In this document: one piece after another, positions 1-49,037 of the stretch | How the letters are laid out: the number at the start of each line of letters is the position of its first letter | Numbering within the stretch: position 1 is the stretch's first letter | From: Anaerolineales bacterium | Lineage (GTDB): Bacteria > Chloroflexota > Anaerolineae > Anaerolineales > Villigracilaceae | Direction of reading: 5' to 3' | DNA length: 49,037 bases | Assembly: GCA_027053005.1 (NCBI GenBank) | Contig: JALUEF010000073.1 | Location: 1 to 49,037 of the forward strand | The notes under the pieces: generated by a model | Databases searched by the model: none | Told to the model about the DNA's origin: nothing | Seen by the model: only the letters and a program-made list of their open reading frames with translations | Program-made: the position numbers and the translations under genes

Positions 1-2
1 CG

Positions 3-554
3 CCCTCGCCCACCGCCACGTTCATCGTCATCATTCCCACGCCAACAGCCTCCTCCACACCTTTGCCACCGCCTCCCTCCTACAGCAGCGGCGGGACGAC
101 GGGTGACACAACCGACGGAACCGCCTCCACGCCCATCCCTACCGCTGCCGGCGCCGGCTTCTGTGAACTCTTGTTCGTTAGCCCCCTGGGAGAAGCCGCC
201 ATCCGTCCTGGCAGCGACTTCGACGCCGTCTGGGAGCTGAAGAACATCGCCGACCGCCCGTGGGATCACACCTCCATCGACCTGGTGTACATAGATGGCG
301 AGCGAATGCAGAAATTCGATCAAGACATCTTCGACCTGCCCAAATACGTCCAGCCGGGAGAAAGCGTCACCCTGCGCGTAGATATGCGCGCCCCCTTTGT
401 CGCTGGCACCTACACCGCCATCTGGGGGCTGAAAGAAGGCCACGAGATCCGCTGCCAGTTCTCTGTCACCGTCAAGGCCGATGGCACGCCTTACCCCACC
501 TTTACCCCCACCCCCTCGCTAACGCCTTCGCCGACGCCAACCGCCACCCCGTAA
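3..554 (+). CDS. 3' part of a secreted/surface protein: Pro/Thr-rich linkers flanking an Ig-like (NBR1-like) beta domain; the 5' end lies outside the window
   Basis: The frame is open from the window edge to TAA 552-554, with no stop upstream of the ORF-track Met at 63. Both ends are PT/PS low-complexity. The core is ~110 aa and beta-rich ('DFDAVWELKNIADRPW...GTYTAIWGLKEGH'). The fold assignment is from memory only. Confidence 0.5.
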   Translation, partial: PSPTATFIVIIPTPTASSTPLPPPPSYSSGGTTGDTTDGTASTPIPTAAGAGFCELLFVSPLGEAAIRPGSDFDAVWELKNIADRPWDHTSIDLVYIDGERMQKFDQDIFDLPKYVQPGESVTLRVDMRAPFVAGTYTAIWGLKEGHEIRCQFSVTVKADGTPYPTFTPTPSLTPSPTPTATP

Positions 555-567
555 GAAAGGATTGCTC

Positions 568-1530
568 ATGCACTACCGCCGCCTGGGACGTTCTGGCCTG
601 AAGGTCAGCGAAATTTCTCTGGGCGCCTGGGTGACCTTTGGCGCCCAGGTGGATGAACAAAAAGCCACCGACCTGATCCACGCCGCCTACGATGCCGGCA
701 TCAACTTCTTCGACAACGCCGATGTATACGCCGACGGTCTGGCGGAAACCCTGATGGGGCGGGCCATTCGCGGCTTGCCGCGCGAAGGCCTGGTCATTTC
801 CAGCAAGGTGTTCGGCCCCACCATGCCCGGCCCCAACGGACGCGGTCTGTCGCGCAAGCACGTTACCGAATCCATCCATGCCAGCCTCAAACGCCTGGGG
901 GTCGATTACCTGGACCTCTATTTCTGTCACCGCTACGACCCCGATACCCCTCTAGAAGAAGTCGTTTACACGATGGACATGCTCATCCGGCAGGGGAAAA
1001 TCCTGTACTGGGGCACTTCCGAATGGCGCGCCTGGCAGATCGTGGCCGCCTGGCGCATTGCCCGCGAAAATCATCTCGCCCCGCCAGTGATGGAACAGCC
1101 GCAGTACAACATGTTCCACCGCGCGCGCGTTGAATCAGAATTGAGCGCAATCTGCCCTGAATATGGGATTGGCCTCACCACCTGGAGCCCGCTCTCCTTC
1201 GGCCTGCTGAGCGGAAAATACAACCATGGTGTGCCCGCCGACAGCCGCGCAGCCCAGCCGGGTTATGAATGGATGCAAGACCACCTCTCGCCTGAGCGGA
1301 TTGCCACCGTCCGCCAACTGGGCGACCTGGCGCAGGAACTGGGCATGACGACGGCCCAACTCGCCATCGCCTGGCTTTTGCGCCGCAAGGAAGTCAGCAG
1401 CGTCATCACCGGCGCAACCCGCCTGGAACAACTGCAAGAAAACATCCAAGCCGGGCAGCTGCGCACCCTCCTGACGGAAGAGGTACTCGAGCGCATTGAG
1501 CAAATTCTGGGCAACGCGCCGGAAGATTAA
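568..1530 (+). CDS. aldo/keto reductase (Kv-beta-like subfamily)
   Basis: ATG 568 lies 7 nt after 'aagaaagga'. The N-terminus 'MHYRRLGRSGLKVSEISLGAW', 'DNADVYADG' and 'YLDLYFCHRYD' are typical AKR signatures. Confidence 0.9.
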   Translation: MHYRRLGRSGLKVSEISLGAWVTFGAQVDEQKATDLIHAAYDAGINFFDNADVYADGLAETLMGRAIRGLPREGLVISSKVFGPTMPGPNGRGLSRKHVTESIHASLKRLGVDYLDLYFCHRYDPDTPLEEVVYTMDMLIRQGKILYWGTSEWRAWQIVAAWRIARENHLAPPVMEQPQYNMFHRARVESELSAICPEYGIGLTTWSPLSFGLLSGKYNHGVPADSRAAQPGYEWMQDHLSPERIATVRQLGDLAQELGMTTAQLAIAWLLRRKEVSSVITGATRLEQLQENIQAGQLRTLLTEEVLERIEQILGNAPED

Positions 1531-1541
1531 CTCCGGCAAGT

Positions 1542-2357
1542 TCATTCCGCATCCGGGAAGAAGAGCGGCTCTCCGTACACGTCCACGCCAAACCTGCGGA
1601 TGACTTCCTGCGTCTCTGGCGCGACCATAAAACGGGCAAAGGCGCGCGCGCCTTCTGCGTTTACCAGCGGCCATTTTTCCGGGTTCACCGTCATCACATG
1701 GTAGATATTCAACAGCTGCGGATCCCCTGACGACAAAATCTCCAGGCGCAAGGTATCGCGGTTCGCCAGGTAAGTCGCCCGATCGGTGAGCGTGTAACCA
1801 CCCTTTTCCGCGGCGATGCGCAAAGTGGCGCCCATCCCCTGGCCGGATTCGATATACCCCGGCCAGGCCGGGGTGATGCCGGCCTCTTGCCAAATGGCGC
1901 GCTCTTTTTTATGTGTGCCGGAATCGTCACCGCGAGAAACGAAGAGAGCCTGCGCCGCGGCAATGCGATCAAAGGCCGCTGCGGCGGCCCCGGCCTCGCG
2001 CACGCCGGCCGGGTCTTCGGGTGGGCCGACGATGACAAAATCGTTATGCATCACCAGCAGGCGCTCACCGCCATACCCCGCCTGCATGAATTCTTCTTCG
2101 GCCTGCGGCGCGTGGACGAGCAGAACGTCGGCGTCGCCGTTGCGCCCCATTTCCAGGGCTTTTCCGGTGCCAACCGCCACGACCTTGACGCGATAGCCGC
2201 TTTGGGCTTCGAACAATGGGATGAGTACGTCCAGCAAACCGGAATCCTGCGTGCTCGTGGTCGTTGCCAAAATCAATTCCGCCGCTTCCGGCTGAACCGG
2301 CTGACAGGCAGCCAACCCCAAGACGAAAAGGAGCAGCCATTGGAAACCTTTATTCAT
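1542..2357 (-). CDS. periplasmic-type substrate-binding lipoprotein, tungstate/molybdate-like (TupA/WtpA-like PBP fold)
   Basis: Strong RBS GGAGGAGG. Lipoprotein signal 'LLLFVLGLAAC'. 'LILATTTSTQDSGLLDVLIPLFE...VKVVAVGTGKALEMGRNGDADVLLVHAP' matches the TupA-like anion-binding family. Confidence 0.7.
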   Translation of the reverse strand: MNKGFQWLLLFVLGLAACQPVQPEAAELILATTTSTQDSGLLDVLIPLFEAQSGYRVKVVAVGTGKALEMGRNGDADVLLVHAPQAEEEFMQAGYGGERLLVMHNDFVIVGPPEDPAGVREAGAAAAAFDRIAAAQALFVSRGDDSGTHKKERAIWQEAGITPAWPGYIESGQGMGATLRIAAEKGGYTLTDRATYLANRDTLRLEILSSGDPQLLNIYHVMTVNPEKWPLVNAEGARAFARFMVAPETQEVIRRFGVDVYGEPLFFPDAE

Positions 2358-2416
2358 GCGCCTCCTCCGCGAAGAAATAGGCTTCCAGTATAATCCTGCG
2401 GAAAAGGACGTGTCAA

Positions 2417-3076
2417 ATGCTGAATTTGAAAAAAGTCTTCGCTCGTCTCCCTGTGGCCCGTTCCACGCGCGCTTATGAATTCGGCCTGGATCTACTGCCC
2501 GGACTGCCAGCTGCCCCTCGCTTGCTGGAAATCGGCACGGGGCAAGGCTACAGCGCCGCCTGGCTCAGCCGCCGCTTTCCGCAGGGACAGGTGCTCTCTC
2601 TGGACATTCAGCGCACCTGCCTGAAGCGAGAAAATCTGGCCTTCGGCCCCCGCCGCCCAGATTTTATCCAGGCAACCGCTCCATCCCTGCCGCTGGCCGC
2701 TGCCAGTTGCGATGCTGTTCTGCTGGTCATGACCTTCCACTGTCTGCCAGCGCCGCAACAGGTGATACACGAAGCAGCGCGCGTCCTGCGCCCCGGCGGC
2801 TGGCTGCTGCTGGCCGATGTCAACGGCCAGCACTGGCTGAAAACGCCCTTTGAATGGGTCGAACACATCGGCATCAGCCCCCTGACCAAAGCCTACACCG
2901 CCGGTGAAATCGACGCCCTTTGCCAGCACGCCGGCCTCAGCCAGCGACAGGCCCACTGGCGCCCAGGGAAAGAAGGCGGCTTTATGATGTGGTTCACAGC
3001 CCGCAAACCAGAGGGCCACACCATCGATGCGCAGGCTGCGCCTATCACCCCGCCAGGGAGATCACAAGGTCTCTGA
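2417..3076 (+). CDS. class I SAM-dependent methyltransferase
   Basis: Motif I 'LLEIGTGQGYSA', then 'VLSLDI' and 'LRPGGWLLLAD' (Methyltransf_11-like). Confidence 0.8.
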   Translation: MLNLKKVFARLPVARSTRAYEFGLDLLPGLPAAPRLLEIGTGQGYSAAWLSRRFPQGQVLSLDIQRTCLKRENLAFGPRRPDFIQATAPSLPLAAASCDAVLLVMTFHCLPAPQQVIHEAARVLRPGGWLLLADVNGQHWLKTPFEWVEHIGISPLTKAYTAGEIDALCQHAGLSQRQAHWRPGKEGGFMMWFTARKPEGHTIDAQAAPITPPGRSQGL

Positions 3077-3805
3077 AGGCTCCAAAGCGTGTCCGCCAAG
3101 ATAGCCGATATAGGCCGGCACCAGCGGCAAGACACAGGGGGAAAGAAAAGAAACCAGCCCGGCCAGAATAGCCAGGAAATAGGTCGGCGTTACCTCTGCC
3201 GCCAGAGGCAAATCGGGGAAAAACCCGTTTCGCTGGGCCCAAATGGCAATGGCGGTTAACTGGTTGGTAAACAACATCAACCCAATGACCAGCAAAAACA
3301 CCCCGTTGATAATTTGAATGCTACGCATATAACGGCGGAAACGCTGCACCATCTCACTGGCGCGCCCAATTCCGGCGCCAATTGCCAGGAACGGAAGGGC
3401 CAATCCGAGCGCATACCCGCTGGACAAAACCATCGCCTGGACGCTGTTTTGCGCGCTCAACCCCATGGTCAAGATCGCGCCTAGCGTCGTTCCAATACAG
3501 GGCGTCCACCCTGCTGCAAAGAAAACCCCCATCAGCACGGAAGCCGCCACCCCCCGGCGCTTTCCGGCAACAAAATCTGGCCGCGTATCATAGGCCAGCG
3601 CCGGAATATGAATCAATCCCAGCGTATGCAAGCCGAAAGCCATAACGACAACGCCCCCAATCTTGGCTAGCAAGAGTTTGTAACTCCCAAACGCCCGCCC
3701 CAACAAAGTAGCGGAACCACCCCAGCCGATCACAAAAACGAGGGAAAAACCCACCACAAAGGCCAGGGCATGAAGAAAAACACGGGTTCGTTGGCTTGCG
3801 TTCAT
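3062..3805 (-). CDS. ccdA: CcdA/DsbD-family cytochrome c biogenesis thiol-reductant transporter, circularly permuted
   Basis: ATG 3805 follows GAAGGG. 'AAGWTPCIGTTLG' sits mid-protein and 'SFLSPCVLPLVPAYIGYLGG' at the extreme C-terminus. About six hydrophobic helices. Confidence 0.8.
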   Translation of the reverse strand: MNASQRTRVFLHALAFVVGFSLVFVIGWGGSATLLGRAFGSYKLLLAKIGGVVVMAFGLHTLGLIHIPALAYDTRPDFVAGKRRGVAASVLMGVFFAAGWTPCIGTTLGAILTMGLSAQNSVQAMVLSSGYALGLALPFLAIGAGIGRASEMVQRFRRYMRSIQIINGVFLLVIGLMLFTNQLTAIAIWAQRNGFFPDLPLAAEVTPTYFLAILAGLVSFLSPCVLPLVPAYIGYLGGHALEPSETL

Positions 3806-4024
3806 GGTTGCCCTTCTTTCCAAAAAATTACCGGTGACATTTCAGCCGCGCTCACTATAAAGTAAAGCCGTCTTTTTTTCCAGCCTTTAGAGCGCAAAAA
3901 ACACGGGCATTTTTGCCTGTTTGCCGTGTCTTGTTTAAGTCATCTATTTCATGTATGCTAATTGGGAAACCAATGGTCGTTCCCATTCCGCTCATCTCCG
4001 ATCATCATCAGGAGAACCCCTAAA

Positions 4025-4516
4025 ATGACAAAAAAAGCCTGGCTCATTCCCACCCTCTTCCTGGTCGGAAGCCTTCTGTTTGCAGCCTGCCTTCCCGGCG
4101 GCAACGGGTTGGACTGGCCCGGCCGTACATTTGATTCCAATGGCGCCCGCATTTTCTACACAGCCACCAATGAAAATGGTGAACGCATCCGCTACAGCGG
4201 CGGGCCAGCGGCCGGCGGCATGATGGGCGGAGGGTTGGCCTGCGCCTCCTGCCACGGCCCGGATGGTCGTGGTGGAGAACGCTATATTCACATGCAAACC
4301 ATCAACGCACCCGATATTCGTTATGTCGCCCTGGCCGCCGATGAAGGCGAAGGCGGGCACGAAGGCGCAGAAACTTACGATCTGGAAACCTTCCGCATGG
4401 CTGTTGTCGAGGGGCGTCATCCCGATGGCGAACGCCTCGATAGCATAATGCCTCGCTGGCAATTAAGCGATCAAGACCTGGCTGACTTGCTAGAGTTTTT
4501 GAAAACACTTCCTTGA
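4025..4516 (+). CDS. monoheme c-type cytochrome, lipoprotein
   Basis: ATG 4025 follows 'caggaga'. Signal/lipobox 'LFLVGSLLFAAC'. Heme motif 'CASCH'; the candidate Met ligand is in 'DSIMPRW'. Confidence 0.8.
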   Translation: MTKKAWLIPTLFLVGSLLFAACLPGGNGLDWPGRTFDSNGARIFYTATNENGERIRYSGGPAAGGMMGGGLACASCHGPDGRGGERYIHMQTINAPDIRYVALAADEGEGGHEGAETYDLETFRMAVVEGRHPDGERLDSIMPRWQLSDQDLADLLEFLKTLP

Positions 4517-4550
4517 AACCAACCCGCCGCTGCGGCAGATTGGTTTTCTT
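4517..4550 (+). terminator. possible intrinsic terminator after the cytochrome c gene
   Basis: 'aaccaa'(4517-4522)...'ttggtt'(4540-4545) with an inner ccgc/gcgg pairing, followed by 'ttttctt'. The stem is weak. Confidence 0.35.
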
Positions 4551-4579
4551 GCCTTCCCGTGCACAGTAAAGCGTTTTTT

Positions 4580-5059
4580 ATGTCCTTTGGCTCCGCCGCC
4601 CTCAAAAAAGACCTGGAAACCTGGTATCGCTTGCCGGTGGAAATCACCGTCACTGCCAATCATTTGCATCGGGTACAATTTGCCGGGCTGACCCTGCCCC
4701 ACCCGGGTGTAGTCAACTGGATTTCACGCCGGGGGCATCCGCTGGCAACGCGCCTGGAACTGACCGCCCTGCATGAATATGGACATTTGCAAACCCTCCC
4801 TGTTCCCATCCTGCACTTGCTCTTCGTTCTCTGGCCGCGAGATGGCGCGCCAACCATATCAGGATGGCGACGTCTGGTCGGCATCTTGTTGTCCCACCAG
4901 GTTATCTGGGAGATAGCATCAGAAGCCTACGTCGCCACCCACGATCGACGCGCAACCTGCGGCCCGCGCTCCAGACAGGACAAAACACTCTATGCCATAT
5001 TCTGGGGCGGGATGGCGTTGCTCGGCCTCTGGAGCACGCGCCAGTCCATTAAACGGTAA
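4580..5059 (+). CDS. small membrane protein with HExxH motif (putative membrane zincin, DUF3267-like)
   Basis: ATG 4580. 'TALHEYGHLQT' immediately precedes hydrophobic helices 'VPILHLLFVLW' and 'LYAIFWGGMALLGLW'. Confidence 0.5.
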   Translation: MSFGSAALKKDLETWYRLPVEITVTANHLHRVQFAGLTLPHPGVVNWISRRGHPLATRLELTALHEYGHLQTLPVPILHLLFVLWPRDGAPTISGWRRLVGILLSHQVIWEIASEAYVATHDRRATCGPRSRQDKTLYAIFWGGMALLGLWSTRQSIKR

Positions 5060-5061
5060 GA

Positions 5062-5093
5062 CCTGCGCCACGAAGGCGCAGGCTTTTCTCTTT
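5062..5093 (+). terminator. intrinsic terminator
   Basis: Perfect 8-bp stem cctgcgcc(5062-5069)/ggcgcagg(5075-5082), 5-nt loop, then 'cttttctcttt'. Confidence 0.65.
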
Positions 5094-5106
5094 CGGCACA
5101 GCGCTT

Positions 5107-5352
5107 TCAGGCACTGAGGTCACGCCGAGCCTGTTCGAATTCCTCCCGGCTGATTTCGCCGCGTGCATAACGCTGGGCCAGGATCTCCTGTGCAGAGACA
5201 GGGCGCTGCGGTGCCCTCGGCGTTCGTCCGTGTGTTGTCGCTGCACCAGCCAGGCCGCGGGCCAGCCAGAAGCCTCCAAAGAGCAGGGCGCCCCAGAAGA
5301 GCAGCATCCAAACCAGGCCCGCCCCGGCAAAACTCATTCCAATACCCATCAT
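5107..5352 (-). CDS. SHOCT-domain membrane protein
   Basis: ATGATG at 5352 follows AAGGAG. One N-terminal TM ('LVWMLLFWGALLFGGFWLA'). C-terminal 'AQRYARGEISREEFEQARRDL' is a SHOCT motif. Confidence 0.75.
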   Translation of the reverse strand: MMGIGMSFAGAGLVWMLLFWGALLFGGFWLARGLAGAATTHGRTPRAPQRPVSAQEILAQRYARGEISREEFEQARRDLSA

Positions 5353-5377
5353 CTTGACCACGCTCCTTTCAGAGAAT

Positions 5378-5632
5378 TTAGCGCAAGGTCTCGCGCATGT
5401 TGAGGTATTCGTCCTGGCTGATCTCACCGCGCGCGTACCGCACCTTCAGGATATCCAAAGGTGAAACGCCGCCGACGGCTGCATTCCCGTTGCCGGCGTC
5501 TGCCAGGCGACGGACGCTCCACGCCACCAGCCAGATCACTGCCAGGAAAACCAGCAGGTTGAGCGCCAAACCGACCCAACCATAAGTGCCGTTGTATCCC
5601 AGGCAATTGCCGAACCATCCGAGTCCCATCAT
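5378..5632 (-). CDS. SHOCT-domain membrane protein (paralog of 5107-5352)
   Basis: ATGATG at 5632 follows AAGGAG. TM 'VGLALNLLVFLAVIWLVAW'. C-terminal 'KVRYARGEISQDEYLNMRETL'. Confidence 0.75.
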   Translation of the reverse strand: MMGLGWFGNCLGYNGTYGWVGLALNLLVFLAVIWLVAWSVRRLADAGNGNAAVGGVSPLDILKVRYARGEISQDEYLNMRETLR

Positions 5633-5880
5633 ACTAAAATCTCCTTTCGTCTTGGTTTGTGCCTGTATCTTAAGCAGGGTTTGTAAAGTTTCCTTAAAGG
5701 CCGCTTGAAGGTTTGGCAAAAACCACCCAACCGCGCCCCTGCCCCGGGCCCGCAATGGCGGCGCCAGAGCATGAATTTTGCTACAATGCATGCCCTGGCT
5801 GCGCGCGGCGGTGGTTGGGGAACATCGTTTTCAGGGGAAACGTGTTGTAATCAGCAAGCAACTTCGAAGGAGGTAGAGAA

Positions 5881-8442
5881 ATGAAACGATGGCAAAAGAT
5901 TGGCCTGGGTACGGTGGTGCTGGCGGCCTTGCTCCTGGCTGGCGTGTTTTATTGGTTCCGTGTGTACCTGCCCCAGCAGGTGGCGCCCCGGTCTTTCCCG
6001 CAGGTGGAGGGCGAACTGCAAGCCGAAGGCTTGCTGGAGCCGGTGGATATCGTGCGGGATGAAATGGGCATCCCGCATATTTACGCCCAAACCATGCACG
6101 ATCTCTTCTTCGCCCAGGGCTATGTCCACGCACAGGATCGCTTCTGGCAGATGGACTTCTGGCGGCACGTGGGCAGCGGACAGTTATCCGAAATGTTTGG
6201 CGAAAGCCAGCTGGATACCGACAAATTCCTGCGCACGATGGGGTGGCGGCAGGTGGCCGAAATGGAGTATGAGCAGCTGGATGCGCGCTCGCGCGCCATT
6301 CTGGACGCTTATGCCGAGGGGGTGAATGCCTACCTCCAAGGACGGGAGCCGGAGGCGCTTTCATTGGAATATAAGGTGCTGGCGCTGCTCAATCGTGATT
6401 ACCGCATCCAGCCCTGGACACCGGTGGATTCGCTGGTCTGGGGGAAGGCAATGGCCTGGGACCTGCGCGGCAACATGGATAATGAAATCGCCCGGGCCGT
6501 GCTGCTGGGCAGCCTGCCGCCGGAACAGGTGGATTTGCTCTACCCGCCTTACCCGCAGGATCTGCCGACCATTGTGACCCAACCCTGGGGTGACCGAGCC
6601 GCCTCTCAGGATGCGCAGGCCGCCGCAGCGGCCCGCAGCCTGGACGCCGCAGTCTGGGATCAGCTGCAATCCCGTTTCCAGGCGCTGGATGCGCTCATCG
6701 GGGAGACCGGGATCGGCGTGGGATCCAATTCCTGGGCGTTGAGCGGGGAGTGGACGACCACCGGCAAGCCGATGCTGGCAAACGACCCCCATCTGAGCAT
6801 TCAGATGCCCTCGATCTGGTATCAGATCACCCTGCATTGCCAGCCGGTGGACGCAGAATGCCCGTTTTCTGTGGGCGGCTTTTCGTTTGCCGGTGTGCCG
6901 GGCGTGATCATCGGGCATAATGAACGTGTGGCCTGGGGGTTCACCAACGTAGACCCGGACGTCATGGACCTGTACATCGAGAAGATCAACCCAGATAATC
7001 CGCTGCAGTATGAATACCAGGGCGAATGGGTAGATTTTGAAACCCGCGAAGAGACCATCGCCGTTGCCGGCGGCGAACCGGTGACCATTACGGTTCTCAG
7101 TTCGCGCCACGGCCCGATTATCTCGGACGTGTACGGCCCGCTGAAAGATGAAGTTGATACAAAAGAAAACCCGGATGCGCAGCCCTTCCGCGATCAGGCC
7201 GGCATTGACCTGCCGGAACATTACGCCATCGCCCTTTCGTGGACGGCGCTGAGGCCCTCGACGCCTTTCGAGGCCATTTGGGGGTTCAACATGGCGCAAA
7301 ACTGGGAGGCGTTTCGCCAGGCGGCGAGTTCGTTCCATGTTCCGGCGCAAAACCTGGTCTATGCCGATGTCGATGGCAACATTGGCTATCAAATGCCTGG
7401 CCTGGTTCCCATTCGCAAAGCGGGCGATGGTCGCTTGCCGGTGCCGGGATGGACTGGAGAATACGATTGGGCCGGCTACATCCCCTTCGAAGATTTGCCC
7501 TCAGCCTTCAACCCGCCGGAAGGGTACATCGTCACAGCCAACAACCGGGTGCCGCCCTGGGATTACCCCTACCTGATTACCACCGACTGGACCTATGGCT
7601 TTCGGGCGGCGCGCATTCTCGACATGCTGGCTGCCATGCCCGGCAAGGTAAGCGCAGAAGACATTAAGGTAATGCAGTTTGACGCCAAAAACATGAACGC
7701 CGAGCGTTTGACGCCAATTTTGCTGTCTTTGCCCATGGAAGGAGAAGAGGCCGACGTGCGCGACCGCTTCCTGGCCTCCTGGGATTATCAGAACCGTGCC
7801 GATTCGCAGTCGGCTGCTGTCTTTGCCTACTTCTGGCAGCGGCTGCTGCTGGATACGTTTGCCGACGACTTGCCGGAAGCGTACTGGCCGGAAGGCGGGG
7901 AGCGCTGGATGCAGGTCATGCGCCTGCTGATAGATGAGCCGGATCATCCGTTTTGGGATGATGTCACCACGCCCGAGCGTGAGAACCGGGATGATATCTT
8001 CTTGCGCGCTTGGGAGGAGACGGTGGCAGATTTGCGCGCCGACTACGGTCGTGATCCAGCCGACTGGCCCGCCTGGGGCGATTTGCACGTCGCTGTTTTT
8101 CGCAACCAGACACTGGGCATGTCGGGCGTTGGTTTGATCGAAGACCTCTTCAACCGCGGGCCGTATGCTGCTGCAGGCGGCAAAGGGTTGGTCAACGCCA
8201 CCGGCTGGAAAGTGACAGAAGGCTTCGAGGTCACCTGGTTGCCCTCCATGCGCATGATCGTCGACCTGGGCGATCTGAATGCCTCTGAAACAGTGCACAC
8301 AACGGGCCAGTCGGGCCATGCCTTTCATCCGCATTATGACGATATGGCGCCGTTGTGGGCAGCTGGTGAATACTACCCAATGTGGTGGGATGAGGCGGAT
8401 GTGCGCACGCACGCCGAGGGAACGTTACGCCTGGTTCCATAA
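5881..8442 (+). CDS. penicillin acylase / acyl-homoserine-lactone acylase family Ntn hydrolase
   Basis: RBS AGGAGG. N-terminal TM/signal. 'DRFWQMD' in the alpha chain. 'GVGSNSWALSG' carries the Ser nucleophile at the beta-chain start. Length is 853 aa. Confidence 0.9.
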   Translation: MKRWQKIGLGTVVLAALLLAGVFYWFRVYLPQQVAPRSFPQVEGELQAEGLLEPVDIVRDEMGIPHIYAQTMHDLFFAQGYVHAQDRFWQMDFWRHVGSGQLSEMFGESQLDTDKFLRTMGWRQVAEMEYEQLDARSRAILDAYAEGVNAYLQGREPEALSLEYKVLALLNRDYRIQPWTPVDSLVWGKAMAWDLRGNMDNEIARAVLLGSLPPEQVDLLYPPYPQDLPTIVTQPWGDRAASQDAQAAAAARSLDAAVWDQLQSRFQALDALIGETGIGVGSNSWALSGEWTTTGKPMLANDPHLSIQMPSIWYQITLHCQPVDAECPFSVGGFSFAGVPGVIIGHNERVAWGFTNVDPDVMDLYIEKINPDNPLQYEYQGEWVDFETREETIAVAGGEPVTITVLSSRHGPIISDVYGPLKDEVDTKENPDAQPFRDQAGIDLPEHYAIALSWTALRPSTPFEAIWGFNMAQNWEAFRQAASSFHVPAQNLVYADVDGNIGYQMPGLVPIRKAGDGRLPVPGWTGEYDWAGYIPFEDLPSAFNPPEGYIVTANNRVPPWDYPYLITTDWTYGFRAARILDMLAAMPGKVSAEDIKVMQFDAKNMNAERLTPILLSLPMEGEEADVRDRFLASWDYQNRADSQSAAVFAYFWQRLLLDTFADDLPEAYWPEGGERWMQVMRLLIDEPDHPFWDDVTTPERENRDDIFLRAWEETVADLRADYGRDPADWPAWGDLHVAVFRNQTLGMSGVGLIEDLFNRGPYAAAGGKGLVNATGWKVTEGFEVTWLPSMRMIVDLGDLNASETVHTTGQSGHAFHPHYDDMAPLWAAGEYYPMWWDEADVRTHAEGTLRLVP

Positions 8443-8459
8443 AGGGCGCTTCTGATGAG

Positions 8460-8504
8460 CACAGCCGCCTCTTCTTCGGGGCGGCTGTGTTGCGGTTTTA
8501 TTTT
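8460..8504 (+). terminator. intrinsic terminator
   Basis: 10-bp perfect stem cacagccgcc(8460-8469)/ggcggctgtg(8480-8489), followed by 'ttgcggttttatttt'. Confidence 0.65.
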
Positions 8505-8541
8505 CACCTATTTTTACCCAAAATGCCTTTATAATAAAAAC

Positions 8542-10602
8542 ATGGCTACTTACACCCTCCCCGAAATAGATTGGCAAGAAATTGCGCGCCTGGTGCTGCG
8601 CTCGCGGGCGTTAGATGAGCTGGAAGAAGGCACGCTTACCCCGCAAAAGAAGGTCAAATATCAGTTTTCCGCCAAAGGGCACGAACTGGCACAGGTCCTT
8701 CTCGGCTGGCATTTGAACCATCCGCACGATGGGGCCACCGTGTACTACCGCTCGCGCCCGCTGATGATGACGCTGGGGCTGAGCCTGCGCGAGGCTCTTG
8801 CCAGCAGCCTGGCCCGCTCGGGGTCGATCACCGAGGGGCGGGATGTGGGCGTGATGTTTGCCTTGCCGCCGCGCCGTGGCGCAACAGTCTTGCCAGCTTC
8901 TGGCGATGTGGGGGCACAATATTCCCCGGCGGCGGGTTGGGCACAGGCCATCCGCTACCGCAGCCAGACGTTGGGAGAGGCCGATTGGCAGGGAGCGCTG
9001 GCTGTGGCCTGTGGCGGCGAAGGTTCGGCAGCGGCCAACGGGTTTTGGGCGGCTTTGAACATCGCCACCACCCGCAATGTGCCCCTGTTGTTCTTCATAG
9101 AAGACAACCGCTTTGCCATTTCCGTCCGCAGCCAGCGGCAGTATCCCGGCGGTGATCTGACCGCCAACCTGGCTTCCTATGGCAACCTGAAAATTTTTAC
9201 AGGCGACGGCACAGACCCGGCCCAGGCCGCCGAGGTTATCCGGGCGGCGGTGACCTACGTCCGCAAGGCCCAGTCTCCGGCCTTGCTGCGTTTGCAGGTT
9301 GTGCGCCTGATGGGGCACACCTTCATCGACAACCAGGCATACAAAACCGCTGCGGAGCGCGAGGCAGAAGCGCGGCGCGATCCCTTGCGCCAGCTGCAAG
9401 ATTTTCTCCCCCACCTGGACTGGCCCGCTTTGCAAAGAGAAGTGACAACCGAACTCCAGGAGGCCCTGTCGGAGGCTGAGGCCCAACCCGAGCCAGACCC
9501 GAAACAGGCAGCCCGTCACCTGTTCTACGAGGTGCCGCAGCAAGTGGGCGGCTTATTGCCCGAGATCCGGCAAGGGGTGTTGCTGCCGATGCCAGCGGGC
9601 AGCCAGGAACCGCGCCCGGCCTCCCCGCAGCGGGTGGGGCTGGTCGAGGCCGTCCGGCGGGTGTTGACGGAAGAGATGTCCCTCAATCCGCGCATCCTGG
9701 TCTTTGGCGAAGACGTGGGACGCAAAGGCGGCGTGCACGGGGCAACGGCGCACTTGCAAAAGCGGTTTGGCGAGGCGCGGGTGTTCGATACCTCGCTCAA
9801 CGAAGACGGCATTATGGGGTCGGCAACGGGCATGGCGCTGGCGGGCTTGCTGCCTGTGCCCGAGATCCAGTTTCGCAAATACGCAGACCCGGCCACCGAA
9901 CAAATCAACGACAACGGCACCATGCGCTGGCGCATGGCGGGAAAATTTGCCGCTCCGGTGGTGTTGCGCATGCCAGTTGGCTTTGCCCGCACCACTGGCG
10001 ACCCCTGGCACTCGGTAACCGCCGAAGCGGTATACGCGCACACGCTGGGCTGGAAGCTGGCCTTTCCCTCCAATGCCGAAGACGCTGCCGGGTTAATGCG
10101 CGCAGCCTTGCGCGGCAACGATCCGGTCATCTTTTTCGAACATCGTGCCTTGCTCGATGCTGCGGAAGCGCGCTGCCCCTACCCGGGACCGGACTATCTT
10201 TTGCCCTTTGGCCGGGCAACCTACCGTTTGCGCGGCGCCGGTCTGACGGTGGTGACCTGGGGGGCGATGGTGTATCGCTGCCTGCAAGCTGCGGAGGCCT
10301 GGCCCGGAGAGATCGACTTGCTCGATCTGCGGACGATCGTACCCTGGGACCAGGAGCGGGTGATGGATTCTGTGCGGCGCACGGGGAAGTTGCTGGTGGT
10401 GCACGAAGACACGCGCACCGGCGGCTTTGCCGCCGAGATCATGGCAGCCGTGACCGAGGAGGCTTTCGAATACCTGGACGGGCCGCCGCGGCGGCTGACG
10501 ACGGCAGATTGCATGATCCCTTACAACGCCGCCTTGATGGACGCCGTTGTGCCCACGGTGGACGCGATCCGCCGGGCAATGGGCGACCTGCTGGCTTATT
10601 GA
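8542..10602 (+). CDS. 2-oxoacid dehydrogenase E1 component, fused alpha+beta subunits (TPP-dependent)
   Basis: ATG 8542. The alpha part has a TPP-binding region 'GGEGSAAANGFWAALNIA...LLFFIEDNRFAIS'. The beta part has 'VFGEDVGRKGGVHGAT' and 'DTSLNEDGIMG', plus a transketolase-C-like tail. Confidence 0.85.
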   Translation: MATYTLPEIDWQEIARLVLRSRALDELEEGTLTPQKKVKYQFSAKGHELAQVLLGWHLNHPHDGATVYYRSRPLMMTLGLSLREALASSLARSGSITEGRDVGVMFALPPRRGATVLPASGDVGAQYSPAAGWAQAIRYRSQTLGEADWQGALAVACGGEGSAAANGFWAALNIATTRNVPLLFFIEDNRFAISVRSQRQYPGGDLTANLASYGNLKIFTGDGTDPAQAAEVIRAAVTYVRKAQSPALLRLQVVRLMGHTFIDNQAYKTAAEREAEARRDPLRQLQDFLPHLDWPALQREVTTELQEALSEAEAQPEPDPKQAARHLFYEVPQQVGGLLPEIRQGVLLPMPAGSQEPRPASPQRVGLVEAVRRVLTEEMSLNPRILVFGEDVGRKGGVHGATAHLQKRFGEARVFDTSLNEDGIMGSATGMALAGLLPVPEIQFRKYADPATEQINDNGTMRWRMAGKFAAPVVLRMPVGFARTTGDPWHSVTAEAVYAHTLGWKLAFPSNAEDAAGLMRAALRGNDPVIFFEHRALLDAAEARCPYPGPDYLLPFGRATYRLRGAGLTVVTWGAMVYRCLQAAEAWPGEIDLLDLRTIVPWDQERVMDSVRRTGKLLVVHEDTRTGGFAAEIMAAVTEEAFEYLDGPPRRLTTADCMIPYNAALMDAVVPTVDAIRRAMGDLLAY

Positions 10603-11480
10603 CCCTCTGGGGAGACAGGGGACGCAGAGCCGAAAGCCTGAGCCAAAAAGCCGTGCACACGCGGCCAAAACTCCGGATGGGTGCAGCAATTGCTGTGCCC
10701 TTTGCCCGGGACGATCCACAGCGTGCTCTGCCCGGGAGGTGCGGCCTGCTGAAGCTGGCGAGCCTGCTCCAGGGAGACCGTCTCGTCCCGCTCGCCATGG
10801 ATGATCAAAAACTGCGCTGCCGCCTGCCCAATGTGGTTGACCGGCGCGATGGCGTCGAGATCTATGCGGTAACGCCATTGCATAAAAGCAAAGAGGAAAC
10901 GGATGATGAAATCTGGCAGGCCTTTTTTCTCCATTTCCCAGCGCATGGTATCGATCGGGTGGCCGATGGCGCCCACCGTGACAACGGCGCGGATTTGCGG
11001 GCAGAGACCAGCGGCGTTGATAGCTGCTCCGCCGCCGATGGACAAGCCCAGGATACCGATCTGCTGCGCGGCCTGCGGCTGCTGGTTTTCCAGGTAGCGG
11101 ACAGCGGCGCAGGTATCTTCGGTAAACGTCCACACCGTCGGGTGGGGAATGCGATCGCTATCGCCGTGGTTGCGGGCATCGAAGGCCAGCAGGTGATACC
11201 CCTGCGCGTGCAACTGGCGGATATGCCGCAACATGCGTTCACGGTTGCGGCTCCAGCCGTGCACCAGCACCAGCGTTGGCCGCCCTGTCTGCCCGGGGAT
11301 CCACCAGGCGGCCAGGCTTTCGCCGCTTTCCAGCGGCAGACGGACTTCCTCGAAGGGGATGTCGTCGTCCGCGGGTGTCCGCCTGGGCGACGTGATTTTG
11401 TAAGCGTACATGCGTTCCATCAACCGATCGATCAGCAGCAAGCCGAGAATCAGCCCTGCCAGCAGCCATAACCAGGCCAT
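10596..11480 (-). CDS. alpha/beta hydrolase with N-terminal membrane anchor
   Basis: RBS AGGAGGAA. 'VLVHGWSRN', nucleophile elbow 'GLSIGGG', 'IIHGERDETV'. Confidence 0.8.
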   Translation of the reverse strand: MAWLWLLAGLILGLLLIDRLMERMYAYKITSPRRTPADDDIPFEEVRLPLESGESLAAWWIPGQTGRPTLVLVHGWSRNRERMLRHIRQLHAQGYHLLAFDARNHGDSDRIPHPTVWTFTEDTCAAVRYLENQQPQAAQQIGILGLSIGGGAAINAAGLCPQIRAVVTVGAIGHPIDTMRWEMEKKGLPDFIIRFLFAFMQWRYRIDLDAIAPVNHIGQAAAQFLIIHGERDETVSLEQARQLQQAAPPGQSTLWIVPGKGHSNCCTHPEFWPRVHGFLAQAFGSASPVSPEGQ

Positions 11481-11489
11481 GTTTTCCTC

Positions 11490-11819
11490 CTAGCGATGAT
11501 CGCCATCCCCGCGGATGACGCCGCGAGATTGCCGATCGGCAAGTTTGGCGATGTTGTAGCGGGCGATCTCCTCGAGGCTGAAGCCCAGTTCCGTGGCGAT
11601 CTGGGTCAGATACCAGAGCACGTCGCCCAGCTCGGCTTTCAAATCCTCGCGGATCGTTTCATCCAGCTGGCCGTTGCGGTCGCGGAAGAGTTTTTTGATC
11701 TTCCCGGCCACCTCGCCGGCTTCATTGGTCAGCCCAAGGGTGGGGTAAACGATCGGGTGCCCGATGGCCGGATATTTGGCCGTGCGGCGCGAAAGGCGCT
11801 GGTATTCGGCAAAATCCAT
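11490..11819 (-). CDS. MazG-like nucleotide pyrophosphohydrolase
   Basis: 'TNEAGEVAGKIKK' and 'ELGDVLWYLTQIA' are EExxE/D-type MazG motifs. Length is 109 aa. Confidence 0.85.
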   Translation of the reverse strand: MDFAEYQRLSRRTAKYPAIGHPIVYPTLGLTNEAGEVAGKIKKLFRDRNGQLDETIREDLKAELGDVLWYLTQIATELGFSLEEIARYNIAKLADRQSRGVIRGDGDHR

Positions 11820-11821
11820 GG

Positions 11822-12829
11822 TTAGCCTCCGTGAAAGGCTGTGAGCAATGTCTTCCAGAAGTCATCGCGCTGCCCGGGGACAAAGGGGGCGTAGAGCGTC
11901 AGCCGATCGGCCAGCCCCTGGTAGCGGGAATACAGCGCATCGGCCAACGCCGCAGCGTTGGGGGCGCGGGTGACGAAGGCGTCTAGCATTTCGTCGCTGA
12001 TCAGGGCGGGCATTTGTTCCCATTGGCCGCGGGCGGCCAGGGCCGAGAGTTGTGCGGCGGTTTCCTCCCAGCCGTGCAGCTTCATCACGCGTCGGTAAGA
12101 GGGGGTAGAAGCGTAAAAGGCAATTTGCTCACGGGCAAAGGCCAGTTCTTGTTCATCCAGCGCGGTGAAAACCGTGACCGAAAGAGCTACTTGCTGGCGG
12201 CTGCGCCCGGTTTTTTGGGCGCCCTTTTCTATCGCCGGCAGGATGACCTCTTGCAGGTAGCGCGGAGAATGGAAGGGGTGCGCCAGGAAGCCATCGCAGA
12301 CTTCGCCGGCCAGCCGCGCCAGCCCGGTGTTGACGCCGGCGATGTAGATGGGGATATCTGGATGTTCTACCGGCCCCGGATGGAAGAACGGAGACATCAA
12401 GGTGATTTGATAATGTTCACTGCGGTAATTGAGCTTTCCGCCGTGCTGCCAGTGATGCCAGAGGGCGCGGATGGCGCCGATCTGGTCGCGGAGCTTGCCG
12501 ACGACGGAATCGGGCCAGTCCATGCCGAAACGACGGGTGATGTGTCCTTTGACTTGCGTACCCAGGCCAAGGATAAAGCGCCCTGCGGAAGCCTGCGCCA
12601 GGTCCCAGGCTGTGTAGGCCAGGTCTCCCGGCGAGCGGGCAAAAGCAATGGCAACCGCGGTGCCCATTGCCAGTCGACGGGTATGTTTGGCGATCAGGGC
12701 GTGTGGCAGGAAGGGGTTGTGTTTGGTTTCGCTTGTCCACAGGCCATCGAAGCCAAAGTCTTCGGCAGCGCGGGCGACCGGCGGCACGTTGCCCAGGGGC
12801 ATGGGCGGCAGGGCGGCATCGAGTTTCAT
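11822..12829 (-). CDS. LLM-class (luciferase-like) F420-dependent oxidoreductase
   Basis: ATG 12829 follows GAAGGAG. 'AEDFGFDGLWTSETKHNPF' and 'GLGTQVKGHITRRFG' are typical of LLM/F420 enzymes. Confidence 0.85.
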   Translation of the reverse strand: MKLDAALPPMPLGNVPPVARAAEDFGFDGLWTSETKHNPFLPHALIAKHTRRLAMGTAVAIAFARSPGDLAYTAWDLAQASAGRFILGLGTQVKGHITRRFGMDWPDSVVGKLRDQIGAIRALWHHWQHGGKLNYRSEHYQITLMSPFFHPGPVEHPDIPIYIAGVNTGLARLAGEVCDGFLAHPFHSPRYLQEVILPAIEKGAQKTGRSRQQVALSVTVFTALDEQELAFAREQIAFYASTPSYRRVMKLHGWEETAAQLSALAARGQWEQMPALISDEMLDAFVTRAPNAAALADALYSRYQGLADRLTLYAPFVPGQRDDFWKTLLTAFHGG

Positions 12830-12840
12830 GGCAGGCTCCT

Positions 12841-13887
12841 TCAATTCAGCAGGTAGGCCAAAAGCCAGCGCGCGGTGGCTTCCAGCGCCTGGCTGTGGGT
12901 GCGTTCATAATTATGCGAGGCATCCACCCCGGGGCCAATGAGGGCGACGGCCACATCGGCGCCGGCACGCCAGAGGGCTTCGCCGTCCGAACCGTAATAG
13001 GGGTAGAGGTCGGCTTTCCAGGGGATCTCATACTGCGCGGCCAGTTTGCGCAAGCGGTTGGAAAGGCCGTGATGGTAAGGCCCGCCGCTATCTTTGAGGC
13101 AGAGCGTAGCGTGGAACTCATCCGAGGTTTGCCCCTCGCCGACGGCGGCCATATCCACCGCCACCAGTTCGTGAATCTCCGTGGGCAAGCCGGCGGCGGC
13201 GCCATGGCCGACTTCATCCTAGTTGCTGATCAGGATGTAGGTGGTTTGGGCGGGCGGTTGGCCGGCATCGGTCAGGGCTTTGGCGGCGGCCAGGATAGCC
13301 GCCACGCCGGCCTTGTCGTCCAGGTGACGCGAGCGGACGAAGCCTTCGGTCATTTCCACGCGCGGGTCGAAGACTACATAATCGCCGACCTGGATGCCCA
13401 GGGCACGGGTCTCTTCGGCGGAAGAGGTGCGCGCGTCGAGCCGAACTTCCATGTGGTCATCATCCCGCGGGCTGTCTTTGGTTGCGGCGCCATAGACATG
13501 AACAGAGGCCGTTGTGAGAAGCAGGCTGCCGCGGATCCGCTGGCCGCTTTGAGTATAAACCCAGCAGCCTTCGCCTTCAACGAAATTCCAGGGGAAGCCG
13601 CCAATTTTGCTCACCTTCAGGCGTCCATTGGCTTTAATTTCGCGCACCATGGCACCCAGGGTGTCCACGTGGGCAGTCAGGGCACGGGGCACATCGTTCT
13701 TTTCTCCCGGCAAGGTGACCAGCAGCGCACCTTTACGCGTGCGGCGGGTTTCCAGGTGCAGCGCCCGAAAGGCAGACTCGGCCAGCGCAATGGCCGCCCC
13801 GGTGAACCCGGTGGGCGAGGGAGTATTGAGCAAATTGACGAGAAAATCCAGCATGTATTCGGTGTCGAGTGGAGGGAGTTTGCGCAT
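12841..13887 (-). pseudogene. M42-family aminopeptidase/glutamyl aminopeptidase-like gene interrupted by one in-frame TAG
   Basis: ORFs 13219-13887 and 12841-13188 are in the same frame. The only interruption is TAG at 13219-13221: '...TYILISN*DEVGHGAAAG...', just before the conserved acidic-pair/Gly motif. Confidence 0.75.
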
Positions 13888-13914
13888 CGGTTGGTTCCTT
13901 TCTCGGAGGCAGTT

Positions 13915-14343
13915 TCAGCGTTCTGGCAGACCTTCGAAGCGTTGAATGACCTGGCGCCAGTGTTGTGGGATGGGAATGGTGGCGCCGCTGTGGTAATCAA
14001 AGGTCACCAAAACGGTGCTTCCCTCGGCCAGGACGGTTTGATCGGCGGAGAGATACAGCCGGTACGCCATGTCCATGCTTTTGTTGCCCAGGCGGGTGAT
14101 GGCAACCGCAACCCGCACATCCTGCCCAAAGTGAATCGGCTGGCGGTAGGTGATCTCGGCGGAAGCCAGGATGATGCCGATCTCCAGGAACGATTGTTCC
14201 GGGGAGAAAAGCCCCAGATGCATGAGATAGTGCAGGCGGCCATGTTCAAAATAGGTCAGGTAAGCGGCGTTGTTGACGTGGCCTTGCGGGTCCAGGTCTC
14301 CATAACGCACATGGATGGGATGAGAGAATTTAAAGGCGTTCAT
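13915..14343 (-). CDS. acyl-CoA thioesterase, 4HBT/YbgC-like hotdog fold
   Basis: 'HPIHVRYGDLDPQGHVNNAAYLTYFEHGR'. I prefer ATG 14343 because the alternative at 14373 lies inside a terminator stem. Confidence 0.8.
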   Translation of the reverse strand: MNAFKFSHPIHVRYGDLDPQGHVNNAAYLTYFEHGRLHYLMHLGLFSPEQSFLEIGIILASAEITYRQPIHFGQDVRVAVAITRLGNKSMDMAYRLYLSADQTVLAEGSTVLVTFDYHSGATIPIPQHWRQVIQRFEGLPER

Positions 14344-14358
14344 GCAGCGATTATAGCG

Positions 14359-14400
14359 CAAAACCGGCTGCACCCGCGACTGTTCATCGCGGGTGCAGCC
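14359..14400 (-). terminator. intrinsic terminator after the PQQ-dehydrogenase/small-protein unit
   Basis: 13-14-bp perfect stem (14366-14379 / 14387-14400), 7-nt loop. On the minus strand it is followed by 'ggttttg'. Confidence 0.6.
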
Positions 14401-14466
14401 TGACCAACTCAGAGGGAGGAGAGAGAGTCTGTCAATCCGGGTGGAGGAGGTGAACCACCCAGGATG

Positions 14467-14691
14467 TCAGTCGTCCAATGGATTGTACAACGGATGGGTG
14501 CCGGCCCACACACAGGAGGGCGTATCGCGCAAATTGCATTCCAGGTGATGGGAACAGCGGCGCGCGCGCCGCCGCGGCGGCTGTTCGGGCAGGTGATCGG
14601 CGGGGAAGACCAGTTCGCTTTCAATCCGCACCCGCTGCCCGATGTGCTCACATTCGAATTCGCGGTCGGTAACCCAGGCAATGGTAGCCAT
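14467..14691 (-). CDS. 74-aa Cys/His-containing hypothetical protein
   Basis: ATG 14691 lies 7 nt after a strong AAGGAGG. 'MATIAWVTDREFECEH...RRCSHHLECN...PSCVW'. No family recognised. Confidence 0.55.
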   Translation of the reverse strand: MATIAWVTDREFECEHIGQRVRIESELVFPADHLPEQPPRRRARRCSHHLECNLRDTPSCVWAGTHPLYNPLDD

Positions 14692-14808
14692 TTGGCGCCT
14701 CCTTTGTGTGCGCAAGTGTATTGTAGAAAACATTCACCCGTTTTTCCAGTGACAGGCGTCATCTTTTGGCGGAGGAAGCCTCGCAGTGCGTATGACGAAT
14801 TTCCTGCT

Positions 14809-16107
14809 TTAGGGCGCCGGCACCAGTTTGAGCACCTGCCCCCGATAATCGACCAGGTACACTTCTCCGGAGGGGTCCTGGCCGAAAGAAGCGATATTAC
14901 CCAAAGAGGCATAGAGCAGGCGGTTTTCCCAGGTTCCCGCGTCGGTGCGGCGCAACCCCCAAACGTGCCCGCTGCAAAAATCGCTGTAGAGATACAGGCC
15001 CTGCCATTCGGGGGGCAGGTCGCTGCCGCGATAGACCACGCCGCCGGTGATCGAGCAGCCCTGGTCGTGGCCGTATTCGTATACGGGGAAGATGAGGCCG
15101 GCGTCTTCGGGCGGCTGCCCTTCGAACGGGTGGCTGCCTTCGTAGTAATCCCAGCCGAAGTTGTACGGCGGGGGCGCTCCAGCGGGGAGGTAATCGACCT
15201 CTTCCCATTTTTCTTGCCCCACATCGGCGATGTACAGATCGCCGGTGGCCGGGTCGAAGGTGAAGCGCCAGGGGTTACGCAACCCCCAGGCCCACACTTC
15301 GGCGCGTCCTCCGCCGTGGGTAAAGGGGTTGTCTGCCGGGATGGCGTAAGGCTGCCCGCTGTGAACGTCTATGCGAAGAATCTTGCCCAGCAGGCTGTTG
15401 GTGTTTTGGGCGTTGCCGTGCGGGTCGGCACGGTAACCGCCATCGCCGAGGGCGATGTAAAGGTAACCGTCGGGGCCGAAGGCCAGGCCGCCGCCGTTGT
15501 GGTTGGCGTAGGGCTGGCTGATGTGCAGCAGGCGCGTCTCGCTGGCCGGATCAGCTTGTGTGGGGGTGGCCCGCTGGTAGCGGGCGATGACGGTGTTGCC
15601 GTCGCGGTCGGTGTAGTTGAGGTAAAAAAAGCCGTTTTCCGCATAAGCCGGGTCGAAAGCCAGCCCGAGCAGCCCTTGTTCACCACCCTCGGTGCCGACG
15701 CGGTCGCGGATGTCCAGGAAGGGCGTCGGTTGCAGGCTGCCATCGGCTTCCGCCAGGCGAATGAGGCCGTCTTGCTCGAGGACGAAGAGCCAGCCGCTGC
15801 CATCGGGCGGCGATTGGAGGTCCACCGGACGGTTCAACCCCTGGATGAGCGGCTCCCATTGTGCGCTTTCGGGCTGAGGAAAGGCCTGGGAGGCGGCGGT
15901 AGCCGTCGGACTGGGGACAGGGGTTGCCGTTTGTTCCGTGGGCAGGGATGCGGATGGGCTGGCCGCTGGCAGCGCCGTGTGAACGGGTGGGGTGTAGGTT
16001 GTCAGCGGTGCGCCGCCGGGATCGCGCCGCCGTTGCAGCAGCCAGCCGAGCAGCATCAGCAGCAAAGCCAGGGCGATGAGTTTAAGCAAGAGACGGCGTG
16101 AGGGCAT
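14809..16107 (-). CDS. PQQ-dependent sugar (glucose/sorbosone) dehydrogenase, membrane-anchored
   Basis: N-terminal TM plus a PT-rich linker. 'ANHNGGGLAFGPDGYLYIALGDGG' and 'GLRNPWRFTFD' are typical of the soluble aldose dehydrogenase family. Confidence 0.9.
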   Translation of the reverse strand: MPSRRLLLKLIALALLLMLLGWLLQRRRDPGGAPLTTYTPPVHTALPAASPSASLPTEQTATPVPSPTATAASQAFPQPESAQWEPLIQGLNRPVDLQSPPDGSGWLFVLEQDGLIRLAEADGSLQPTPFLDIRDRVGTEGGEQGLLGLAFDPAYAENGFFYLNYTDRDGNTVIARYQRATPTQADPASETRLLHISQPYANHNGGGLAFGPDGYLYIALGDGGYRADPHGNAQNTNSLLGKILRIDVHSGQPYAIPADNPFTHGGGRAEVWAWGLRNPWRFTFDPATGDLYIADVGQEKWEEVDYLPAGAPPPYNFGWDYYEGSHPFEGQPPEDAGLIFPVYEYGHDQGCSITGGVVYRGSDLPPEWQGLYLYSDFCSGHVWGLRRTDAGTWENRLLYASLGNIASFGQDPSGEVYLVDYRGQVLKLVPAP

Positions 16108-16110
16108 GGC

Positions 16111-16479
16111 TTACCCCTCGTCTGGGTCGCGGATTTCTCCGTCGATCACTTCGGGCGGGGGCGATGCATCATCGTCCGGGGGCAGCAGCCCTAACGCCCG
16201 CTTGTGTTCAGCAACGACGTGAGGCGGGCTGAGTTCGATGAATAGATTGACGCCCAGCCAGAGAATGGCGGCGTCGTCCAGCGCACCGATGACGGGCAAG
16301 GCCATGCCGGGCGCCAGGTCCAGGGGCCAGGCCAGGTACGCCAGCGAGCCAATGGGCAAAATCTTCAACAAAGCCGGAACGCGCGCGTCTTGAAACAGCC
16401 GCCACACCAGGCGGATGCGCTGCGCCAGTTCACGAATGGCGCTGATATTTTGCGGGGGTTGGAATGGTTGTTGAGACAT
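16111..16479 (-). CDS. DUF1232 (YkvA-like) membrane protein
   Basis: RBS AGGAGGAA. 'LAYLAWPLDLAPGMALPVIGALDDAAILWLG' is the DUF1232 core. Confidence 0.8.
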   Translation of the reverse strand: MSQQPFQPPQNISAIRELAQRIRLVWRLFQDARVPALLKILPIGSLAYLAWPLDLAPGMALPVIGALDDAAILWLGVNLFIELSPPHVVAEHKRALGLLPPDDDASPPPEVIDGEIRDPDEG

Positions 16480-16664
16480 GTTCCTCCTGCCATGATTATA
16501 TAAGCATTTTTGTTTTTACACGGCACCCCAAAGACGGGGAACACGGCGTTTTCCTGCGATCGCCGGGCGTTGCTTATCAGGTCGTTCACGCAACCATGCT
16601 TTTTTGTGCACTCCCCGAAGACGCGGAGAAAACGCCCCGCACCTTTGGCCTGCCCCGGCGGGGG

Positions 16665-17084
16665 TCAGCTTGTTTCCCAGGCATTGAGCAAACGCGGGAT
16701 TTCAGCAGCGATTTGGTCGCGCACCTGGCGGAAGGCCTCCAGCACCTCGGCTTCGGCGCCCTCCGCTGCGGCAGGATCAGGATACCCGCTGTGCAGACGT
16801 TCCCCTTTTCCCAGCCATACCGGACAAGTCTCGGCGGCGTGATCGCAGACGGTGATGACGACATCAAAATCCATTCCCCGAAAGACATCCGCGTGTTTGG
16901 GCGCCCCTTGATGAAAGAGGCCGATCTCTCGCAGAACCTGTATGGTCAGCGGGTGCACACGGTCAGCGGGCGCAGTTCCCGCGCTAAAGGCCTGCCAGCG
17001 TCCGCCCATCTCGTGGTTGACAATGGCCTCTGCCATTTGCGAGCGACAGGAATTGCCGGTACAGAGAAACAAGACCTTATACAT
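16665..17084 (-). CDS. arsC: arsenate reductase, thioredoxin-coupled LMW-PTPase type
   Basis: 'MYKVLFLCTGNSCRSQMAE' (CX5R P-loop), 'VITVCD' and 'ETCPVW'. 139 aa from ATG 17084. Confidence 0.85.
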   Translation of the reverse strand: MYKVLFLCTGNSCRSQMAEAIVNHEMGGRWQAFSAGTAPADRVHPLTIQVLREIGLFHQGAPKHADVFRGMDFDVVITVCDHAAETCPVWLGKGERLHSGYPDPAAAEGAEAEVLEAFRQVRDQIAAEIPRLLNAWETS

Positions 17085-17140
17085 TGCCTGGGCAACCTCC
17101 TTGCCAACCATTGTATCAGAGACGGGGCGCATTTTTTCAA

Positions 17141-17288
17141 CCTGAGTTTCGGATAAGAAGGCTTTATCCAAACTGTCATTGCGAGCCGCCGTAGGCGGCG
17201 TGGCAATCCCCTGGATGGCTGGGCGGGAGATGGCTTCGGGCGCTCTGCACCCTCGCCATGACGCTGCTCATCGTTATCCGCAATTCAG
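17141..17288 (+). repeat. MITE-like nested palindromic repeat, family A, copy 1
   Basis: Terminal inverted repeats 'cctgagtttcggataag...cgttatccgcaattcag'. Internal long hairpin 'gtcattgcgag...ctcgccatgac'. Homologous to 31601-31749 and, inverted, to 48869-49017. Confidence 0.8.
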
Positions 17289-17397
17289 TTTTTTAATGTG
17301 CCGTTATCTTAAAACCTGAATAGAGAAGCAAGGCTACGTGCTATAATCACACGCGTACTTATCTTGCCCCCCTCTCCAATTCACGAGAAAGATCCCC

Positions 17398-20300
17398 ATG
17401 TCTTTTGCCCACTTGCACGTCCACACCATCTATTCGCTGCTGGATGGATACAGCCATATCGATCGCTTGATGCAGCGCGTCAAAGAGATGAACATGCCGG
17501 CGGTCGCGGTGACCGATCACGGCACCATGTATGGCGTCATCGAGTTCTACCGCGCCGCTCGCAACGCCGGGGTGAAACCGATCATCGGCATCGAAACGTA
17601 TATGGCGGCCCGCGGCATGCAAGACCGCGACCCGCGCCTGGATAAAAAATCCACGCACTTGCTTTTGTTGGCCGAAAACGAAGTCGGATACAAAAACCTG
17701 TTGAAAATCGCTTCGGCGGCCCAGACGGACGGCTTTTATTACTATCCGCGCATCGATCACGACTTTTTGGCCGAACACGCCGAAGGATTGATCTGTACCA
17801 GCGGCTGTCTGGGCGCGGAAATCCCGCAGGCCTTGCTGAAGGAAGACCCGGAAGAAGCCGTCCGGCGGATGAACTGGTATTACGATGTCTTTGGGCCGGA
17901 CCGTTTTTATGTGGAGCTGCAGCACCACAACATCGCCGAAATCACCGAAGTCAACCGGCAACTGGTGGAACTGGGCGCGCGCTATTCCGCGAAGTTCGTC
18001 GCCACCAATGATGTCCATTACATTGACCCGGAGGACGCCTATTTCCAGGATGTGATGCTCGCCATCCAGACCGGCAAGCCGCTGTCCGCTGCCGACCGTT
18101 TCCGCATGGAAGGCTCGGATTATTATTTGCGTTCGCCGGAGGAGATGAGGCAACTTTTTGCGGAAGTGCCCGGCGCCATCAGCAACACGCTGGAAATCGC
18201 CGAGCGTTGCAACGTGGAATTCCGCTTTGCGGATGAGACCCACGAATACCACCTGCCCCATTTCCCGGTGCCGGAAGGCGAAACGGCCCAAACCTATCTG
18301 CGCAAGCTGTGCGAGGCGGGCGCGCGCAAGCGCTACGGGGCACGGGCGACCAGCCAGGAAGTGGTCGATCGCCTGAACTATGAACTGGACGTCATCCACA
18401 CCATGGGGTTCGACGCCTACTTCCTGATTGTGTGGGACCTGTGCCGCTACTCGCGTGAAAAAGGCATCTGGTATAACGCCCGTGGTTCTGCGGCCGGTTC
18501 GATTGTGGCCTATACGCTGGGCATTACCCTGGTGGACCCGCTCGACAAGGGCCTGCTCTTCGAACGCTTCCTCAATCCCGGGCGCGTTTCCATGCCCGAT
18601 ATCGACCTGGATTTCCCGGACGACCGGCGCGAAGAATTACTGGCCTATACCGCCCAAAAATACGGCTCCGACAAGGTAGCGCAGATCATCACCTTCGGCA
18701 CCCTGGGCTCCAAGGCCGCGGTGCGCGATGTGGGCCGGGTGATGGAGGTGGACCTCGATACGGTCAACCGCATCAGCAAATTGATTCCGCAAAAAAACAA
18801 CAAGCCGGTTTCGCTGAAAAAAGCCCTGGAGGAATCCGCCGAGTTGCGCGAATGGTATGAACGAGACCCCAGGGTAAAAAAGCTGATCGATACCGCCTCC
18901 CGCCTGGAAGGGGTGGTCCGCAACCCGGGGACGCACGCCGCCGGCGTGGTGGTCGGCGACAAGCCGCTGGTGGAATACCTTCCTTTGCACCGGCCCACCA
19001 ACCAGAACGCCGAAAGCGCCATTCCCACCGTCACCCAGTTCGAGATGAGCATCCTCGATTCGCTGGGGATGCTCAAGGTCGATTTCCTCGGCCTGTCTAC
19101 GCTGACGGTCATGTCCCGCGCCTGCGATTTAATCAAGGAGCGGCATGGCGTGGAATACAACCTGGCGAACATCCCCCACGACGACCCGGCCACCTATGAA
19201 TTGCTTGGCCGCGGCCAGACGGCGGGCGTCTTCCAGCTGGAAGGCAACGGGATGACCCGTTACCTGGTGGAAATGCAGCCCAAAACCTGGGACAATGTGA
19301 TCGCCATGGTGGCGCTTTACCGACCGGGGCCGATGGAATTCATCCCGCAATATATTCGCCGTATGCGGGGGGAGGAGGAGGTCACCTACAAGCACCCCTG
19401 GCTGGAGGAGATCTTCGCCGAAACATACGGCATTCCGGTCTATCAGGAACAGATCATGCAGGCCGCGGTCAAACTGGCGGGGTATAACCGTTCCGAGGCC
19501 GACAACCTGCGCAAGGCGATTGCCAAGAAAAAGAAGAAACAACTGATCAAGCACCGCGCCAAGTTCATCGAAGGCGCCGTAAAAAACGGTATTCCGCGCC
19601 ACACGGCGGAAGAGATCTTCGATGAATGGGAAGAATTCGCCCGCTACGGTTTCAACAAATCTCATGCGGCGGTCTATGGCCTGATGGCCGTGCAAACGGC
19701 CTTTCTCAAGGCGCACTATCCGGCGGAGTTCATGGCCGCGCTGATGTCGGTATTTAAATCGGACACCAGCAAGATCACAACCTACATCAATGAAAGCCGC
19801 AAGATGGGGCTGGAGGTCTTGCCGCCGGATGTCAACGTCAGCCGCTACGATTTCAGCATCGAAGACTTGCCCGGTGGCCGGACGGCCATTCGCTACGGGT
19901 TGGGGGCGGTGAAGACCGTCGGCTACGGCCCGGTAGAGGCCATCATCAAGCCGCGCGACGCCGACGGCCCCTTTGCCAACCTGGATGATTTCATTCGCCG
20001 GGTGGACCTGCGCGCCGTGGGCAAGCGCGCGCTGGAAGCCTTGATCAAGGTAGGCGCGCTGGATGCCTTTGGCAGCCGGGCGGGTTTGTTGTCGATCCTC
20101 GATCAGATCACCGGACAGAGCGCATCCTATTTCCGCGCCAGCGAGGCCGGGCAGCTCAGCCTCTTTGGCGAGGCGACCTCGGTACAGTTCAACGCCATCC
20201 ATGTGCCGGAGATCGAAACCGACCGCCGCGAACAGCTCAACTGGGAACGGGAATTGCTGGGGATCTTTGTCAGCGATCACCCGCTACGCCCTTATGCCGA

Positions 20301-21048
20301 CTTTTTGACCCAGGGCGTTTCGCACACGGCCAACACCATCGAAGAAGCGCAGAAGAACCAGCGCGTGCGCGTGGCCGGGATGGTCAACCGGGTGCGCCGC
20401 CACATGACCAAAACGGGCAAAGAGATGGCTTTTGCCACCATAGAAGATTTATACGGCAACATCGAACTGGTGCTCTTCCCCAAAACCTGGGAGCAATACC
20501 GCCATTTGCTGACAGAAGACCGCGTGCTGGTGGTGGAAGGCAAGGCGGATGACACCTCACCGCCCAAAGTGCTGGTCGATCACATCAGCACGGAGATGAC
20601 GATTGTTGTGGCCGCCGAAGAAGAGGAGGGAGACGCCCCCCCAGCCGTGCGGGAGAGTGCTGCGGCCTATGCCCCCTCATGGCAGGCGGTGGAGATGCCG
20701 CCAGAACCGCCCCTGTCCCCGTTTGAAGTGCCACCAGCCGGCGGCAACGGCGCCGCGGCGCCGGCCAGCGTTCAGCCGCCAGCCGGCCCTGAGTCGGCTG
20801 CCCGGCTTCCCCGACAGCTGACCGTCGTCCTGCGCAGCAGCGCAGACCGTGCCCGCGACATCCGCCTGGTGGAACGCGTGTGCCGGTTGCTGCAATCGGT
20901 GCCGGGAGAGGATCGTTTCATGTTGCGCATCATCCAAAACGGGCACGAGCATCTGATCGACTTTCCTCGCCATCGCACCGACATCAACCGGGTGTTGCCC
21001 GGTCTGCGCAAATGGCTGGATGAACACGATTTGTTGATTGAAAAATAG
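17398..21048 (+). CDS. dnaE: DNA polymerase III alpha subunit
   Basis: PHP motif 'HLHVHTIYSLLDG', 'ARGSAAGS', 'PDIDLDF', an OB-fold near the C-terminus. Length is 1216 aa. Confidence 0.97.
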   Translation: MSFAHLHVHTIYSLLDGYSHIDRLMQRVKEMNMPAVAVTDHGTMYGVIEFYRAARNAGVKPIIGIETYMAARGMQDRDPRLDKKSTHLLLLAENEVGYKNLLKIASAAQTDGFYYYPRIDHDFLAEHAEGLICTSGCLGAEIPQALLKEDPEEAVRRMNWYYDVFGPDRFYVELQHHNIAEITEVNRQLVELGARYSAKFVATNDVHYIDPEDAYFQDVMLAIQTGKPLSAADRFRMEGSDYYLRSPEEMRQLFAEVPGAISNTLEIAERCNVEFRFADETHEYHLPHFPVPEGETAQTYLRKLCEAGARKRYGARATSQEVVDRLNYELDVIHTMGFDAYFLIVWDLCRYSREKGIWYNARGSAAGSIVAYTLGITLVDPLDKGLLFERFLNPGRVSMPDIDLDFPDDRREELLAYTAQKYGSDKVAQIITFGTLGSKAAVRDVGRVMEVDLDTVNRISKLIPQKNNKPVSLKKALEESAELREWYERDPRVKKLIDTASRLEGVVRNPGTHAAGVVVGDKPLVEYLPLHRPTNQNAESAIPTVTQFEMSILDSLGMLKVDFLGLSTLTVMSRACDLIKERHGVEYNLANIPHDDPATYELLGRGQTAGVFQLEGNGMTRYLVEMQPKTWDNVIAMVALYRPGPMEFIPQYIRRMRGEEEVTYKHPWLEEIFAETYGIPVYQEQIMQAAVKLAGYNRSEADNLRKAIAKKKKKQLIKHRAKFIEGAVKNGIPRHTAEEIFDEWEEFARYGFNKSHAAVYGLMAVQTAFLKAHYPAEFMAALMSVFKSDTSKITTYINESRKMGLEVLPPDVNVSRYDFSIEDLPGGRTAIRYGLGAVKTVGYGPVEAIIKPRDADGPFANLDDFIRRVDLRAVGKRALEALIKVGALDAFGSRAGLLSILDQITGQSASYFRASEAGQLSLFGEATSVQFNAIHVPEIETDRREQLNWERELLGIFVSDHPLRPYADFLTQGVSHTANTIEEAQKNQRVRVAGMVNRVRRHMTKTGKEMAFATIEDLYGNIELVLFPKTWEQYRHLLTEDRVLVVEGKADDTSPPKVLVDHISTEMTIVVAAEEEEGDAPPAVRESAAAYAPSWQAVEMPPEPPLSPFEVPPAGGNGAAAPASVQPPAGPESAARLPRQLTVVLRSSADRARDIRLVERVCRLLQSVPGEDRFMLRIIQNGHEHLIDFPRHRTDINRVLPGLRKWLDEHDLLIEK

Positions 21049-21073
21049 GCAGCCCGCCGGTGTGTGCCGCCCC

Positions 21074-21892
21074 TTAACGCGGCGCCGTGCTGGCCTGCGG
21101 CAGGCGGCGGAGATCGCGGCAGCGTTCGCAAGTCGGGTTCTGGCAAAGCAGGGCTTGCGGGTCCTTTTGGACGAGAGCGACGACGGTCTCCAGCAGGCCA
21201 GCGACGGGCATGGCACGAACCTGTGCCGTGCCGACCTTCAAAGTGATGGCCGAGTGCAGGTGGGGGGCGATGGCCTCAAATCCCAGCGAACACCCCGGGA
21301 AACCGTGAATTTCGCGCACACCGTGCGGCGTCAGCGCCCAACGGACGAATTGCCGCCGCCCGGCCAGTTTTTCGCCGTAGTGAATGGCGGTGTTGCTGGT
21401 GTGGTCAACGCCCATGAGCAGCACCCAGCCGTCGGCAGCGGCCAGCGCGCCCACAGGCGCCAGTGGATCGTAGAGCGTCTGCCGGGCCAGCAGGGCATCC
21501 ACACCTACGCCGCCGAAAGAGAGCAGCGGGTGGCGGGTGCGCCGCGCCTGCCGATGGCGGAGCAAAACCCGCGGCAGCACGCCCATCATTTTGTGTGGCG
21601 GCAAATTGGCGTGAAAGGGAACGGCCATCAGATCCTGGTCGCGGTATGTGCCGTAGGTCATGCCGTTCAGCGGCGGCCCCACCAACGGGCGGAGCATGGT
21701 CTGGTAGGTGAAGGTGGGGGCCATCACACCGGCGGTTTCGGCCAGCAACGCGCCCAGCAAGGCTTCGGCGCCGCCGCGCACAGGGCCAAAGGCCCGCATG
21801 GAGGTATGCACCAGCACCGGGCGATTGCGCAACCCCAGGCTGCGCAACGTCCGGCGGAAGTCGGGGTAGCCCAGGGTCAGCGGCCTTTCCAC
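21074..21892 (-). CDS. AAC(3)-family aminoglycoside N-acetyltransferase-like protein
   Basis: 'VLVHTSMRAFGPVRGGAEALLGALL' and 'APTFTYQT' resemble the Antibiotic_NAT family. GTG start at 21892 overlaps the upstream crotonase gene by 16 nt. Confidence 0.65.
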   Translation of the reverse strand: MERPLTLGYPDFRRTLRSLGLRNRPVLVHTSMRAFGPVRGGAEALLGALLAETAGVMAPTFTYQTMLRPLVGPPLNGMTYGTYRDQDLMAVPFHANLPPHKMMGVLPRVLLRHRQARRTRHPLLSFGGVGVDALLARQTLYDPLAPVGALAAADGWVLLMGVDHTSNTAIHYGEKLAGRRQFVRWALTPHGVREIHGFPGCSLGFEAIAPHLHSAITLKVGTAQVRAMPVAGLLETVVALVQKDPQALLCQNPTCERCRDLRRLPQASTAPR

Positions 21893-22653
21893 AACGGTTC
21901 GCGTTTTTCGATGAACGCTTGCATCCCCTCTTTTTGGTCTTCGCTGGCGAAGAGGAAATAGAAGGCGCGGCGTTCGGCGTCCAGCCCCTGGCTGAGGGGC
22001 AGTTCAAAAGCCAGGTTGACCATCTCCTTGCCCAGGCGGACGGCCAGCGGCGCCCGGCTGGCGATTTGGGCGGCCAATTCCAGGGCTTCATCCAGGTAAC
22101 GTTCTTGCGGCACGACGCGGTTCACCAGCCCAAAGCGCAGGGCTTCTTCGGCGGACAACATGCGGTTGTTGAGCACCATCTCCATGGCAATGGCCTTGCC
22201 GACCGCGTGCGTCAGGCGCTGGGTGCCGCCGGCCCCGGGGATGACGCCTATGGTAACTTCGGGCTGGCCAAACTTTGCGCTCTCCGCGGCGACGATCATA
22301 TCGCACGACATAGCCAGTTCGCAGCCGCCGCCCAGGGCATAGCCGGAAACAGCGGCGATGATCGGTTTGGTGACGGCGCGAATGGCATCGAAGAGCTCGA
22401 CAAAGCTCCCCTTGAGCATATCCACGGCGGAGGCGGAGGCCATTTGTTTGATGTCGGCGCCAGCGGCAAAAGCGCGTTCATTGCCAGCAATGACAATGGC
22501 GCCAATGGCTTCATCGGCTTCGAAGGCTTGCAAGGCAGCGGCCAGTTCACTCAGCAGCGGGCCGTTGAGGGCGTTGAGCGCTTTGGGGCGGTTGAGCTGT
22601 ATCAACCCGACACGCTCCCGTTTTTCGGCCAGAATGTTTTCGTAAGTCATCAT
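21877..22653 (-). CDS. enoyl-CoA hydratase (crotonase family)
   Basis: ATGATG at 22653 follows GGAGGA. 'LNRPKALNAL' and 'AAVSGYALGGGCELAMSCDMIVAAESAKFGQPE'. Confidence 0.9.
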   Translation of the reverse strand: MMTYENILAEKRERVGLIQLNRPKALNALNGPLLSELAAALQAFEADEAIGAIVIAGNERAFAAGADIKQMASASAVDMLKGSFVELFDAIRAVTKPIIAAVSGYALGGGCELAMSCDMIVAAESAKFGQPEVTIGVIPGAGGTQRLTHAVGKAIAMEMVLNNRMLSAEEALRFGLVNRVVPQERYLDEALELAAQIASRAPLAVRLGKEMVNLAFELPLSQGLDAERRAFYFLFASEDQKEGMQAFIEKREPLWKGR

Positions 22654-22929
22654 CTTTTCCTCCAAAAAAATTTCTAACCCTGTTTTTATTATAGTCGGAT
22701 ATGATAAGTTGCGTACCCACCCGGTGGACTTCACGCCAATTGATGAACCAGCCGCTTGCTGGTTGAGCCGCCTCACAAGGGCACATTGCAACCCAGGAGT
22801 GCAAACAATGGCTGCAAGACGGCATTCGCCGGAGCAATGCCTGCTCGGCCAGCGGTTTTGCGGCGTCATGGTGGTTACAGTCTCCAACAGATTGGATGAA
22901 CATCCATGGTTTGGCAAAAGAGGTGAACG

Positions 22930-23328
22930 ATGGACATTTTATTGAGCATTCATTCCGCGCTGCGCTGGCTGCTGGCTGCGCTTTTGCTGGGTTTGTTGGG
23001 CCGCCTGGCCTGGTTACTGGGGCGCAGGCAAGCCTTCGCCAAAATGGATCGCGGGCTGCTGGCGGCCTTCAGCGGCCTGATGGATACCCAGGCGCTGCTG
23101 GGGCTGCTGTATTTCTTCCTTTCCGGGCTGGGAGGCGCCGGTTTTCCGCTTTACCGCATTGAGCACCTGACGACCATGTTCCTGGCCGTTGGGGTCAGTC
23201 ATTTGCCCTTGCGCTGGCTGAAGAAAGGTCACCCGCAAGCCGTGCGCAATTCATTCCTGGCCGTGCTGGTGACGATGGCCCTGATCTATGCGGGCGTCGT
23301 TTCCCTGCCCGGCGGCTGGACACGCTGA
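22930..23328 (+). CDS. hypothetical 4-TM membrane protein
   Basis: Hydrophobic helices 'LRWLLAALLLGLLG', 'ALLGLLYFFLSGL', 'TMFLAVGVSHL' and 'FLAVLVTMALIYAGV'. No family recognised. Confidence 0.5.
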   Translation: MDILLSIHSALRWLLAALLLGLLGRLAWLLGRRQAFAKMDRGLLAAFSGLMDTQALLGLLYFFLSGLGGAGFPLYRIEHLTTMFLAVGVSHLPLRWLKKGHPQAVRNSFLAVLVTMALIYAGVVSLPGGWTR

Positions 23329-23350
23329 CCGGCGGGCCCCGATTGGGCGA

Positions 23351-24013
23351 TCAGGACAGCAAAATCGAGGCCAGGTCGGCGGTGGAGGGCAGGATCAGGT
23401 CGGCGCCGCTGCGCCGCAGTTCGCCTTCTTCCCCGAACCCGCAGAGCACGCCGACGGTTTGGGCGCCGGCTGCGCGTCCTGCGTGGATGTCCACCGTCGT
23501 GTCTCCGATCATCAAACATTCCTCGGGCCGGACGCCCATCCGTGCGGCAGCCCACAGGATGGGATCGGGGTAGGGTTTGGTGTGTTCGACGGTGGTGGCG
23601 CCCGCCACACAGACGAAGCGATCCAAAATGCCGGTGGCTTCCAGCAGGGCGCGGGTGCTGGTCTCGTCGCGAGCGCTCACCACGCTCAAGGGATAGCGCT
23701 CGCCGAGGGCCGCCAGCATGGTTTCTACGCCGGCGATCAGCCGAAAGTGGCGCATGGGGCGGGAGCGGCGCTGCAGGCGCTCGATCAGGCCGTAGAGTTC
23801 GTCGTCCAGGCCGAACCGGTCTGGAATGCCGATCAACCAGTTGCCCGGGGTCTCGGCGGCCATCACCAGCCGCCGCGCCAGACGATGAGGGTCCGTCAGC
23901 GGGTGGAGGAAGGTCAACCAACGGGCCAGCCGCTCCACGGCTAAGTCGTCGGTGTCGTTGAGGGTGCCGTCCACATCAAAGCAGAGGGCGCGGATCCGGT
24001 CTTTTTGCAGCAT
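23351..24013 (-). CDS. HAD-family hydrolase (phosphoglycolate phosphatase-like)
   Basis: Motif I 'CFDVDGTLNDT', motif II 'VVSARD', motif IV 'MIGDTTVDIHAGRAAG'. Confidence 0.85.
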   Translation of the reverse strand: MLQKDRIRALCFDVDGTLNDTDDLAVERLARWLTFLHPLTDPHRLARRLVMAAETPGNWLIGIPDRFGLDDELYGLIERLQRRSRPMRHFRLIAGVETMLAALGERYPLSVVSARDETSTRALLEATGILDRFVCVAGATTVEHTKPYPDPILWAAARMGVRPEECLMIGDTTVDIHAGRAAGAQTVGVLCGFGEEGELRRSGADLILPSTADLASILLS

Positions 24014-24131
24014 AGACGATCTCCTTTTCTCCCGCTTCGGTGCGGGCTGCCTGTATTGTACCCGTTGGGTGCGGCTTCTGTTGGGCGTAGCGGCCTTTCT
24101 CTTTTTTGCCTTATGCTATACTGAACATATC

Positions 24132-25310
24132 ATGAGCGCCCTGGTCTCCACCATCACCCACCTGGAGTGCCCGCAATGCGGGCGTCGCTTCCGCCCCGAT
24201 CGGGTGCAGACGATTTGCAAACGCTGCCGGTCGCCTTTGCTGGCACGGTATGACCTGGAAAAAGCCGCCCGTCAGATGCACCCCTCTTTGTCAACGCGAC
24301 CGCGCGGCCTTTGGCGTTGGGCAGAACTACTGCCCGTGCGCTCGCCGGCGCACCGGATTTCCCTGGGAGAGGGGGATACCCCTTTGCTGCCCTTGCCGCG
24401 GCTGGGAGAACGCCTGGGGCTGGCCCAGCTATACCTCAAAGACGAGGGGCGCAACCCTACCGGCTCGTTCAAAGCCCGTGGGCTGGCTGTGGCTGTTTCA
24501 CGCGCTAAGGAGCTGGGCGTGCGCGGTTTGGTCATCCCCACGGCGGGCAACGCCGGCGGCGCGCTGGCGGCTTACGCGGCCCGCGCCGGTTTGCCGGCGC
24601 GCGTCTTCATGCCGCAAGATGCGCCGCTTCTCAACCAGCGCGAAGTGCTGGCGGCGGGCGCCCAATTGCACCTGGTCGCCGGTCTGATCACCGATGCGGC
24701 GGTGCAGGCGCGCAAGGCGCTGCGGCGCGGCTGGCTGGATGTTTCGACTTTTCGTGAGCCGTATCGGGTGGAAGGAAAGAAGACGATGGGGCTGGAGATG
24801 GCCGAGGCCTTTTCCTGGCAACTGCCCGAAGCGATCGTTTACCCCACGGGCGGCGGCACGGGACTGGTGGGAATGTGGAAGGCTTTTGCTGAACTGGAAG
24901 CCATGGGATGGATCGACGAGCGGCGTCCACGGATGATCAGCGTTCAGGCGGCGGGGTGCGCGCCCCTCGTGCGCGCCTGGCAGCGCGGCGCGGAGCGCGT
25001 GGCGCCCTGGGAGAACGCCTCTACCCTGGCCGCGGGGTTACGCGTCCCCTCCATTTTCGCCGACCGGCTGGTGTTGCGCGTTCTGCGCGAAAGCGACGGC
25101 CTGGCCGTGGCGGTGACGGATGATGAAATTTTGCAGGCGCAGCGCGAACTGGCGCACCAGGAAGGCATTTGGGCAGCCCCCGAGGGCGCAGCCACTCTGG
25201 CCGCCCTGAAAAAACTCCGCCAAAAAGGCCTGCTGGATGCTCACCAGAGGGTGGTGTTGTTCAATACCGGCACGGGGTTGAAATATCCGAAGGAAGAACG
25301 CGATGGGTAA
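24132..25310 (+). CDS. thrC: threonine synthase (with N-terminal zinc-ribbon)
   Basis: ATG 24132. 'CPQCG...CKRC'. PLP-Lys motif 'NPTGSFKARGLAV'. 'PTAGNAGGALAAYA'. Confidence 0.9.
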   Translation: MSALVSTITHLECPQCGRRFRPDRVQTICKRCRSPLLARYDLEKAARQMHPSLSTRPRGLWRWAELLPVRSPAHRISLGEGDTPLLPLPRLGERLGLAQLYLKDEGRNPTGSFKARGLAVAVSRAKELGVRGLVIPTAGNAGGALAAYAARAGLPARVFMPQDAPLLNQREVLAAGAQLHLVAGLITDAAVQARKALRRGWLDVSTFREPYRVEGKKTMGLEMAEAFSWQLPEAIVYPTGGGTGLVGMWKAFAELEAMGWIDERRPRMISVQAAGCAPLVRAWQRGAERVAPWENASTLAAGLRVPSIFADRLVLRVLRESDGLAVAVTDDEILQAQRELAHQEGIWAAPEGAATLAALKKLRQKGLLDAHQRVVLFNTGTGLKYPKEERDG

Positions 25311-27369
25311 AAAGGAAGAACGTTCCCTGCTCTCTTTGCTGTATAGCATCAGCCGCGACCTGGCCAGCGAACTGGAATTGCGCGAAGTGTTGCAACGGGT
25401 GTTGTTTGCTTCTTTGGAGCATGTGGGTGGAGAGCGCGCCAGCATTGTGGTGCTGGATGATCAAGGCAATCCGGTCGATGCGACCATTGTGTACAACGGA
25501 CAGATGCACACCCACACCACCCGGCAACTGCGAGAAACGGTGGAACGAGGGCTGGCCGGATGGGTGGTGCGTCACCGAAAAGCGGCGCTGGTAACCGATA
25601 CCAGCCACGATGAACGCTGGCTTCACCGCCCCGACGATGCCGAACTGGAAACCCCCAAATCGGCGATTTGCGTCCCCTTGCTCTCGCGCAGCAAACTGGT
25701 GGGGGTGTTGACGCTGGTGCACCCTCGCCCCGGCGCTTTTAGCCATACCGACCTGGAATTGATGCAATCTATCGCCGACCAGGCGGGCATTGCAGTGCTC
25801 AACGCCCGCCTGTATGCCGAAAGCCAACGGCAGGCGCGGGTGATGACCGCCCTGGCCGAGAGCGCCATGAACATCAACGCCTCTTTGCAACTGGAAGACG
25901 TGTTCTTCAAAATTCTGGAGCAAATCAGCCGGGCGCTGCAAGTGCAAACAGCGGCCATCGCCTTGCTGGAAGCCGATCAGCTGGTGATTGCCCGAGCGCT
26001 GGGGCAGGCCAGCGAGCAACTTCAGGGGCTGCACCTCTCCAAAGACCAGGGCATCTTTGGCTGGGTCATGCGCGAGGGGCGTGGAACGGTAGTCCCCTAC
26101 GCCGAAAAAGATGAACGCTTTTCTGCAAGCGATGCACTTCCTGCTCTGGAAACCCGAGCGCTAGCGTGCGCACCGCTGCGCGTGGGCCGCCGCACGATCG
26201 GCTTGTTGATCGCAGTCAACCCCATCAAAGGCAGATTCGACCGCGACACCCTCCTGCTGATGACCGGCATCGGCAGCCTGGCCGGCCTGGCCATCCAAAA
26301 TGCACGCCTCTTCCAGCGGCTGGATGCCGCGCATCGGCGGTACCGCGAACTTTTCGAAGAAAGCATTGACCCCATTGTGCTCACTGACCTGGAAGGGCAG
26401 GTGCTGGAAGCCAACCGCATGGCCTTGCGCGTGCTGGGCTTCGACCTGGAAACGATCCAGGCGATGACCGTGGACCAATTGCACGAGGTCTTGTGGGCGA
26501 ACGTGGGCATGGACTTCGAACTGGTGAGCGGCAATGCGCCCGTGCGGTATGAATCGGCCCTGTATCGGCGAAACGGAACCTTGAGCGTAGAAGTGTACGT
26601 CCACCGCGTATATTACGAAAACAACGTGGTGCTTCGCTGGACGTTCCGCGACATCACCGAGCGCAAAGAACTGGACTTATTGCGCAATGATTTGACATCC
26701 ATGATTTACCACGACTTGCGCTCCCCGCTGGCCAATATTTCCTCCAGCCTGGACCTCTTGCAGACCTTGGTCAAGGTAGAAAGCGACGACCAGATCCAGG
26801 CCGTCATGCGGATTGCCGAGCATTCTGTCGGGCGTATTCAGCGCCTGCTCAGCTCTTTGCTCGATCTCAACCGCCTGGAAGCCGGGCAGCCGATCGTCAG
26901 CCAACAGGTGGCCGAAGCCCGTGTCATCGTCCGCGACGCAGTGGCCGCCGTCCAACCGCAAGCCGGCGGGCGGCAGCAGCGCCTCAAGGTGCTGGTAGAT
27001 GACACCTTACGCCATCTCTGGGCCGATTCAGACATGATCCTGCGCGTACTCACCAACCTGATAGAAAACGCCATCAAGTTTTCACCCCCTGGCTCCACCA
27101 TTCGCGTGGGCGCGCGAGAAGAACAAGACATGGCACTCTTCTGGGTGCAAGACGAAGGCCCCGGCATCCCCCCGCAAGAGCAGGAACACATTTTCGACAA
27201 ATTCAAACGCCTGCGCTCAGAAAAAGGTCCTAAAGGGCTGGGAATTGGGCTGGCTTTTTGCCGGTTGGCGGTGAACGGTCATGGCGGTAAAATCTGGGTG
27301 GAAAGCCAACCCGGCCAGGGAAGCACCTTTTACTTTACCCTTCCCTTTGCCCCGCCGGGAACCTATTGA
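25303..27369 (+). CDS. sensor histidine kinase, GAF-GAF-PAS-HisKA-HATPase
   Basis: Two GAF-like segments ending '...GVLTLVHPRPGAF' and '...IGLLIAVNPIKGRF'. H-box 'HDLRSPLANI', N-box 'LTNLIENAIKFS', G-box 'GLGIGLAFC'. The ATG overlaps the thrC stop by 8 nt. Confidence 0.9.
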   Translation: MGKKEERSLLSLLYSISRDLASELELREVLQRVLFASLEHVGGERASIVVLDDQGNPVDATIVYNGQMHTHTTRQLRETVERGLAGWVVRHRKAALVTDTSHDERWLHRPDDAELETPKSAICVPLLSRSKLVGVLTLVHPRPGAFSHTDLELMQSIADQAGIAVLNARLYAESQRQARVMTALAESAMNINASLQLEDVFFKILEQISRALQVQTAAIALLEADQLVIARALGQASEQLQGLHLSKDQGIFGWVMREGRGTVVPYAEKDERFSASDALPALETRALACAPLRVGRRTIGLLIAVNPIKGRFDRDTLLLMTGIGSLAGLAIQNARLFQRLDAAHRRYRELFEESIDPIVLTDLEGQVLEANRMALRVLGFDLETIQAMTVDQLHEVLWANVGMDFELVSGNAPVRYESALYRRNGTLSVEVYVHRVYYENNVVLRWTFRDITERKELDLLRNDLTSMIYHDLRSPLANISSSLDLLQTLVKVESDDQIQAVMRIAEHSVGRIQRLLSSLLDLNRLEAGQPIVSQQVAEARVIVRDAVAAVQPQAGGRQQRLKVLVDDTLRHLWADSDMILRVLTNLIENAIKFSPPGSTIRVGAREEQDMALFWVQDEGPGIPPQEQEHIFDKFKRLRSEKGPKGLGIGLAFCRLAVNGHGGKIWVESQPGQGSTFYFTLPFAPPGTY

Positions 27370-27383
27370 CCGCAGGAGACCCG

Positions 27384-28223
27384 ATGGAAAAGATCACGGA
27401 AAATGTCTATTTGCAGCGTTACACCGCTGGCGCGGTGGGGGCTATCAACACCACCCGCGGGCTGGTCTGTGTGGACGCCCCCTTGCTGATGGAAGAAAGC
27501 CGTCTCTGGCGCGGCGAACTCATGCGTTTGCGCAGCGGCAGCGACCGGCTGGTGGTCTTATTAGACATGCACCCCGACCGCGCCCTGGGCATCCGCAACA
27601 TGGATCTGCCGGTGTTGAGCCACGAATATACCATGCGCCACCTCGCAGAGCGCCCGGTGACCTATCGCTCCGAGGGCAGCACAGGCGCCTATGTAGATAC
27701 CACCGAAATGAGCGGTTCATACCGCTGGCCGCAGGTAGACATCGCTTTTTCCGACGAATTGCAACTGACCTGGGATGAACGCGGGCCGATTCGCCTCTTG
27801 CATCGCCCCGGTCCCCGCCCGGAGGCCATCTGGGTGGTTTGGGAAGCGGAAAAGGTGGTCTTCGTCGGCGATGCCGTTTTGCATTCGGAGCCGCCCTTCC
27901 TGGCCGAGGCCGATCTCCCCGCCTGGATAGAATCTCTGAACGATCTGCTGACGGATCGTTACCGGCACTTTGCCATTATCGGCAGCCGCGATGGCGCCTT
28001 AAAGCGGCGAGAAGTCCGCGCGCAAATCGCCTTTTTGGAACGCTTGCAAGGGGTGGTGGAAAAATTACAGGCCGAACCATCCAGCGAGGCCCTGCAAGCG
28101 CAAATCAACAAATGGATGCGCAAATATGCTGCCGCCCCCCAGCACCAGGTGCTCTTTTCCGCCCGGTTGCTGCACGGCATCAAAGGGTACCTGCGCCGCC
28201 ACCCGAGAAGATCTCTGCCATGA
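27384..28223 (+). CDS. metallo-beta-lactamase-fold-like protein with degenerate metal motif
   Basis: The N-terminus 'ENVYLQRYTAGAVGAINTTRGLVCVDAP' looks like an MBL fold. Where HxHxDH is expected it reads 'LLDMHPDRALG'. Confidence 0.5.
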   Translation: MEKITENVYLQRYTAGAVGAINTTRGLVCVDAPLLMEESRLWRGELMRLRSGSDRLVVLLDMHPDRALGIRNMDLPVLSHEYTMRHLAERPVTYRSEGSTGAYVDTTEMSGSYRWPQVDIAFSDELQLTWDERGPIRLLHRPGPRPEAIWVVWEAEKVVFVGDAVLHSEPPFLAEADLPAWIESLNDLLTDRYRHFAIIGSRDGALKRREVRAQIAFLERLQGVVEKLQAEPSSEALQAQINKWMRKYAAAPQHQVLFSARLLHGIKGYLRRHPRRSLP

Positions 28224-29263
28224 CCGATCCCCGAACTTCTTTTGTGCCCCTGGCCTTCTACACCCGCGGGCGCCAGGTAGAATCGGTGCATTTTGGCGCC
28301 TTTGCGGTCGTCACAGCAGAAGGGCGCGTGCTGGCCTCGGCGGGCGAAATCCATCGCCGCCCGATATTCCTGCGTTCCACGGCCAAACCCTTTCAGGCCT
28401 TGCCTTTTGTTGAAGCCGGCGGGCCGGCGCACTTTGGCTTCACCGCCCGCGAAGTGGCCTTGATGTGCGCCTCGCACTCCGGCACGGATGAACACGTCGC
28501 TGTTCTGCAACAGATGCAAGCCCGCATCCCGATAACCGCCGAAGACCTGCAATGCGGTATGCACGAACCCATGCACAAAGCAACCGCCCGCGCGCTGTGG
28601 CTGCGCCAGGAACCCTTGACGCCGCTGCGTCACAATTGTTCGGGCAAACATACGGGCATGTTGGCCTTCGCCCGCTTGCTGGATGCGCCCCGGCAAACAT
28701 ACCTGGAGCCGACCCACCCTGTCCAGCAGCGGATCCTGCAGACGGTGGCAGAAATGTGCGATTGGCCCGTGGAAAAGATCGAAATGGGAACGGATGGCTG
28801 CTCCGCGCCGAACTTTGCCCTGCCGCTTTACAACGCGGCCCTGGGGCTGGCGCGGCTGACCGATCCGCGGAACCTGCCGCCGCAGCGGCAGGAGGCCTGC
28901 CGTTTCATCGTGGACGCGATGACCGCACACCCCGACATGGTGGCCGGACCCGAACGCTTCGACACCGATCTGATGCGGGCAACCGACGGACGTATCCTGG
29001 CAAAAGGCGGCGCAGAGGGATACCAGGGATTGGCCTTGCGGCCGGGCGTCTTGTCTCCCGCCGCTCCCGGGGTGGGCATCGCCATCAAAATCAGCGATGG
29101 CGACCCCAAGAGCCGGGCGCGGGCGCTGGTTGCCATGCGCATCCTGGAACAACTGAACGCACTTTCGGCGCAAGAACTGGAGCGGCTGGCCTCGTATGGC
29201 CCGCAAGTGGAGGTGCGTAACTGGCGCCAGCTGCACGTTGGCGAAGGAGGGCCGTTGTTTTGA
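28220..29263 (+). CDS. asparaginase II family protein
   Basis: ATGA overlap with the upstream stop. 'FLRSTAKPFQALP', 'MCASHSGTDEH', 'HNCSGKHTGML' and 'GGAEGYQG'. Confidence 0.75.
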   Translation: MTDPRTSFVPLAFYTRGRQVESVHFGAFAVVTAEGRVLASAGEIHRRPIFLRSTAKPFQALPFVEAGGPAHFGFTAREVALMCASHSGTDEHVAVLQQMQARIPITAEDLQCGMHEPMHKATARALWLRQEPLTPLRHNCSGKHTGMLAFARLLDAPRQTYLEPTHPVQQRILQTVAEMCDWPVEKIEMGTDGCSAPNFALPLYNAALGLARLTDPRNLPPQRQEACRFIVDAMTAHPDMVAGPERFDTDLMRATDGRILAKGGAEGYQGLALRPGVLSPAAPGVGIAIKISDGDPKSRARALVAMRILEQLNALSAQELERLASYGPQVEVRNWRQLHVGEGGPLF

Positions 29264-29937
29264 GCGAAGATCTGAAAACGAGAGCCCTGGCGGTGCACCG
29301 CCGCCTGATGGATTTTTACGGCGAACCGATCTGGCGCAACCCTCTGCCCCCCCTGGACGAACTCGTTTCGACCATCCTTTCGCAAAACACCAACGACATC
29401 AACCGCGACCGCGCCTTTGCCTCACTGCGAGCGCGGTTCCCCACCTGGGAAGCCGTGCGCGATGCCCCCCCCGACGAAGTGATCGCGGCGGTGCGCGTTG
29501 CCGGGCTGGCCAACCAAAAAGGCCCGCGCATACAGGCGGTGTTGCGCGCCATTACCGCAGAGCGAGGAGAACTGAGCCTGGATTTTCTGGCCGATTGGCC
29601 GGTGGAAAAAGCGCGCGCCTGGTTGACGCGGTTCAAGGGCGTTGGGCCAAAAACCGCAGCCATCGTGCTCCGGTTTTCCCTGGGAAAACCGGCTTTTCCG
29701 GTCGATACGCATATCTACCGCGTCAGCGGGCGGATCGGGCTGCGCCCGCCGAAGATGAGCGTGGAAGCGGCACACCGACACCTGGAAAATCTCTTTCCAC
29801 CGGAAACGTATTACGCCGCCCATCTGAACATCATCCGCTTGGGGCGCGAAATTTGTACTGCGCGCAAGGCGAATTGCGCCCACTGCCCCCTGCACACGCT
29901 TTGTGATTTTGCCTCGGTTGCAAACATAGAGCAATAA
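29260..29937 (+). CDS. endonuclease III-like HhH-GPD DNA glycosylase with 4Fe-4S cluster loop
   Basis: TTG start in a TTGA overlap. 'FKGVGPKTAAIVL', 'VDTHIYRVSGRIGL' and C-x6-C-x2-C-x5-C ('CTARKANCAHCPLHTLC'). Confidence 0.8.
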   Translation: MSEDLKTRALAVHRRLMDFYGEPIWRNPLPPLDELVSTILSQNTNDINRDRAFASLRARFPTWEAVRDAPPDEVIAAVRVAGLANQKGPRIQAVLRAITAERGELSLDFLADWPVEKARAWLTRFKGVGPKTAAIVLRFSLGKPAFPVDTHIYRVSGRIGLRPPKMSVEAAHRHLENLFPPETYYAAHLNIIRLGREICTARKANCAHCPLHTLCDFASVANIEQ

Positions 29938-29963
29938 AAAAAAAGCCGTTGGTAAAACGGCTT
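29936..29963 (-). terminator. intrinsic terminator of tRNA-Ser (the hairpin also abuts the nth-like stop)
   Basis: Stem aagccgtt/aacggctt (29943-29950 / 29956-29963), 5-nt loop. The minus strand continues with nine U residues (plus-strand A-run 29936-29944). Confidence 0.7.
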
Positions 29964-29971
29964 GGTTCGAG

Positions 29972-30056
29972 CGGAGGGAGTGGGATTCGAACCCACGTAG
30001 GGGAGACCCTAACCTGTTTTCAAGACAGGCGCCTTCGTCCACTCGGCCATCCCTCC
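29972..30056 (-). tRNA. tRNA-Ser (anticodon UGA), type II with long variable arm; CCA not encoded
   Basis: The reverse complement folds as acceptor GGAGGGA/TCCCTCC, anticodon stem CCTGT/ACAGG with loop CTTGAAA, a 17-nt variable arm and T-loop TTCGAAT. Confidence 0.95.
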
Positions 30057-30067
30057 TTGCGCGGCAG

Positions 30068-30097
30068 ATTTTACCATAAAGTTTTTTATGCTGTTGA
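30068..30097 (-). promoter_or_regulatory. putative promoter of tRNA-Ser
   Basis: On the minus strand: extended -10 'TGGTAAAAT' (plus 30068-30076) about 12 nt upstream of the tRNA 5' end, and a weak -35 'TCAACA' at 18-nt spacing. Confidence 0.4.
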
Positions 30098-30122
30098 CGT
30101 TTTGCCCGGAGGGTGATAAAAT
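30094..30122 (+). promoter_or_regulatory. putative promoter of tRNA-Lys
   Basis: -35 TTGACG (30094-30099), 17-nt spacer, -10 TAAAAT (30117-30122), 12 nt upstream of the tRNA 5' end. Confidence 0.5.
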
Positions 30123-30134
30123 CCCTTCCGCTAT

Positions 30135-30207
30135 GGGCGCGTAGCTCAATCGGCAGAGCAGTGGCCTTTTAAGCCATTGGTTGAGAGTTCGAGTCTCTCC
30201 GCGCTCA
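30135..30207 (+). tRNA. tRNA-Lys (anticodon UUU); CCA not encoded
   Basis: Acceptor GGGCGCG/CGCGCTC, D-arm GCTC..GAGC, anticodon loop CTTTTAA, T-arm GAGAG-TTCGAGT-CTCTC. Confidence 0.95.
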
Positions 30208-30212
30208 TCTGG

Positions 30213-30242
30213 AATCCCTGCAATCGCGGGGATTTTGCGTTT
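30213..30242 (+). terminator. possible terminator after tRNA-Lys
   Basis: Stem aatccc(30213-30218)/gggatt(30229-34), then 'ttgcgttt'. The stem is short. Confidence 0.4.
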
Positions 30243-30260
30243 AACCCAAAGGTCGTCAAA

Positions 30261-30357
30261 GATTGTGTTGGCTGAGTAAAGCAAAGGCCGTACCGAAGCC
30301 AACGGTGCTGGTCAAACCGCTGGTTTCGGTACGACGCCTTCAACGTCACTCAACCAG
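30261..30357 (+). repeat. palindromic repeat family B, partial copy (3' module)
   Basis: 'gttggctgagtaaagcaaaggccgtaccgaagccaacggtgctggtcaaaccgctggtttcggtacgacgccttcaacgtcactcaaccag' aligns closely with 31868-31959. Confidence 0.75.
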
Positions 30358-30953
30358 CCTCCAGCAGCGCGGGCCGGCCGCCGCTCCCAGGCCGCTTTGA
30401 CCATCTGCGGCGTGGAAGGGGCGGGTCAGGAAGGGGTATCAGACCAACTTACGGTTTTGGTTTCCCAACAAGGCGGCTTGCTTGCGGTTGATGAGCGCGG
30501 TGTTGATGGAGCAGGACGAAGCCTGGCCACTGGGCGCCTTTATCTCCGCTTCGAGAAGGTCACCGAAAGGAAGCCTACCTGGCGGACTGCTCTCCTATGT
30601 TAAAGTGTTCGCCGCCTTTCGAGGACACCACCGTTGCCCCTTTTTACAGAAAGAACTTGACACTATCTGCCAAGGCAGCGCTCCATCTTTGACCATGCCG
30701 CAGAGAAGCAAGTTTACAACCAGAAGAACCTCTATTCCCAATGCGAGAAGCAATTTGTTGGCATTGTGAACGTATCGTTTCCTGCCTGCAAACGCCCAGG
30801 AAACAGAGTGAAAGCCCATAAGTACCATACAAGTAAGCAACAAAATTGAAGTCATCATCAACATATCAAAGTTGTGTAAACCGTGTAAAGAAAAACCAAT
30901 GTGATGTACTCTTCGTTTTTTCTTGACAACGGAGCGCTGATTCCGGTGCGCCG

Positions 30954-31022
30954 CCTGCGCTACGTTTCGGCAGGCTCAGCGACCGCTCAACCAGCGAAGA
31001 TTGCGTTGACAGAGTAGTGAAG
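30954..31022 (+). repeat. palindromic repeat family B, partial copy (5' module)
   Basis: 'cctgcgctacgtttcggcaggctcagcgaccgctcaaccagcgaagattgcgttgacagagtag' aligns with 31821-31880. Confidence 0.7.
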
Positions 31023-31110
31023 AACGCCCGCACTCCTCTCCTGCACCGTCATACAGGGTCGCAGGCCCTTGCAACAACCATTTCAATCCGCAGCGCGGGG
31101 CGGACCATTC

Positions 31111-31503
31111 TCATTCGAGGTCATGCTTCCGTCTGCTGGCCTCGCTTAATTTACGTATCCTTTCTGCAAAACAATCAATGCACCCTTCACACTGCCGCGC
31201 AGAGAACGCCTCGCCAAAAACACTCTTTTCCATTTTCCCGACCCAATGAGCGGTCGGCGCCACGAGCATTGCCGCCACCAGCACAATCGACAAATACACA
31301 ACAAACAGAGGGACGCTTTCAGAAAAAGTCGTCAGGTTTCTTTGCAGTATGCCAGCAAATATGGCCGCGCCTATCAGGAGCATGGACAGCAAAAATTCAG
31401 TAAACGTTTTCACGGGGCGCGCCCGCCCAGACAGTGCACAGATCTGCGCATGCACCCCTGCAATGAGTCCCAGCCCAAACAGCAAGACAACCAGGGTCAT
31501 CAT
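31111..31503 (-). CDS. hypothetical 130-aa membrane protein with C-terminal CxxCxxC tail
   Basis: ATGATG at 31503 follows GAGGAG. Three hydrophobic helices, then 'ARQCEGCIDCFAERIRK'. It lies in the low-GC stretch. No family recognised. Confidence 0.4.
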   Translation of the reverse strand: MMTLVVLLFGLGLIAGVHAQICALSGRARPVKTFTEFLLSMLLIGAAIFAGILQRNLTTFSESVPLFVVYLSIVLVAAMLVAPTAHWVGKMEKSVFGEAFSARQCEGCIDCFAERIRKLSEASRRKHDLE

Positions 31504-31600
31504 GGATAGCGCTCCTCTCTGAACAACATCCCACCGGACACACACGACAAGCGGCAAGAAATCACGAAAATAGCGCAACTGGATTGTAATTTTATTGTAA

Positions 31601-31749
31601 CCCGAGTTGCGGATTAGCAACAAGTATCTGTTTTGTCATTGCGAGCGACCGCAAGGAGCGAAGCCATCCCCTGTATGACGATGTGGGAGATGGCTTCGGG
31701 CGCGCTGCGCCCTCGCCATGACACCCATTCTCCTTATCCGCAATTCAGG
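31601..31749 (+). repeat. MITE-like nested palindromic repeat, family A, copy 2
   Basis: TIRs 'cccgagttgcggatta...ccttatccgcaattcagg'. Inner arms 'gtcattgcgagcgaccgcaaggagcgaagccatc' and 'gatggcttcgggcgcgctgcgccctcgccatgac'. Confidence 0.85.
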
Positions 31750-31820
31750 TATTGTACTGCGACATCAACGCACTGTGTCAAAAACCTGACAGACGGCGAC
31801 GCCCTGATTTCGGTACAATG

Positions 31821-31959
31821 CCTGCGCTTCGACAAGCTCAGTGACCGCTCAACCAGCGGAGGCTTTCGTTGGCCGAGTAGGGCGAAGCCCGTACCGAAGC
31901 CAACGGTGCGGGTCAAACCGCTGGTTTCGATACGACGCCTTCGGCGTCACTCAACCAAC
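31821..31959 (+). repeat. palindromic repeat family B, full-length copy
   Basis: Contains both modules, '...gctcagtgaccgctcaaccagcg...' and 'cgtaccgaagcc...ggtttcgatacg'. A further fragment 'cccagcgaccgctcaacgagc' lies at about 32001-32021. Confidence 0.75.
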
Positions 31960-32160
31960 GTCAGCAGGGGCGCGAAATGAATTTCGCGCTACAGGGTGCG
32001 GCCCAGCGACCGCTCAACGAGCACGTAGCCCATTGGTCAACCTGCGTGAAGATCAAAAATTTTTTTGTTTTTAAGGCAAGGAAGCACAAGAATGCACAGC
32101 GCGGCAAAAATATCGTATACTATCCCTGCTTTTTATCCTGCCAATCCAAGGAGTACGCCC

Positions 32161-33813
32161 ATGTCTGGACCTCGTGTTGTTCACCCGCCCCGCGGGACGC
32201 AACTGCACTGCAAGAACTGGCTGCTCGAAGCCCCCTTCCGCATGATTCAGCACAACCTGGACCCGGAAGTAGCCGGCGACCCCGACAATCTCATCGTCTA
32301 TGGCGGGCGCGGCAAGGCGGCCCGCAACTGGGAAGCCTTCGACGCCATTCTCGACACCCTGCAAAAAATGGACGTCGATGACACCCTGCTCATCCAGTCC
32401 GGCAAGCCCGTGGCCGTCTTCAAAACCCACCCCGATGCCCCGCGCGTGCTGATCGCCAACTCCAACCTCGTTCCCAAGTGGGCCACCTGGGAACACTTCG
32501 ACGAACTGGACGCCAAGGGCCTGATGATGTACGGCCAGATGACCGCCGGTTCGTGGATTTACATCGGTACCCAGGGCATTTTGCAAGGCACCTACGAGAC
32601 CCTGGCCTCCCTTGCCACGCAGCAGGGCTGGCCCTCGCTGAAGGGCAAGTTCGTGCTCACCGCCGGCCTGGGCGAGATGGGCGGCGCGCAACCCCTGGCC
32701 ATCGCCATGAACGAAGGCGTCGGCCTGGTGGTAGAAATCGATCCTCACCGCATCCAGCGCCGCCTGGAGACTGCTTACCTGGACGTGGTGGCTGACGACC
32801 TGGACGACGCGCTGCGGCGCGTGAACGAAGCCCTGTCCAAAGGCGAAGGGCTGTCCATCGGCCTGCTGGGCAACGCCGCCGACGTGCTGCCCGAACTCGT
32901 CCGCCGCGGCATCACCCCCGACGTGGTCACCGACCAGACCAGCGCCCACGACCCGCTCTACTACTACCCGCGTGGCATGTCCTTCGCAGAAGCCGTGGCC
33001 TTGCGCCAGAGCGACCCCGAAGCCTTCAAGGCCAAAGCCATGGAATCCATGGCCCGCCACGTGGAAGCCATGTTGACCTTCCAGCAGCGCGGCGCGATCG
33101 TCTTCGACTACGGCAACAACCTGCGCCAGATGGCCTACGATGCCGGCGTGAAAAACGCCTTCGACTACCCCGGCTTTGTGCCGGCCTACATCCGCCCCCT
33201 CTTCTGCGAAGGCAAAGGCCCCTTCCGCTGGGTGGCGCTCTCCGGTGACCCGCAAGACATCTACCGCACCGATGAAGCCATCATGGAACTCTTCCCCGAA
33301 GACCACCACCTGGTGCGCTGGATCAAAATGGCGCAGAAGCGCGTCCAATTCCAGGGGCTGCCTTCGCGCATCTGCTGGCTGGGTTACGGCGACCGCGCCA
33401 AAGCCGGCCTGAAGTTCAACGAACTGGTGGCCAGCGGCGAAGTCAGCGCGCCGATCGCCATCGGGCGCGACCACCTGGACGCCGGTTCGGTCGCCAGCCC
33501 CAACCGCGAGACCGAAGCCATGAAAGACGGCTCCGATGCCGTCTCCGACTGGCCGATCCTGAACGCGCTCATCAACGCCGTCGGCGGAGCCACCTGGGTC
33601 TCGTTCCACCACGGCGGCGGCGTAGGGATGGGCTACAGCCAGCACGCCGGCATGGTCATCGTGGCCGATGGCACCCCCGAAGCGGCGGCCCGCTTGCAGC
33701 GCGTGCTGACCACCGACCCGGGCATGGGCGTCGTCCGCCATGCCGACGCCGGCTACGATCTGGCCTGCGAAACCGCCAAGACCAAAGGCATCTGGATGCC
33801 GATGCTCAAATAG
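32161..33813 (+). CDS. hutU: urocanate hydratase
   Basis: ATG 32161 follows AAGGAG. 'HNLDPEVA', '[14 protein letters not shown]', '[26 protein letters not shown]' and '[12 protein letters not shown]'. Length is 550 aa. Confidence 0.93.
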
Positions 33814-33820
33814 TGCTGCC

Positions 33821-33852
33821 ATGCCGTGACACTTGGTCACGGCATTTTTCAT
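33821..33852 (+). terminator. intrinsic terminator after hutU
   Basis: Perfect 10-bp stem atgccgtgac(33821-30)/gtcacggcat(33836-45), 5-nt loop, then 'ttttcatctttt'. Confidence 0.75.
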
Positions 33853-33874
33853 CTTTTCACACGGAGAAGAAGCA

Positions 33875-34747
33875 ATGAGTGAAACCCGCAAGAAGATCAC
33901 CCTGCCCTATCTTTTCAAAAAGGCCGCCGAGGGCGAGCCGATCTCCTGGCTGACCTGCTACGACTACCCCACCGCCTACCTGCAAGAACAGGCCGGCGTG
34001 GAGATGATCCTGGTCGGCGACAGCCTGGGGATGACCATGCTCGGCTACGACAGCACCCTGCCCGTGACGATGAACGACATGATCCGGCACGCTTCCGCCG
34101 TGCGCCGCGGCGCACCGACTGCCTTCGTGGTGGGCGATATGCCCTACATGTCCTACCAGCCGAGCAACGAACTGGCCGTCCAAAACGCCGGGCGTTTCAT
34201 GGCCGAAGCCGGCTGCGACGCCATCAAACTGGAAGGCGGCGCGGCCATGGCCCCGCGCATCAAGGCCATCGTCGAGGCCGGCATCCCGGCCATCGGGCAT
34301 TTGGGCCTCACGCCGCAATCCGCCTCGGCGCTGGGCGGTTTCCGACTGCAAGGCAAATCAGCTGCTCTGGCCAAAAAGATCATCGACGACGCCAAAGCCC
34401 TGGAAGAAGCCGGCGCCTTTGCCATCCTGCTGGAACTCGTCCCCGACCGCCTGTGCCAGATCATCACCGAACGCGCCGAAAACTGCCTGATCTTCTCGCT
34501 CGGCTCCGGACCGCACGCCCACGGGCAGCTGCTGATTTACCACGATATGTTCGGCCTGTACCCCAAATTCAAACCGCGCATGGCCAAAGTCTATGGCAAC
34601 GCCGGCGAAATCATCCAACAGGGGCTGGCCAGTTACGTGGAAGAGGTCAAGGGACGCGTCTTCCCGGCGCCGGAAAATTACTTCGGCATGAAAGACGAAG
34701 AATACGAACAATTGCTTCAACTGCTGGAGGAAGAAGACAATGACTGA
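33875..34747 (+). CDS. panB: 3-methyl-2-oxobutanoate hydroxymethyltransferase
   Basis: ATG 33875 follows GGAGAAG. 'LTCYDYPTA', 'ILVGDSLGMTMLGYDSTLPVTM', 'GHLGLTPQS' and 'HGQLLIYHDMFG'. Confidence 0.9.
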   Translation: MSETRKKITLPYLFKKAAEGEPISWLTCYDYPTAYLQEQAGVEMILVGDSLGMTMLGYDSTLPVTMNDMIRHASAVRRGAPTAFVVGDMPYMSYQPSNELAVQNAGRFMAEAGCDAIKLEGGAAMAPRIKAIVEAGIPAIGHLGLTPQSASALGGFRLQGKSAALAKKIIDDAKALEEAGAFAILLELVPDRLCQIITERAENCLIFSLGSGPHAHGQLLIYHDMFGLYPKFKPRMAKVYGNAGEIIQQGLASYVEEVKGRVFPAPENYFGMKDEEYEQLLQLLEEEDND

Positions 34748-36011
34748 AGACCTGCGCGCCCGCCTGCGCATCACGCCCGAGAGCCTGGCAGCCGTCAATG
34801 AGATTTTCCTGAACCCCGATACGCGGGTGGTCAACGCCCTGCTGGACGTGGTTGCCCGTTATGGCACGCCGGAAGAAATCAACGCCCGCGCCAACGAAGC
34901 CAGCCGCCTGGAAAACCTGCTCGAGAAGGTGCGGCAGACCCGCCCCGAATACCTGGACGACCTGAACTGGCTGATGGAACAACGCGATCAAGGCGCTTTC
35001 ATCGGCGTGGGCGATTACCGCCGCCAGCTGCTGGGCGAGAAAGCCGACCAGATGACCTTCGCCGACGACTACGCCGTTACGCTGGAAGTCTCGGCCCTGC
35101 AATACTTCCCCTGGATCCGCCCGATGTGTGAACGCGCCCTGGCCGAAGGCAGCCTGGTTCCCGGGCGTTTGATCCGCGTGCGCAAGATGAAAGAACAGGA
35201 AGCCGACGGCGACCTGCCCGCCGTGGCCGCCGCCATGCAGATCATCGGCGCTTCCTGGGTGGAGACGCTCGACACCAAAGGCACCGACGGCTCCAACATC
35301 CACCTGGGCGGCCCGGAGACCATCACCGGCTACTTCGGCGGCGTCGGCCAGCCCGATGAGCACGCCCTGCAATGGGTGGACGAATTTCTGTATTACTACA
35401 CCGAATACGGTGTGCGCGAGGTGCTCAACATCAACCCGGGCACGGTGCTGCTGGGCTACATGCTCTACAAACTGGGCGTGGATATCCGCTTCAAGATCTC
35501 GGTCTTCATGGGCAACGACAACCCCTACGCTGCCCTGTGGACGCTGATCGGCGCCAAGCTCTTCTCACGCGAAGACGGCAGCACCCCGCTGATCGGCTTC
35601 AACTGGTCCAACTCGGTGCACAACTCCACCCTGGAGATCACCGACCAGGTGCGGGCCATGCTGGGTTTTACCGACAAAATTCGCTTCGAACACCACATCA
35701 CCGAGACGTGGAAGAGCATCGTCATTCAGCCCTACGACCGGCGCGCCGAACTGATGCAACTGGCCGACCACGTGGCCAACATCAGCGCCAAACACGAAGG
35801 CGGACTGCCAGAAGTGGAAGCCAAACGCGAACACCCCTCCGACATCCTCGACTACTTCCGCGACAAGGAGGAGGTCATCGCCTCGGGCGACTGGGAGGCC
35901 ATGCAGCAAAACTTCCTGGACAAGGTGGCCGCCGCCAACAGCACCGCCCGTATGCTAACCGAAAACGGGCTTTCTTTCATCGCTGCCCGCCACCTGCACC
36001 ACCGCGGGTAA
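34740..36011 (+). CDS. conserved-looking 423-aa soluble protein of unrecognised family, translationally coupled to panB
   Basis: ATG 34740 overlaps the panB stop by 8 nt. The long ORF has normal composition and no TM segments or motifs I can name ('SNIHLGGPETITGYFGG', 'FMGNDNPYAALW', 'RFEHHITETW'). Confidence 0.7.
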   Translation: MTEDLRARLRITPESLAAVNEIFLNPDTRVVNALLDVVARYGTPEEINARANEASRLENLLEKVRQTRPEYLDDLNWLMEQRDQGAFIGVGDYRRQLLGEKADQMTFADDYAVTLEVSALQYFPWIRPMCERALAEGSLVPGRLIRVRKMKEQEADGDLPAVAAAMQIIGASWVETLDTKGTDGSNIHLGGPETITGYFGGVGQPDEHALQWVDEFLYYYTEYGVREVLNINPGTVLLGYMLYKLGVDIRFKISVFMGNDNPYAALWTLIGAKLFSREDGSTPLIGFNWSNSVHNSTLEITDQVRAMLGFTDKIRFEHHITETWKSIVIQPYDRRAELMQLADHVANISAKHEGGLPEVEAKREHPSDILDYFRDKEEVIASGDWEAMQQNFLDKVAAANSTARMLTENGLSFIAARHLHHRG

Positions 36012-36018
36012 TCTCTGG

Positions 36019-36051
36019 CCGGCCGCGCGTTTCGGCGCGGCCGGTTTTCTT
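36019..36051 (+). terminator. intrinsic terminator
   Basis: Perfect 10-bp GC stem ccggccgcgc(36019-28)/gcgcggccgg(36035-44), 6-nt loop, then 'ttttctt'. Confidence 0.7.
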
Positions 36052-36072
36052 CCCCTTGACAAAGGAGACCCC

Positions 36073-36681
36073 ATGAAAAAACGCGCGCTGACCCGCTTTC
36101 TGGTCACCGTAGCGGCGATCGGTCTGCTGGCGCTCTTCGGGCCGGAGGAGAAATCGCTGGGGGCCAACGTGCGGATCGTGTACCTGCACGGAGCCTGGGT
36201 GCTGACCGCCGAGATCGCCTTCATCGCCGCCGCAGCGGCGGGGGCGCTCGGCCTCGTCCTGCGCCAGGAGCGTTTCCATCGCTGGTCGGCAGCCTTGGGG
36301 CGCACCGGGCTGGTCTTCTGGATCACTTACCTGCCGCTTTCTCTCTGGGCCATGGAGGCCAACTGGAACGGTCTCTTTCTTGCAGAACCGCGCTTCCGCC
36401 TGGCGCTGACGTTCGCCATCGTCGGTTTGTTGCTGCAAGCGGGGCTTTGGCTGCTTGCCACCCCCTGGCTTACCTCGCTCGCCAATATCCTTTTCATTCT
36501 GACGCTGCGTTACGTCTTTGCGCAGGCGCAAAATGTGATGCACCCGCCTCCCTCGCCCATTTTCAAAAGCGGCTTGTGGTCTGTCATCGCCTTTTTTCTG
36601 ACGCTCAACGCGCTCACAATGCTGTCCGCCTGGTTCATGAACCGCTGGTGGTTGGCCTGGGATGGTCCAGCGCATGAATAA
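36073..36681 (+). CDS. hypothetical 6-TM membrane protein
   Basis: ATG follows 'aaggagacccc'. About six hydrophobic helices. No family recognised. Confidence 0.6.
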   Translation: MKKRALTRFLVTVAAIGLLALFGPEEKSLGANVRIVYLHGAWVLTAEIAFIAAAAAGALGLVLRQERFHRWSAALGRTGLVFWITYLPLSLWAMEANWNGLFLAEPRFRLALTFAIVGLLLQAGLWLLATPWLTSLANILFILTLRYVFAQAQNVMHPPPSPIFKSGLWSVIAFFLTLNALTMLSAWFMNRWWLAWDGPAHE

Positions 36682-37840
36682 AAAATGCTGGTCTTTGCTG
36701 GCCTTGCTGGCCGGCATCCGCACCCTGTTCAACACTGGCTACCGCATGGTATACCCTTTCCTGGGGACGTTTGCCCGGGCGCTCGGCGTGCCGCTGGAAG
36801 ACATGGTTTGGGTGCTCAGCGCCCGCTCCCTGGTCGGCGCTGCCCTGGCGCCCTTCCTTTCCCGCGTTGCCGATACCCGCGGGCAGCGCGTCGGCATGGT
36901 GCTGGGGTTGGGCATGTTCGCCCTGAGCATGAGCTGGGTGGTCTTTTGGCCGACATTCTGGTCGCTGGCGGCGGCGCTGATCACCGGCACCGTGGCCAAA
37001 TACACCTTTGCCCCGGCCATGCAAGCCTATCTTGGCGAGCGCGTCCCCTACGATCAGCGCGGGCTGGCCCTTTCTGTCACCGAATTAGGATGGTCGCTGG
37101 CGTTCATCGGCGGCGTGCCGCTGGTGGGTTTTCTCATTGCCCGCTGGGGGTGGCTATCTCCCTTCCCGTTGTTGGGCGGTCTGGCCTTTCTGGCATTGCT
37201 CTTGCTCTGGCGCACCTTGCCCAAAGAATCTCCCGCGACGGTGAAAACCCGCCGCCAGGGCAAGGCGGGTTTTGTCGCTGTGCTGACTTCTCCCGTGGCG
37301 CTGGCCGGGCTTTCCGTCGGCTTTCTCGCCAGCAGCGCCAACGAGGTCGTCAACCTTCTTTTGGGCGTCTGGCTGGAGGATGCCTTTGGCCTGCAAATCG
37401 CGGCGCTGGGCGCGGCCTCTGCCGTCATTGGCCTTTCGGAACTGGGCGGCGAGGGCCTGGTGGCGGCGTTCTCCGATCGCATGGGGAAAAAGCGGGCCGT
37501 TGCCCTGGGACTGGGTGGAAACATCCTGGCCGCGCTCCTGCTTCCCTGGCTGGGCCGCAGCGTAGTTGGCGCGCTGCTCGGGTTGTTTCTCTTTTACATT
37601 ACCTTTGAATTCACCCTTGTGTCCAGCATCCCGCTGATGACGGAATTACTGCCACAGGCGCGTGCTACCCTGATGGCCTTCAACGTTACCATGCTCTCCC
37701 TCGGGCGGGCTCTTGGCGCGCCTATGGGAACGTTTCTGTATCGTTATGGGTTTCCAACGGTGGTGTTAGGCGCGGTTGCCCTCAACGGGTTGGCCTTGCT
37801 GACGCTCCGTCAGGTAAAAGAAGAACAGGCCGCCCGTTGA
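36674..37840 (+). CDS. MFS transporter
   Basis: About 12 hydrophobic helices. 'YRMVYPFLGTFARALG' and 'RVADTRGQR' look like MFS loop motifs. The start could be 36662 or 36674. Confidence 0.8.
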   Translation: MNKKCWSLLALLAGIRTLFNTGYRMVYPFLGTFARALGVPLEDMVWVLSARSLVGAALAPFLSRVADTRGQRVGMVLGLGMFALSMSWVVFWPTFWSLAAALITGTVAKYTFAPAMQAYLGERVPYDQRGLALSVTELGWSLAFIGGVPLVGFLIARWGWLSPFPLLGGLAFLALLLLWRTLPKESPATVKTRRQGKAGFVAVLTSPVALAGLSVGFLASSANEVVNLLLGVWLEDAFGLQIAALGAASAVIGLSELGGEGLVAAFSDRMGKKRAVALGLGGNILAALLLPWLGRSVVGALLGLFLFYITFEFTLVSSIPLMTELLPQARATLMAFNVTMLSLGRALGAPMGTFLYRYGFPTVVLGAVALNGLALLTLRQVKEEQAAR

Positions 37841-37854
37841 CAGGCGGCCTGTTG
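37825..37854. terminator. hairpin between convergent genes (possible bidirectional terminator, no U-tract)
   Basis: Perfect 11-bp stem aacaggccgcc(37825-35)/ggcggcctgtt(37844-54) spanning the MFS stop codon. Confidence 0.35.
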
Positions 37855-37858
37855 GCCT

Positions 37859-38941
37859 TCAGGGGATGTATTCGCCGGGGGAACCAAAACGCACCAATTG
37901 CCAGTTGCGGATGTAATCCGGCTGCGTGGGATCGATGCGCTCAACGCTGAAGCATTCCGCCGGGATGAGCGGCAATCCGTCGGCGCCGTCGTCGTACACG
38001 CTTTTCAGGTATTTGGAGCCAATCCGCGGTGTGCCGTAAGTGGAGATCGGCATGCCTTGCATCGCCGTCCGCCCGCCAACATAGAGCACAACGACATCGT
38101 GGTAGAGGGCATCGGCCCGCATCCCATAGAAATGGTCGCCCAGGCGGATGTCTTCCGCAACGGTCAGGATCACCGTCCCTGGCGGGAAGTTGTAAGGCAT
38201 CCGGTAGGGGCGCGGCCCGTTCATGTACTGCGGCGGCAAGACAACGGCCACCCCTTGCGGCGGGATCTCGGTGCTGTTGAAGATCAGCCCTTCGCCGAAG
38301 GTCAAATCCGGGTTGCGCTGCGACCAGGCCACCAGGCGCTGCCCACGATAATCGGAGTTGGGGCTGTAAATCCACATGTCGCTCACGTCCACCGGCACAT
38401 CGCCCATGTTGTACAGCTCGATGTACTGGTTATAGCGCTTGAAATCATCGCCGCCGCACACGTTGATCATCACCTCGCTGATGATGACCTGCCCCAATTG
38501 GCCGGTGGGAGAGGCCACTGCCGTGGGAGATGCGGAGACAGCGGTCGGCGCAACAATGCGCACTTCGGAAACCGGCGTGGGCGTTGCTGCCGGTGCGACC
38601 ACCTCGCACTGCCGCTCAAACGTCCAGCGCTCATCATCCCGCGAGACAGTCACCCGCACGGTCACCATCCCTGGCTCGGGCGGCGCGGTAAATTCGGCTG
38701 TAACCCCCTCTTGCAGGCTCACCAACGCCCCAGCCGGGACGGAATTCCATTCGTATTTCAGGTTGCCCGGCGGCTGCGCCCCCTGCAAGCTAAAGGCAAT
38801 CGTCTCGCCCGGCTGCAGTTCGCATTCGTCCGGAAGGATTTTAAACGAGGGTTTGGGTGGGGGGGGCGTAAAAAGCCCGCAGCCGCTCAACACCAGGGCC
38901 GCCAGCGCAATGAAAGCGAGGATGCGTACCTTATTGTCCAT
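37859..38941 (-). CDS. lipoprotein with N-terminal Ig-like domain and C-terminal lamin-tail-domain (LTD)
   Basis: Lipobox 'LVLSGC'. PT-rich linker. 'VIISEVMINVCGGDDFKRYNQYIELYNMGDVPVDVSDMWI' is an LTD signature. Confidence 0.75.
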   Translation of the reverse strand: MDNKVRILAFIALAALVLSGCGLFTPPPPKPSFKILPDECELQPGETIAFSLQGAQPPGNLKYEWNSVPAGALVSLQEGVTAEFTAPPEPGMVTVRVTVSRDDERWTFERQCEVVAPAATPTPVSEVRIVAPTAVSASPTAVASPTGQLGQVIISEVMINVCGGDDFKRYNQYIELYNMGDVPVDVSDMWIYSPNSDYRGQRLVAWSQRNPDLTFGEGLIFNSTEIPPQGVAVVLPPQYMNGPRPYRMPYNFPPGTVILTVAEDIRLGDHFYGMRADALYHDVVVLYVGGRTAMQGMPISTYGTPRIGSKYLKSVYDDGADGLPLIPAECFSVERIDPTQPDYIRNWQLVRFGSPGEYIP

Positions 38942-39647
38942 TGTCTTCTACCTGTATGATCAGAGGGAAAAACGCTTTTTGAGAACAAAACTGTTGGCTG
39001 GCAACCAACGTCAAGACGCCTTGCCCGGGATGGCTGGCGGTGGACAGGGTGACGTTGCACCCCCGACTGACGTTGATGGAATCGAAGGCGTTGCCAGCCT
39101 GTTGCCATTCGCAGGTGATGGTCTTGCCTTCTTCCACTGGCGCAGCGATGATGGTGATCGACTGCCCGGAGGAGATGGTCACCGTATCGCCAGTGAAATA
39201 AGAAACATCGTTGATCGAGAACTTCACCGCCCCCGGCGCCTGGCAATACGGCAGCAAAAAGAAGCTCAACAGGACGACAACCCCAACGACGGCAAAGTGA
39301 AACCCCAGGGGCAAGGCCCGAAAATAAGCGCGCAACTTGGGGTTGGACAGAATTTTATCCAGCCCAACGTTCAGAAACCTGACCGAGGTGATGTCCACCA
39401 GGCGGCCAGCGGCAAACACCGCGCTGGTCAACCCCAGGGAGACCACCAGCATCGCCAATCGCGGGTATATGCTGCCGTTGATCAAATCGACGATGGGTTT
39501 CAACCGCTCCGGAATGGCCTGGAAGAACATGGCCATGACGATCACAGCCCAGGCCAGCAAATACATCCCCAATCCACGCGCCAGGTCGCCCCAGGAAAAA
39601 ACGGGGTCTTGAGGAGATGGCTTGGGTTGGTCATTTTGTTTGTTCAT
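38931..39647 (-). CDS. membrane protein (about 4 TM) with C-terminal Ig-like domain
   Basis: RBS AGGAG. TM helices, then 'AVKFSINDVSYFTGDTVTISSGQSITIIAAPVEEGKTITCEWQQAG...'. Overlaps the downstream LTD gene by 11 nt. Confidence 0.6.
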   Translation of the reverse strand: MNKQNDQPKPSPQDPVFSWGDLARGLGMYLLAWAVIVMAMFFQAIPERLKPIVDLINGSIYPRLAMLVVSLGLTSAVFAAGRLVDITSVRFLNVGLDKILSNPKLRAYFRALPLGFHFAVVGVVVLLSFFLLPYCQAPGAVKFSINDVSYFTGDTVTISSGQSITIIAAPVEEGKTITCEWQQAGNAFDSINVSRGCNVTLSTASHPGQGVLTLVASQQFCSQKAFFPLIIQVEDNGQ

Positions 39648-39740
39648 GGTGTCACACTCCTATTCGGCAAATTATACGAAGCTTCTGCCTTTCCCCACCT
39701 TACAAAAAACCAACGGATGACTAACAAATCTGTTCAATGC

Positions 39741-39778
39741 CGCAAAACGGCAACGAGCGCCCAAAGCAGGGCGCTCGC
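39741..39778 (-). terminator. intrinsic terminator after ctaB
   Basis: Perfect 9-bp stem (39754-62 / 39769-77). On the minus strand it is followed by 'ttgccgttttgc'. Confidence 0.55.
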
Positions 39779-39814
39779 CTGAAAAACCGCCTTTGCCGCG
39801 ATTGGCCGGCTCGT

Positions 39815-40669
39815 TTACAGAGAGAGGAGCAACATGGTGCTGAACATATACAGCGAGGCATATTTGAACAGCCCGAAGTTCACCCGCTCCGAGGGGCGCA
39901 CCAGGCTGAGCACCGCCAGCACCAGCAATCCCAGGGAAAGCAAAGCAATGAGCTGCAAATACCCCCAGGCCGTTCCCAGTTGCCAGGCGATGCCGCCGAT
40001 GACTGCCGCGGCCAGCACACTGGCAACGGCGATGATCCAGCGGGTCGTTGTCTCGCCATAGGTTGAAGGGAAGGTCGGCACGCCGGCCCGACTGTAGTCA
40101 ACGCCATAGCGCAAGCTGAAGGTGAGGATGTGCGTCGGGATCCACAATAAGATCGACAGAGCCAGCAACAACCCGACTGCATCGATCGCTCCCACGCCCA
40201 GCACGCGCCCCGCCAGGATCGGCATCCCGCCGGAAACACCGCCCCAGACGATCGACCAGCAGGTGCGACGCTTCAGCCAGATGGTGTAAACCACCACATC
40301 GAAGAACAAACCGGCAAAGACGACCAAGCCATACAGCGGATCCATCCATACCGCCAGGCCAACGCCTAACAGCGAGAGGACCAGCCCCAGGCGCAGAGCC
40401 TCATTTGGCGGCAGTTCTCCACTGGGCAGGGGACGCCGCGAGGTGCGCGCCATGCAGGCGTCGATGTCCCGGTCGTACCACATATTGAGCACCGTGCTGC
40501 CACTGATCGCCAGCAGCAGGCTGAGGCTCAACCCCAGCAGCGTGCGCCAGTGCGTCACCGGGCAGCGGGCGGTAAAGTATCCGGCCAGGCCGGTCAACAA
40601 CAACAACGCCGTTTGCATACTTTTGATCAGCGGCCAATAAAGCCGGATTTTCTTGCGCAAGACTTGCAT
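39815..40669 (-). CDS. ctaB: protoheme IX farnesyltransferase (heme O synthase)
   Basis: ATG 40669 follows GAGGAGGAAGG. UbiA motif 'NMWYDRDIDACMARTSRRPLPSG'. About 8-9 TM. Confidence 0.9.
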   Translation of the reverse strand: MQVLRKKIRLYWPLIKSMQTALLLLTGLAGYFTARCPVTHWRTLLGLSLSLLLAISGSTVLNMWYDRDIDACMARTSRRPLPSGELPPNEALRLGLVLSLLGVGLAVWMDPLYGLVVFAGLFFDVVVYTIWLKRRTCWSIVWGGVSGGMPILAGRVLGVGAIDAVGLLLALSILLWIPTHILTFSLRYGVDYSRAGVPTFPSTYGETTTRWIIAVASVLAAAVIGGIAWQLGTAWGYLQLIALLSLGLLVLAVLSLVRPSERVNFGLFKYASLYMFSTMLLLSL

Positions 40670-40697
40670 GGCGACCTTCCTCCTCTTTTTGGCGGCT

Positions 40698-41687
40698 TCA
40701 GGGTTGAGCATCACGCGCGCAACGGAAGCCGACATCCGGCGCGTAATACTCCGGCCCGGCCATGTTGAACTTCCAGACGCGCAGGTCCACTTCATACGAA
40801 TAGTAGCTGCCACCGCGCAAGTTGCGGTAATGCATGTCGGCGAAATCGTCTCCTATCCATTGCCAGACATTGCCAGCCATATCATACAGGCCGTAAGGGC
40901 TGGGAGAATCAAGCGTCTCATACCCGTCGTAGGTTCGCCCATTGTAAAAACCGACCGGCGTCGTATTCCCCAGTTTGCCGAACATGCGCTCGAAAAGGTC
41001 GAAGGACGAATAGTAGTTGGCGTTGTTGGGCGCGATCTCATCTCCCCAGGGGAAGGGACGGCCATGCCCTTCTTCATCGATTTCCACACCGCGGGCCGCC
41101 TTCTCCCATTCGGCATCCAGCGGCAGCCGCCAACCGTAAAACTCGCAGTAGGCATTGGCGCCAAACCAAGAAACCATCGTCATCGGGTGGTTGGCATACT
41201 CAGGGATCGGCGCAAAGGTCTCGCCGTCGAAGGTCAGGCGCAAGGGCGCCTCCTCCAGCGGAATGTATAGTTTCACCCCGGGTTCAATCCGCATTTCGTG
41301 ATCGTACCCATCAAAGGGGTCGCCGGGATAATACCCGCCCACGCCTTCCACCGTGCGGAGGGCCACATACTCATCGTCTTCCACGTTGAAGCCGGAATCG
41401 ACCTCAATGGCCCCGATGGTCAAAACGCCAGCGGCCAGCGCCTCGTTCAAAAAGCGGGCATATTGCGCCACCGTCACATCGGTGACCATGATCTCATAAT
41501 CGTAAGGCAGGTCGCGGAGGGCATCGTGCTGCCCGTAGGGGAAGGGGCCGGCCGGGACCAGCGCCCAGGCCTCCGGGTCTATGCCCGTATCAATGTACGG
41601 CGGCGTTATGGCGCCCACTTCCGGGGCGGAAGAACAACCGCTCAACACCAGCAGCGCAACCAGCATCGCCAGAAACAGACGTTTCAT
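40698..41687 (-). CDS. FGE/SUMF1-domain (formylglycine-generating-enzyme family) lipoprotein
   Basis: Lipobox 'LLVLSGC'. 'PMTMVSWFGANAYCEFYGWRLPLDAEWEKAARG', 'GNVWQWIGDDF', 'LRGGSYY' and 'GFRCARD'. The ATG overlaps the upstream stop (ATGA). Confidence 0.85.
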   Translation of the reverse strand: MKRLFLAMLVALLVLSGCSSAPEVGAITPPYIDTGIDPEAWALVPAGPFPYGQHDALRDLPYDYEIMVTDVTVAQYARFLNEALAAGVLTIGAIEVDSGFNVEDDEYVALRTVEGVGGYYPGDPFDGYDHEMRIEPGVKLYIPLEEAPLRLTFDGETFAPIPEYANHPMTMVSWFGANAYCEFYGWRLPLDAEWEKAARGVEIDEEGHGRPFPWGDEIAPNNANYYSSFDLFERMFGKLGNTTPVGFYNGRTYDGYETLDSPSPYGLYDMAGNVWQWIGDDFADMHYRNLRGGSYYSYEVDLRVWKFNMAGPEYYAPDVGFRCARDAQP

Positions 41688-43225
41688 TTTTCGGCCTCCT
41701 TGAGGATGGCCTGAATTTCTTCCAGGCGCTGTTTTTGATCTTCCAGTTCGGCTTGCAACGACGCTTTTTGTTCCAGCGTCAATTCCTGGCTCCAGGCGCC
41801 CTGTTCCAGGAACAAGTCCACCAATCGCCAAATCATGACCAGGGCCAACACAATGAGCACGGTGGCCAGGCCAAAATCCATCAGCAGCATGGTCCAGTTG
41901 ACCACATTCTGCTGCGCCGCAGCGCTGACGAACAGCCGCTTCATCGAGAAGACCGTCGCCGAGGCAAAGGCCAGGTCGGAACAAAGGATGATCGTCCAGC
42001 CAACGATCTGCCGTTTACGTCCCTTCAGGCCGGCCAGGTCGAGGTAATAGAACAGGATAATGGTGGCGATCAGCGCCGAGAGGATGTGCCAGTGCCCGGT
42101 CAGGGTGATGCGTTCTTCGCGCAGCGGCCACACCCGAAAGATATCCTCCAATTTGACCGCCATGAAAATCCCCACGCCGCTGACGGTGAAATTCATGAAC
42201 ACCATTTGCCAGCCAGAGCCAAACTTGAGCGGATCGTGGAAGAGCGCGCGCAGCTTCTGCCCCAGCGTGGGGTTGGCAATGCCTTCCTCGGCCAGCCGTT
42301 CACGAATGAGCACACCCCAAGAGTAGATGACATAAAAGAGCGCCGCCAGCATTACAAAGACGGACCCCACATAAACGATGGCATGTGCCCATTCCAGCCA
42401 GACGACCGACAAAGCGCCAGCCGTCATGGTGATGGTGCCGCTGATCATCAGCCACATGGCCCAGGTGTGCAGCCGGCCTTTGAAATCCAGCCAGCGGCCC
42501 ACAATCAGGGTGATGCCCACCGCCAGCAAGGCAACCATGATGTGCAAGTGCCCGATGACCGCCTTTTGCAAAGCCGTCTTGTGCGGAATGCGGATCAGGT
42601 CTTCTGCCAGGAAGGTTTCATGGCCGTTCGACCAATACGAACCCGTGACCGCGCCCCAGGTGGCAGAAACCAGCAAGGCAATGGCCATGGTGAAAAAGGC
42701 CGCGCGCTCCAGATCTACCCCGCTGCGGGTGTGTGCATAGGGAGAATTCGCCGGCAGGCGATATTCCTTGCGCCAGGGCCACAAGGCCAGCGCCAACAAA
42801 ATGCCAGCGAAAAAGATCAGCGTCAACCCCACCAGGTAGAGACCATGAAAGGCAAAATTGCGTCCAAAATAGGCAAACCCCAGGCCAAAGAACATGGTGG
42901 TGATGTAACCCACAGTGATGATGCCGTTGATGGTCAGGCGTTCGCGCTGCTTCATCTTCACCAGGTGGGTGGTAAAGTAAACTTCAATGGCAACGACGGC
43001 CATCGCAATGGTGTGATACAGCATGATAATGCGGCCTTCGCGCTCCGCCTGCACCAAACGCATGTTCAACAGGCGGACGGTGATATCGCGCACACCCCAT
43101 TCGACCATTGGGCCGGACAGCGTCCCCCAGATGGCCGTCACCAGCGAGATCAAGGCAATTGCAACCAGGGTCAGGCCGCGCGTGGAACCAAAAAGGTATT
43201 GCCAGCGTTTTTTCAAAGCGTCCAT
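41684..43225 (-). CDS. about 12-TM histidine-rich integral membrane protein with C-terminal coiled coil; family not recognised (HCO/NnrS-like His pattern)
   Basis: ATG 43225 lies 6 nt after GGAG. Twelve hydrophobic segments by eye. TM-embedded His in 'LYHTIAM', 'FAFHGLYL', 'IGHLHIMVA', 'RLHTWAM', 'WAHAIVY' and 'TGHWHILSA'. Tail 'LEQKASLQAELEDQKQRLEEIQAILKEAEK'. Confidence 0.7.
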   Translation of the reverse strand: MDALKKRWQYLFGSTRGLTLVAIALISLVTAIWGTLSGPMVEWGVRDITVRLLNMRLVQAEREGRIIMLYHTIAMAVVAIEVYFTTHLVKMKQRERLTINGIITVGYITTMFFGLGFAYFGRNFAFHGLYLVGLTLIFFAGILLALALWPWRKEYRLPANSPYAHTRSGVDLERAAFFTMAIALLVSATWGAVTGSYWSNGHETFLAEDLIRIPHKTALQKAVIGHLHIMVALLAVGITLIVGRWLDFKGRLHTWAMWLMISGTITMTAGALSVVWLEWAHAIVYVGSVFVMLAALFYVIYSWGVLIRERLAEEGIANPTLGQKLRALFHDPLKFGSGWQMVFMNFTVSGVGIFMAVKLEDIFRVWPLREERITLTGHWHILSALIATIILFYYLDLAGLKGRKRQIVGWTIILCSDLAFASATVFSMKRLFVSAAAQQNVVNWTMLLMDFGLATVLIVLALVMIWRLVDLFLEQGAWSQELTLEQKASLQAELEDQKQRLEEIQAILKEAEK

Positions 43226-43292
43226 CGTCAACTCCTGTCACCGGACAGGGGGGCGCGCCGCAGCGCGCCGCCCCGTCAGGACACACACATGG

Positions 43293-43916
43293 TCAGGCGT
43301 CCAGCTCCCGGGTGAAACCGACAGCAAAAGCCAGCGTCATCAAAAACAGCAAGGGGGCCAGGATCATCAAAATGAACTCGCCCGTGAAAATGCCGAACAA
43401 CGGTCGGCCGGCTTTGTAAAAGGCCAGGGCAATGCCGCCGATGCCAATCAGCCCGCCGCCGACGCCCACCAGGCCAAAGCCTTTGGGCGCGCTCTTTTTC
43501 ACCAGGCAGAGATACAACGGCAAGCCAAAAATGATCAGCCCCGCCACCCCGTGGAAGAGGGGCACGGCCACGCTTTTGAAGGCCAGCCCGTTGATGCTCG
43601 AAACCGCGATCGCCAGCAAGCCAAAGAGCGCAAACCAGGCGTAATACTTTTTATAGGCCCGCAGGTACTGGTTCATCAGCCCCAGGGAGATGCCCAGCGG
43701 GATAAGCGTTGCCACGGTGAGCACATACGGCGAGTCCAACAACCCCCAGCCGCCAAAGATTAGCAGGACGCCAGAGACCAGCAGCACAACGAAACCCAGG
43801 GCATAGTACGCATCGTACAACCCCTGTTCGCGGCGGTAACGCCCGATGAAACGCCATGCCAGGTAGGCCGCAAGCAATCCAGTCAGCAACAGGACAACTT
43901 GATCGAAGAGTTTCAT
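43293..43916 (-). CDS. hypothetical 207-aa polytopic membrane protein
   Basis: ATG 43916 lies 6 nt after AAGGAG. About six hydrophobic helices and a Gly-rich stretch 'GLVGVGGGLIGIGGIALA'. Confidence 0.65.
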   Translation of the reverse strand: MKLFDQVVLLLTGLLAAYLAWRFIGRYRREQGLYDAYYALGFVVLLVSGVLLIFGGWGLLDSPYVLTVATLIPLGISLGLMNQYLRAYKKYYAWFALFGLLAIAVSSINGLAFKSVAVPLFHGVAGLIIFGLPLYLCLVKKSAPKGFGLVGVGGGLIGIGGIALAFYKAGRPLFGIFTGEFILMILAPLLFLMTLAFAVGFTRELDA

Positions 43917-43957
43917 TTTTCGCTCCTTACTAAAAGTGGGTACACAAGAGGCCTTAT

Positions 43958-43973
43958 TGTGCATTCGTGCACA
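43958..43973. promoter_or_regulatory. perfect CRP-format palindrome TGTGC-N6-GCACA (candidate Crp-family operator or 5'-UTR hairpin)
   Basis: 'attgtgcattcgtgcacaat' has perfect 8-bp arms (43956-43975). It lies 42-57 nt upstream of ATG 43916 in the AT-rich gap. Confidence 0.45.
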
Positions 43974-44035
43974 ATACCTGGGATCAATATAGCATTATTT
44001 TTCTACAAAGTCCATAAACTTTGTAAGGTCAACAA

Positions 44036-44051
44036 TGTGAATATTGTCACG
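44036..44051. promoter_or_regulatory. CRP-consensus-like site TGTGA-N6-TCACG
   Basis: 'TGTGAatattgTCACg' matches 9 of the 10 half-site positions of TGTGA-N6-TCACA. It is 78 bp from the palindrome at 43958-43973, in the same intergenic gap. Confidence 0.45.
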
Positions 44052-44116
44052 TTCATCGGGCAAAAAAGGGGAGGCAACGCCCGCTGAGGAGCGTAGCAGG
44101 CGCTGCCGCGCCGTTT

Positions 44117-44935
44117 TCAATCCTCTCCTGCGGTCAACATGCGGTTCACGCCGGGCAGCAAGAGCACCACCAGCAAAATCGTGCTTAGAATAGGCGCCGG
44201 CAAGAACATGGAGAAGCGCTGCACCTCGGCCACATTGTGGATACCCATCGGATAACCGCCGAGCATCGACATGACCGCGGCAAAAATGCCCACGGGCAAA
44301 GCCCAGCGACGGCGTTTGATGGCCCCAAAGATAAACATGGCCCAGGCCGCCGCCCCCCACCAGTTGATCTGCTGCGAGATGATGTACATCCCGTTCCAAA
44401 AAGCGCGATCGCCGGCGACGAACTGCGTCGGCCGCTGGAAGGTCGTCTGGAATTTGGAAATCGGCGCCACACCATTGATGAAGGTCAGCACATAGGCCAT
44501 GCCGGCGACAAAGGTCAGCGAAACGATGCCCTTTTCCACGTTGCCGATCCACAACATGCCAAACCAGACCACCGCCGCCAGGAGGAAGACCCACAAAGTC
44601 GGCGTCGGCAGTCCGCTATCCGCCGCCGGAATCATAGGGAAGAAACCAGCCAGCAGCAGAATCGTCCCGGCCACGGCCCCCCAAAACCAGGCCCAATCTT
44701 GTTTTTTCCAAAACCCCCAAAACACAGCCGCCGACAGCGCGCCCGCTGCTGTGCCCAACCAACCCAACACGGCATACACCAGGCGGACGGTGTTGCTTTC
44801 CTCCCATTCGCCCGCGTTGAAGTGCGTGTGAATGACCGTGTTGTAGGTATCGGCCAAGAAATAGAACGTCAGCAGCCCGGCTACCAGGCCGACAAAGGCC
44901 AGAAACATCCCGATCGTGTACTTCTTATTATCCAT
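44117..44935 (-). CDS. hypothetical 272-aa polytopic membrane protein
   Basis: ATG 44935 lies 8 nt after AAGGAG. About 7-8 hydrophobic helices, Trp-rich ('FWGFWKKQDWAWFWG'). No family recognised. Confidence 0.65.
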   Translation of the reverse strand: MDNKKYTIGMFLAFVGLVAGLLTFYFLADTYNTVIHTHFNAGEWEESNTVRLVYAVLGWLGTAAGALSAAVFWGFWKKQDWAWFWGAVAGTILLLAGFFPMIPAADSGLPTPTLWVFLLAAVVWFGMLWIGNVEKGIVSLTFVAGMAYVLTFINGVAPISKFQTTFQRPTQFVAGDRAFWNGMYIISQQINWWGAAAWAMFIFGAIKRRRWALPVGIFAAVMSMLGGYPMGIHNVAEVQRFSMFLPAPILSTILLVVLLLPGVNRMLTAGED

Positions 44936-44991
44936 GGTGTGCACTCCTTACTAAAGGGATTCAGGGATATTGCGGAAACTTGCCCTCCCCT

Positions 44992-45522
44992 TTACGGGAC
45001 GGGCGTTCCCAAAGCGGTCAGCAGACCGCTCAAAAACAAAACCAGCACCACCAACCAGGCGTTGATTTGCAACAATCGCTCACTCAGACGCTGGCGGGCA
45101 GCCCGCATCTGGGCCATTTTTTGCGGGTTGGCGCCCGCTGGCCCTTGTTTCCCGGCCGGGGGTTTGCCCAGAACCAGGCTGCGGTACAACGACATCCCAA
45201 TCATGACGATCACAACCAGGTGTTTCAACGTCAACACTGTCGAATAAGGTGTGCCAAAAGAAAACAGGCGGACGAAATTCGGGTTTCGCTGCGCCATCAA
45301 CATACCGGTAATCACCAGACCGGCCATGCTGTAATAAACGATCCGGCCGTGTCGTTGTTGGAACGCGCGCATCAGCCGCTGGAATTCTTCTCCGCGGCCC
45401 AAAACCTCGTTTGCCACCGGTCGCAAAGAGAACCAGACCACAAGCATCCCGCCCATCCACAAGGCGGTAAACAAAGTGTGCAAAAAACGAATTGAAGCAA
45501 AGCCAAAAGTCTGTCCAGACAT
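44992..45522 (-). CDS. CopD/HemJ-superfamily-like small membrane protein
   Basis: ATG 45522 follows GAAGGAG. TM1 'IRFLHTLFTALWMGGMLVV' has the H-x6-W-x-GG pattern of CopD/HemJ/DUF4149-type proteins. Four TM. Confidence 0.55.
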   Translation of the reverse strand: MSGQTFGFASIRFLHTLFTALWMGGMLVVWFSLRPVANEVLGRGEEFQRLMRAFQQRHGRIVYYSMAGLVITGMLMAQRNPNFVRLFSFGTPYSTVLTLKHLVVIVMIGMSLYRSLVLGKPPAGKQGPAGANPQKMAQMRAARQRLSERLLQINAWLVVLVLFLSGLLTALGTPVP

Positions 45523-45553
45523 AGATACTCCTTCCAGATGCATCCAGTAATTC

Positions 45554-45594
45554 AAAAGGCAGCCGGGCTGTCTTCAGTATGCAGCCCGACTGCC
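45554..45594 (-). terminator. intrinsic terminator after the Crp-family gene
   Basis: 13-bp stem (45558-70 / 45582-94) with one G-U pair, 10-11-nt loop, U-tract on the minus strand (plus-strand aaaa 45554-57). Confidence 0.65.
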
Positions 45595-45621
45595 TTTTTG
45601 TCCACGACTTTTGTCGCACAT

Positions 45622-45637
45622 TGTGATTTTTTACACT
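45622..45637. promoter_or_regulatory. weaker CRP-format site TGTGA-N6-ACACT
   Basis: 'TGTGAttttttACACt' keeps the GTG-N8-CAC core. It overlaps the crp stop codon, about 100 nt upstream of ATG 45522. Confidence 0.3.
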
Positions 45638-46329
45638 TCCCCTCTGCGTGCCAAAGCCTCCCGATCCAGGATGAAGATGCCGCTCCGTTCAACTTTGAGC
45701 AGCCCTTCGTTTTCCAGTGTGCGCAAGGCACGGCTGAGCACATCGCGCACTGTGCCCAGGCGCACCGCCATCTCGTCGAAGGTGGTCCAGGGTTGCCGTG
45801 GAATCAACCATCTGCCATTCTGTTCTTCGGCATAACGCAACAAGGTGCGGGCAACGCGGGCTTCTACCTTGCAGAGGCTCAGGTCTTCGATCAAATCCAC
45901 ATAATACAACACCCGCTCTGCCATATGCCGGGCGATGACCATCGTCAACGCCGCCGAATCTTGCGACAGGCGCAAAATCGTCTCTGCCGGCAGCGCCCAG
46001 GCAGCCACCAATTCCAGCGCGGTGACGGTTGCCGGATACGGGACGCCGGAGAAGACGGCCACATCGCCGAACAATTCGCCGGCGTGAAGGAAGCGCAACG
46101 CCTGTTCCCGCCCCCGGCAAGAAACGCGCGTGGCTTTCACCCATCCTTGCGCCAGCAAAAAGACCGCTTCCGCCGGTTCTCCCTCCAAATACACCACCTG
46201 ACCAGCCCGAAAACGCCGCAAATGTGCCGCCCGAATCAGCGCTTCTTGCACATCACCGGGCAAATCGCTAAAGTGAGGCACCTGGGCCAGCAAGCGGCGC
46301 AAACCTGTTTCTGTATCATAAGCGTCCAT
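45631..46329 (-). CDS. Crp/Fnr-family transcriptional regulator (no N-terminal Cys cluster)
   Basis: A cNMP-binding-like beta-roll ('FRAGQVVYLEGEPAEAVFLLAQGWVK...GELFG') plus a C-terminal HTH 'FDEMAVRLGTVRDVLSRALRTLENEGLL'. The ATG overlaps the radA stop (TAATG). Confidence 0.85.
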   Translation of the reverse strand: MDAYDTETGLRRLLAQVPHFSDLPGDVQEALIRAAHLRRFRAGQVVYLEGEPAEAVFLLAQGWVKATRVSCRGREQALRFLHAGELFGDVAVFSGVPYPATVTALELVAAWALPAETILRLSQDSAALTMVIARHMAERVLYYVDLIEDLSLCKVEARVARTLLRYAEEQNGRWLIPRQPWTTFDEMAVRLGTVRDVLSRALRTLENEGLLKVERSGIFILDREALARRGEV

Positions 46330-47738
46330 TACGCCACCTTTTTGGCCTTGCGTCCAGGCGATACCAAAGCCGCGTCCACCGCCTGTTTCAGCGAACGCGC
46401 CTCCACAATTTCCAGGCCCGCCGGCCAACGTTCGCCGCGGCGCAACCGCCGGGGGACGATAGCCGTCCGGAAACCCAGTTTTTGCGCCTCGCGCAAGCGG
46501 GCTGCCATCTGCCCCGGCAGGCGCAGTTCGCCAGCCAGCCCAATCTCTCCAATCAGCACGGTATCGGCGCGCACGGGCACGTCCTGCAACGAGGAAACAA
46601 TGGCCGCCGCCACGGCCAGGTCTGCTGCCGGTTCGTCCACCCGCAGGCCGCCCACCACGTTGACGAAGATATCCTGCTCACCCAGTTTCAGATACAACCG
46701 GCGAGTGAGCACTGCGGTAATCATCAGCAAACGGTTGTAATCCACGCCGTTGGGCGTGCGGCGGGCGTTGCCGTAAGAAGCCGGACTGGTCAAACCCTGC
46801 ACTTCCACCAGCAGCGGACGGGTGCCCTCCATTGTCACAGCGATAGCAGACCCGGGCGCATTGACCATCCGCTCGGCCAAAAAAGCCTCCGATGGATTTT
46901 TCACCTCGCGCAGCCCGCGCTCGTGCATTTCAAAAACCCCCACTTCCGAGGTGGCGCCAAAGCGGTTTTTGACCGAACGCAGCAAACGGTAAGACTGAAA
47001 ACGGTCGCCCTCCAGGTAAAGCACCGTATCTACAATGTGCTCCAGCACGCGCGGCCCAGCGATGTTGCCTTCCTTGGTCACATGACCGATGATGAAAACC
47101 GGCACACCGTGCGATTTCGCCAATTCGCGCAGCTGGGCGGCGCATTCCCGCACCTGAGAAATGGACCCCGCGGAAGATTCCATCTCCGGCAAATACACCG
47201 TCTGGATAGAATCGACAATCAACAAAGCGGGCGCCAGTTCGCGCACATGGTTGAAGATAACCGCCAGGTTGGTTTCCGTCGCCAACAAGAGATCGGCTGG
47301 CAGGGGGGCATCGGCTTGCAAACGTTCCGCCCGCATTTTGATCTGCCGTTCCGACTCCTCACCGGAGACGTACAACACCCGCCGCTGCGCGGCCACCTCC
47401 AGCGCAACCTGCAAAAGCAGGGTTGATTTGCCAATGCCCGGGTCGCCACCGATCAACACCACCGACCCGGGCACAATGCCACCCCCCAGCACCCGCGCCA
47501 GTTCCCCCATCGCCAACGGCAGACGATCCTGGCTGGCGCTATCGATGCGCCCGATCGGCTGCGGCGGGTTAGAAGCCGCCAGGCCGCGCACAGCAGAACG
47601 CGACTTCGCCGGCTTTTCTTCTGCCACCACCTCCTTGCGGTAAGAATCGTATTGGCCGCATTGCGGGCAGCGCCCCAGAAAACTGGCGGCCACGCGGCCA
47701 CAGTTCTGACAAACGTAACGGGTTCGGGTCTTAGCCAT
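46329..47738 (-). CDS. radA: DNA repair protein RadA/Sms
   Basis: Zinc finger 'CQNCG...CPQCG', Walker A 'GGDPGIGKSTLLLQ', 'KNRFGAT', and a Lon-like C-terminal domain. Confidence 0.95.
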   Translation of the reverse strand: MAKTRTRYVCQNCGRVAASFLGRCPQCGQYDSYRKEVVAEEKPAKSRSAVRGLAASNPPQPIGRIDSASQDRLPLAMGELARVLGGGIVPGSVVLIGGDPGIGKSTLLLQVALEVAAQRRVLYVSGEESERQIKMRAERLQADAPLPADLLLATETNLAVIFNHVRELAPALLIVDSIQTVYLPEMESSAGSISQVRECAAQLRELAKSHGVPVFIIGHVTKEGNIAGPRVLEHIVDTVLYLEGDRFQSYRLLRSVKNRFGATSEVGVFEMHERGLREVKNPSEAFLAERMVNAPGSAIAVTMEGTRPLLVEVQGLTSPASYGNARRTPNGVDYNRLLMITAVLTRRLYLKLGEQDIFVNVVGGLRVDEPAADLAVAAAIVSSLQDVPVRADTVLIGEIGLAGELRLPGQMAARLREAQKLGFRTAIVPRRLRRGERWPAGLEIVEARSLKQAVDAALVSPGRKAKKVA

Positions 47739-48831
47739 GCGCCTCCTCGAAAGCGCGCCGCGCCGCCTGGTACCCCTGGCGGATCAGCTGCGCCGAAACT
47801 TCACCATCGTAATCGATAATGCGCGCCGCCGGCAAGAAATCTTCCGGTGCGGCAATGCGCACCTGCACATCACGGTAACGATACGGCGGTTCTCCCCTTT
47901 CGCGCTCTTGCCGGGCAAAACGGTTGTAGGCCTCAATCAGCCGCAGGCGCTCGCGGAAAGAGGCCAGCAGCGCCCAGTCCAACGTCCAGGAAACGGCCTC
48001 GCCAAACGAACGGGGCATATCGCGCCCCTGGTCGCCGGAACGCCAGGGAGTCATCAACACAACGACGACCTCCGCCGGCACCTCCTGCGGCGTCTCCTGC
48101 ATGGCATCCAGCGCGGCGCCCAACGGTGTGTTGGCCACCACTGCGCCATCCCAATACCAGGCATCTGTCCCGGGATCATACGTCCACGGATAGACGAGCG
48201 GGATAGAACAGCTCGCCAGGATGCGCTCCAGCGTAATGCCCACCGCCACATCCGCGCGCGGCGCGCCGCTGTGGCGGCTGACGATCGGCCGATTGCTGAA
48301 GAGCTGCCGGGCGCCCGTCTGGACGTTGGTCGCCGCAATCAACAACGTGCGCGGACTGCTGGCGATCGCCTGCGGATCGAACCCGAAGTGGGTTTGCAAG
48401 GTTTGCTTCAGCGGGCCGGTATCCAGCAGATTGATCCATTTGCCCACCAGGGCGTTGGCTAACGGCGCCGGCAAGAGCGGCAGCGGCGGCCAAAAGCGAG
48501 CAGGCTGCGGCGAAGTCGACTCTTGCGGCGCAACCTGCGGCAGGCGCGCGTCCATAATCTCGTTGAAGACCTTGCGCACCAGCCAGCGGGCTGGACCACG
48601 CATCCCAGGCGGCAAGCCCTGGATGTCCCGCTCCTCCAGAGACAACCAGATATCGCACAACGCCTGCGCCGAAACGCCCTGAACGATGGCCGCGCCATTG
48701 ACCGCGCCGATGGACGTGCCCACCACCACATCCGGCTGCCAGCCTTGCTCGCTTAGATATTGGTACACCCCGGCATGAAACGCCCCTCGCCCTCCACCCC
48801 CAGAAAGCACCAGCGCGCGCAACGGTTTCAT
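47731..48831 (-). CDS. patatin-like phospholipase
   Basis: RBS AAGGAG. Oxyanion 'LSGGGGRGAFHAGV', nucleophile 'GTSIGA', and a later 'DGAV' (Asp of the dyad). The stop overlaps the radA start by 8 nt. Confidence 0.85.
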   Translation of the reverse strand: MKPLRALVLSGGGGRGAFHAGVYQYLSEQGWQPDVVVGTSIGAVNGAAIVQGVSAQALCDIWLSLEERDIQGLPPGMRGPARWLVRKVFNEIMDARLPQVAPQESTSPQPARFWPPLPLLPAPLANALVGKWINLLDTGPLKQTLQTHFGFDPQAIASSPRTLLIAATNVQTGARQLFSNRPIVSRHSGAPRADVAVGITLERILASCSIPLVYPWTYDPGTDAWYWDGAVVANTPLGAALDAMQETPQEVPAEVVVVLMTPWRSGDQGRDMPRSFGEAVSWTLDWALLASFRERLRLIEAYNRFARQERERGEPPYRYRDVQVRIAAPEDFLPAARIIDYDGEVSAQLIRQGYQAARRAFEEAHG

Positions 48832-48868
48832 TTTTCGCTCCTTCTCTTCAACGGAGGGTTTCTCTTAA

Positions 48869-49017
48869 CCTGAATTGCGGATAAGGAGGATGGGTGTCAT
48901 GGCGAGGGCGCATCGCGCCCGAAGCCATCTTCCACATCCTCATACAGGGGATTGCTTCGCTCCTTGCGGTCGCTCGCAACGACAAAACGGATCCCTGTTG
49001 CCAATCCGCAACTCGGG
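48869..49017 (-). repeat. MITE-like nested palindromic repeat, family A, copy 3 (inverted)
   Basis: The reverse complement aligns end-to-end with 31601-31749, with about 9 in 10 positions identical by eye, including both TIRs. Confidence 0.85.
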
Positions 49018-49037
49018 TTTTCCTTAGAGTGTAGCAC

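Follow-up and report, generated by a model that had tools for sequence, protein, structure and literature searches.

The locus under study occupies positions 39815-46329 of a 49,037-nt stretch from an Anaerolineales bacterium (GCA_027053005.1 JALUEF010000073.1:1-49037), which is referred to as the window, and all of its genes lie on the minus strand (Table 1). In the direction of transcription, genes for a Crp-family transcription factor, a CopD-like protein and a polytopic membrane protein (p272) are followed by an AT-rich gap and by genes for two further membrane proteins (p207 and p513), an FGE-like lipoprotein and the heme O synthase CtaB/CyoE. The initial annotation of the window had called the same seven genes, and its coordinates were confirmed for all of them, as was the 4-nt overlap between the start of the FGE-like gene and the p513 stop. 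Terminators had been placed 3' of crp and 3' of ctaB; that 3' of crp is present as a hairpin followed by TTTT, and that 3' of ctaB likewise consists of a hairpin and a T-run, but it is weaker than its crp counterpart. Due to limits on loop or tail, the automatic terminator scan called neither hairpin (the crp loop exceeds 8 nt). An Rfam search of positions 39000-47000 yielded no RNA family match, and no long inverted repeats were found in the intergenic gap.

Table 1. Genes and predicted signals of the p513 locus, listed in the direction of transcription.
Feature	Position	Strand	Basis
Crp-family transcription factor	45631..46329	-	Pfam cNMP_binding 8.8e-23 and HTH_Crp_2 4.7e-12
Intrinsic terminator 3' of crp	45554..45594	-	13-bp stem with one G-U pair, 11-nt loop, TTTT; read from sequence
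CopD-like 4-TM protein (marginal)	44992..45522	-	PF05425, 35.0 bits vs cut-off 32.1
p272, 272-aa polytopic membrane protein	44117..44935	-	No Pfam or NCBIfam match
CRP-type operator CGTGACAATATTCACA (predicted)	44036..44051	-	AT-rich gap, 5' of operon
Sigma-70-like promoter TGGACT-17-TATATT, extended -10 TG (putative)	43986..44014	-	Consensus match only
Second palindrome TTGTGCACGAATGCACAA	43957..43974	-	Between promoter and ribosome-binding site; read from sequence
p207, 207-aa 7-TM protein	43293..43916	-	No Pfam or NCBIfam family; AlphaFold helices
p513, 513-aa 12-TM protein	41684..43225	-	AlphaFold model and Foldseek; no sequence family
FGE-sulfatase lipoprotein	40698..41687	-	PF03781 8.6e-35
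Heme O synthase CtaB/CyoE	39815..40669	-	TIGR01473, 224.5 bits vs cut-off 210.3
Terminator-like hairpin 3' of ctaB, weak	39744..39779	-	8-bp GC-rich stem, then GTTTTG; read from sequence

The Crp-family protein has an R-D-x-x-x-R recognition helix and, containing only two Cys residues, is devoid of the N-terminal four-Cys cluster typical of FNR. Both palindromes that had been noted in the AT-rich gap are present, namely the CRP-format box CGTGACAATATTCACA, situated about 62-65 nt 5' of the predicted start of transcription, and TTGTGCACGAATGCACAA, which could be either a second operator or a 5'-UTR hairpin. Within the single window, the CRP box is not significant (two matches, a number reached in 17 of 100 shuffles), and it becomes significant only through comparison across loci. 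Of 77 loci, 34 carry a TGTGA-N6-TCACA box with at most one mismatch in the 300 bp 5' of the operon; with a background of 0.03 per 300 bp, this amounts to an about 14-fold enrichment. Upstream of the module, 24 of 49 loci have a crp gene at a distance of no more than 6 kb, and in two other subfamilies crp directly adjoins it. FNR operators follow the consensus TTGAT-N4-ATCAA, and NnrR-type half-sites are alike. The NnrR-like regulation proposed initially is, hence, not borne out, given that the operator is of the CRP type and the regulator lacks the FNR Cys cluster.

The 513-residue protein p513 has no sequence match in Pfam, NCBIfam or the PDB. Specifically, it was compared with the heme-copper oxidoreductases (HCOs), which carry out aerobic respiration and produce most biological N2O. 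The Pfam family COX1 (PF00115) matched neither p513 (maximum E-value 0.1) nor 10 divergent relatives (maximum E-value 1), and no HCO was found when PDB sequences were searched with p513 by phmmer and by two profile searches (hmmsearch, alignments A1 and A2). In hhalign comparisons of p513 with E. coli CyoB, S. meliloti FixN and a nine-sequence C-family alignment assembled from plasmid ccoN genes, the probability did not exceed 1.6%, and the p513 repeats described below showed no link to the thirds of CcoN. One p513 homologue bears the IMG name "OAD gamma subunit", which is almost certainly spurious. The earlier statement that no oxidase subunit is recognisable at the locus is, thus, true by sequence, but false by fold, since Foldseek, which the initial annotation had itself proposed as a check against HCO subunit I, gave a positive result.

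The AlphaFold model of p513 (pLDDT 77.6, pTM 0.82) comprises 12 TM helices and a predicted C-terminal cytoplasmic helix (residues 477-512); two outer loops (residues 197-205 and 355-368) are invariant in sequence and of low pLDDT. The best PDB match is cbb3 CcoN (3mk7), with two chains at E-values of 3.7e-3 and 3.8e-3, each with a probability of 1.00, and TM-scores of 0.51-0.57 over 507-515 columns, while ba3 subunit I (4gp8_A; E 5.5e-2, probability 1.00, TM 0.52/0.51) completes the top three; these E-values are modest, and the rmsd of the superposition is 7-8 Å. Further matches with raised TM-scores are likewise of the HCO type (Perkinsus COX1, 0.44/0.48; qNOR, 0.32/0.25), whereas the transporter classes encountered in the search (MATE, MurJ, PPase, complex I) remain at or below 0.26. 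As judged from the model, p513 has the fold of HCO subunit I, with 12 TM helices arranged in pseudo-threefold 4-helix units.

Profile comparison also indicates that p513 is built from three homologous 4-helix repeats: TM5-8 aligns with TM9-12 at an hhalign probability of 97.2% (E 3.8e-11) and TM1-4 with TM9-12 at 75.5% (E 2.4e-5), compared with at most 3.4% for reversed sequences and unrelated families as controls. The nine-sequence CcoN alignment gives the same three-repeat signal in weaker form (64% and 50%), and in the comparison of its repeats the helix-6 His falls on the position of the first HxH His of helix 10, which is also seen in p513. This weaker version in CcoN rules out that a sequence-detectable triplication is unique to p513. 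The 4-TM repeat unit showed no relationship to the CopD-like protein, p207, p272 or c7.

p513 had been described as His-rich, which does not apply to its composition (13 His among 513 residues), yet seven to eight of these residues are invariant. Across relatives with as little as 22% identity, H71, H127, H226, H228, H281 and H378 do not vary, and H380 reaches a conservation of at least 90%. H71 is located on helix 2, H127 at the start of helix 4, H226-L-H228 on helix 6, H281 at the helix 7/8 junction (start of helix 8) and H378-W-H380 on helix 10. The positions 71/226/281/378,380 of p513 compare with 117/266/316,317/404,406 in S. meliloti FixN and 284/333,334/419,421 in E. coli CyoB, in which H106 is the helix-2 ligand. 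In the model, the depth and spacing of H71 and of H378/H380, the candidate heme ligands of p513, match those of the HCO heme ligands, i.e., the His of helix 2 and the HxH of helix 10. The CuB/FeB pattern is not canonical: HCOs have one His on helix 6 and an HH pair at the end of helix 7, where p513 offers the helix-6 HxH and one further His. A variant metal site is possible, because three His residues are still available; against it speaks that helix residues i and i+2 face different directions. The cross-linked active-site Tyr that O2-reducing HCOs of the A, B and C families carry at His+4 on helix 6, or on helix 7, is absent: the His+4 position is occupied by Met230, helices 6-8 are without an invariant Tyr, and conservation of Tyr is confined to Y70 and Y119.

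In a reading derived from the initial annotation, the locus would encode an NO-stress system of the NnrR/NnrS/NirV kind that is unrelated to oxidases. NnrS, which belongs to the NnrR regulon, contains heme and copper, and p513 shares with it 12 TM helices, conserved His residues and control by a Crp-family regulator. That an FGE-fold protein occurs together with such a regulator and a His-bearing protein of 12 TM helices speaks for this reading, as does the missing active-site Tyr, which together with an altered metal-B site has been used to predict NO over O2 reduction (PMC11214002). However, the NnrS family PF05940 matched neither p513 (E-values up to 0.1) nor 10 divergent relatives (E-values up to 1), so that membership in it was not upheld; the operator is CRP-type and not FNR-type, denitrification genes, including nirK or nor, do not recur near p513 loci, and the fold of p513 is HCO-like. 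Taken together, we regard an NnrS-type system as very unlikely.

In GTDB, at least 252 species carry the p513 family, which comprises, in addition, thousands of metagenomic proteins. Its carriers are mostly anaerobic Bacteria, together with Archaea that include the Asgard Hodarchaeales and Thermoproteota, and in hundreds of genomes of Anaerolineae, Calditrichota and Asgard archaea the p513 gene lies beside a heme O synthase gene. In the literature, no earlier description was found of either the p513 family or a module of HCO, FGE and CtaB.

The initial annotation had called for a synteny check, and gene order proved to be conserved. In related loci of other genomes, the order p513, FGE-like lipoprotein, CtaB is kept, with the FGE-like gene in 80 of 80 loci and CtaB in 55 of the 56 with sufficient flank; because gene order is identical in 80/80 loci, the clustering is far beyond chance. 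CtaB also adjoins p513 relatives at about 70, 60 (L093), 44 (L095) and 26% identity, the latter in Hodarchaeales (L087), whose heme O synthase scores 204 bits, and the adjacency is sometimes translationally coupled. The subfamilies at 44% and 26% identity retain p513 and CtaB without the FGE-like gene, and some distant relatives, such as that of Infirmifilum lucidum, an anaerobic hyperthermophile, are solitary, with no adjoining CtaB. The conserved core of the module is p513 plus CtaB, with or without FGE and p207, while CopD, p272 and Crp form its variable periphery.

Among these peripheral components, p272 is a recurrent accessory part. It is homologous to the neighbour family c12 (hhalign 98%); one or the other lies upstream in 28/49 loci, and in the 44% identity subfamily a p272-family gene is located 3' of CtaB. 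The CopD-like protein, whose assignment by PF05425 is marginal and which scores 29 against the cut-off of 195 of the NCBIfam CopD equivalog, is an accessory outside the core and has homologues in only 5 of the 80 loci. A NapH/MauN-like protein of the iron-sulfur membrane type is encoded in 16 of 49 loci; together with the CopD-like neighbour, it shares a copper or electron-transfer theme. No cyoA/B/C homologues were detected in the entire window or among the 80 loci, and the recurrent neighbours include neither cupredoxin nor cytochrome c families, so that no electron-entry subunit is linked.

This neighbourhood bears on two alternative functions of p513. According to the first, the heme O made by CtaB would be taken up by p513 and stored, altered or inserted on behalf of a client encoded elsewhere, with p513 serving as a chaperone or as a functional analogue of heme A synthase. 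The tight, occasionally coupled CtaB adjacency and the lack of a linked electron-donor subunit are in line with such a role, and the paired His residues in 4-helix units recall CtaA/Cox15, which binds heme via His pairs. However, the fold matches the catalytic subunit and not CtaA, no canonical oxidase is encoded near the module in the 80 loci, seven invariant His residues plus partner subunits exceed the needs of a chaperone, and the module occurs in a MAG of Brevefilum fermentans (L071), a species whose published genome was reported to be without cytochrome oxidase (PMC5481317). Overall, a function in heme O handling seems unlikely.

According to the second, p513 would be a non-heme metal protein, i.e., a transporter or membrane metallo-oxidase acting together with CopD, whose own His residues bind Cu or Fe and to which CtaB is linked for other reasons. 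HxH motifs are typical of copper sites, a CopD-like gene is present in the window, and relatives in anaerobic archaea and other anaerobes do without an adjoining CtaB. The rarity of CopD (5/80 loci) is difficult to reconcile with this explanation, as are the independent recurrence of CtaB adjacency at four divergence levels and the helix-2 His plus helix-10 HxH, which constitute the HCO heme-ligand signature; we accord it little probability.

The FGE-like lipoprotein has the FGE-sulfatase fold, its best PDB sequence match being SUMF2 (1y4j, 4.1e-18), followed by matches to SUMF1. SUMF2 is an inactive paralogue. In human FGE, the copper-binding catalytic Cys pair is C336/C341; the SUMF1 segment "GGSYMCHRSY(C)YRYR" aligns with "GGSYY---SYEVDLR" of the lipoprotein, in which the pair is absent. 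Only C18, the lipobox Cys, and C323 reach at least 95% Cys conservation among the 83 orthologues. The argument that FGE is a copper enzyme does, therefore, not carry over to this protein. The lipoprotein is predicted to sit on the outer face of the membrane.

p207 is modelled with seven helices (AlphaFold pLDDT 93.2), and Foldseek returned a generic 7-TM likeness of the GPCR/rhodopsin kind, but no match to HCO subunit III. Its homologues number 107 copies in 68 loci and are found directly 5' of p513 relatives even in Infirmifilum lucidum (6e-31) and Hodarchaeales (1.7e-33). p207 is an ancient partner of p513 and probably a subunit of the complex.

These partners raise the question of an MsrQ/MsrP-style arrangement, in which p513 would be a transmembrane electron conduit from quinol or NapH via two hemes to the FGE-fold lipoprotein, where the chemistry would take place. 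The 4-nt gene overlap suggests 1:1 coupling, the invariant outer loops of low pLDDT resemble partner-binding surfaces, and 16 of 49 loci contain a NapH-like gene. However, the lipoprotein lacks the Cys pair and is closest to an inactive protein, the 44% and 26% identity subfamilies keep p513 and CtaB but not FGE, and we know of no role of heme O in simple electron conduits. The probability of a mere conduit is, in our view, low.

Because an HCO fold is combined with CtaB adjacency in hundreds of genomes, p513 looks like an unannotated, divergent HCO branch. We see an even chance that the protein encoded here is a heme-O-dependent HCO relative that has diverged very far and had so far escaped annotation, forming an oxidase- or NO-reductase-like complex. 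The initial annotation is supported in that the membrane system is conserved, had gone unannotated, is linked to heme O and, probably, to another metal, and has a Crp-family protein as its regulator; the heme/copper idea was broadly right, with the NnrS/NirV analogy finding no support. The heme O synthase does not sit there instead of cox genes, as had been thought, since p513 itself has the fold of an oxidase catalytic subunit.

For this divergent HCO relative, the fold match, the internal repeats, the invariant His residues, the gene linkage and the conserved operator were observed, whereas we infer cofactors, subunit contacts, electron donor and substrate as follows. p513, with its 12 helices in three homologous 4-helix units, would be the catalytic subunit. 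By analogy with subunit I of known HCOs, a low-spin heme would be ligated by H71 of helix 2 and H380 of helix 10, a high-spin heme by H378, and a third metal, either Cu or Fe, by H226/H228 (helix 6) together with H281 (start of helix 8); all of these sites would be near the outer membrane face. The co-transcribed CtaB would provide the high-spin site with farnesylated heme. Structural roles would fall to p207 and to the catalytically dead, lipid-anchored FGE-fold protein, the latter capping the outer face in place of a cupredoxin or cytochrome c subunit II. Electrons would most likely come directly from menaquinol and, in about a third of the loci, may pass via the NapH-like iron-sulfur membrane protein. 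The operon would be switched on by the CRP-type regulator bound to TGTGA-N6-TCACA 5' of the promoter. Without the active-site Tyr that O2-reducing HCOs possess, the likeliest chemistry would be that a small molecule is reduced by two electrons; our guess at the substrate is NO reduction or detoxification first and low-level O2 scavenging second.

The third "pore" is empty in modern oxidases. Given the strong triplication of p513 at the sequence level, with His residues on helices 2, 6 and 10 and where helices 4 and 8 begin, this pore may hold a cofactor here, and the family, which would use heme O, might be a surviving early offshoot of the common HCO ancestor, a scenario that we consider quite improbable. 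If true, it would offer a direct handle on the role of the scaffold before aerobic respiration.

A recent census distinguishes 12 HCO families, all of which are recognisable by sequence (PMC11214002). If our interpretation is correct, a further family, missed by Pfam and NCBIfam and endowed with a different metal-site layout and different partner subunits, extends the superfamily far past its known limits. It would also explain the heme O synthase of fermentative Anaerolineae that are said to be without oxidases. Digesters, sediments and anammox reactors harbour these organisms in abundance, so that the p513 family would add a candidate sink for NO or O2 in these habitats. Furthermore, its presence in Hodarchaeales bears on the oxygen-metabolism debate for the closest archaeal relatives of eukaryotes.

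Compared with known systems, p513 differs from NnrS in that PF05940 is absent from it and its relatives and in the type of operator. As with NirK-NirV and SUMF2-type proteins, an FGE-sulfatase-fold protein without the Cys pair is encoded beside a redox metalloenzyme gene; at this locus, the protein is lipid-anchored and its translation is coupled to that of a 12-TM protein, and the analogy explains little, because NirV itself has no known function. With E. coli cyoABCDE, the locus has in common a heme O synthase from the same operon that supplies farnesylated heme.

The closest structural counterparts are subunit I of the C-family cbb3 (CcoN) and B-family ba3 oxidases, which share with p513 the 12-TM fold, three 4-helix repeats (CcoN) and, at similar spacing, the helix-2 His and the motifs GH and GHxH of helices 6 and 10, respectively. 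In contrast, sequence similarity is not detectable, the HH of helix 7 is replaced by the helix-6 HxH and the single His before helix 8, an extra invariant His occurs at the start of helix 4, a cross-linkable Tyr is missing, and the likely partners are the FGE-fold lipoprotein and a 7-TM protein, with neither a cupredoxin nor a cytochrome c among them. The NO-reducing families (cNOR, qNOR, eNOR, sNOR, gNOR, nNOR) differ from p513 in their recognisable sequence homology to the B or C family, in keeping CuA, cupredoxin or cytochrome c partners, of which p513 has none, and in the Glu at the helix-6 His+4 position that is Met230 in p513. Like p513, they lack the active-site Tyr, have an altered metal-B site and possibly use quinol directly, and the size of the p513 family (252 GTDB species) is comparable to that of gNOR (156) and sNOR (344) (PMC11214002).

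The membrane system proposed by the initial annotation is real, strongly conserved and unannotated, and its core is best explained, judging by structural modelling, as a very divergent, heme-O-dependent complex of the heme-copper oxidase type, for which we infer cofactor content, subunit contacts and chemistry. No earlier description was found in the searchable literature. The seven genes are all encoded on the minus strand, at the positions initially assigned. The last one encodes a genuine heme O synthase (CtaB; TIGR01473, 224.5 bits, cut-off 210.3), the 329-aa protein is a lipoprotein with an FGE-sulfatase fold (8.6e-35), and the 176-aa protein gives a marginal CopD match (35 bits, cut-off 32.1). 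No Pfam or NCBIfam family matches the 272-, 207- and 513-aa membrane proteins (p272, p207 and p513), and p513 has no match among PDB sequences. A hairpin terminator is located 3' of crp and a weaker hairpin 3' of ctaB; two palindromes are present in the intergenic gap.

Outside the locus, the window is ordinary chromosome, encoding among others DnaE, PanB, RadA and a histidine kinase, with neither respiratory genes nor a composition shift. Four long open reading frames lack Pfam matches; some may be real unknown genes, others high-G+C artefacts. A penicillin-amidase family gene occurs in the window and, in another genome, immediately 5' of a distant p513 relative, which is probably coincidence. 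Downstream of ctaB, the window carries two overlapping genes that have no match in any of 80 comparison loci; in most loci, this slot is occupied by a second p207 paralogue and a membrane protein of family c7.

Coordinates of features in the window and in loci from other genomes (L numbers)
Feature	Locus	Position	Strand	Basis
Crp-family regulator	window	46329-45631	-	family scan
p513 C-terminal helix (residues 477-512)	window	about 41687-41797		
238-aa membrane protein and 360-aa lipoprotein, overlapping	window	37859-39647	-	lipoprotein: weak Lamin-tail-domain match
Long ORF (423-609 aa)	window	34740-36011	+	no Pfam match
Long ORF (423-609 aa)	window	32071-33900	-	no Pfam match
Long ORF (423-609 aa)	window	14464-16101	+	no Pfam match
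Long ORF (423-609 aa)	window	12667-14403	+	no Pfam match
Penicillin amidase	window	5881-8442		851 bits
Penicillin amidase	L090	3425-5833		
Tandem p513-FGE-CtaB modules, at 8001 and 14064	L080	8001-17500		
NapH/MauN-type ferredoxin	L022	5492-6328		Fer4_5 5e-17; TIGR02163 2.5e-23
Two tandem FmdE-like domains	L070	105-1277		weak PF02663, 0.0036
Multiheme cytochrome c-like gene	L093	12244-13185	-	faint Pfam matches
Rubrerythrin	L089	7359-7928	-	

A 5.8-billion-protein collection contains more than 3,200 p513 homologues; the top 120 have lengths of 511-524 aa and are mostly 67-73% identical (closest, 90%), and every one is unnamed or "hypothetical". When one genome per GTDB species was scanned, 252 species had relatives, mostly Anaerolineales, Caldilineales and Ardenticatenaceae MAGs, together with some Calditrichota. 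Conservation of the gene neighbourhood, a check suggested initially, was pronounced: an FGE-like gene follows p513 on the same strand in 80/80 retained loci and, among the 56 loci whose downstream flank spans 4.5 kb or more, the FGE-like gene is found downstream in 56, ctaB in 55 and a p207-family gene in 51. In 33 of 67 loci, p513 is immediately preceded by a p207 copy; the window's sole copy is this upstream one. Linkage is looser for p272 or its homologue c12 (28/49 loci; hhalign of the two, 98%), a Crp gene (24/49), a NapH/MauN-type iron-sulfur membrane protein (16/49), c7 (32/56) and CopD (5/80). Homologues of cyoA, cyoB and cyoC occur neither in the window nor in any of the loci.

Several neighbourhoods show further features. 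An uncultured Caldithrix sp. carries two tandem modules on one contig, with p513 copies ~70% and ~67% identical to the query. The NapH/MauN-type membrane ferredoxin, encoded upstream of p513 on the same strand in L022 and 21 other loci and missing from the window, could donate electrons or act as a CcoG-like copper reductase. A protein with two FmdE-like domains recurs ~4.4 kb upstream of p513 (L070 and 10 other loci).

Adjacency of p513 to a UbiA gene of the heme O synthase type is seen at four divergence levels. Beyond the core at ~70% identity, with the ctaB linkage in nearly all loci, many contigs of a 60% subfamily (L093) have the order Crp→p513→FGE→CtaB; in a 44% relative (L095), the p513 and CtaB genes overlap and are followed by a p272-family gene; and a 26% relative from Hodarchaeales (L087) shows p207→p513→UbiA, the UbiA gene having heme o synthase as its top NCBIfam match (204 bits). 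In Infirmifilum lucidum, a p207 homologue is immediately 5' of the p513 relative, and shorter relatives (413-451 aa) stand alone. The full module is present in a Brevefilum fermentans MAG, while the published genome of that species is described as having neither a cytochrome oxidase nor electron transport complexes (PMC5481317); because the two assemblies differ, the contrast is suggestive only. As to other neighbours, the L093 module is followed, 3 kb downstream, by a multiheme cytochrome c-like gene, and a rubrerythrin gene adjoins a stand-alone 415-aa p513 relative in an apparently anaerobic organism (L089), which hints at a link to oxidative stress.

The AlphaFold model of p513, built on a 35-sequence alignment (pLDDT 77.6, pTM 0.82), comprises 12 transmembrane helices and a long C-terminal helix. 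The initially proposed Foldseek comparison with HCO subunit I was positive: the top PDB matches are two chains of cbb3 CcoN (3mk7; E 3.7e-3 and 3.8e-3, probability 1.00, TM 0.51-0.57 across 507-515 columns), followed by ba3 subunit I (4gp8_A; E 5.5e-2, probability 1.00, TM 0.52/0.51). The remaining matches with raised TM scores are likewise of HCO type (COX1, 0.44/0.48; qNOR, 0.32/0.25); none of the transporter classes (MATE, MurJ, PPase, complex I) exceeds 0.26. A Pfam scan of 11 family members returned nothing, profile searches of PDB sequences retrieved no HCO, and hhalign detected no relationship to CyoB, FixN or a 9-sequence C-family alignment. The link is one of fold only, with no relationship visible to these sequence methods.

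By sequence comparison, p513 consists of three homologous four-helix units. TM5-8 aligns with TM9-12 (hhalign 97.2%, E 3.8e-11), pairing LAEDLIR…GH226LH228 with LEDIFRV…GH378WH380, and TM1-4 with TM9-12 (75.5%); controls with reversed sequence and unrelated families stayed at or below 3.4%. A weaker triplication, in the same register, is seen in CcoN (64% and 50%), where the helix-6 His pairs with the leading His of the helix-10 HxH. Helices of oxidase structures are arranged with pseudo-threefold symmetry, which the triplication matches, in agreement with the fold. The C-terminal cytoplasmic helix, conserved and highly charged in the core family and missing from shorter relatives, could mediate dimerisation as a coiled coil and may also be behind an odd OAD_gamma (PF04277) match and the IMG name of some homologues.

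Regarding the partners, p207 is modelled as a confident 7-TM bundle (pLDDT 93.2), for which structure searches gave no specific resemblance. Among proteins of solved structure, SUMF2, an inactive paralogue, is closest to the FGE-like lipoprotein (4.1e-18). The lipoprotein has no counterpart of FGE's copper-binding Cys pair, and we take it to be a structural subunit of the outer face. Two outer-loop segments of p513 with pLDDT <50 (197-205 and 355-368, the second carrying a V-W-P-x-R motif) are invariant in the FGE-containing lineage and not beyond, a pattern that would fit a partner-binding surface.

In 34/77 loci, the 300 bp preceding the p207/p513 unit contain a TGTGA-N6-TCACA box (at most one mismatch; background, 0.03 per 300 bp). 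The window's box is centred ~62-65 nt 5' of the predicted start and precedes the promoter TGGACT-17-TATATT. The initially drawn analogy to the regulator NnrR is unsupported, since the half-sites are CRP-type and the regulator, whose recognition helix reads R-D-x-x-x-R, lacks an FNR cysteine cluster.

The comparison with known HCOs centres on histidines. Among 1.84 billion cluster representatives, only 342 clusters match the p513 profile, many being fragments. In full-length relatives down to 22% identity, H71, H127, H226, H228, H281, H378, E208 and R364, among others, are invariant, and H380 is at least 90% conserved. On the model, these histidines map to helix 2 (H71), the start of helix 4 (H127), helix 6 (H226/H228, HxH), the start of helix 8 (H281) and helix 10 (H378/H380, HxH), all predicted from loop charge to lie toward the outer face. 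In HCO subunit I, the ligands are one His each on helices 2 and 6, an HH pair where helix 7 ends and an HxH on helix 10. The p513 positions 71 / 226 / 281 / 378,380 resemble in spacing those of FixN (117 / 266 / 316,317 / 404,406), CyoB (284 / 333,334 / 419,421, with H106 as the helix-2 ligand) and ba3 (72 / 233 / 282,283 / 384,386), in line with the fold match. While the canonical metal-B site is H + HH, that of p513 would be the helix-6 HxH plus one His, and p513 has an extra invariant His, related by the internal symmetry to H281, at the start of helix 4. Unlike canonical HCOs, the locus has no linked cupredoxin or cytochrome c subunit, and p513 has no tyrosine for the His-Tyr cross-link, Met230 occupying the His+4 position. 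By the criterion of Murali et al., the loss of that tyrosine makes O2 reduction less likely and favours NO or other two-electron chemistry (PMC11214002), and we lean toward NO as the substrate.

What the first reader, a model, noticed from the sequence alone, without database searches (positions are those of the whole stretch)
41684..43225. 12-TM protein whose histidines fall where heme-copper oxidase subunit I places its metal ligands
By eye there are 12 hydrophobic segments. The His positions are: one in TM2 ('MLYHTIAMAV'), an HxH in TM6 ('VIGHLHIMVALL'), one at the start of TM7 ('RLHTWAMW'), and an HxH in TM10 ('LTGHWHILSALIATIILFY'). Extra His occur in TM4 and at TM8. In heme-copper oxidases the six invariant His are one in TM2 and an HxH in TM10 for the two hemes, plus one in TM6 and two in TM7 for CuB. 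The TM10 string resembles the classical '..AHFHYVLS..'. The match is positional, not a demonstrated homology. The TM6/TM7 pattern (HxH+H rather than H+HH) and the absence of a subunit II or cytochrome c partner are atypical. A ~45-aa cytoplasmic coiled-coil tail is also unusual. NnrS-like or an entirely new family are the alternatives.
Basis: inference. Interest (0 to 1): 0.75.

Follow-up and report, generated by a model that had tools for sequence, protein, structure and literature searches.

The report
Oxidase-like seven-histidine membrane protein family
A highly conserved but unnamed 12-helix membrane protein of Anaerolineae, almost always encoded beside the enzyme that makes heme O, has the build and much of the histidine layout of the catalytic subunit of respiratory heme-copper oxidases without being a recognisable member, so it may be a new kind of heme enzyme.

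Summary
The ORF (41684-43225, minus strand, 513 aa) has 12 hydrophobic helices and the histidines described. Exactly seven His are invariant in all 134 homologues examined, including relatives at 23-32% identity: H71, H127, H226, H228, H281, H378 and H380. All seven lie in the outer third of TM2, 4, 6, 8 and 10.

No Pfam, NCBIfam or PDB sequence profile matches, so COX1, NnrS and CtaA are not detected. Two independent AlphaFold models (pTM 0.80 and 0.89) both retrieve heme-copper oxidase (HCO) subunit I, and almost nothing else, as best PDB fold (TM 0.44-0.53, E-values weak). A global HMM-HMM alignment puts H226, H281, H378 and H380 on CyoB H284, H333, H419 and H421. Both families are 3 x 4-helix repeats with a His in the second helix of each repeat.

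The gene sits in a conserved operon: a ~205-aa 7-TM partner, this gene, an FGE-fold lipoprotein (76/76 loci, once fused) and heme O synthase (65/67). The operon also occurs in Brevefilum fermentans, reported to lack cytochrome oxidases.

Best reading: the core of an undescribed, HCO-like, heme O-dependent membrane oxidoreductase. It is not a demonstrable HCO member, and the function is inferred.

The parts
41684..43225 (-). The 12-TM, seven-invariant-His protein (513 aa plus stop). Invariant His codons: H71 43015-43013, H127 42847-42845, H226 42550-42548, H228 42544-42542, H281 42385-42383, H378 42094-42092, H380 42088-42086.
   Evidence: ORF, RBS, hydropathy; conservation; AlphaFold; Foldseek.
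42746..43225 (-). Internal repeat 1 (aa 1-160, TM1-4). Carries R65, Y70-H71 in TM2 and H127 at the outer end of TM4.
   Evidence: hhalign of repeat 1 against repeat 3: prob 90%, E 1.4e-6, with H71 aligned to H380.
42260..42745 (-). Internal repeat 2 (aa 161-322, TM5-8). Carries E208, R212, H226-L-H228 in TM6 and H281 at the outer end of TM8.
   Evidence: hhalign of repeat 2 against repeat 3: prob 96.5%, E 7e-10, with H226/H228 aligned to H378/H380. H127 aligns to H281.
41792..42259 (-). Internal repeat 3 (aa 323-478, TM9-12). Carries R364, E371 and H378-W-H380 in TM10.
   Evidence: The local hhalign hit to CyoB 374-522 aligns GHWH with AHFH.
41687..41791 (-). Cytoplasmic charged helical tail (aa 479-513), specific to the Anaerolineae/Calditrichota subfamily.
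   Evidence: Helix 477-512 in the model; absent from distant members.
43293..43916 (-). Conserved partner gene: a ~207-aa protein with ~7 TM and one invariant His (FH-G/S-VAGLI).
   Evidence: There are 2815 homologues, all 'hypothetical'. A homologue lies directly upstream of the 12-TM gene in Anaerolineae (54/67 loci), in the distant L022 lineage (34% id, E 1e-13) and in genome CP062310 (38% id, E 4e-21).
44117..44944 (-). 275-aa polytopic membrane protein, a frequent operon member.
   Evidence: No family match. A homologue lies upstream in 36/57 loci.
44992..45555 (-). CopD-like 187-aa membrane protein, a lineage-specific addition.
   Evidence: Pfam CopD E 1.8e-8. Present in only 6 of 80 related loci.
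45631..46329 (-). Crp/Fnr-family regulator at the head of the cluster (probable start at M34 of the listed ORF).
   Evidence: cNMP_binding plus HTH_Crp_2. A homologue is nearby in 32/45 loci, on either strand.
40698..41687 (-). FGE-sulfatase-fold lipoprotein, translationally coupled to the 12-TM gene (ATGA overlap, GGAGG RBS).
   Evidence: Pfam FGE-sulfatase E 8.6e-35 and a lipobox; overlap. Directly downstream in 76/76 loci. Fused to the 12-TM protein through one extra TM in P0122.
39815..40813 (-). Heme O synthase (CtaB/CyoE). The true start is probably near 40669.
   Evidence: NCBIfam TIGR01473 scores 223.8 bits, above the 210.3 cut-off. Present in 65/67 loci. Also adjacent in the distant L022 lineage.
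37859..39647 (-). Two lineage-specific genes at the operon's distal end: a 238-aa membrane protein (38931-39647) and a 360-aa lamin-tail-domain lipoprotein (37859-38941).
   Evidence: No counterparts in the 80 related loci.
37824..37853 (-). Strong terminator-like hairpin that closes the minus-strand gene string.
   Evidence: 13-bp stem with 9 GC pairs, followed by a T-rich tail.

Best explanation
The gene encodes the core subunit of an undescribed membrane oxidoreductase built on the same ground plan as HCO subunit I.

Shown:
- It has 12 TM helices made of three 4-helix repeats.
- It has N-in/C-in topology.
- Seven invariant His sit in the outer third of TM2, 4, 6, 8 and 10.
- It is encoded with heme O synthase, a ~205-aa 7-TM partner with one invariant His, and (in Anaerolineae and Calditrichota) an extracytoplasmic FGE-fold lipoprotein.

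Inferred:
- The His bind hemes. These would be heme O supplied by the co-operonic CtaB, probably together with heme B.
- By analogy with HCO, H71 plus H380 would hold a low-spin heme and H378 a second heme on the other face of TM10.
- H226 and H281 (with E208 or E371) would hold a non-heme metal, or would act as distal ligands beside the second heme.
- H228 and H127 would form an extra site in the position that is empty in HCO.
- No cytochrome c or cupredoxin is encoded, so electrons would come from membrane quinol.
- The acceptor would be a small oxidant (O2 or NO). This would give these mostly anaerobic bacteria a scavenging or terminal oxidase-like activity under a Crp/Fnr-type regulator.
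For: 1. Seven His, Y70, E208, R364 and E371 are invariant down to 23% identity.
2. All seven His lie 0-8 residues from the outer end of their helices. K+R counts are 24 inside against 13 outside.
3. Two independent models (pLDDT 74 / pTM 0.80, and pLDDT 87 / pTM 0.89) give HCO subunit I as the top PDB folds at prob 1.0 and TM 0.44-0.53. In the second model 26 of the first 27 hits are HCO subunit I.
4. The in-register global HMM-HMM alignment matches four ligand His exactly; the reversed control gives nothing.
5. Both this family and HCO show a 3 x 4-TM repeat with a His in the second helix of each repeat.
6. Heme O synthase is adjacent in 65/67 loci and again in a lineage only 26% identical.
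7. The operon is present in a Brevefilum fermentans MAG. The genome of that species is reported to lack cytochrome oxidase and electron-transport complexes (PMC5481317). Heme O would therefore have no other known client there.
8. Identity stays at 65-73% across orders of Anaerolineae and into Calditrichota, which indicates strong constraint.
Against: - No sequence profile of COX1 matches. Local hhalign probabilities are only 12-17%, and are nil against the cbb3 and NOR alignments.
- Foldseek E-values are all above 0.001 and RMSD is 8-10 A.
- With the A-family alignment alone, the best alignment slips by one repeat, so the His matches partly reflect periodicity.
- Masking the His keeps the helix register but loses the exact residue matches.
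- The H334 equivalent is Ala, the cross-link Tyr is absent, and there is no subunit II.
- H127 and H281 sit at the membrane surface, not at heme depth.
- Some distant homologues have no CtaB nearby, including one in a genome that looks like an anaerobic archaeon.
- I could not inspect model coordinates, so convergence of the His on cofactor-sized cavities is untested.
- No experimental data exist.
Confidence: 0.4

Rival explanations
1. Heme O-handling protein. The 12-TM protein receives heme O from CtaB and modifies it (an analogue of heme A synthase), or chaperones or inserts it into client proteins. It would not itself be a terminal redox enzyme.
For: The gene lies close to ctaB (FGE-fold gene between them), loosely recalling the ctaA-ctaB arrangement. 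It is built from 4-TM units with His in the second and fourth helices (H71/H127, H226-228/H281). From my own knowledge this is the layout of CtaA (His in TM2, 4, 6, 8), and a 4-TM archaeal CtaA exists (table in PMC8239418).
Against: Pfam COX15-CtaA gives no hit at E<=10 in 17 members. hhalign against the CtaA N-terminal fragments I could obtain gives nothing, though this is a weak test. The CtaA structures 6a2j and 8aw5 are not among the top 50 Foldseek hits, whereas HCO subunit I dominates. Chloroflexi already have canonical CtaA. In Brevefilum, which is reported to lack oxidases, a heme O processor would have no client.
Confidence: 0.18
2. Electron-conduit cytochrome. The protein is a multi-heme b/o membrane cytochrome that only passes electrons from quinol across the outer half of the membrane. 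The recipient would be the FGE-fold lipoprotein or another extracytoplasmic acceptor, where the chemistry takes place.
For: The FGE-fold gene is invariably next door (76/76), is translationally coupled and is once fused. Seven His could make three bis-His sites plus one. There is no Tyr or third CuB His for oxygen chemistry.
Against: By eye, and from my memory of the human SUMF1 motif, the FGE-fold protein lacks the two Cu-binding Cys of true FGE, so it has no obvious redox centre (sequence). Distant homologues keep the seven His and the 7-TM partner without any FGE-fold gene. H127 and H281 lie at a different depth from the HxH pairs.
Confidence: 0.17
3. Metal-ion transporter or sensor. The outer-leaflet His, Glu and Arg line a Cu/Zn/Ni/Fe path, and the link to heme O synthase is indirect.
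For: HxH motifs and buried Glu/Arg occur in metal transporters (own knowledge). A CopD-like gene sits in this window's operon.
Against: The CopD-like gene is present in only 6 of 80 loci. No transporter fold scores above prob 0.6 in Foldseek. CtaB adjacency recurs in lineages only 26% identical. All invariant His are confined to one leaflet rather than spanning the membrane.
Confidence: 0.08
4. A bona fide but extremely divergent member of the HCO superfamily (for example a new NO-reductase-type family) with the canonical two hemes plus a three-ligand non-heme metal.
For: The same evidence as for the best explanation: fold matches, four aligned ligand His and the shared 3 x 4-TM repeat.
Against: A defining feature is tested and not met: the H334 equivalent is Ala, and the TM2 His is out of register. 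There is no COX1 profile hit and no subunit II, NorC or CcoO. The family has two additional invariant His that HCOs lack.
Confidence: 0.07

Closest known systems
Heme-copper oxidoreductase subunit I (CyoB/CtaD, CcoN, NorB; Pfam PF00115)
   Same: Both have 12 core TM helices, N-in/C-in topology and a 3 x 4-TM internal repeat with a His in the second helix of each repeat. Both carry an HxH in TM10 and His in TM2 and TM6 in the outer third of the membrane. HCO subunit I is the best and nearly exclusive PDB fold match. A heme O synthase gene sits in the operon, as in cyoABCDE.
   Different: There is no detectable profile match. The family has seven invariant His instead of six: HxH in TM6, single His at the outer ends of TM4 and TM8, and no HH at the end of TM7. 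It has no cross-link Tyr. It has no subunit II, cytochrome c subunit or subunit III. Its partners are a 7-TM one-His protein and an FGE-fold lipoprotein. TM-score is only about 0.5.
Heme A synthase CtaA/COX15 (PF02628; PDB 6a2j, 8aw5)
   Same: Both are built from 4-TM units with His in the second and fourth helices, and both are encoded close to heme O synthase.
   Different: This protein has three units rather than two and carries HxH pairs. There is no profile or hhalign similarity, and CtaA is not retrieved by fold search. The family lacks the conserved extracellular Cys pairs.
NnrS (PF05940), a heme- and copper-containing 12-TM protein of denitrifiers
   Same: Both are 12-TM, His-rich proteins, and this family could plausibly be linked to an NO or O2 response through the Crp/Fnr neighbour.
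   Different: There is no PF05940 hit at E<=10 in any of 17 diverse members. The operon context is different. No solved NnrS structure is available for comparison.

Membership tests
Heme-copper oxidoreductase superfamily, subunit I | Significant match to the COX1 sequence profile (Pfam PF00115) or to solved HCO chains | tested here: not met
   There is no Pfam hit at E<=0.1 for the window protein and none at E<=10 for 17 diverse members. phmmer and profile searches against PDB sequences find no HCO. Local hhalign against my 15-sequence HCO alignment gives prob 17%, P 0.0014.
Heme-copper oxidoreductase superfamily, subunit I | 12-TM core with pseudo-threefold (3 x 4 helix) architecture | tested here: met
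   There are 12 helices. Internal repeats score E 7e-10 and 1.4e-6. The same test on HCO gives E 8.5e-8 for TM1-4 against TM9-12.
Heme-copper oxidoreductase superfamily, subunit I | Three-dimensional fold superposable on solved subunit I | tested here: inconclusive
However TM is 0.44-0.53, RMSD 8-10 A and E 0.002-0.3.
Heme-copper oxidoreductase superfamily, subunit I | Six invariant metal-ligand His: TM2 H, TM6 H, TM7 HH, TM10 HxH | tested here: not met
   The global hhalign gives H226=H284, H281=H333, H378=H419 and H380=H421. H71 is 6 residues off H106, and the H334 position is Ala282. So four of six ligands align exactly, and the set is incomplete.
Heme-copper oxidoreductase superfamily, subunit I | Active-site Tyr cross-linked to a CuB His (O2 reductases), or a Glu cluster at FeB (NOR) | tested here: not met
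   CyoB Y288 aligns with V231. TM6 and TM7 have no conserved Tyr. The invariant Y70, E208 and E371 are at other positions.
Heme-copper oxidoreductase superfamily, subunit I | Co-encoded electron-entry subunit (cupredoxin subunit II, CcoO/NorC cytochrome c) | tested here: not met
   None of the eight operon proteins, nor the conserved neighbours in 80 loci, has such a domain or a CxxCH motif.
Heme-copper oxidoreductase superfamily, subunit I | Two hemes plus Cu or Fe bound; O2 or NO reduction | not testable with these tools
   This needs purified protein.
NnrS | Match to PF05940 | tested here: not met
   There is no hit at E<=10 in 17 members.
Heme A synthase (CtaA/COX15) | Match to PF02628, or similarity to the CtaA sequence or structure | tested here: not met
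   There is no PF02628 hit. hhalign against CtaA N-terminal fragments gives P >= 0.06, which is a weak test because only fragments were available. 6a2j and 8aw5 are absent from the top 50 fold matches.
Heme A synthase (CtaA/COX15) | 4-TM repeat units with His in helices 2 and 4, and a gene next to ctaB | tested here: met
   H71/H127 and H226-228/H281 fit this layout, and H127 aligns with H281 between repeats. ctaB is present in 65/67 loci. This feature is shared with CtaA but does not define it.

The most novel reading that the evidence does not exclude
This family is a surviving sister lineage of the heme-copper oxidases. It would be a 3 x 4-helix heme O protein that still shows its triplication clearly and keeps His ligands in all three repeats, including the 'pore' that is empty in modern oxidases. 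Working with a 7-TM partner instead of subunit II, it would be a quinol-dependent O2 or NO reductase in anaerobic Chloroflexota, Calditrichota and some other lineages. That would make it an unrecognised class of respiratory or detoxifying enzyme and a direct window on how oxidase subunit I arose.
Probability: 0.2. Interest if true: 0.9.

Novelty: new variant of a known kind. Interest (0 to 1): 0.72.

Why it matters
HCOs are the enzymes behind aerobic respiration and NO reduction, and their origin is a long-standing question.

This family has thousands of sequences and close relatives in at least 252 species-level genomes. It has no name in any profile library. It shares the oxidase ground plan but has a different ligand set and different partner subunits. 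It travels with heme O synthase even in an organism described as lacking any oxidase.

If it binds heme O and turns over O2 or NO, three things follow:
- Genome-based calls of 'strict anaerobe, no terminal oxidase' for many Anaerolineae (abundant in digesters, sediments and the subsurface) would need revising.
- Heme O would gain a new client.
- The triplication model for the origin of oxidase subunit I would become directly testable, using a protein in which all three repeats still carry ligands.

If it instead handles heme O, it would be a new step in heme trafficking.

Tried and rejected
- Pfam and NCBIfam scans of the protein and of 17 diverse relatives gave no family.
- phmmer and profile searches of PDB sequences returned only noise such as CALHM4 and elastase.
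- Family-specific hhalign against cbb3 (4 sequences) and NOR (4 sequences) alignments gave nothing. Against the A family it gave a frame-shifted-by-one-repeat alignment.
- For the CtaA test, a tblastn with a remembered COX15 motif found nothing in plasmids. A homologue search with an 81-aa B. subtilis CtaA segment returned only fragments. The CtaA comparison is therefore weak.
- A 50-kb stretch of S. meliloti pSymA, fetched in the hope of finding fixN/norB, held no HCO. CcoN and NorB were then obtained through motif tblastn.
That scan therefore sampled only close relatives.
- The 7-TM partner shows no similarity to oxidase subunit III, to the repeats of the 12-TM protein or to CtaA.
- No HCO or CtaA gene lies within 10 kb in 80 related loci.
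- Six literature searches found no description of this family. A seventh located the Brevefilum fermentans genome paper used above.
- H253 as a CuB ligand is rejected, because it is cytoplasmic and not conserved.
- A catalytic FGE (Cu, two Cys) role for the neighbour is rejected by eye only.
Full report
THE OBJECT

The ORF at 41684-43225 (minus strand) starts at an ATG preceded by AGGAG. It encodes 513 aa. Hydropathy gives 12 segments. AlphaFold gives 12 long helices plus a charged C-terminal helix at 477-512. The positive-inside rule gives 24 K+R in the even-numbered loops of the hydropathy parse (N-terminus, TM2-3, TM4-5 and so on; taken as cytoplasmic) against 13 in the odd-numbered ones. 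The protein is therefore N-in/C-in, like oxidase subunit I.

CONSERVATION

- The protein has at least 3200 database relatives, all called 'hypothetical' and none with a meaningful Pfam domain. The best 120 are 67-90% identical.
- A profile search of 1.8 billion cluster representatives found only 343 clusters. It yielded full-length relatives at 23-32% identity.
- Across 120 close and 14 distant homologues, exactly seven His are invariant: H71 (TM2), H127 (TM4), H226 and H228 (TM6), H281 (TM8), and H378 and H380 (TM10).
- Y70, E208, R364 and E371 are also invariant, and R65, R212 and Y119 nearly so.
- The other six His, including H253 and H202, are not conserved in the wider family.
- All seven invariant His lie 0-8 residues from the outer end of their helices. 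H253 lies at the cytoplasmic end of TM7.

WHAT IT IS NOT, BY SEQUENCE

- Pfam and NCBIfam give nothing for the window protein.
- Pfam at E<=10 gives nothing consistent for 17 diverse members. In particular there is no COX1, NnrS or COX15-CtaA hit.
- Single-sequence and profile searches of all PDB sequences find no oxidase.

FOLD

- The window protein, modelled with 31 sequences, has pLDDT 74 and pTM 0.80. Its best PDB match is cbb3 CcoN (8smr_E: E 0.002, prob 1.0, TM 0.50/0.53). COX1 and another CcoN also appear among the first six hits.
- A relative only 26% identical (P0161), modelled with a more diverse 42-sequence alignment, has pLDDT 87 and pTM 0.89. Of its first 27 PDB matches, 26 are subunit I chains of aa3, cbb3 or qNOR, mostly at prob 0.94-1.0, TM 0.37-0.51 and RMSD mostly 8-10 A.
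- Unrelated transporters and GPCRs score prob below 0.6.
- E-values never pass 0.001. The claim is therefore 'the same overall architecture', not a close structural relative.
- CtaA structures do not appear in the lists.

PROFILE-PROFILE TESTS

I assembled 15 subunit I sequences from E. coli and plasmid records: 6 A-type, 1 B-type, 4 cbb3 and 4 NOR.

- Local hhalign of the family against all 15 gives prob 17%, P 0.0014. It aligns TM9-12 with CyoB 374-522 and GHWH with AHFH.
- Reversed-sequence controls give P 0.2-0.5.
- The cbb3-only and NOR-only alignments give nothing.
- In global mode the alignment is in register over all 12 helices. It puts H226 on CyoB H284, H281 on H333, H378 on H419 and H380 on H421.
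- In the same alignment H71 falls 6 residues from H106, the H334 position is Ala, and Y288 faces Val.
- The reversed control does not align at all.
- Masking the ligand His in the HCO alignment keeps the helix register but shifts residues by 1-9 positions. The exact matches are therefore driven by the His themselves.
- With A-type sequences alone the alignment slips by one repeat: H127 on H333, and H226/H228 on H419/H421.

INTERNAL REPEAT

- TM5-8 against TM9-12 scores prob 96.5%, E 7e-10.
- TM1-4 against TM9-12 scores prob 90%, E 1.4e-6.
- Between repeats, H71, H228 and H380 are equivalent. So are H226 and H378, and so are H127 and H281.
- The same test on my HCO alignment also detects the repeat (TM1-4 against TM9-12, E 8.5e-8). 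It equates H106, H284 and H419.
- Both families are therefore triplicated 4-helix units with a His in the second helix of every unit. This explains the slipped alignment and is a further shared ground plan.

GENOMIC CONTEXT

The gene lies in a minus-strand string that ends at a strong terminator-like hairpin (37824-37853). In order, the string is:

- a Crp/Fnr regulator;
- a CopD-like protein;
- a 275-aa membrane protein;
- a ~207-aa 7-TM protein;
- the target;
- an FGE-sulfatase-fold lipoprotein, whose ATG overlaps the target's TGA;
- heme O synthase (TIGR01473, above its cut-off);
- two lineage-specific genes.

A scan of one genome per species found close relatives in 252 genomes. These are Anaerolineales, Caldilineales, Ardenticatenaceae, Promineifilum and Brevefilum, plus several Calditrichota. 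In the 80 loci fetched, counting only contigs long enough to show each neighbour:

| Neighbour | Loci |
|---|---|
| FGE-fold gene directly downstream | 76/76 |
| Heme O synthase | 65/67 |
| Paralogue of the 7-TM partner after ctaB | 61/64 |
| 7-TM partner upstream | 54/67 |
| 275-aa protein | 36/57 |
| Crp homologue | 32/45 |
| CopD-like gene | 6 loci |

- One database protein (P0122) fuses the 12-TM protein, through one extra TM, to the FGE-fold domain.
- In a lineage only 26% identical (L022), the gene is again flanked by a homologue of the 7-TM partner and by heme O synthase.
- In genome CP062310 the partner homologue is directly upstream, but no ctaB is near.
- Two other distant members stand alone.
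- The partner family has 2815 members, all unnamed, with one invariant His. It shows no similarity to subunit III, CtaA or the target's repeats.
- No HCO or CtaA gene lies within 10 kb in any of the 80 loci.

PHYSIOLOGICAL HINT

A Brevefilum fermentans MAG carries the full core: partner, target, FGE-fold gene, ctaB and partner paralogue. The genome paper for that species states that it lacks a cytochrome oxidase and electron-transport complexes (PMC5481317). Heme O is otherwise known only as a cofactor of HCOs or as the precursor of heme A (own knowledge). In such an organism the most economical client for the operon's heme O synthase is therefore the operon's own His-rich membrane protein. 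In Caldithrix abyssi the heme O synthase gene was noted to lie apart from the cox genes (PMC5317091). I did not verify that this gene belongs to the operon described here.

INTERPRETATION

What is shown:
- a widespread, strongly constrained, unnamed 12-TM family;
- triplicated architecture;
- seven invariant outer-leaflet His;
- an oxidase-subunit-I-like predicted fold;
- a conserved genetic link to heme O synthase and to a 7-TM partner.

What is inferred:
- The His bind heme O/B and perhaps a non-heme metal.
- Electrons come from quinol, because no cytochrome c or cupredoxin is encoded.
- A small oxidant such as O2 or NO is reduced.

I put 0.40 on this oxidase-like reading. The rivals are a heme O-processing or chaperone role (0.18), a pure electron-conduit cytochrome serving the FGE-fold protein (0.17), a metal transporter or sensor (0.08), and a true but extremely divergent HCO member (0.07). 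Membership in HCO, NnrS or CtaA is not supported, because defining features were tested and not met.

LIMITS

- My HCO and CtaA alignments are small.
- The genome scan reached only close relatives.
- Foldseek statistics are weak.
- The identification of CP062310 as an anaerobic archaeon rests on gene content and on my memory.

Noticed in passing
P0122 (database protein, 785 aa); compare window 40698-43225: This is a natural fusion of the 12-TM protein to the FGE-sulfatase-fold domain through one extra TM helix. In the window the same two parts are separate genes overlapping by ATGA. The fusion is a Rosetta-stone indication that they form one complex, with the FGE-fold domain outside the cell membrane.
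   Followed up: partly
L001 13515-14120 and the equivalent position in 61 of 64 related loci; absent from the window: Most genomes carry a second, paralogous copy of the ~200-aa 7-TM partner right after ctaB, often followed by a ~179-aa membrane protein. In this window that position is taken by an unrelated 238-aa membrane protein and a 360-aa lamin-tail-domain lipoprotein.
   Followed up: partly
HCO alignment built here (loci L003-L018): With only 15 sequences, hhalign detects the internal repeat of oxidase subunit I itself (TM1-4 against TM9-12: prob 94%, E 8.5e-8). It equates the ligands H106, H284 and H419 of CyoB.
   Followed up: partly
L021 (CP062310.1, 1.63-Mb complete genome), 7417-9353: The 12-TM protein and its 7-TM partner occur as an adjacent pair in what looks like an anaerobic archaeal genome, with no heme O synthase within 8 kb. 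The pair is older and wider than the Anaerolineae operon and may not always depend on heme O.
   Followed up: no
L105 (Caldithrix sp. MAG) 9429-18904: The Calditrichota locus is rearranged. ctaB and the partner paralogues follow the 12-TM gene about 1 kb downstream (11951 onwards). A second FGE-fold plus UbiA gene pair lies about 6 kb further on.
   Followed up: no
window 12667-14403, 14464-16101 (+), 32071-33900 (-), 34740-36011 (+): Four large ORFs (423-609 aa) have no Pfam match at E<=1e-5. At this G+C content some may be shadow ORFs.
   Followed up: no
window 29971-31100: tRNA-Ser(tga) and tRNA-Lys(ttt) are divergently placed at 29971-30209. They are followed by a ~0.9-kb stretch with no long ORF, in the lowest-G+C part of the window (0.54 against about 0.60).
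   Followed up: no
window 46327-46331: The radA stop codon and the probable ATG of the Crp/Fnr regulator overlap by one base. The regulator may therefore be co-transcribed with radA rather than having its own promoter.
   Followed up: no
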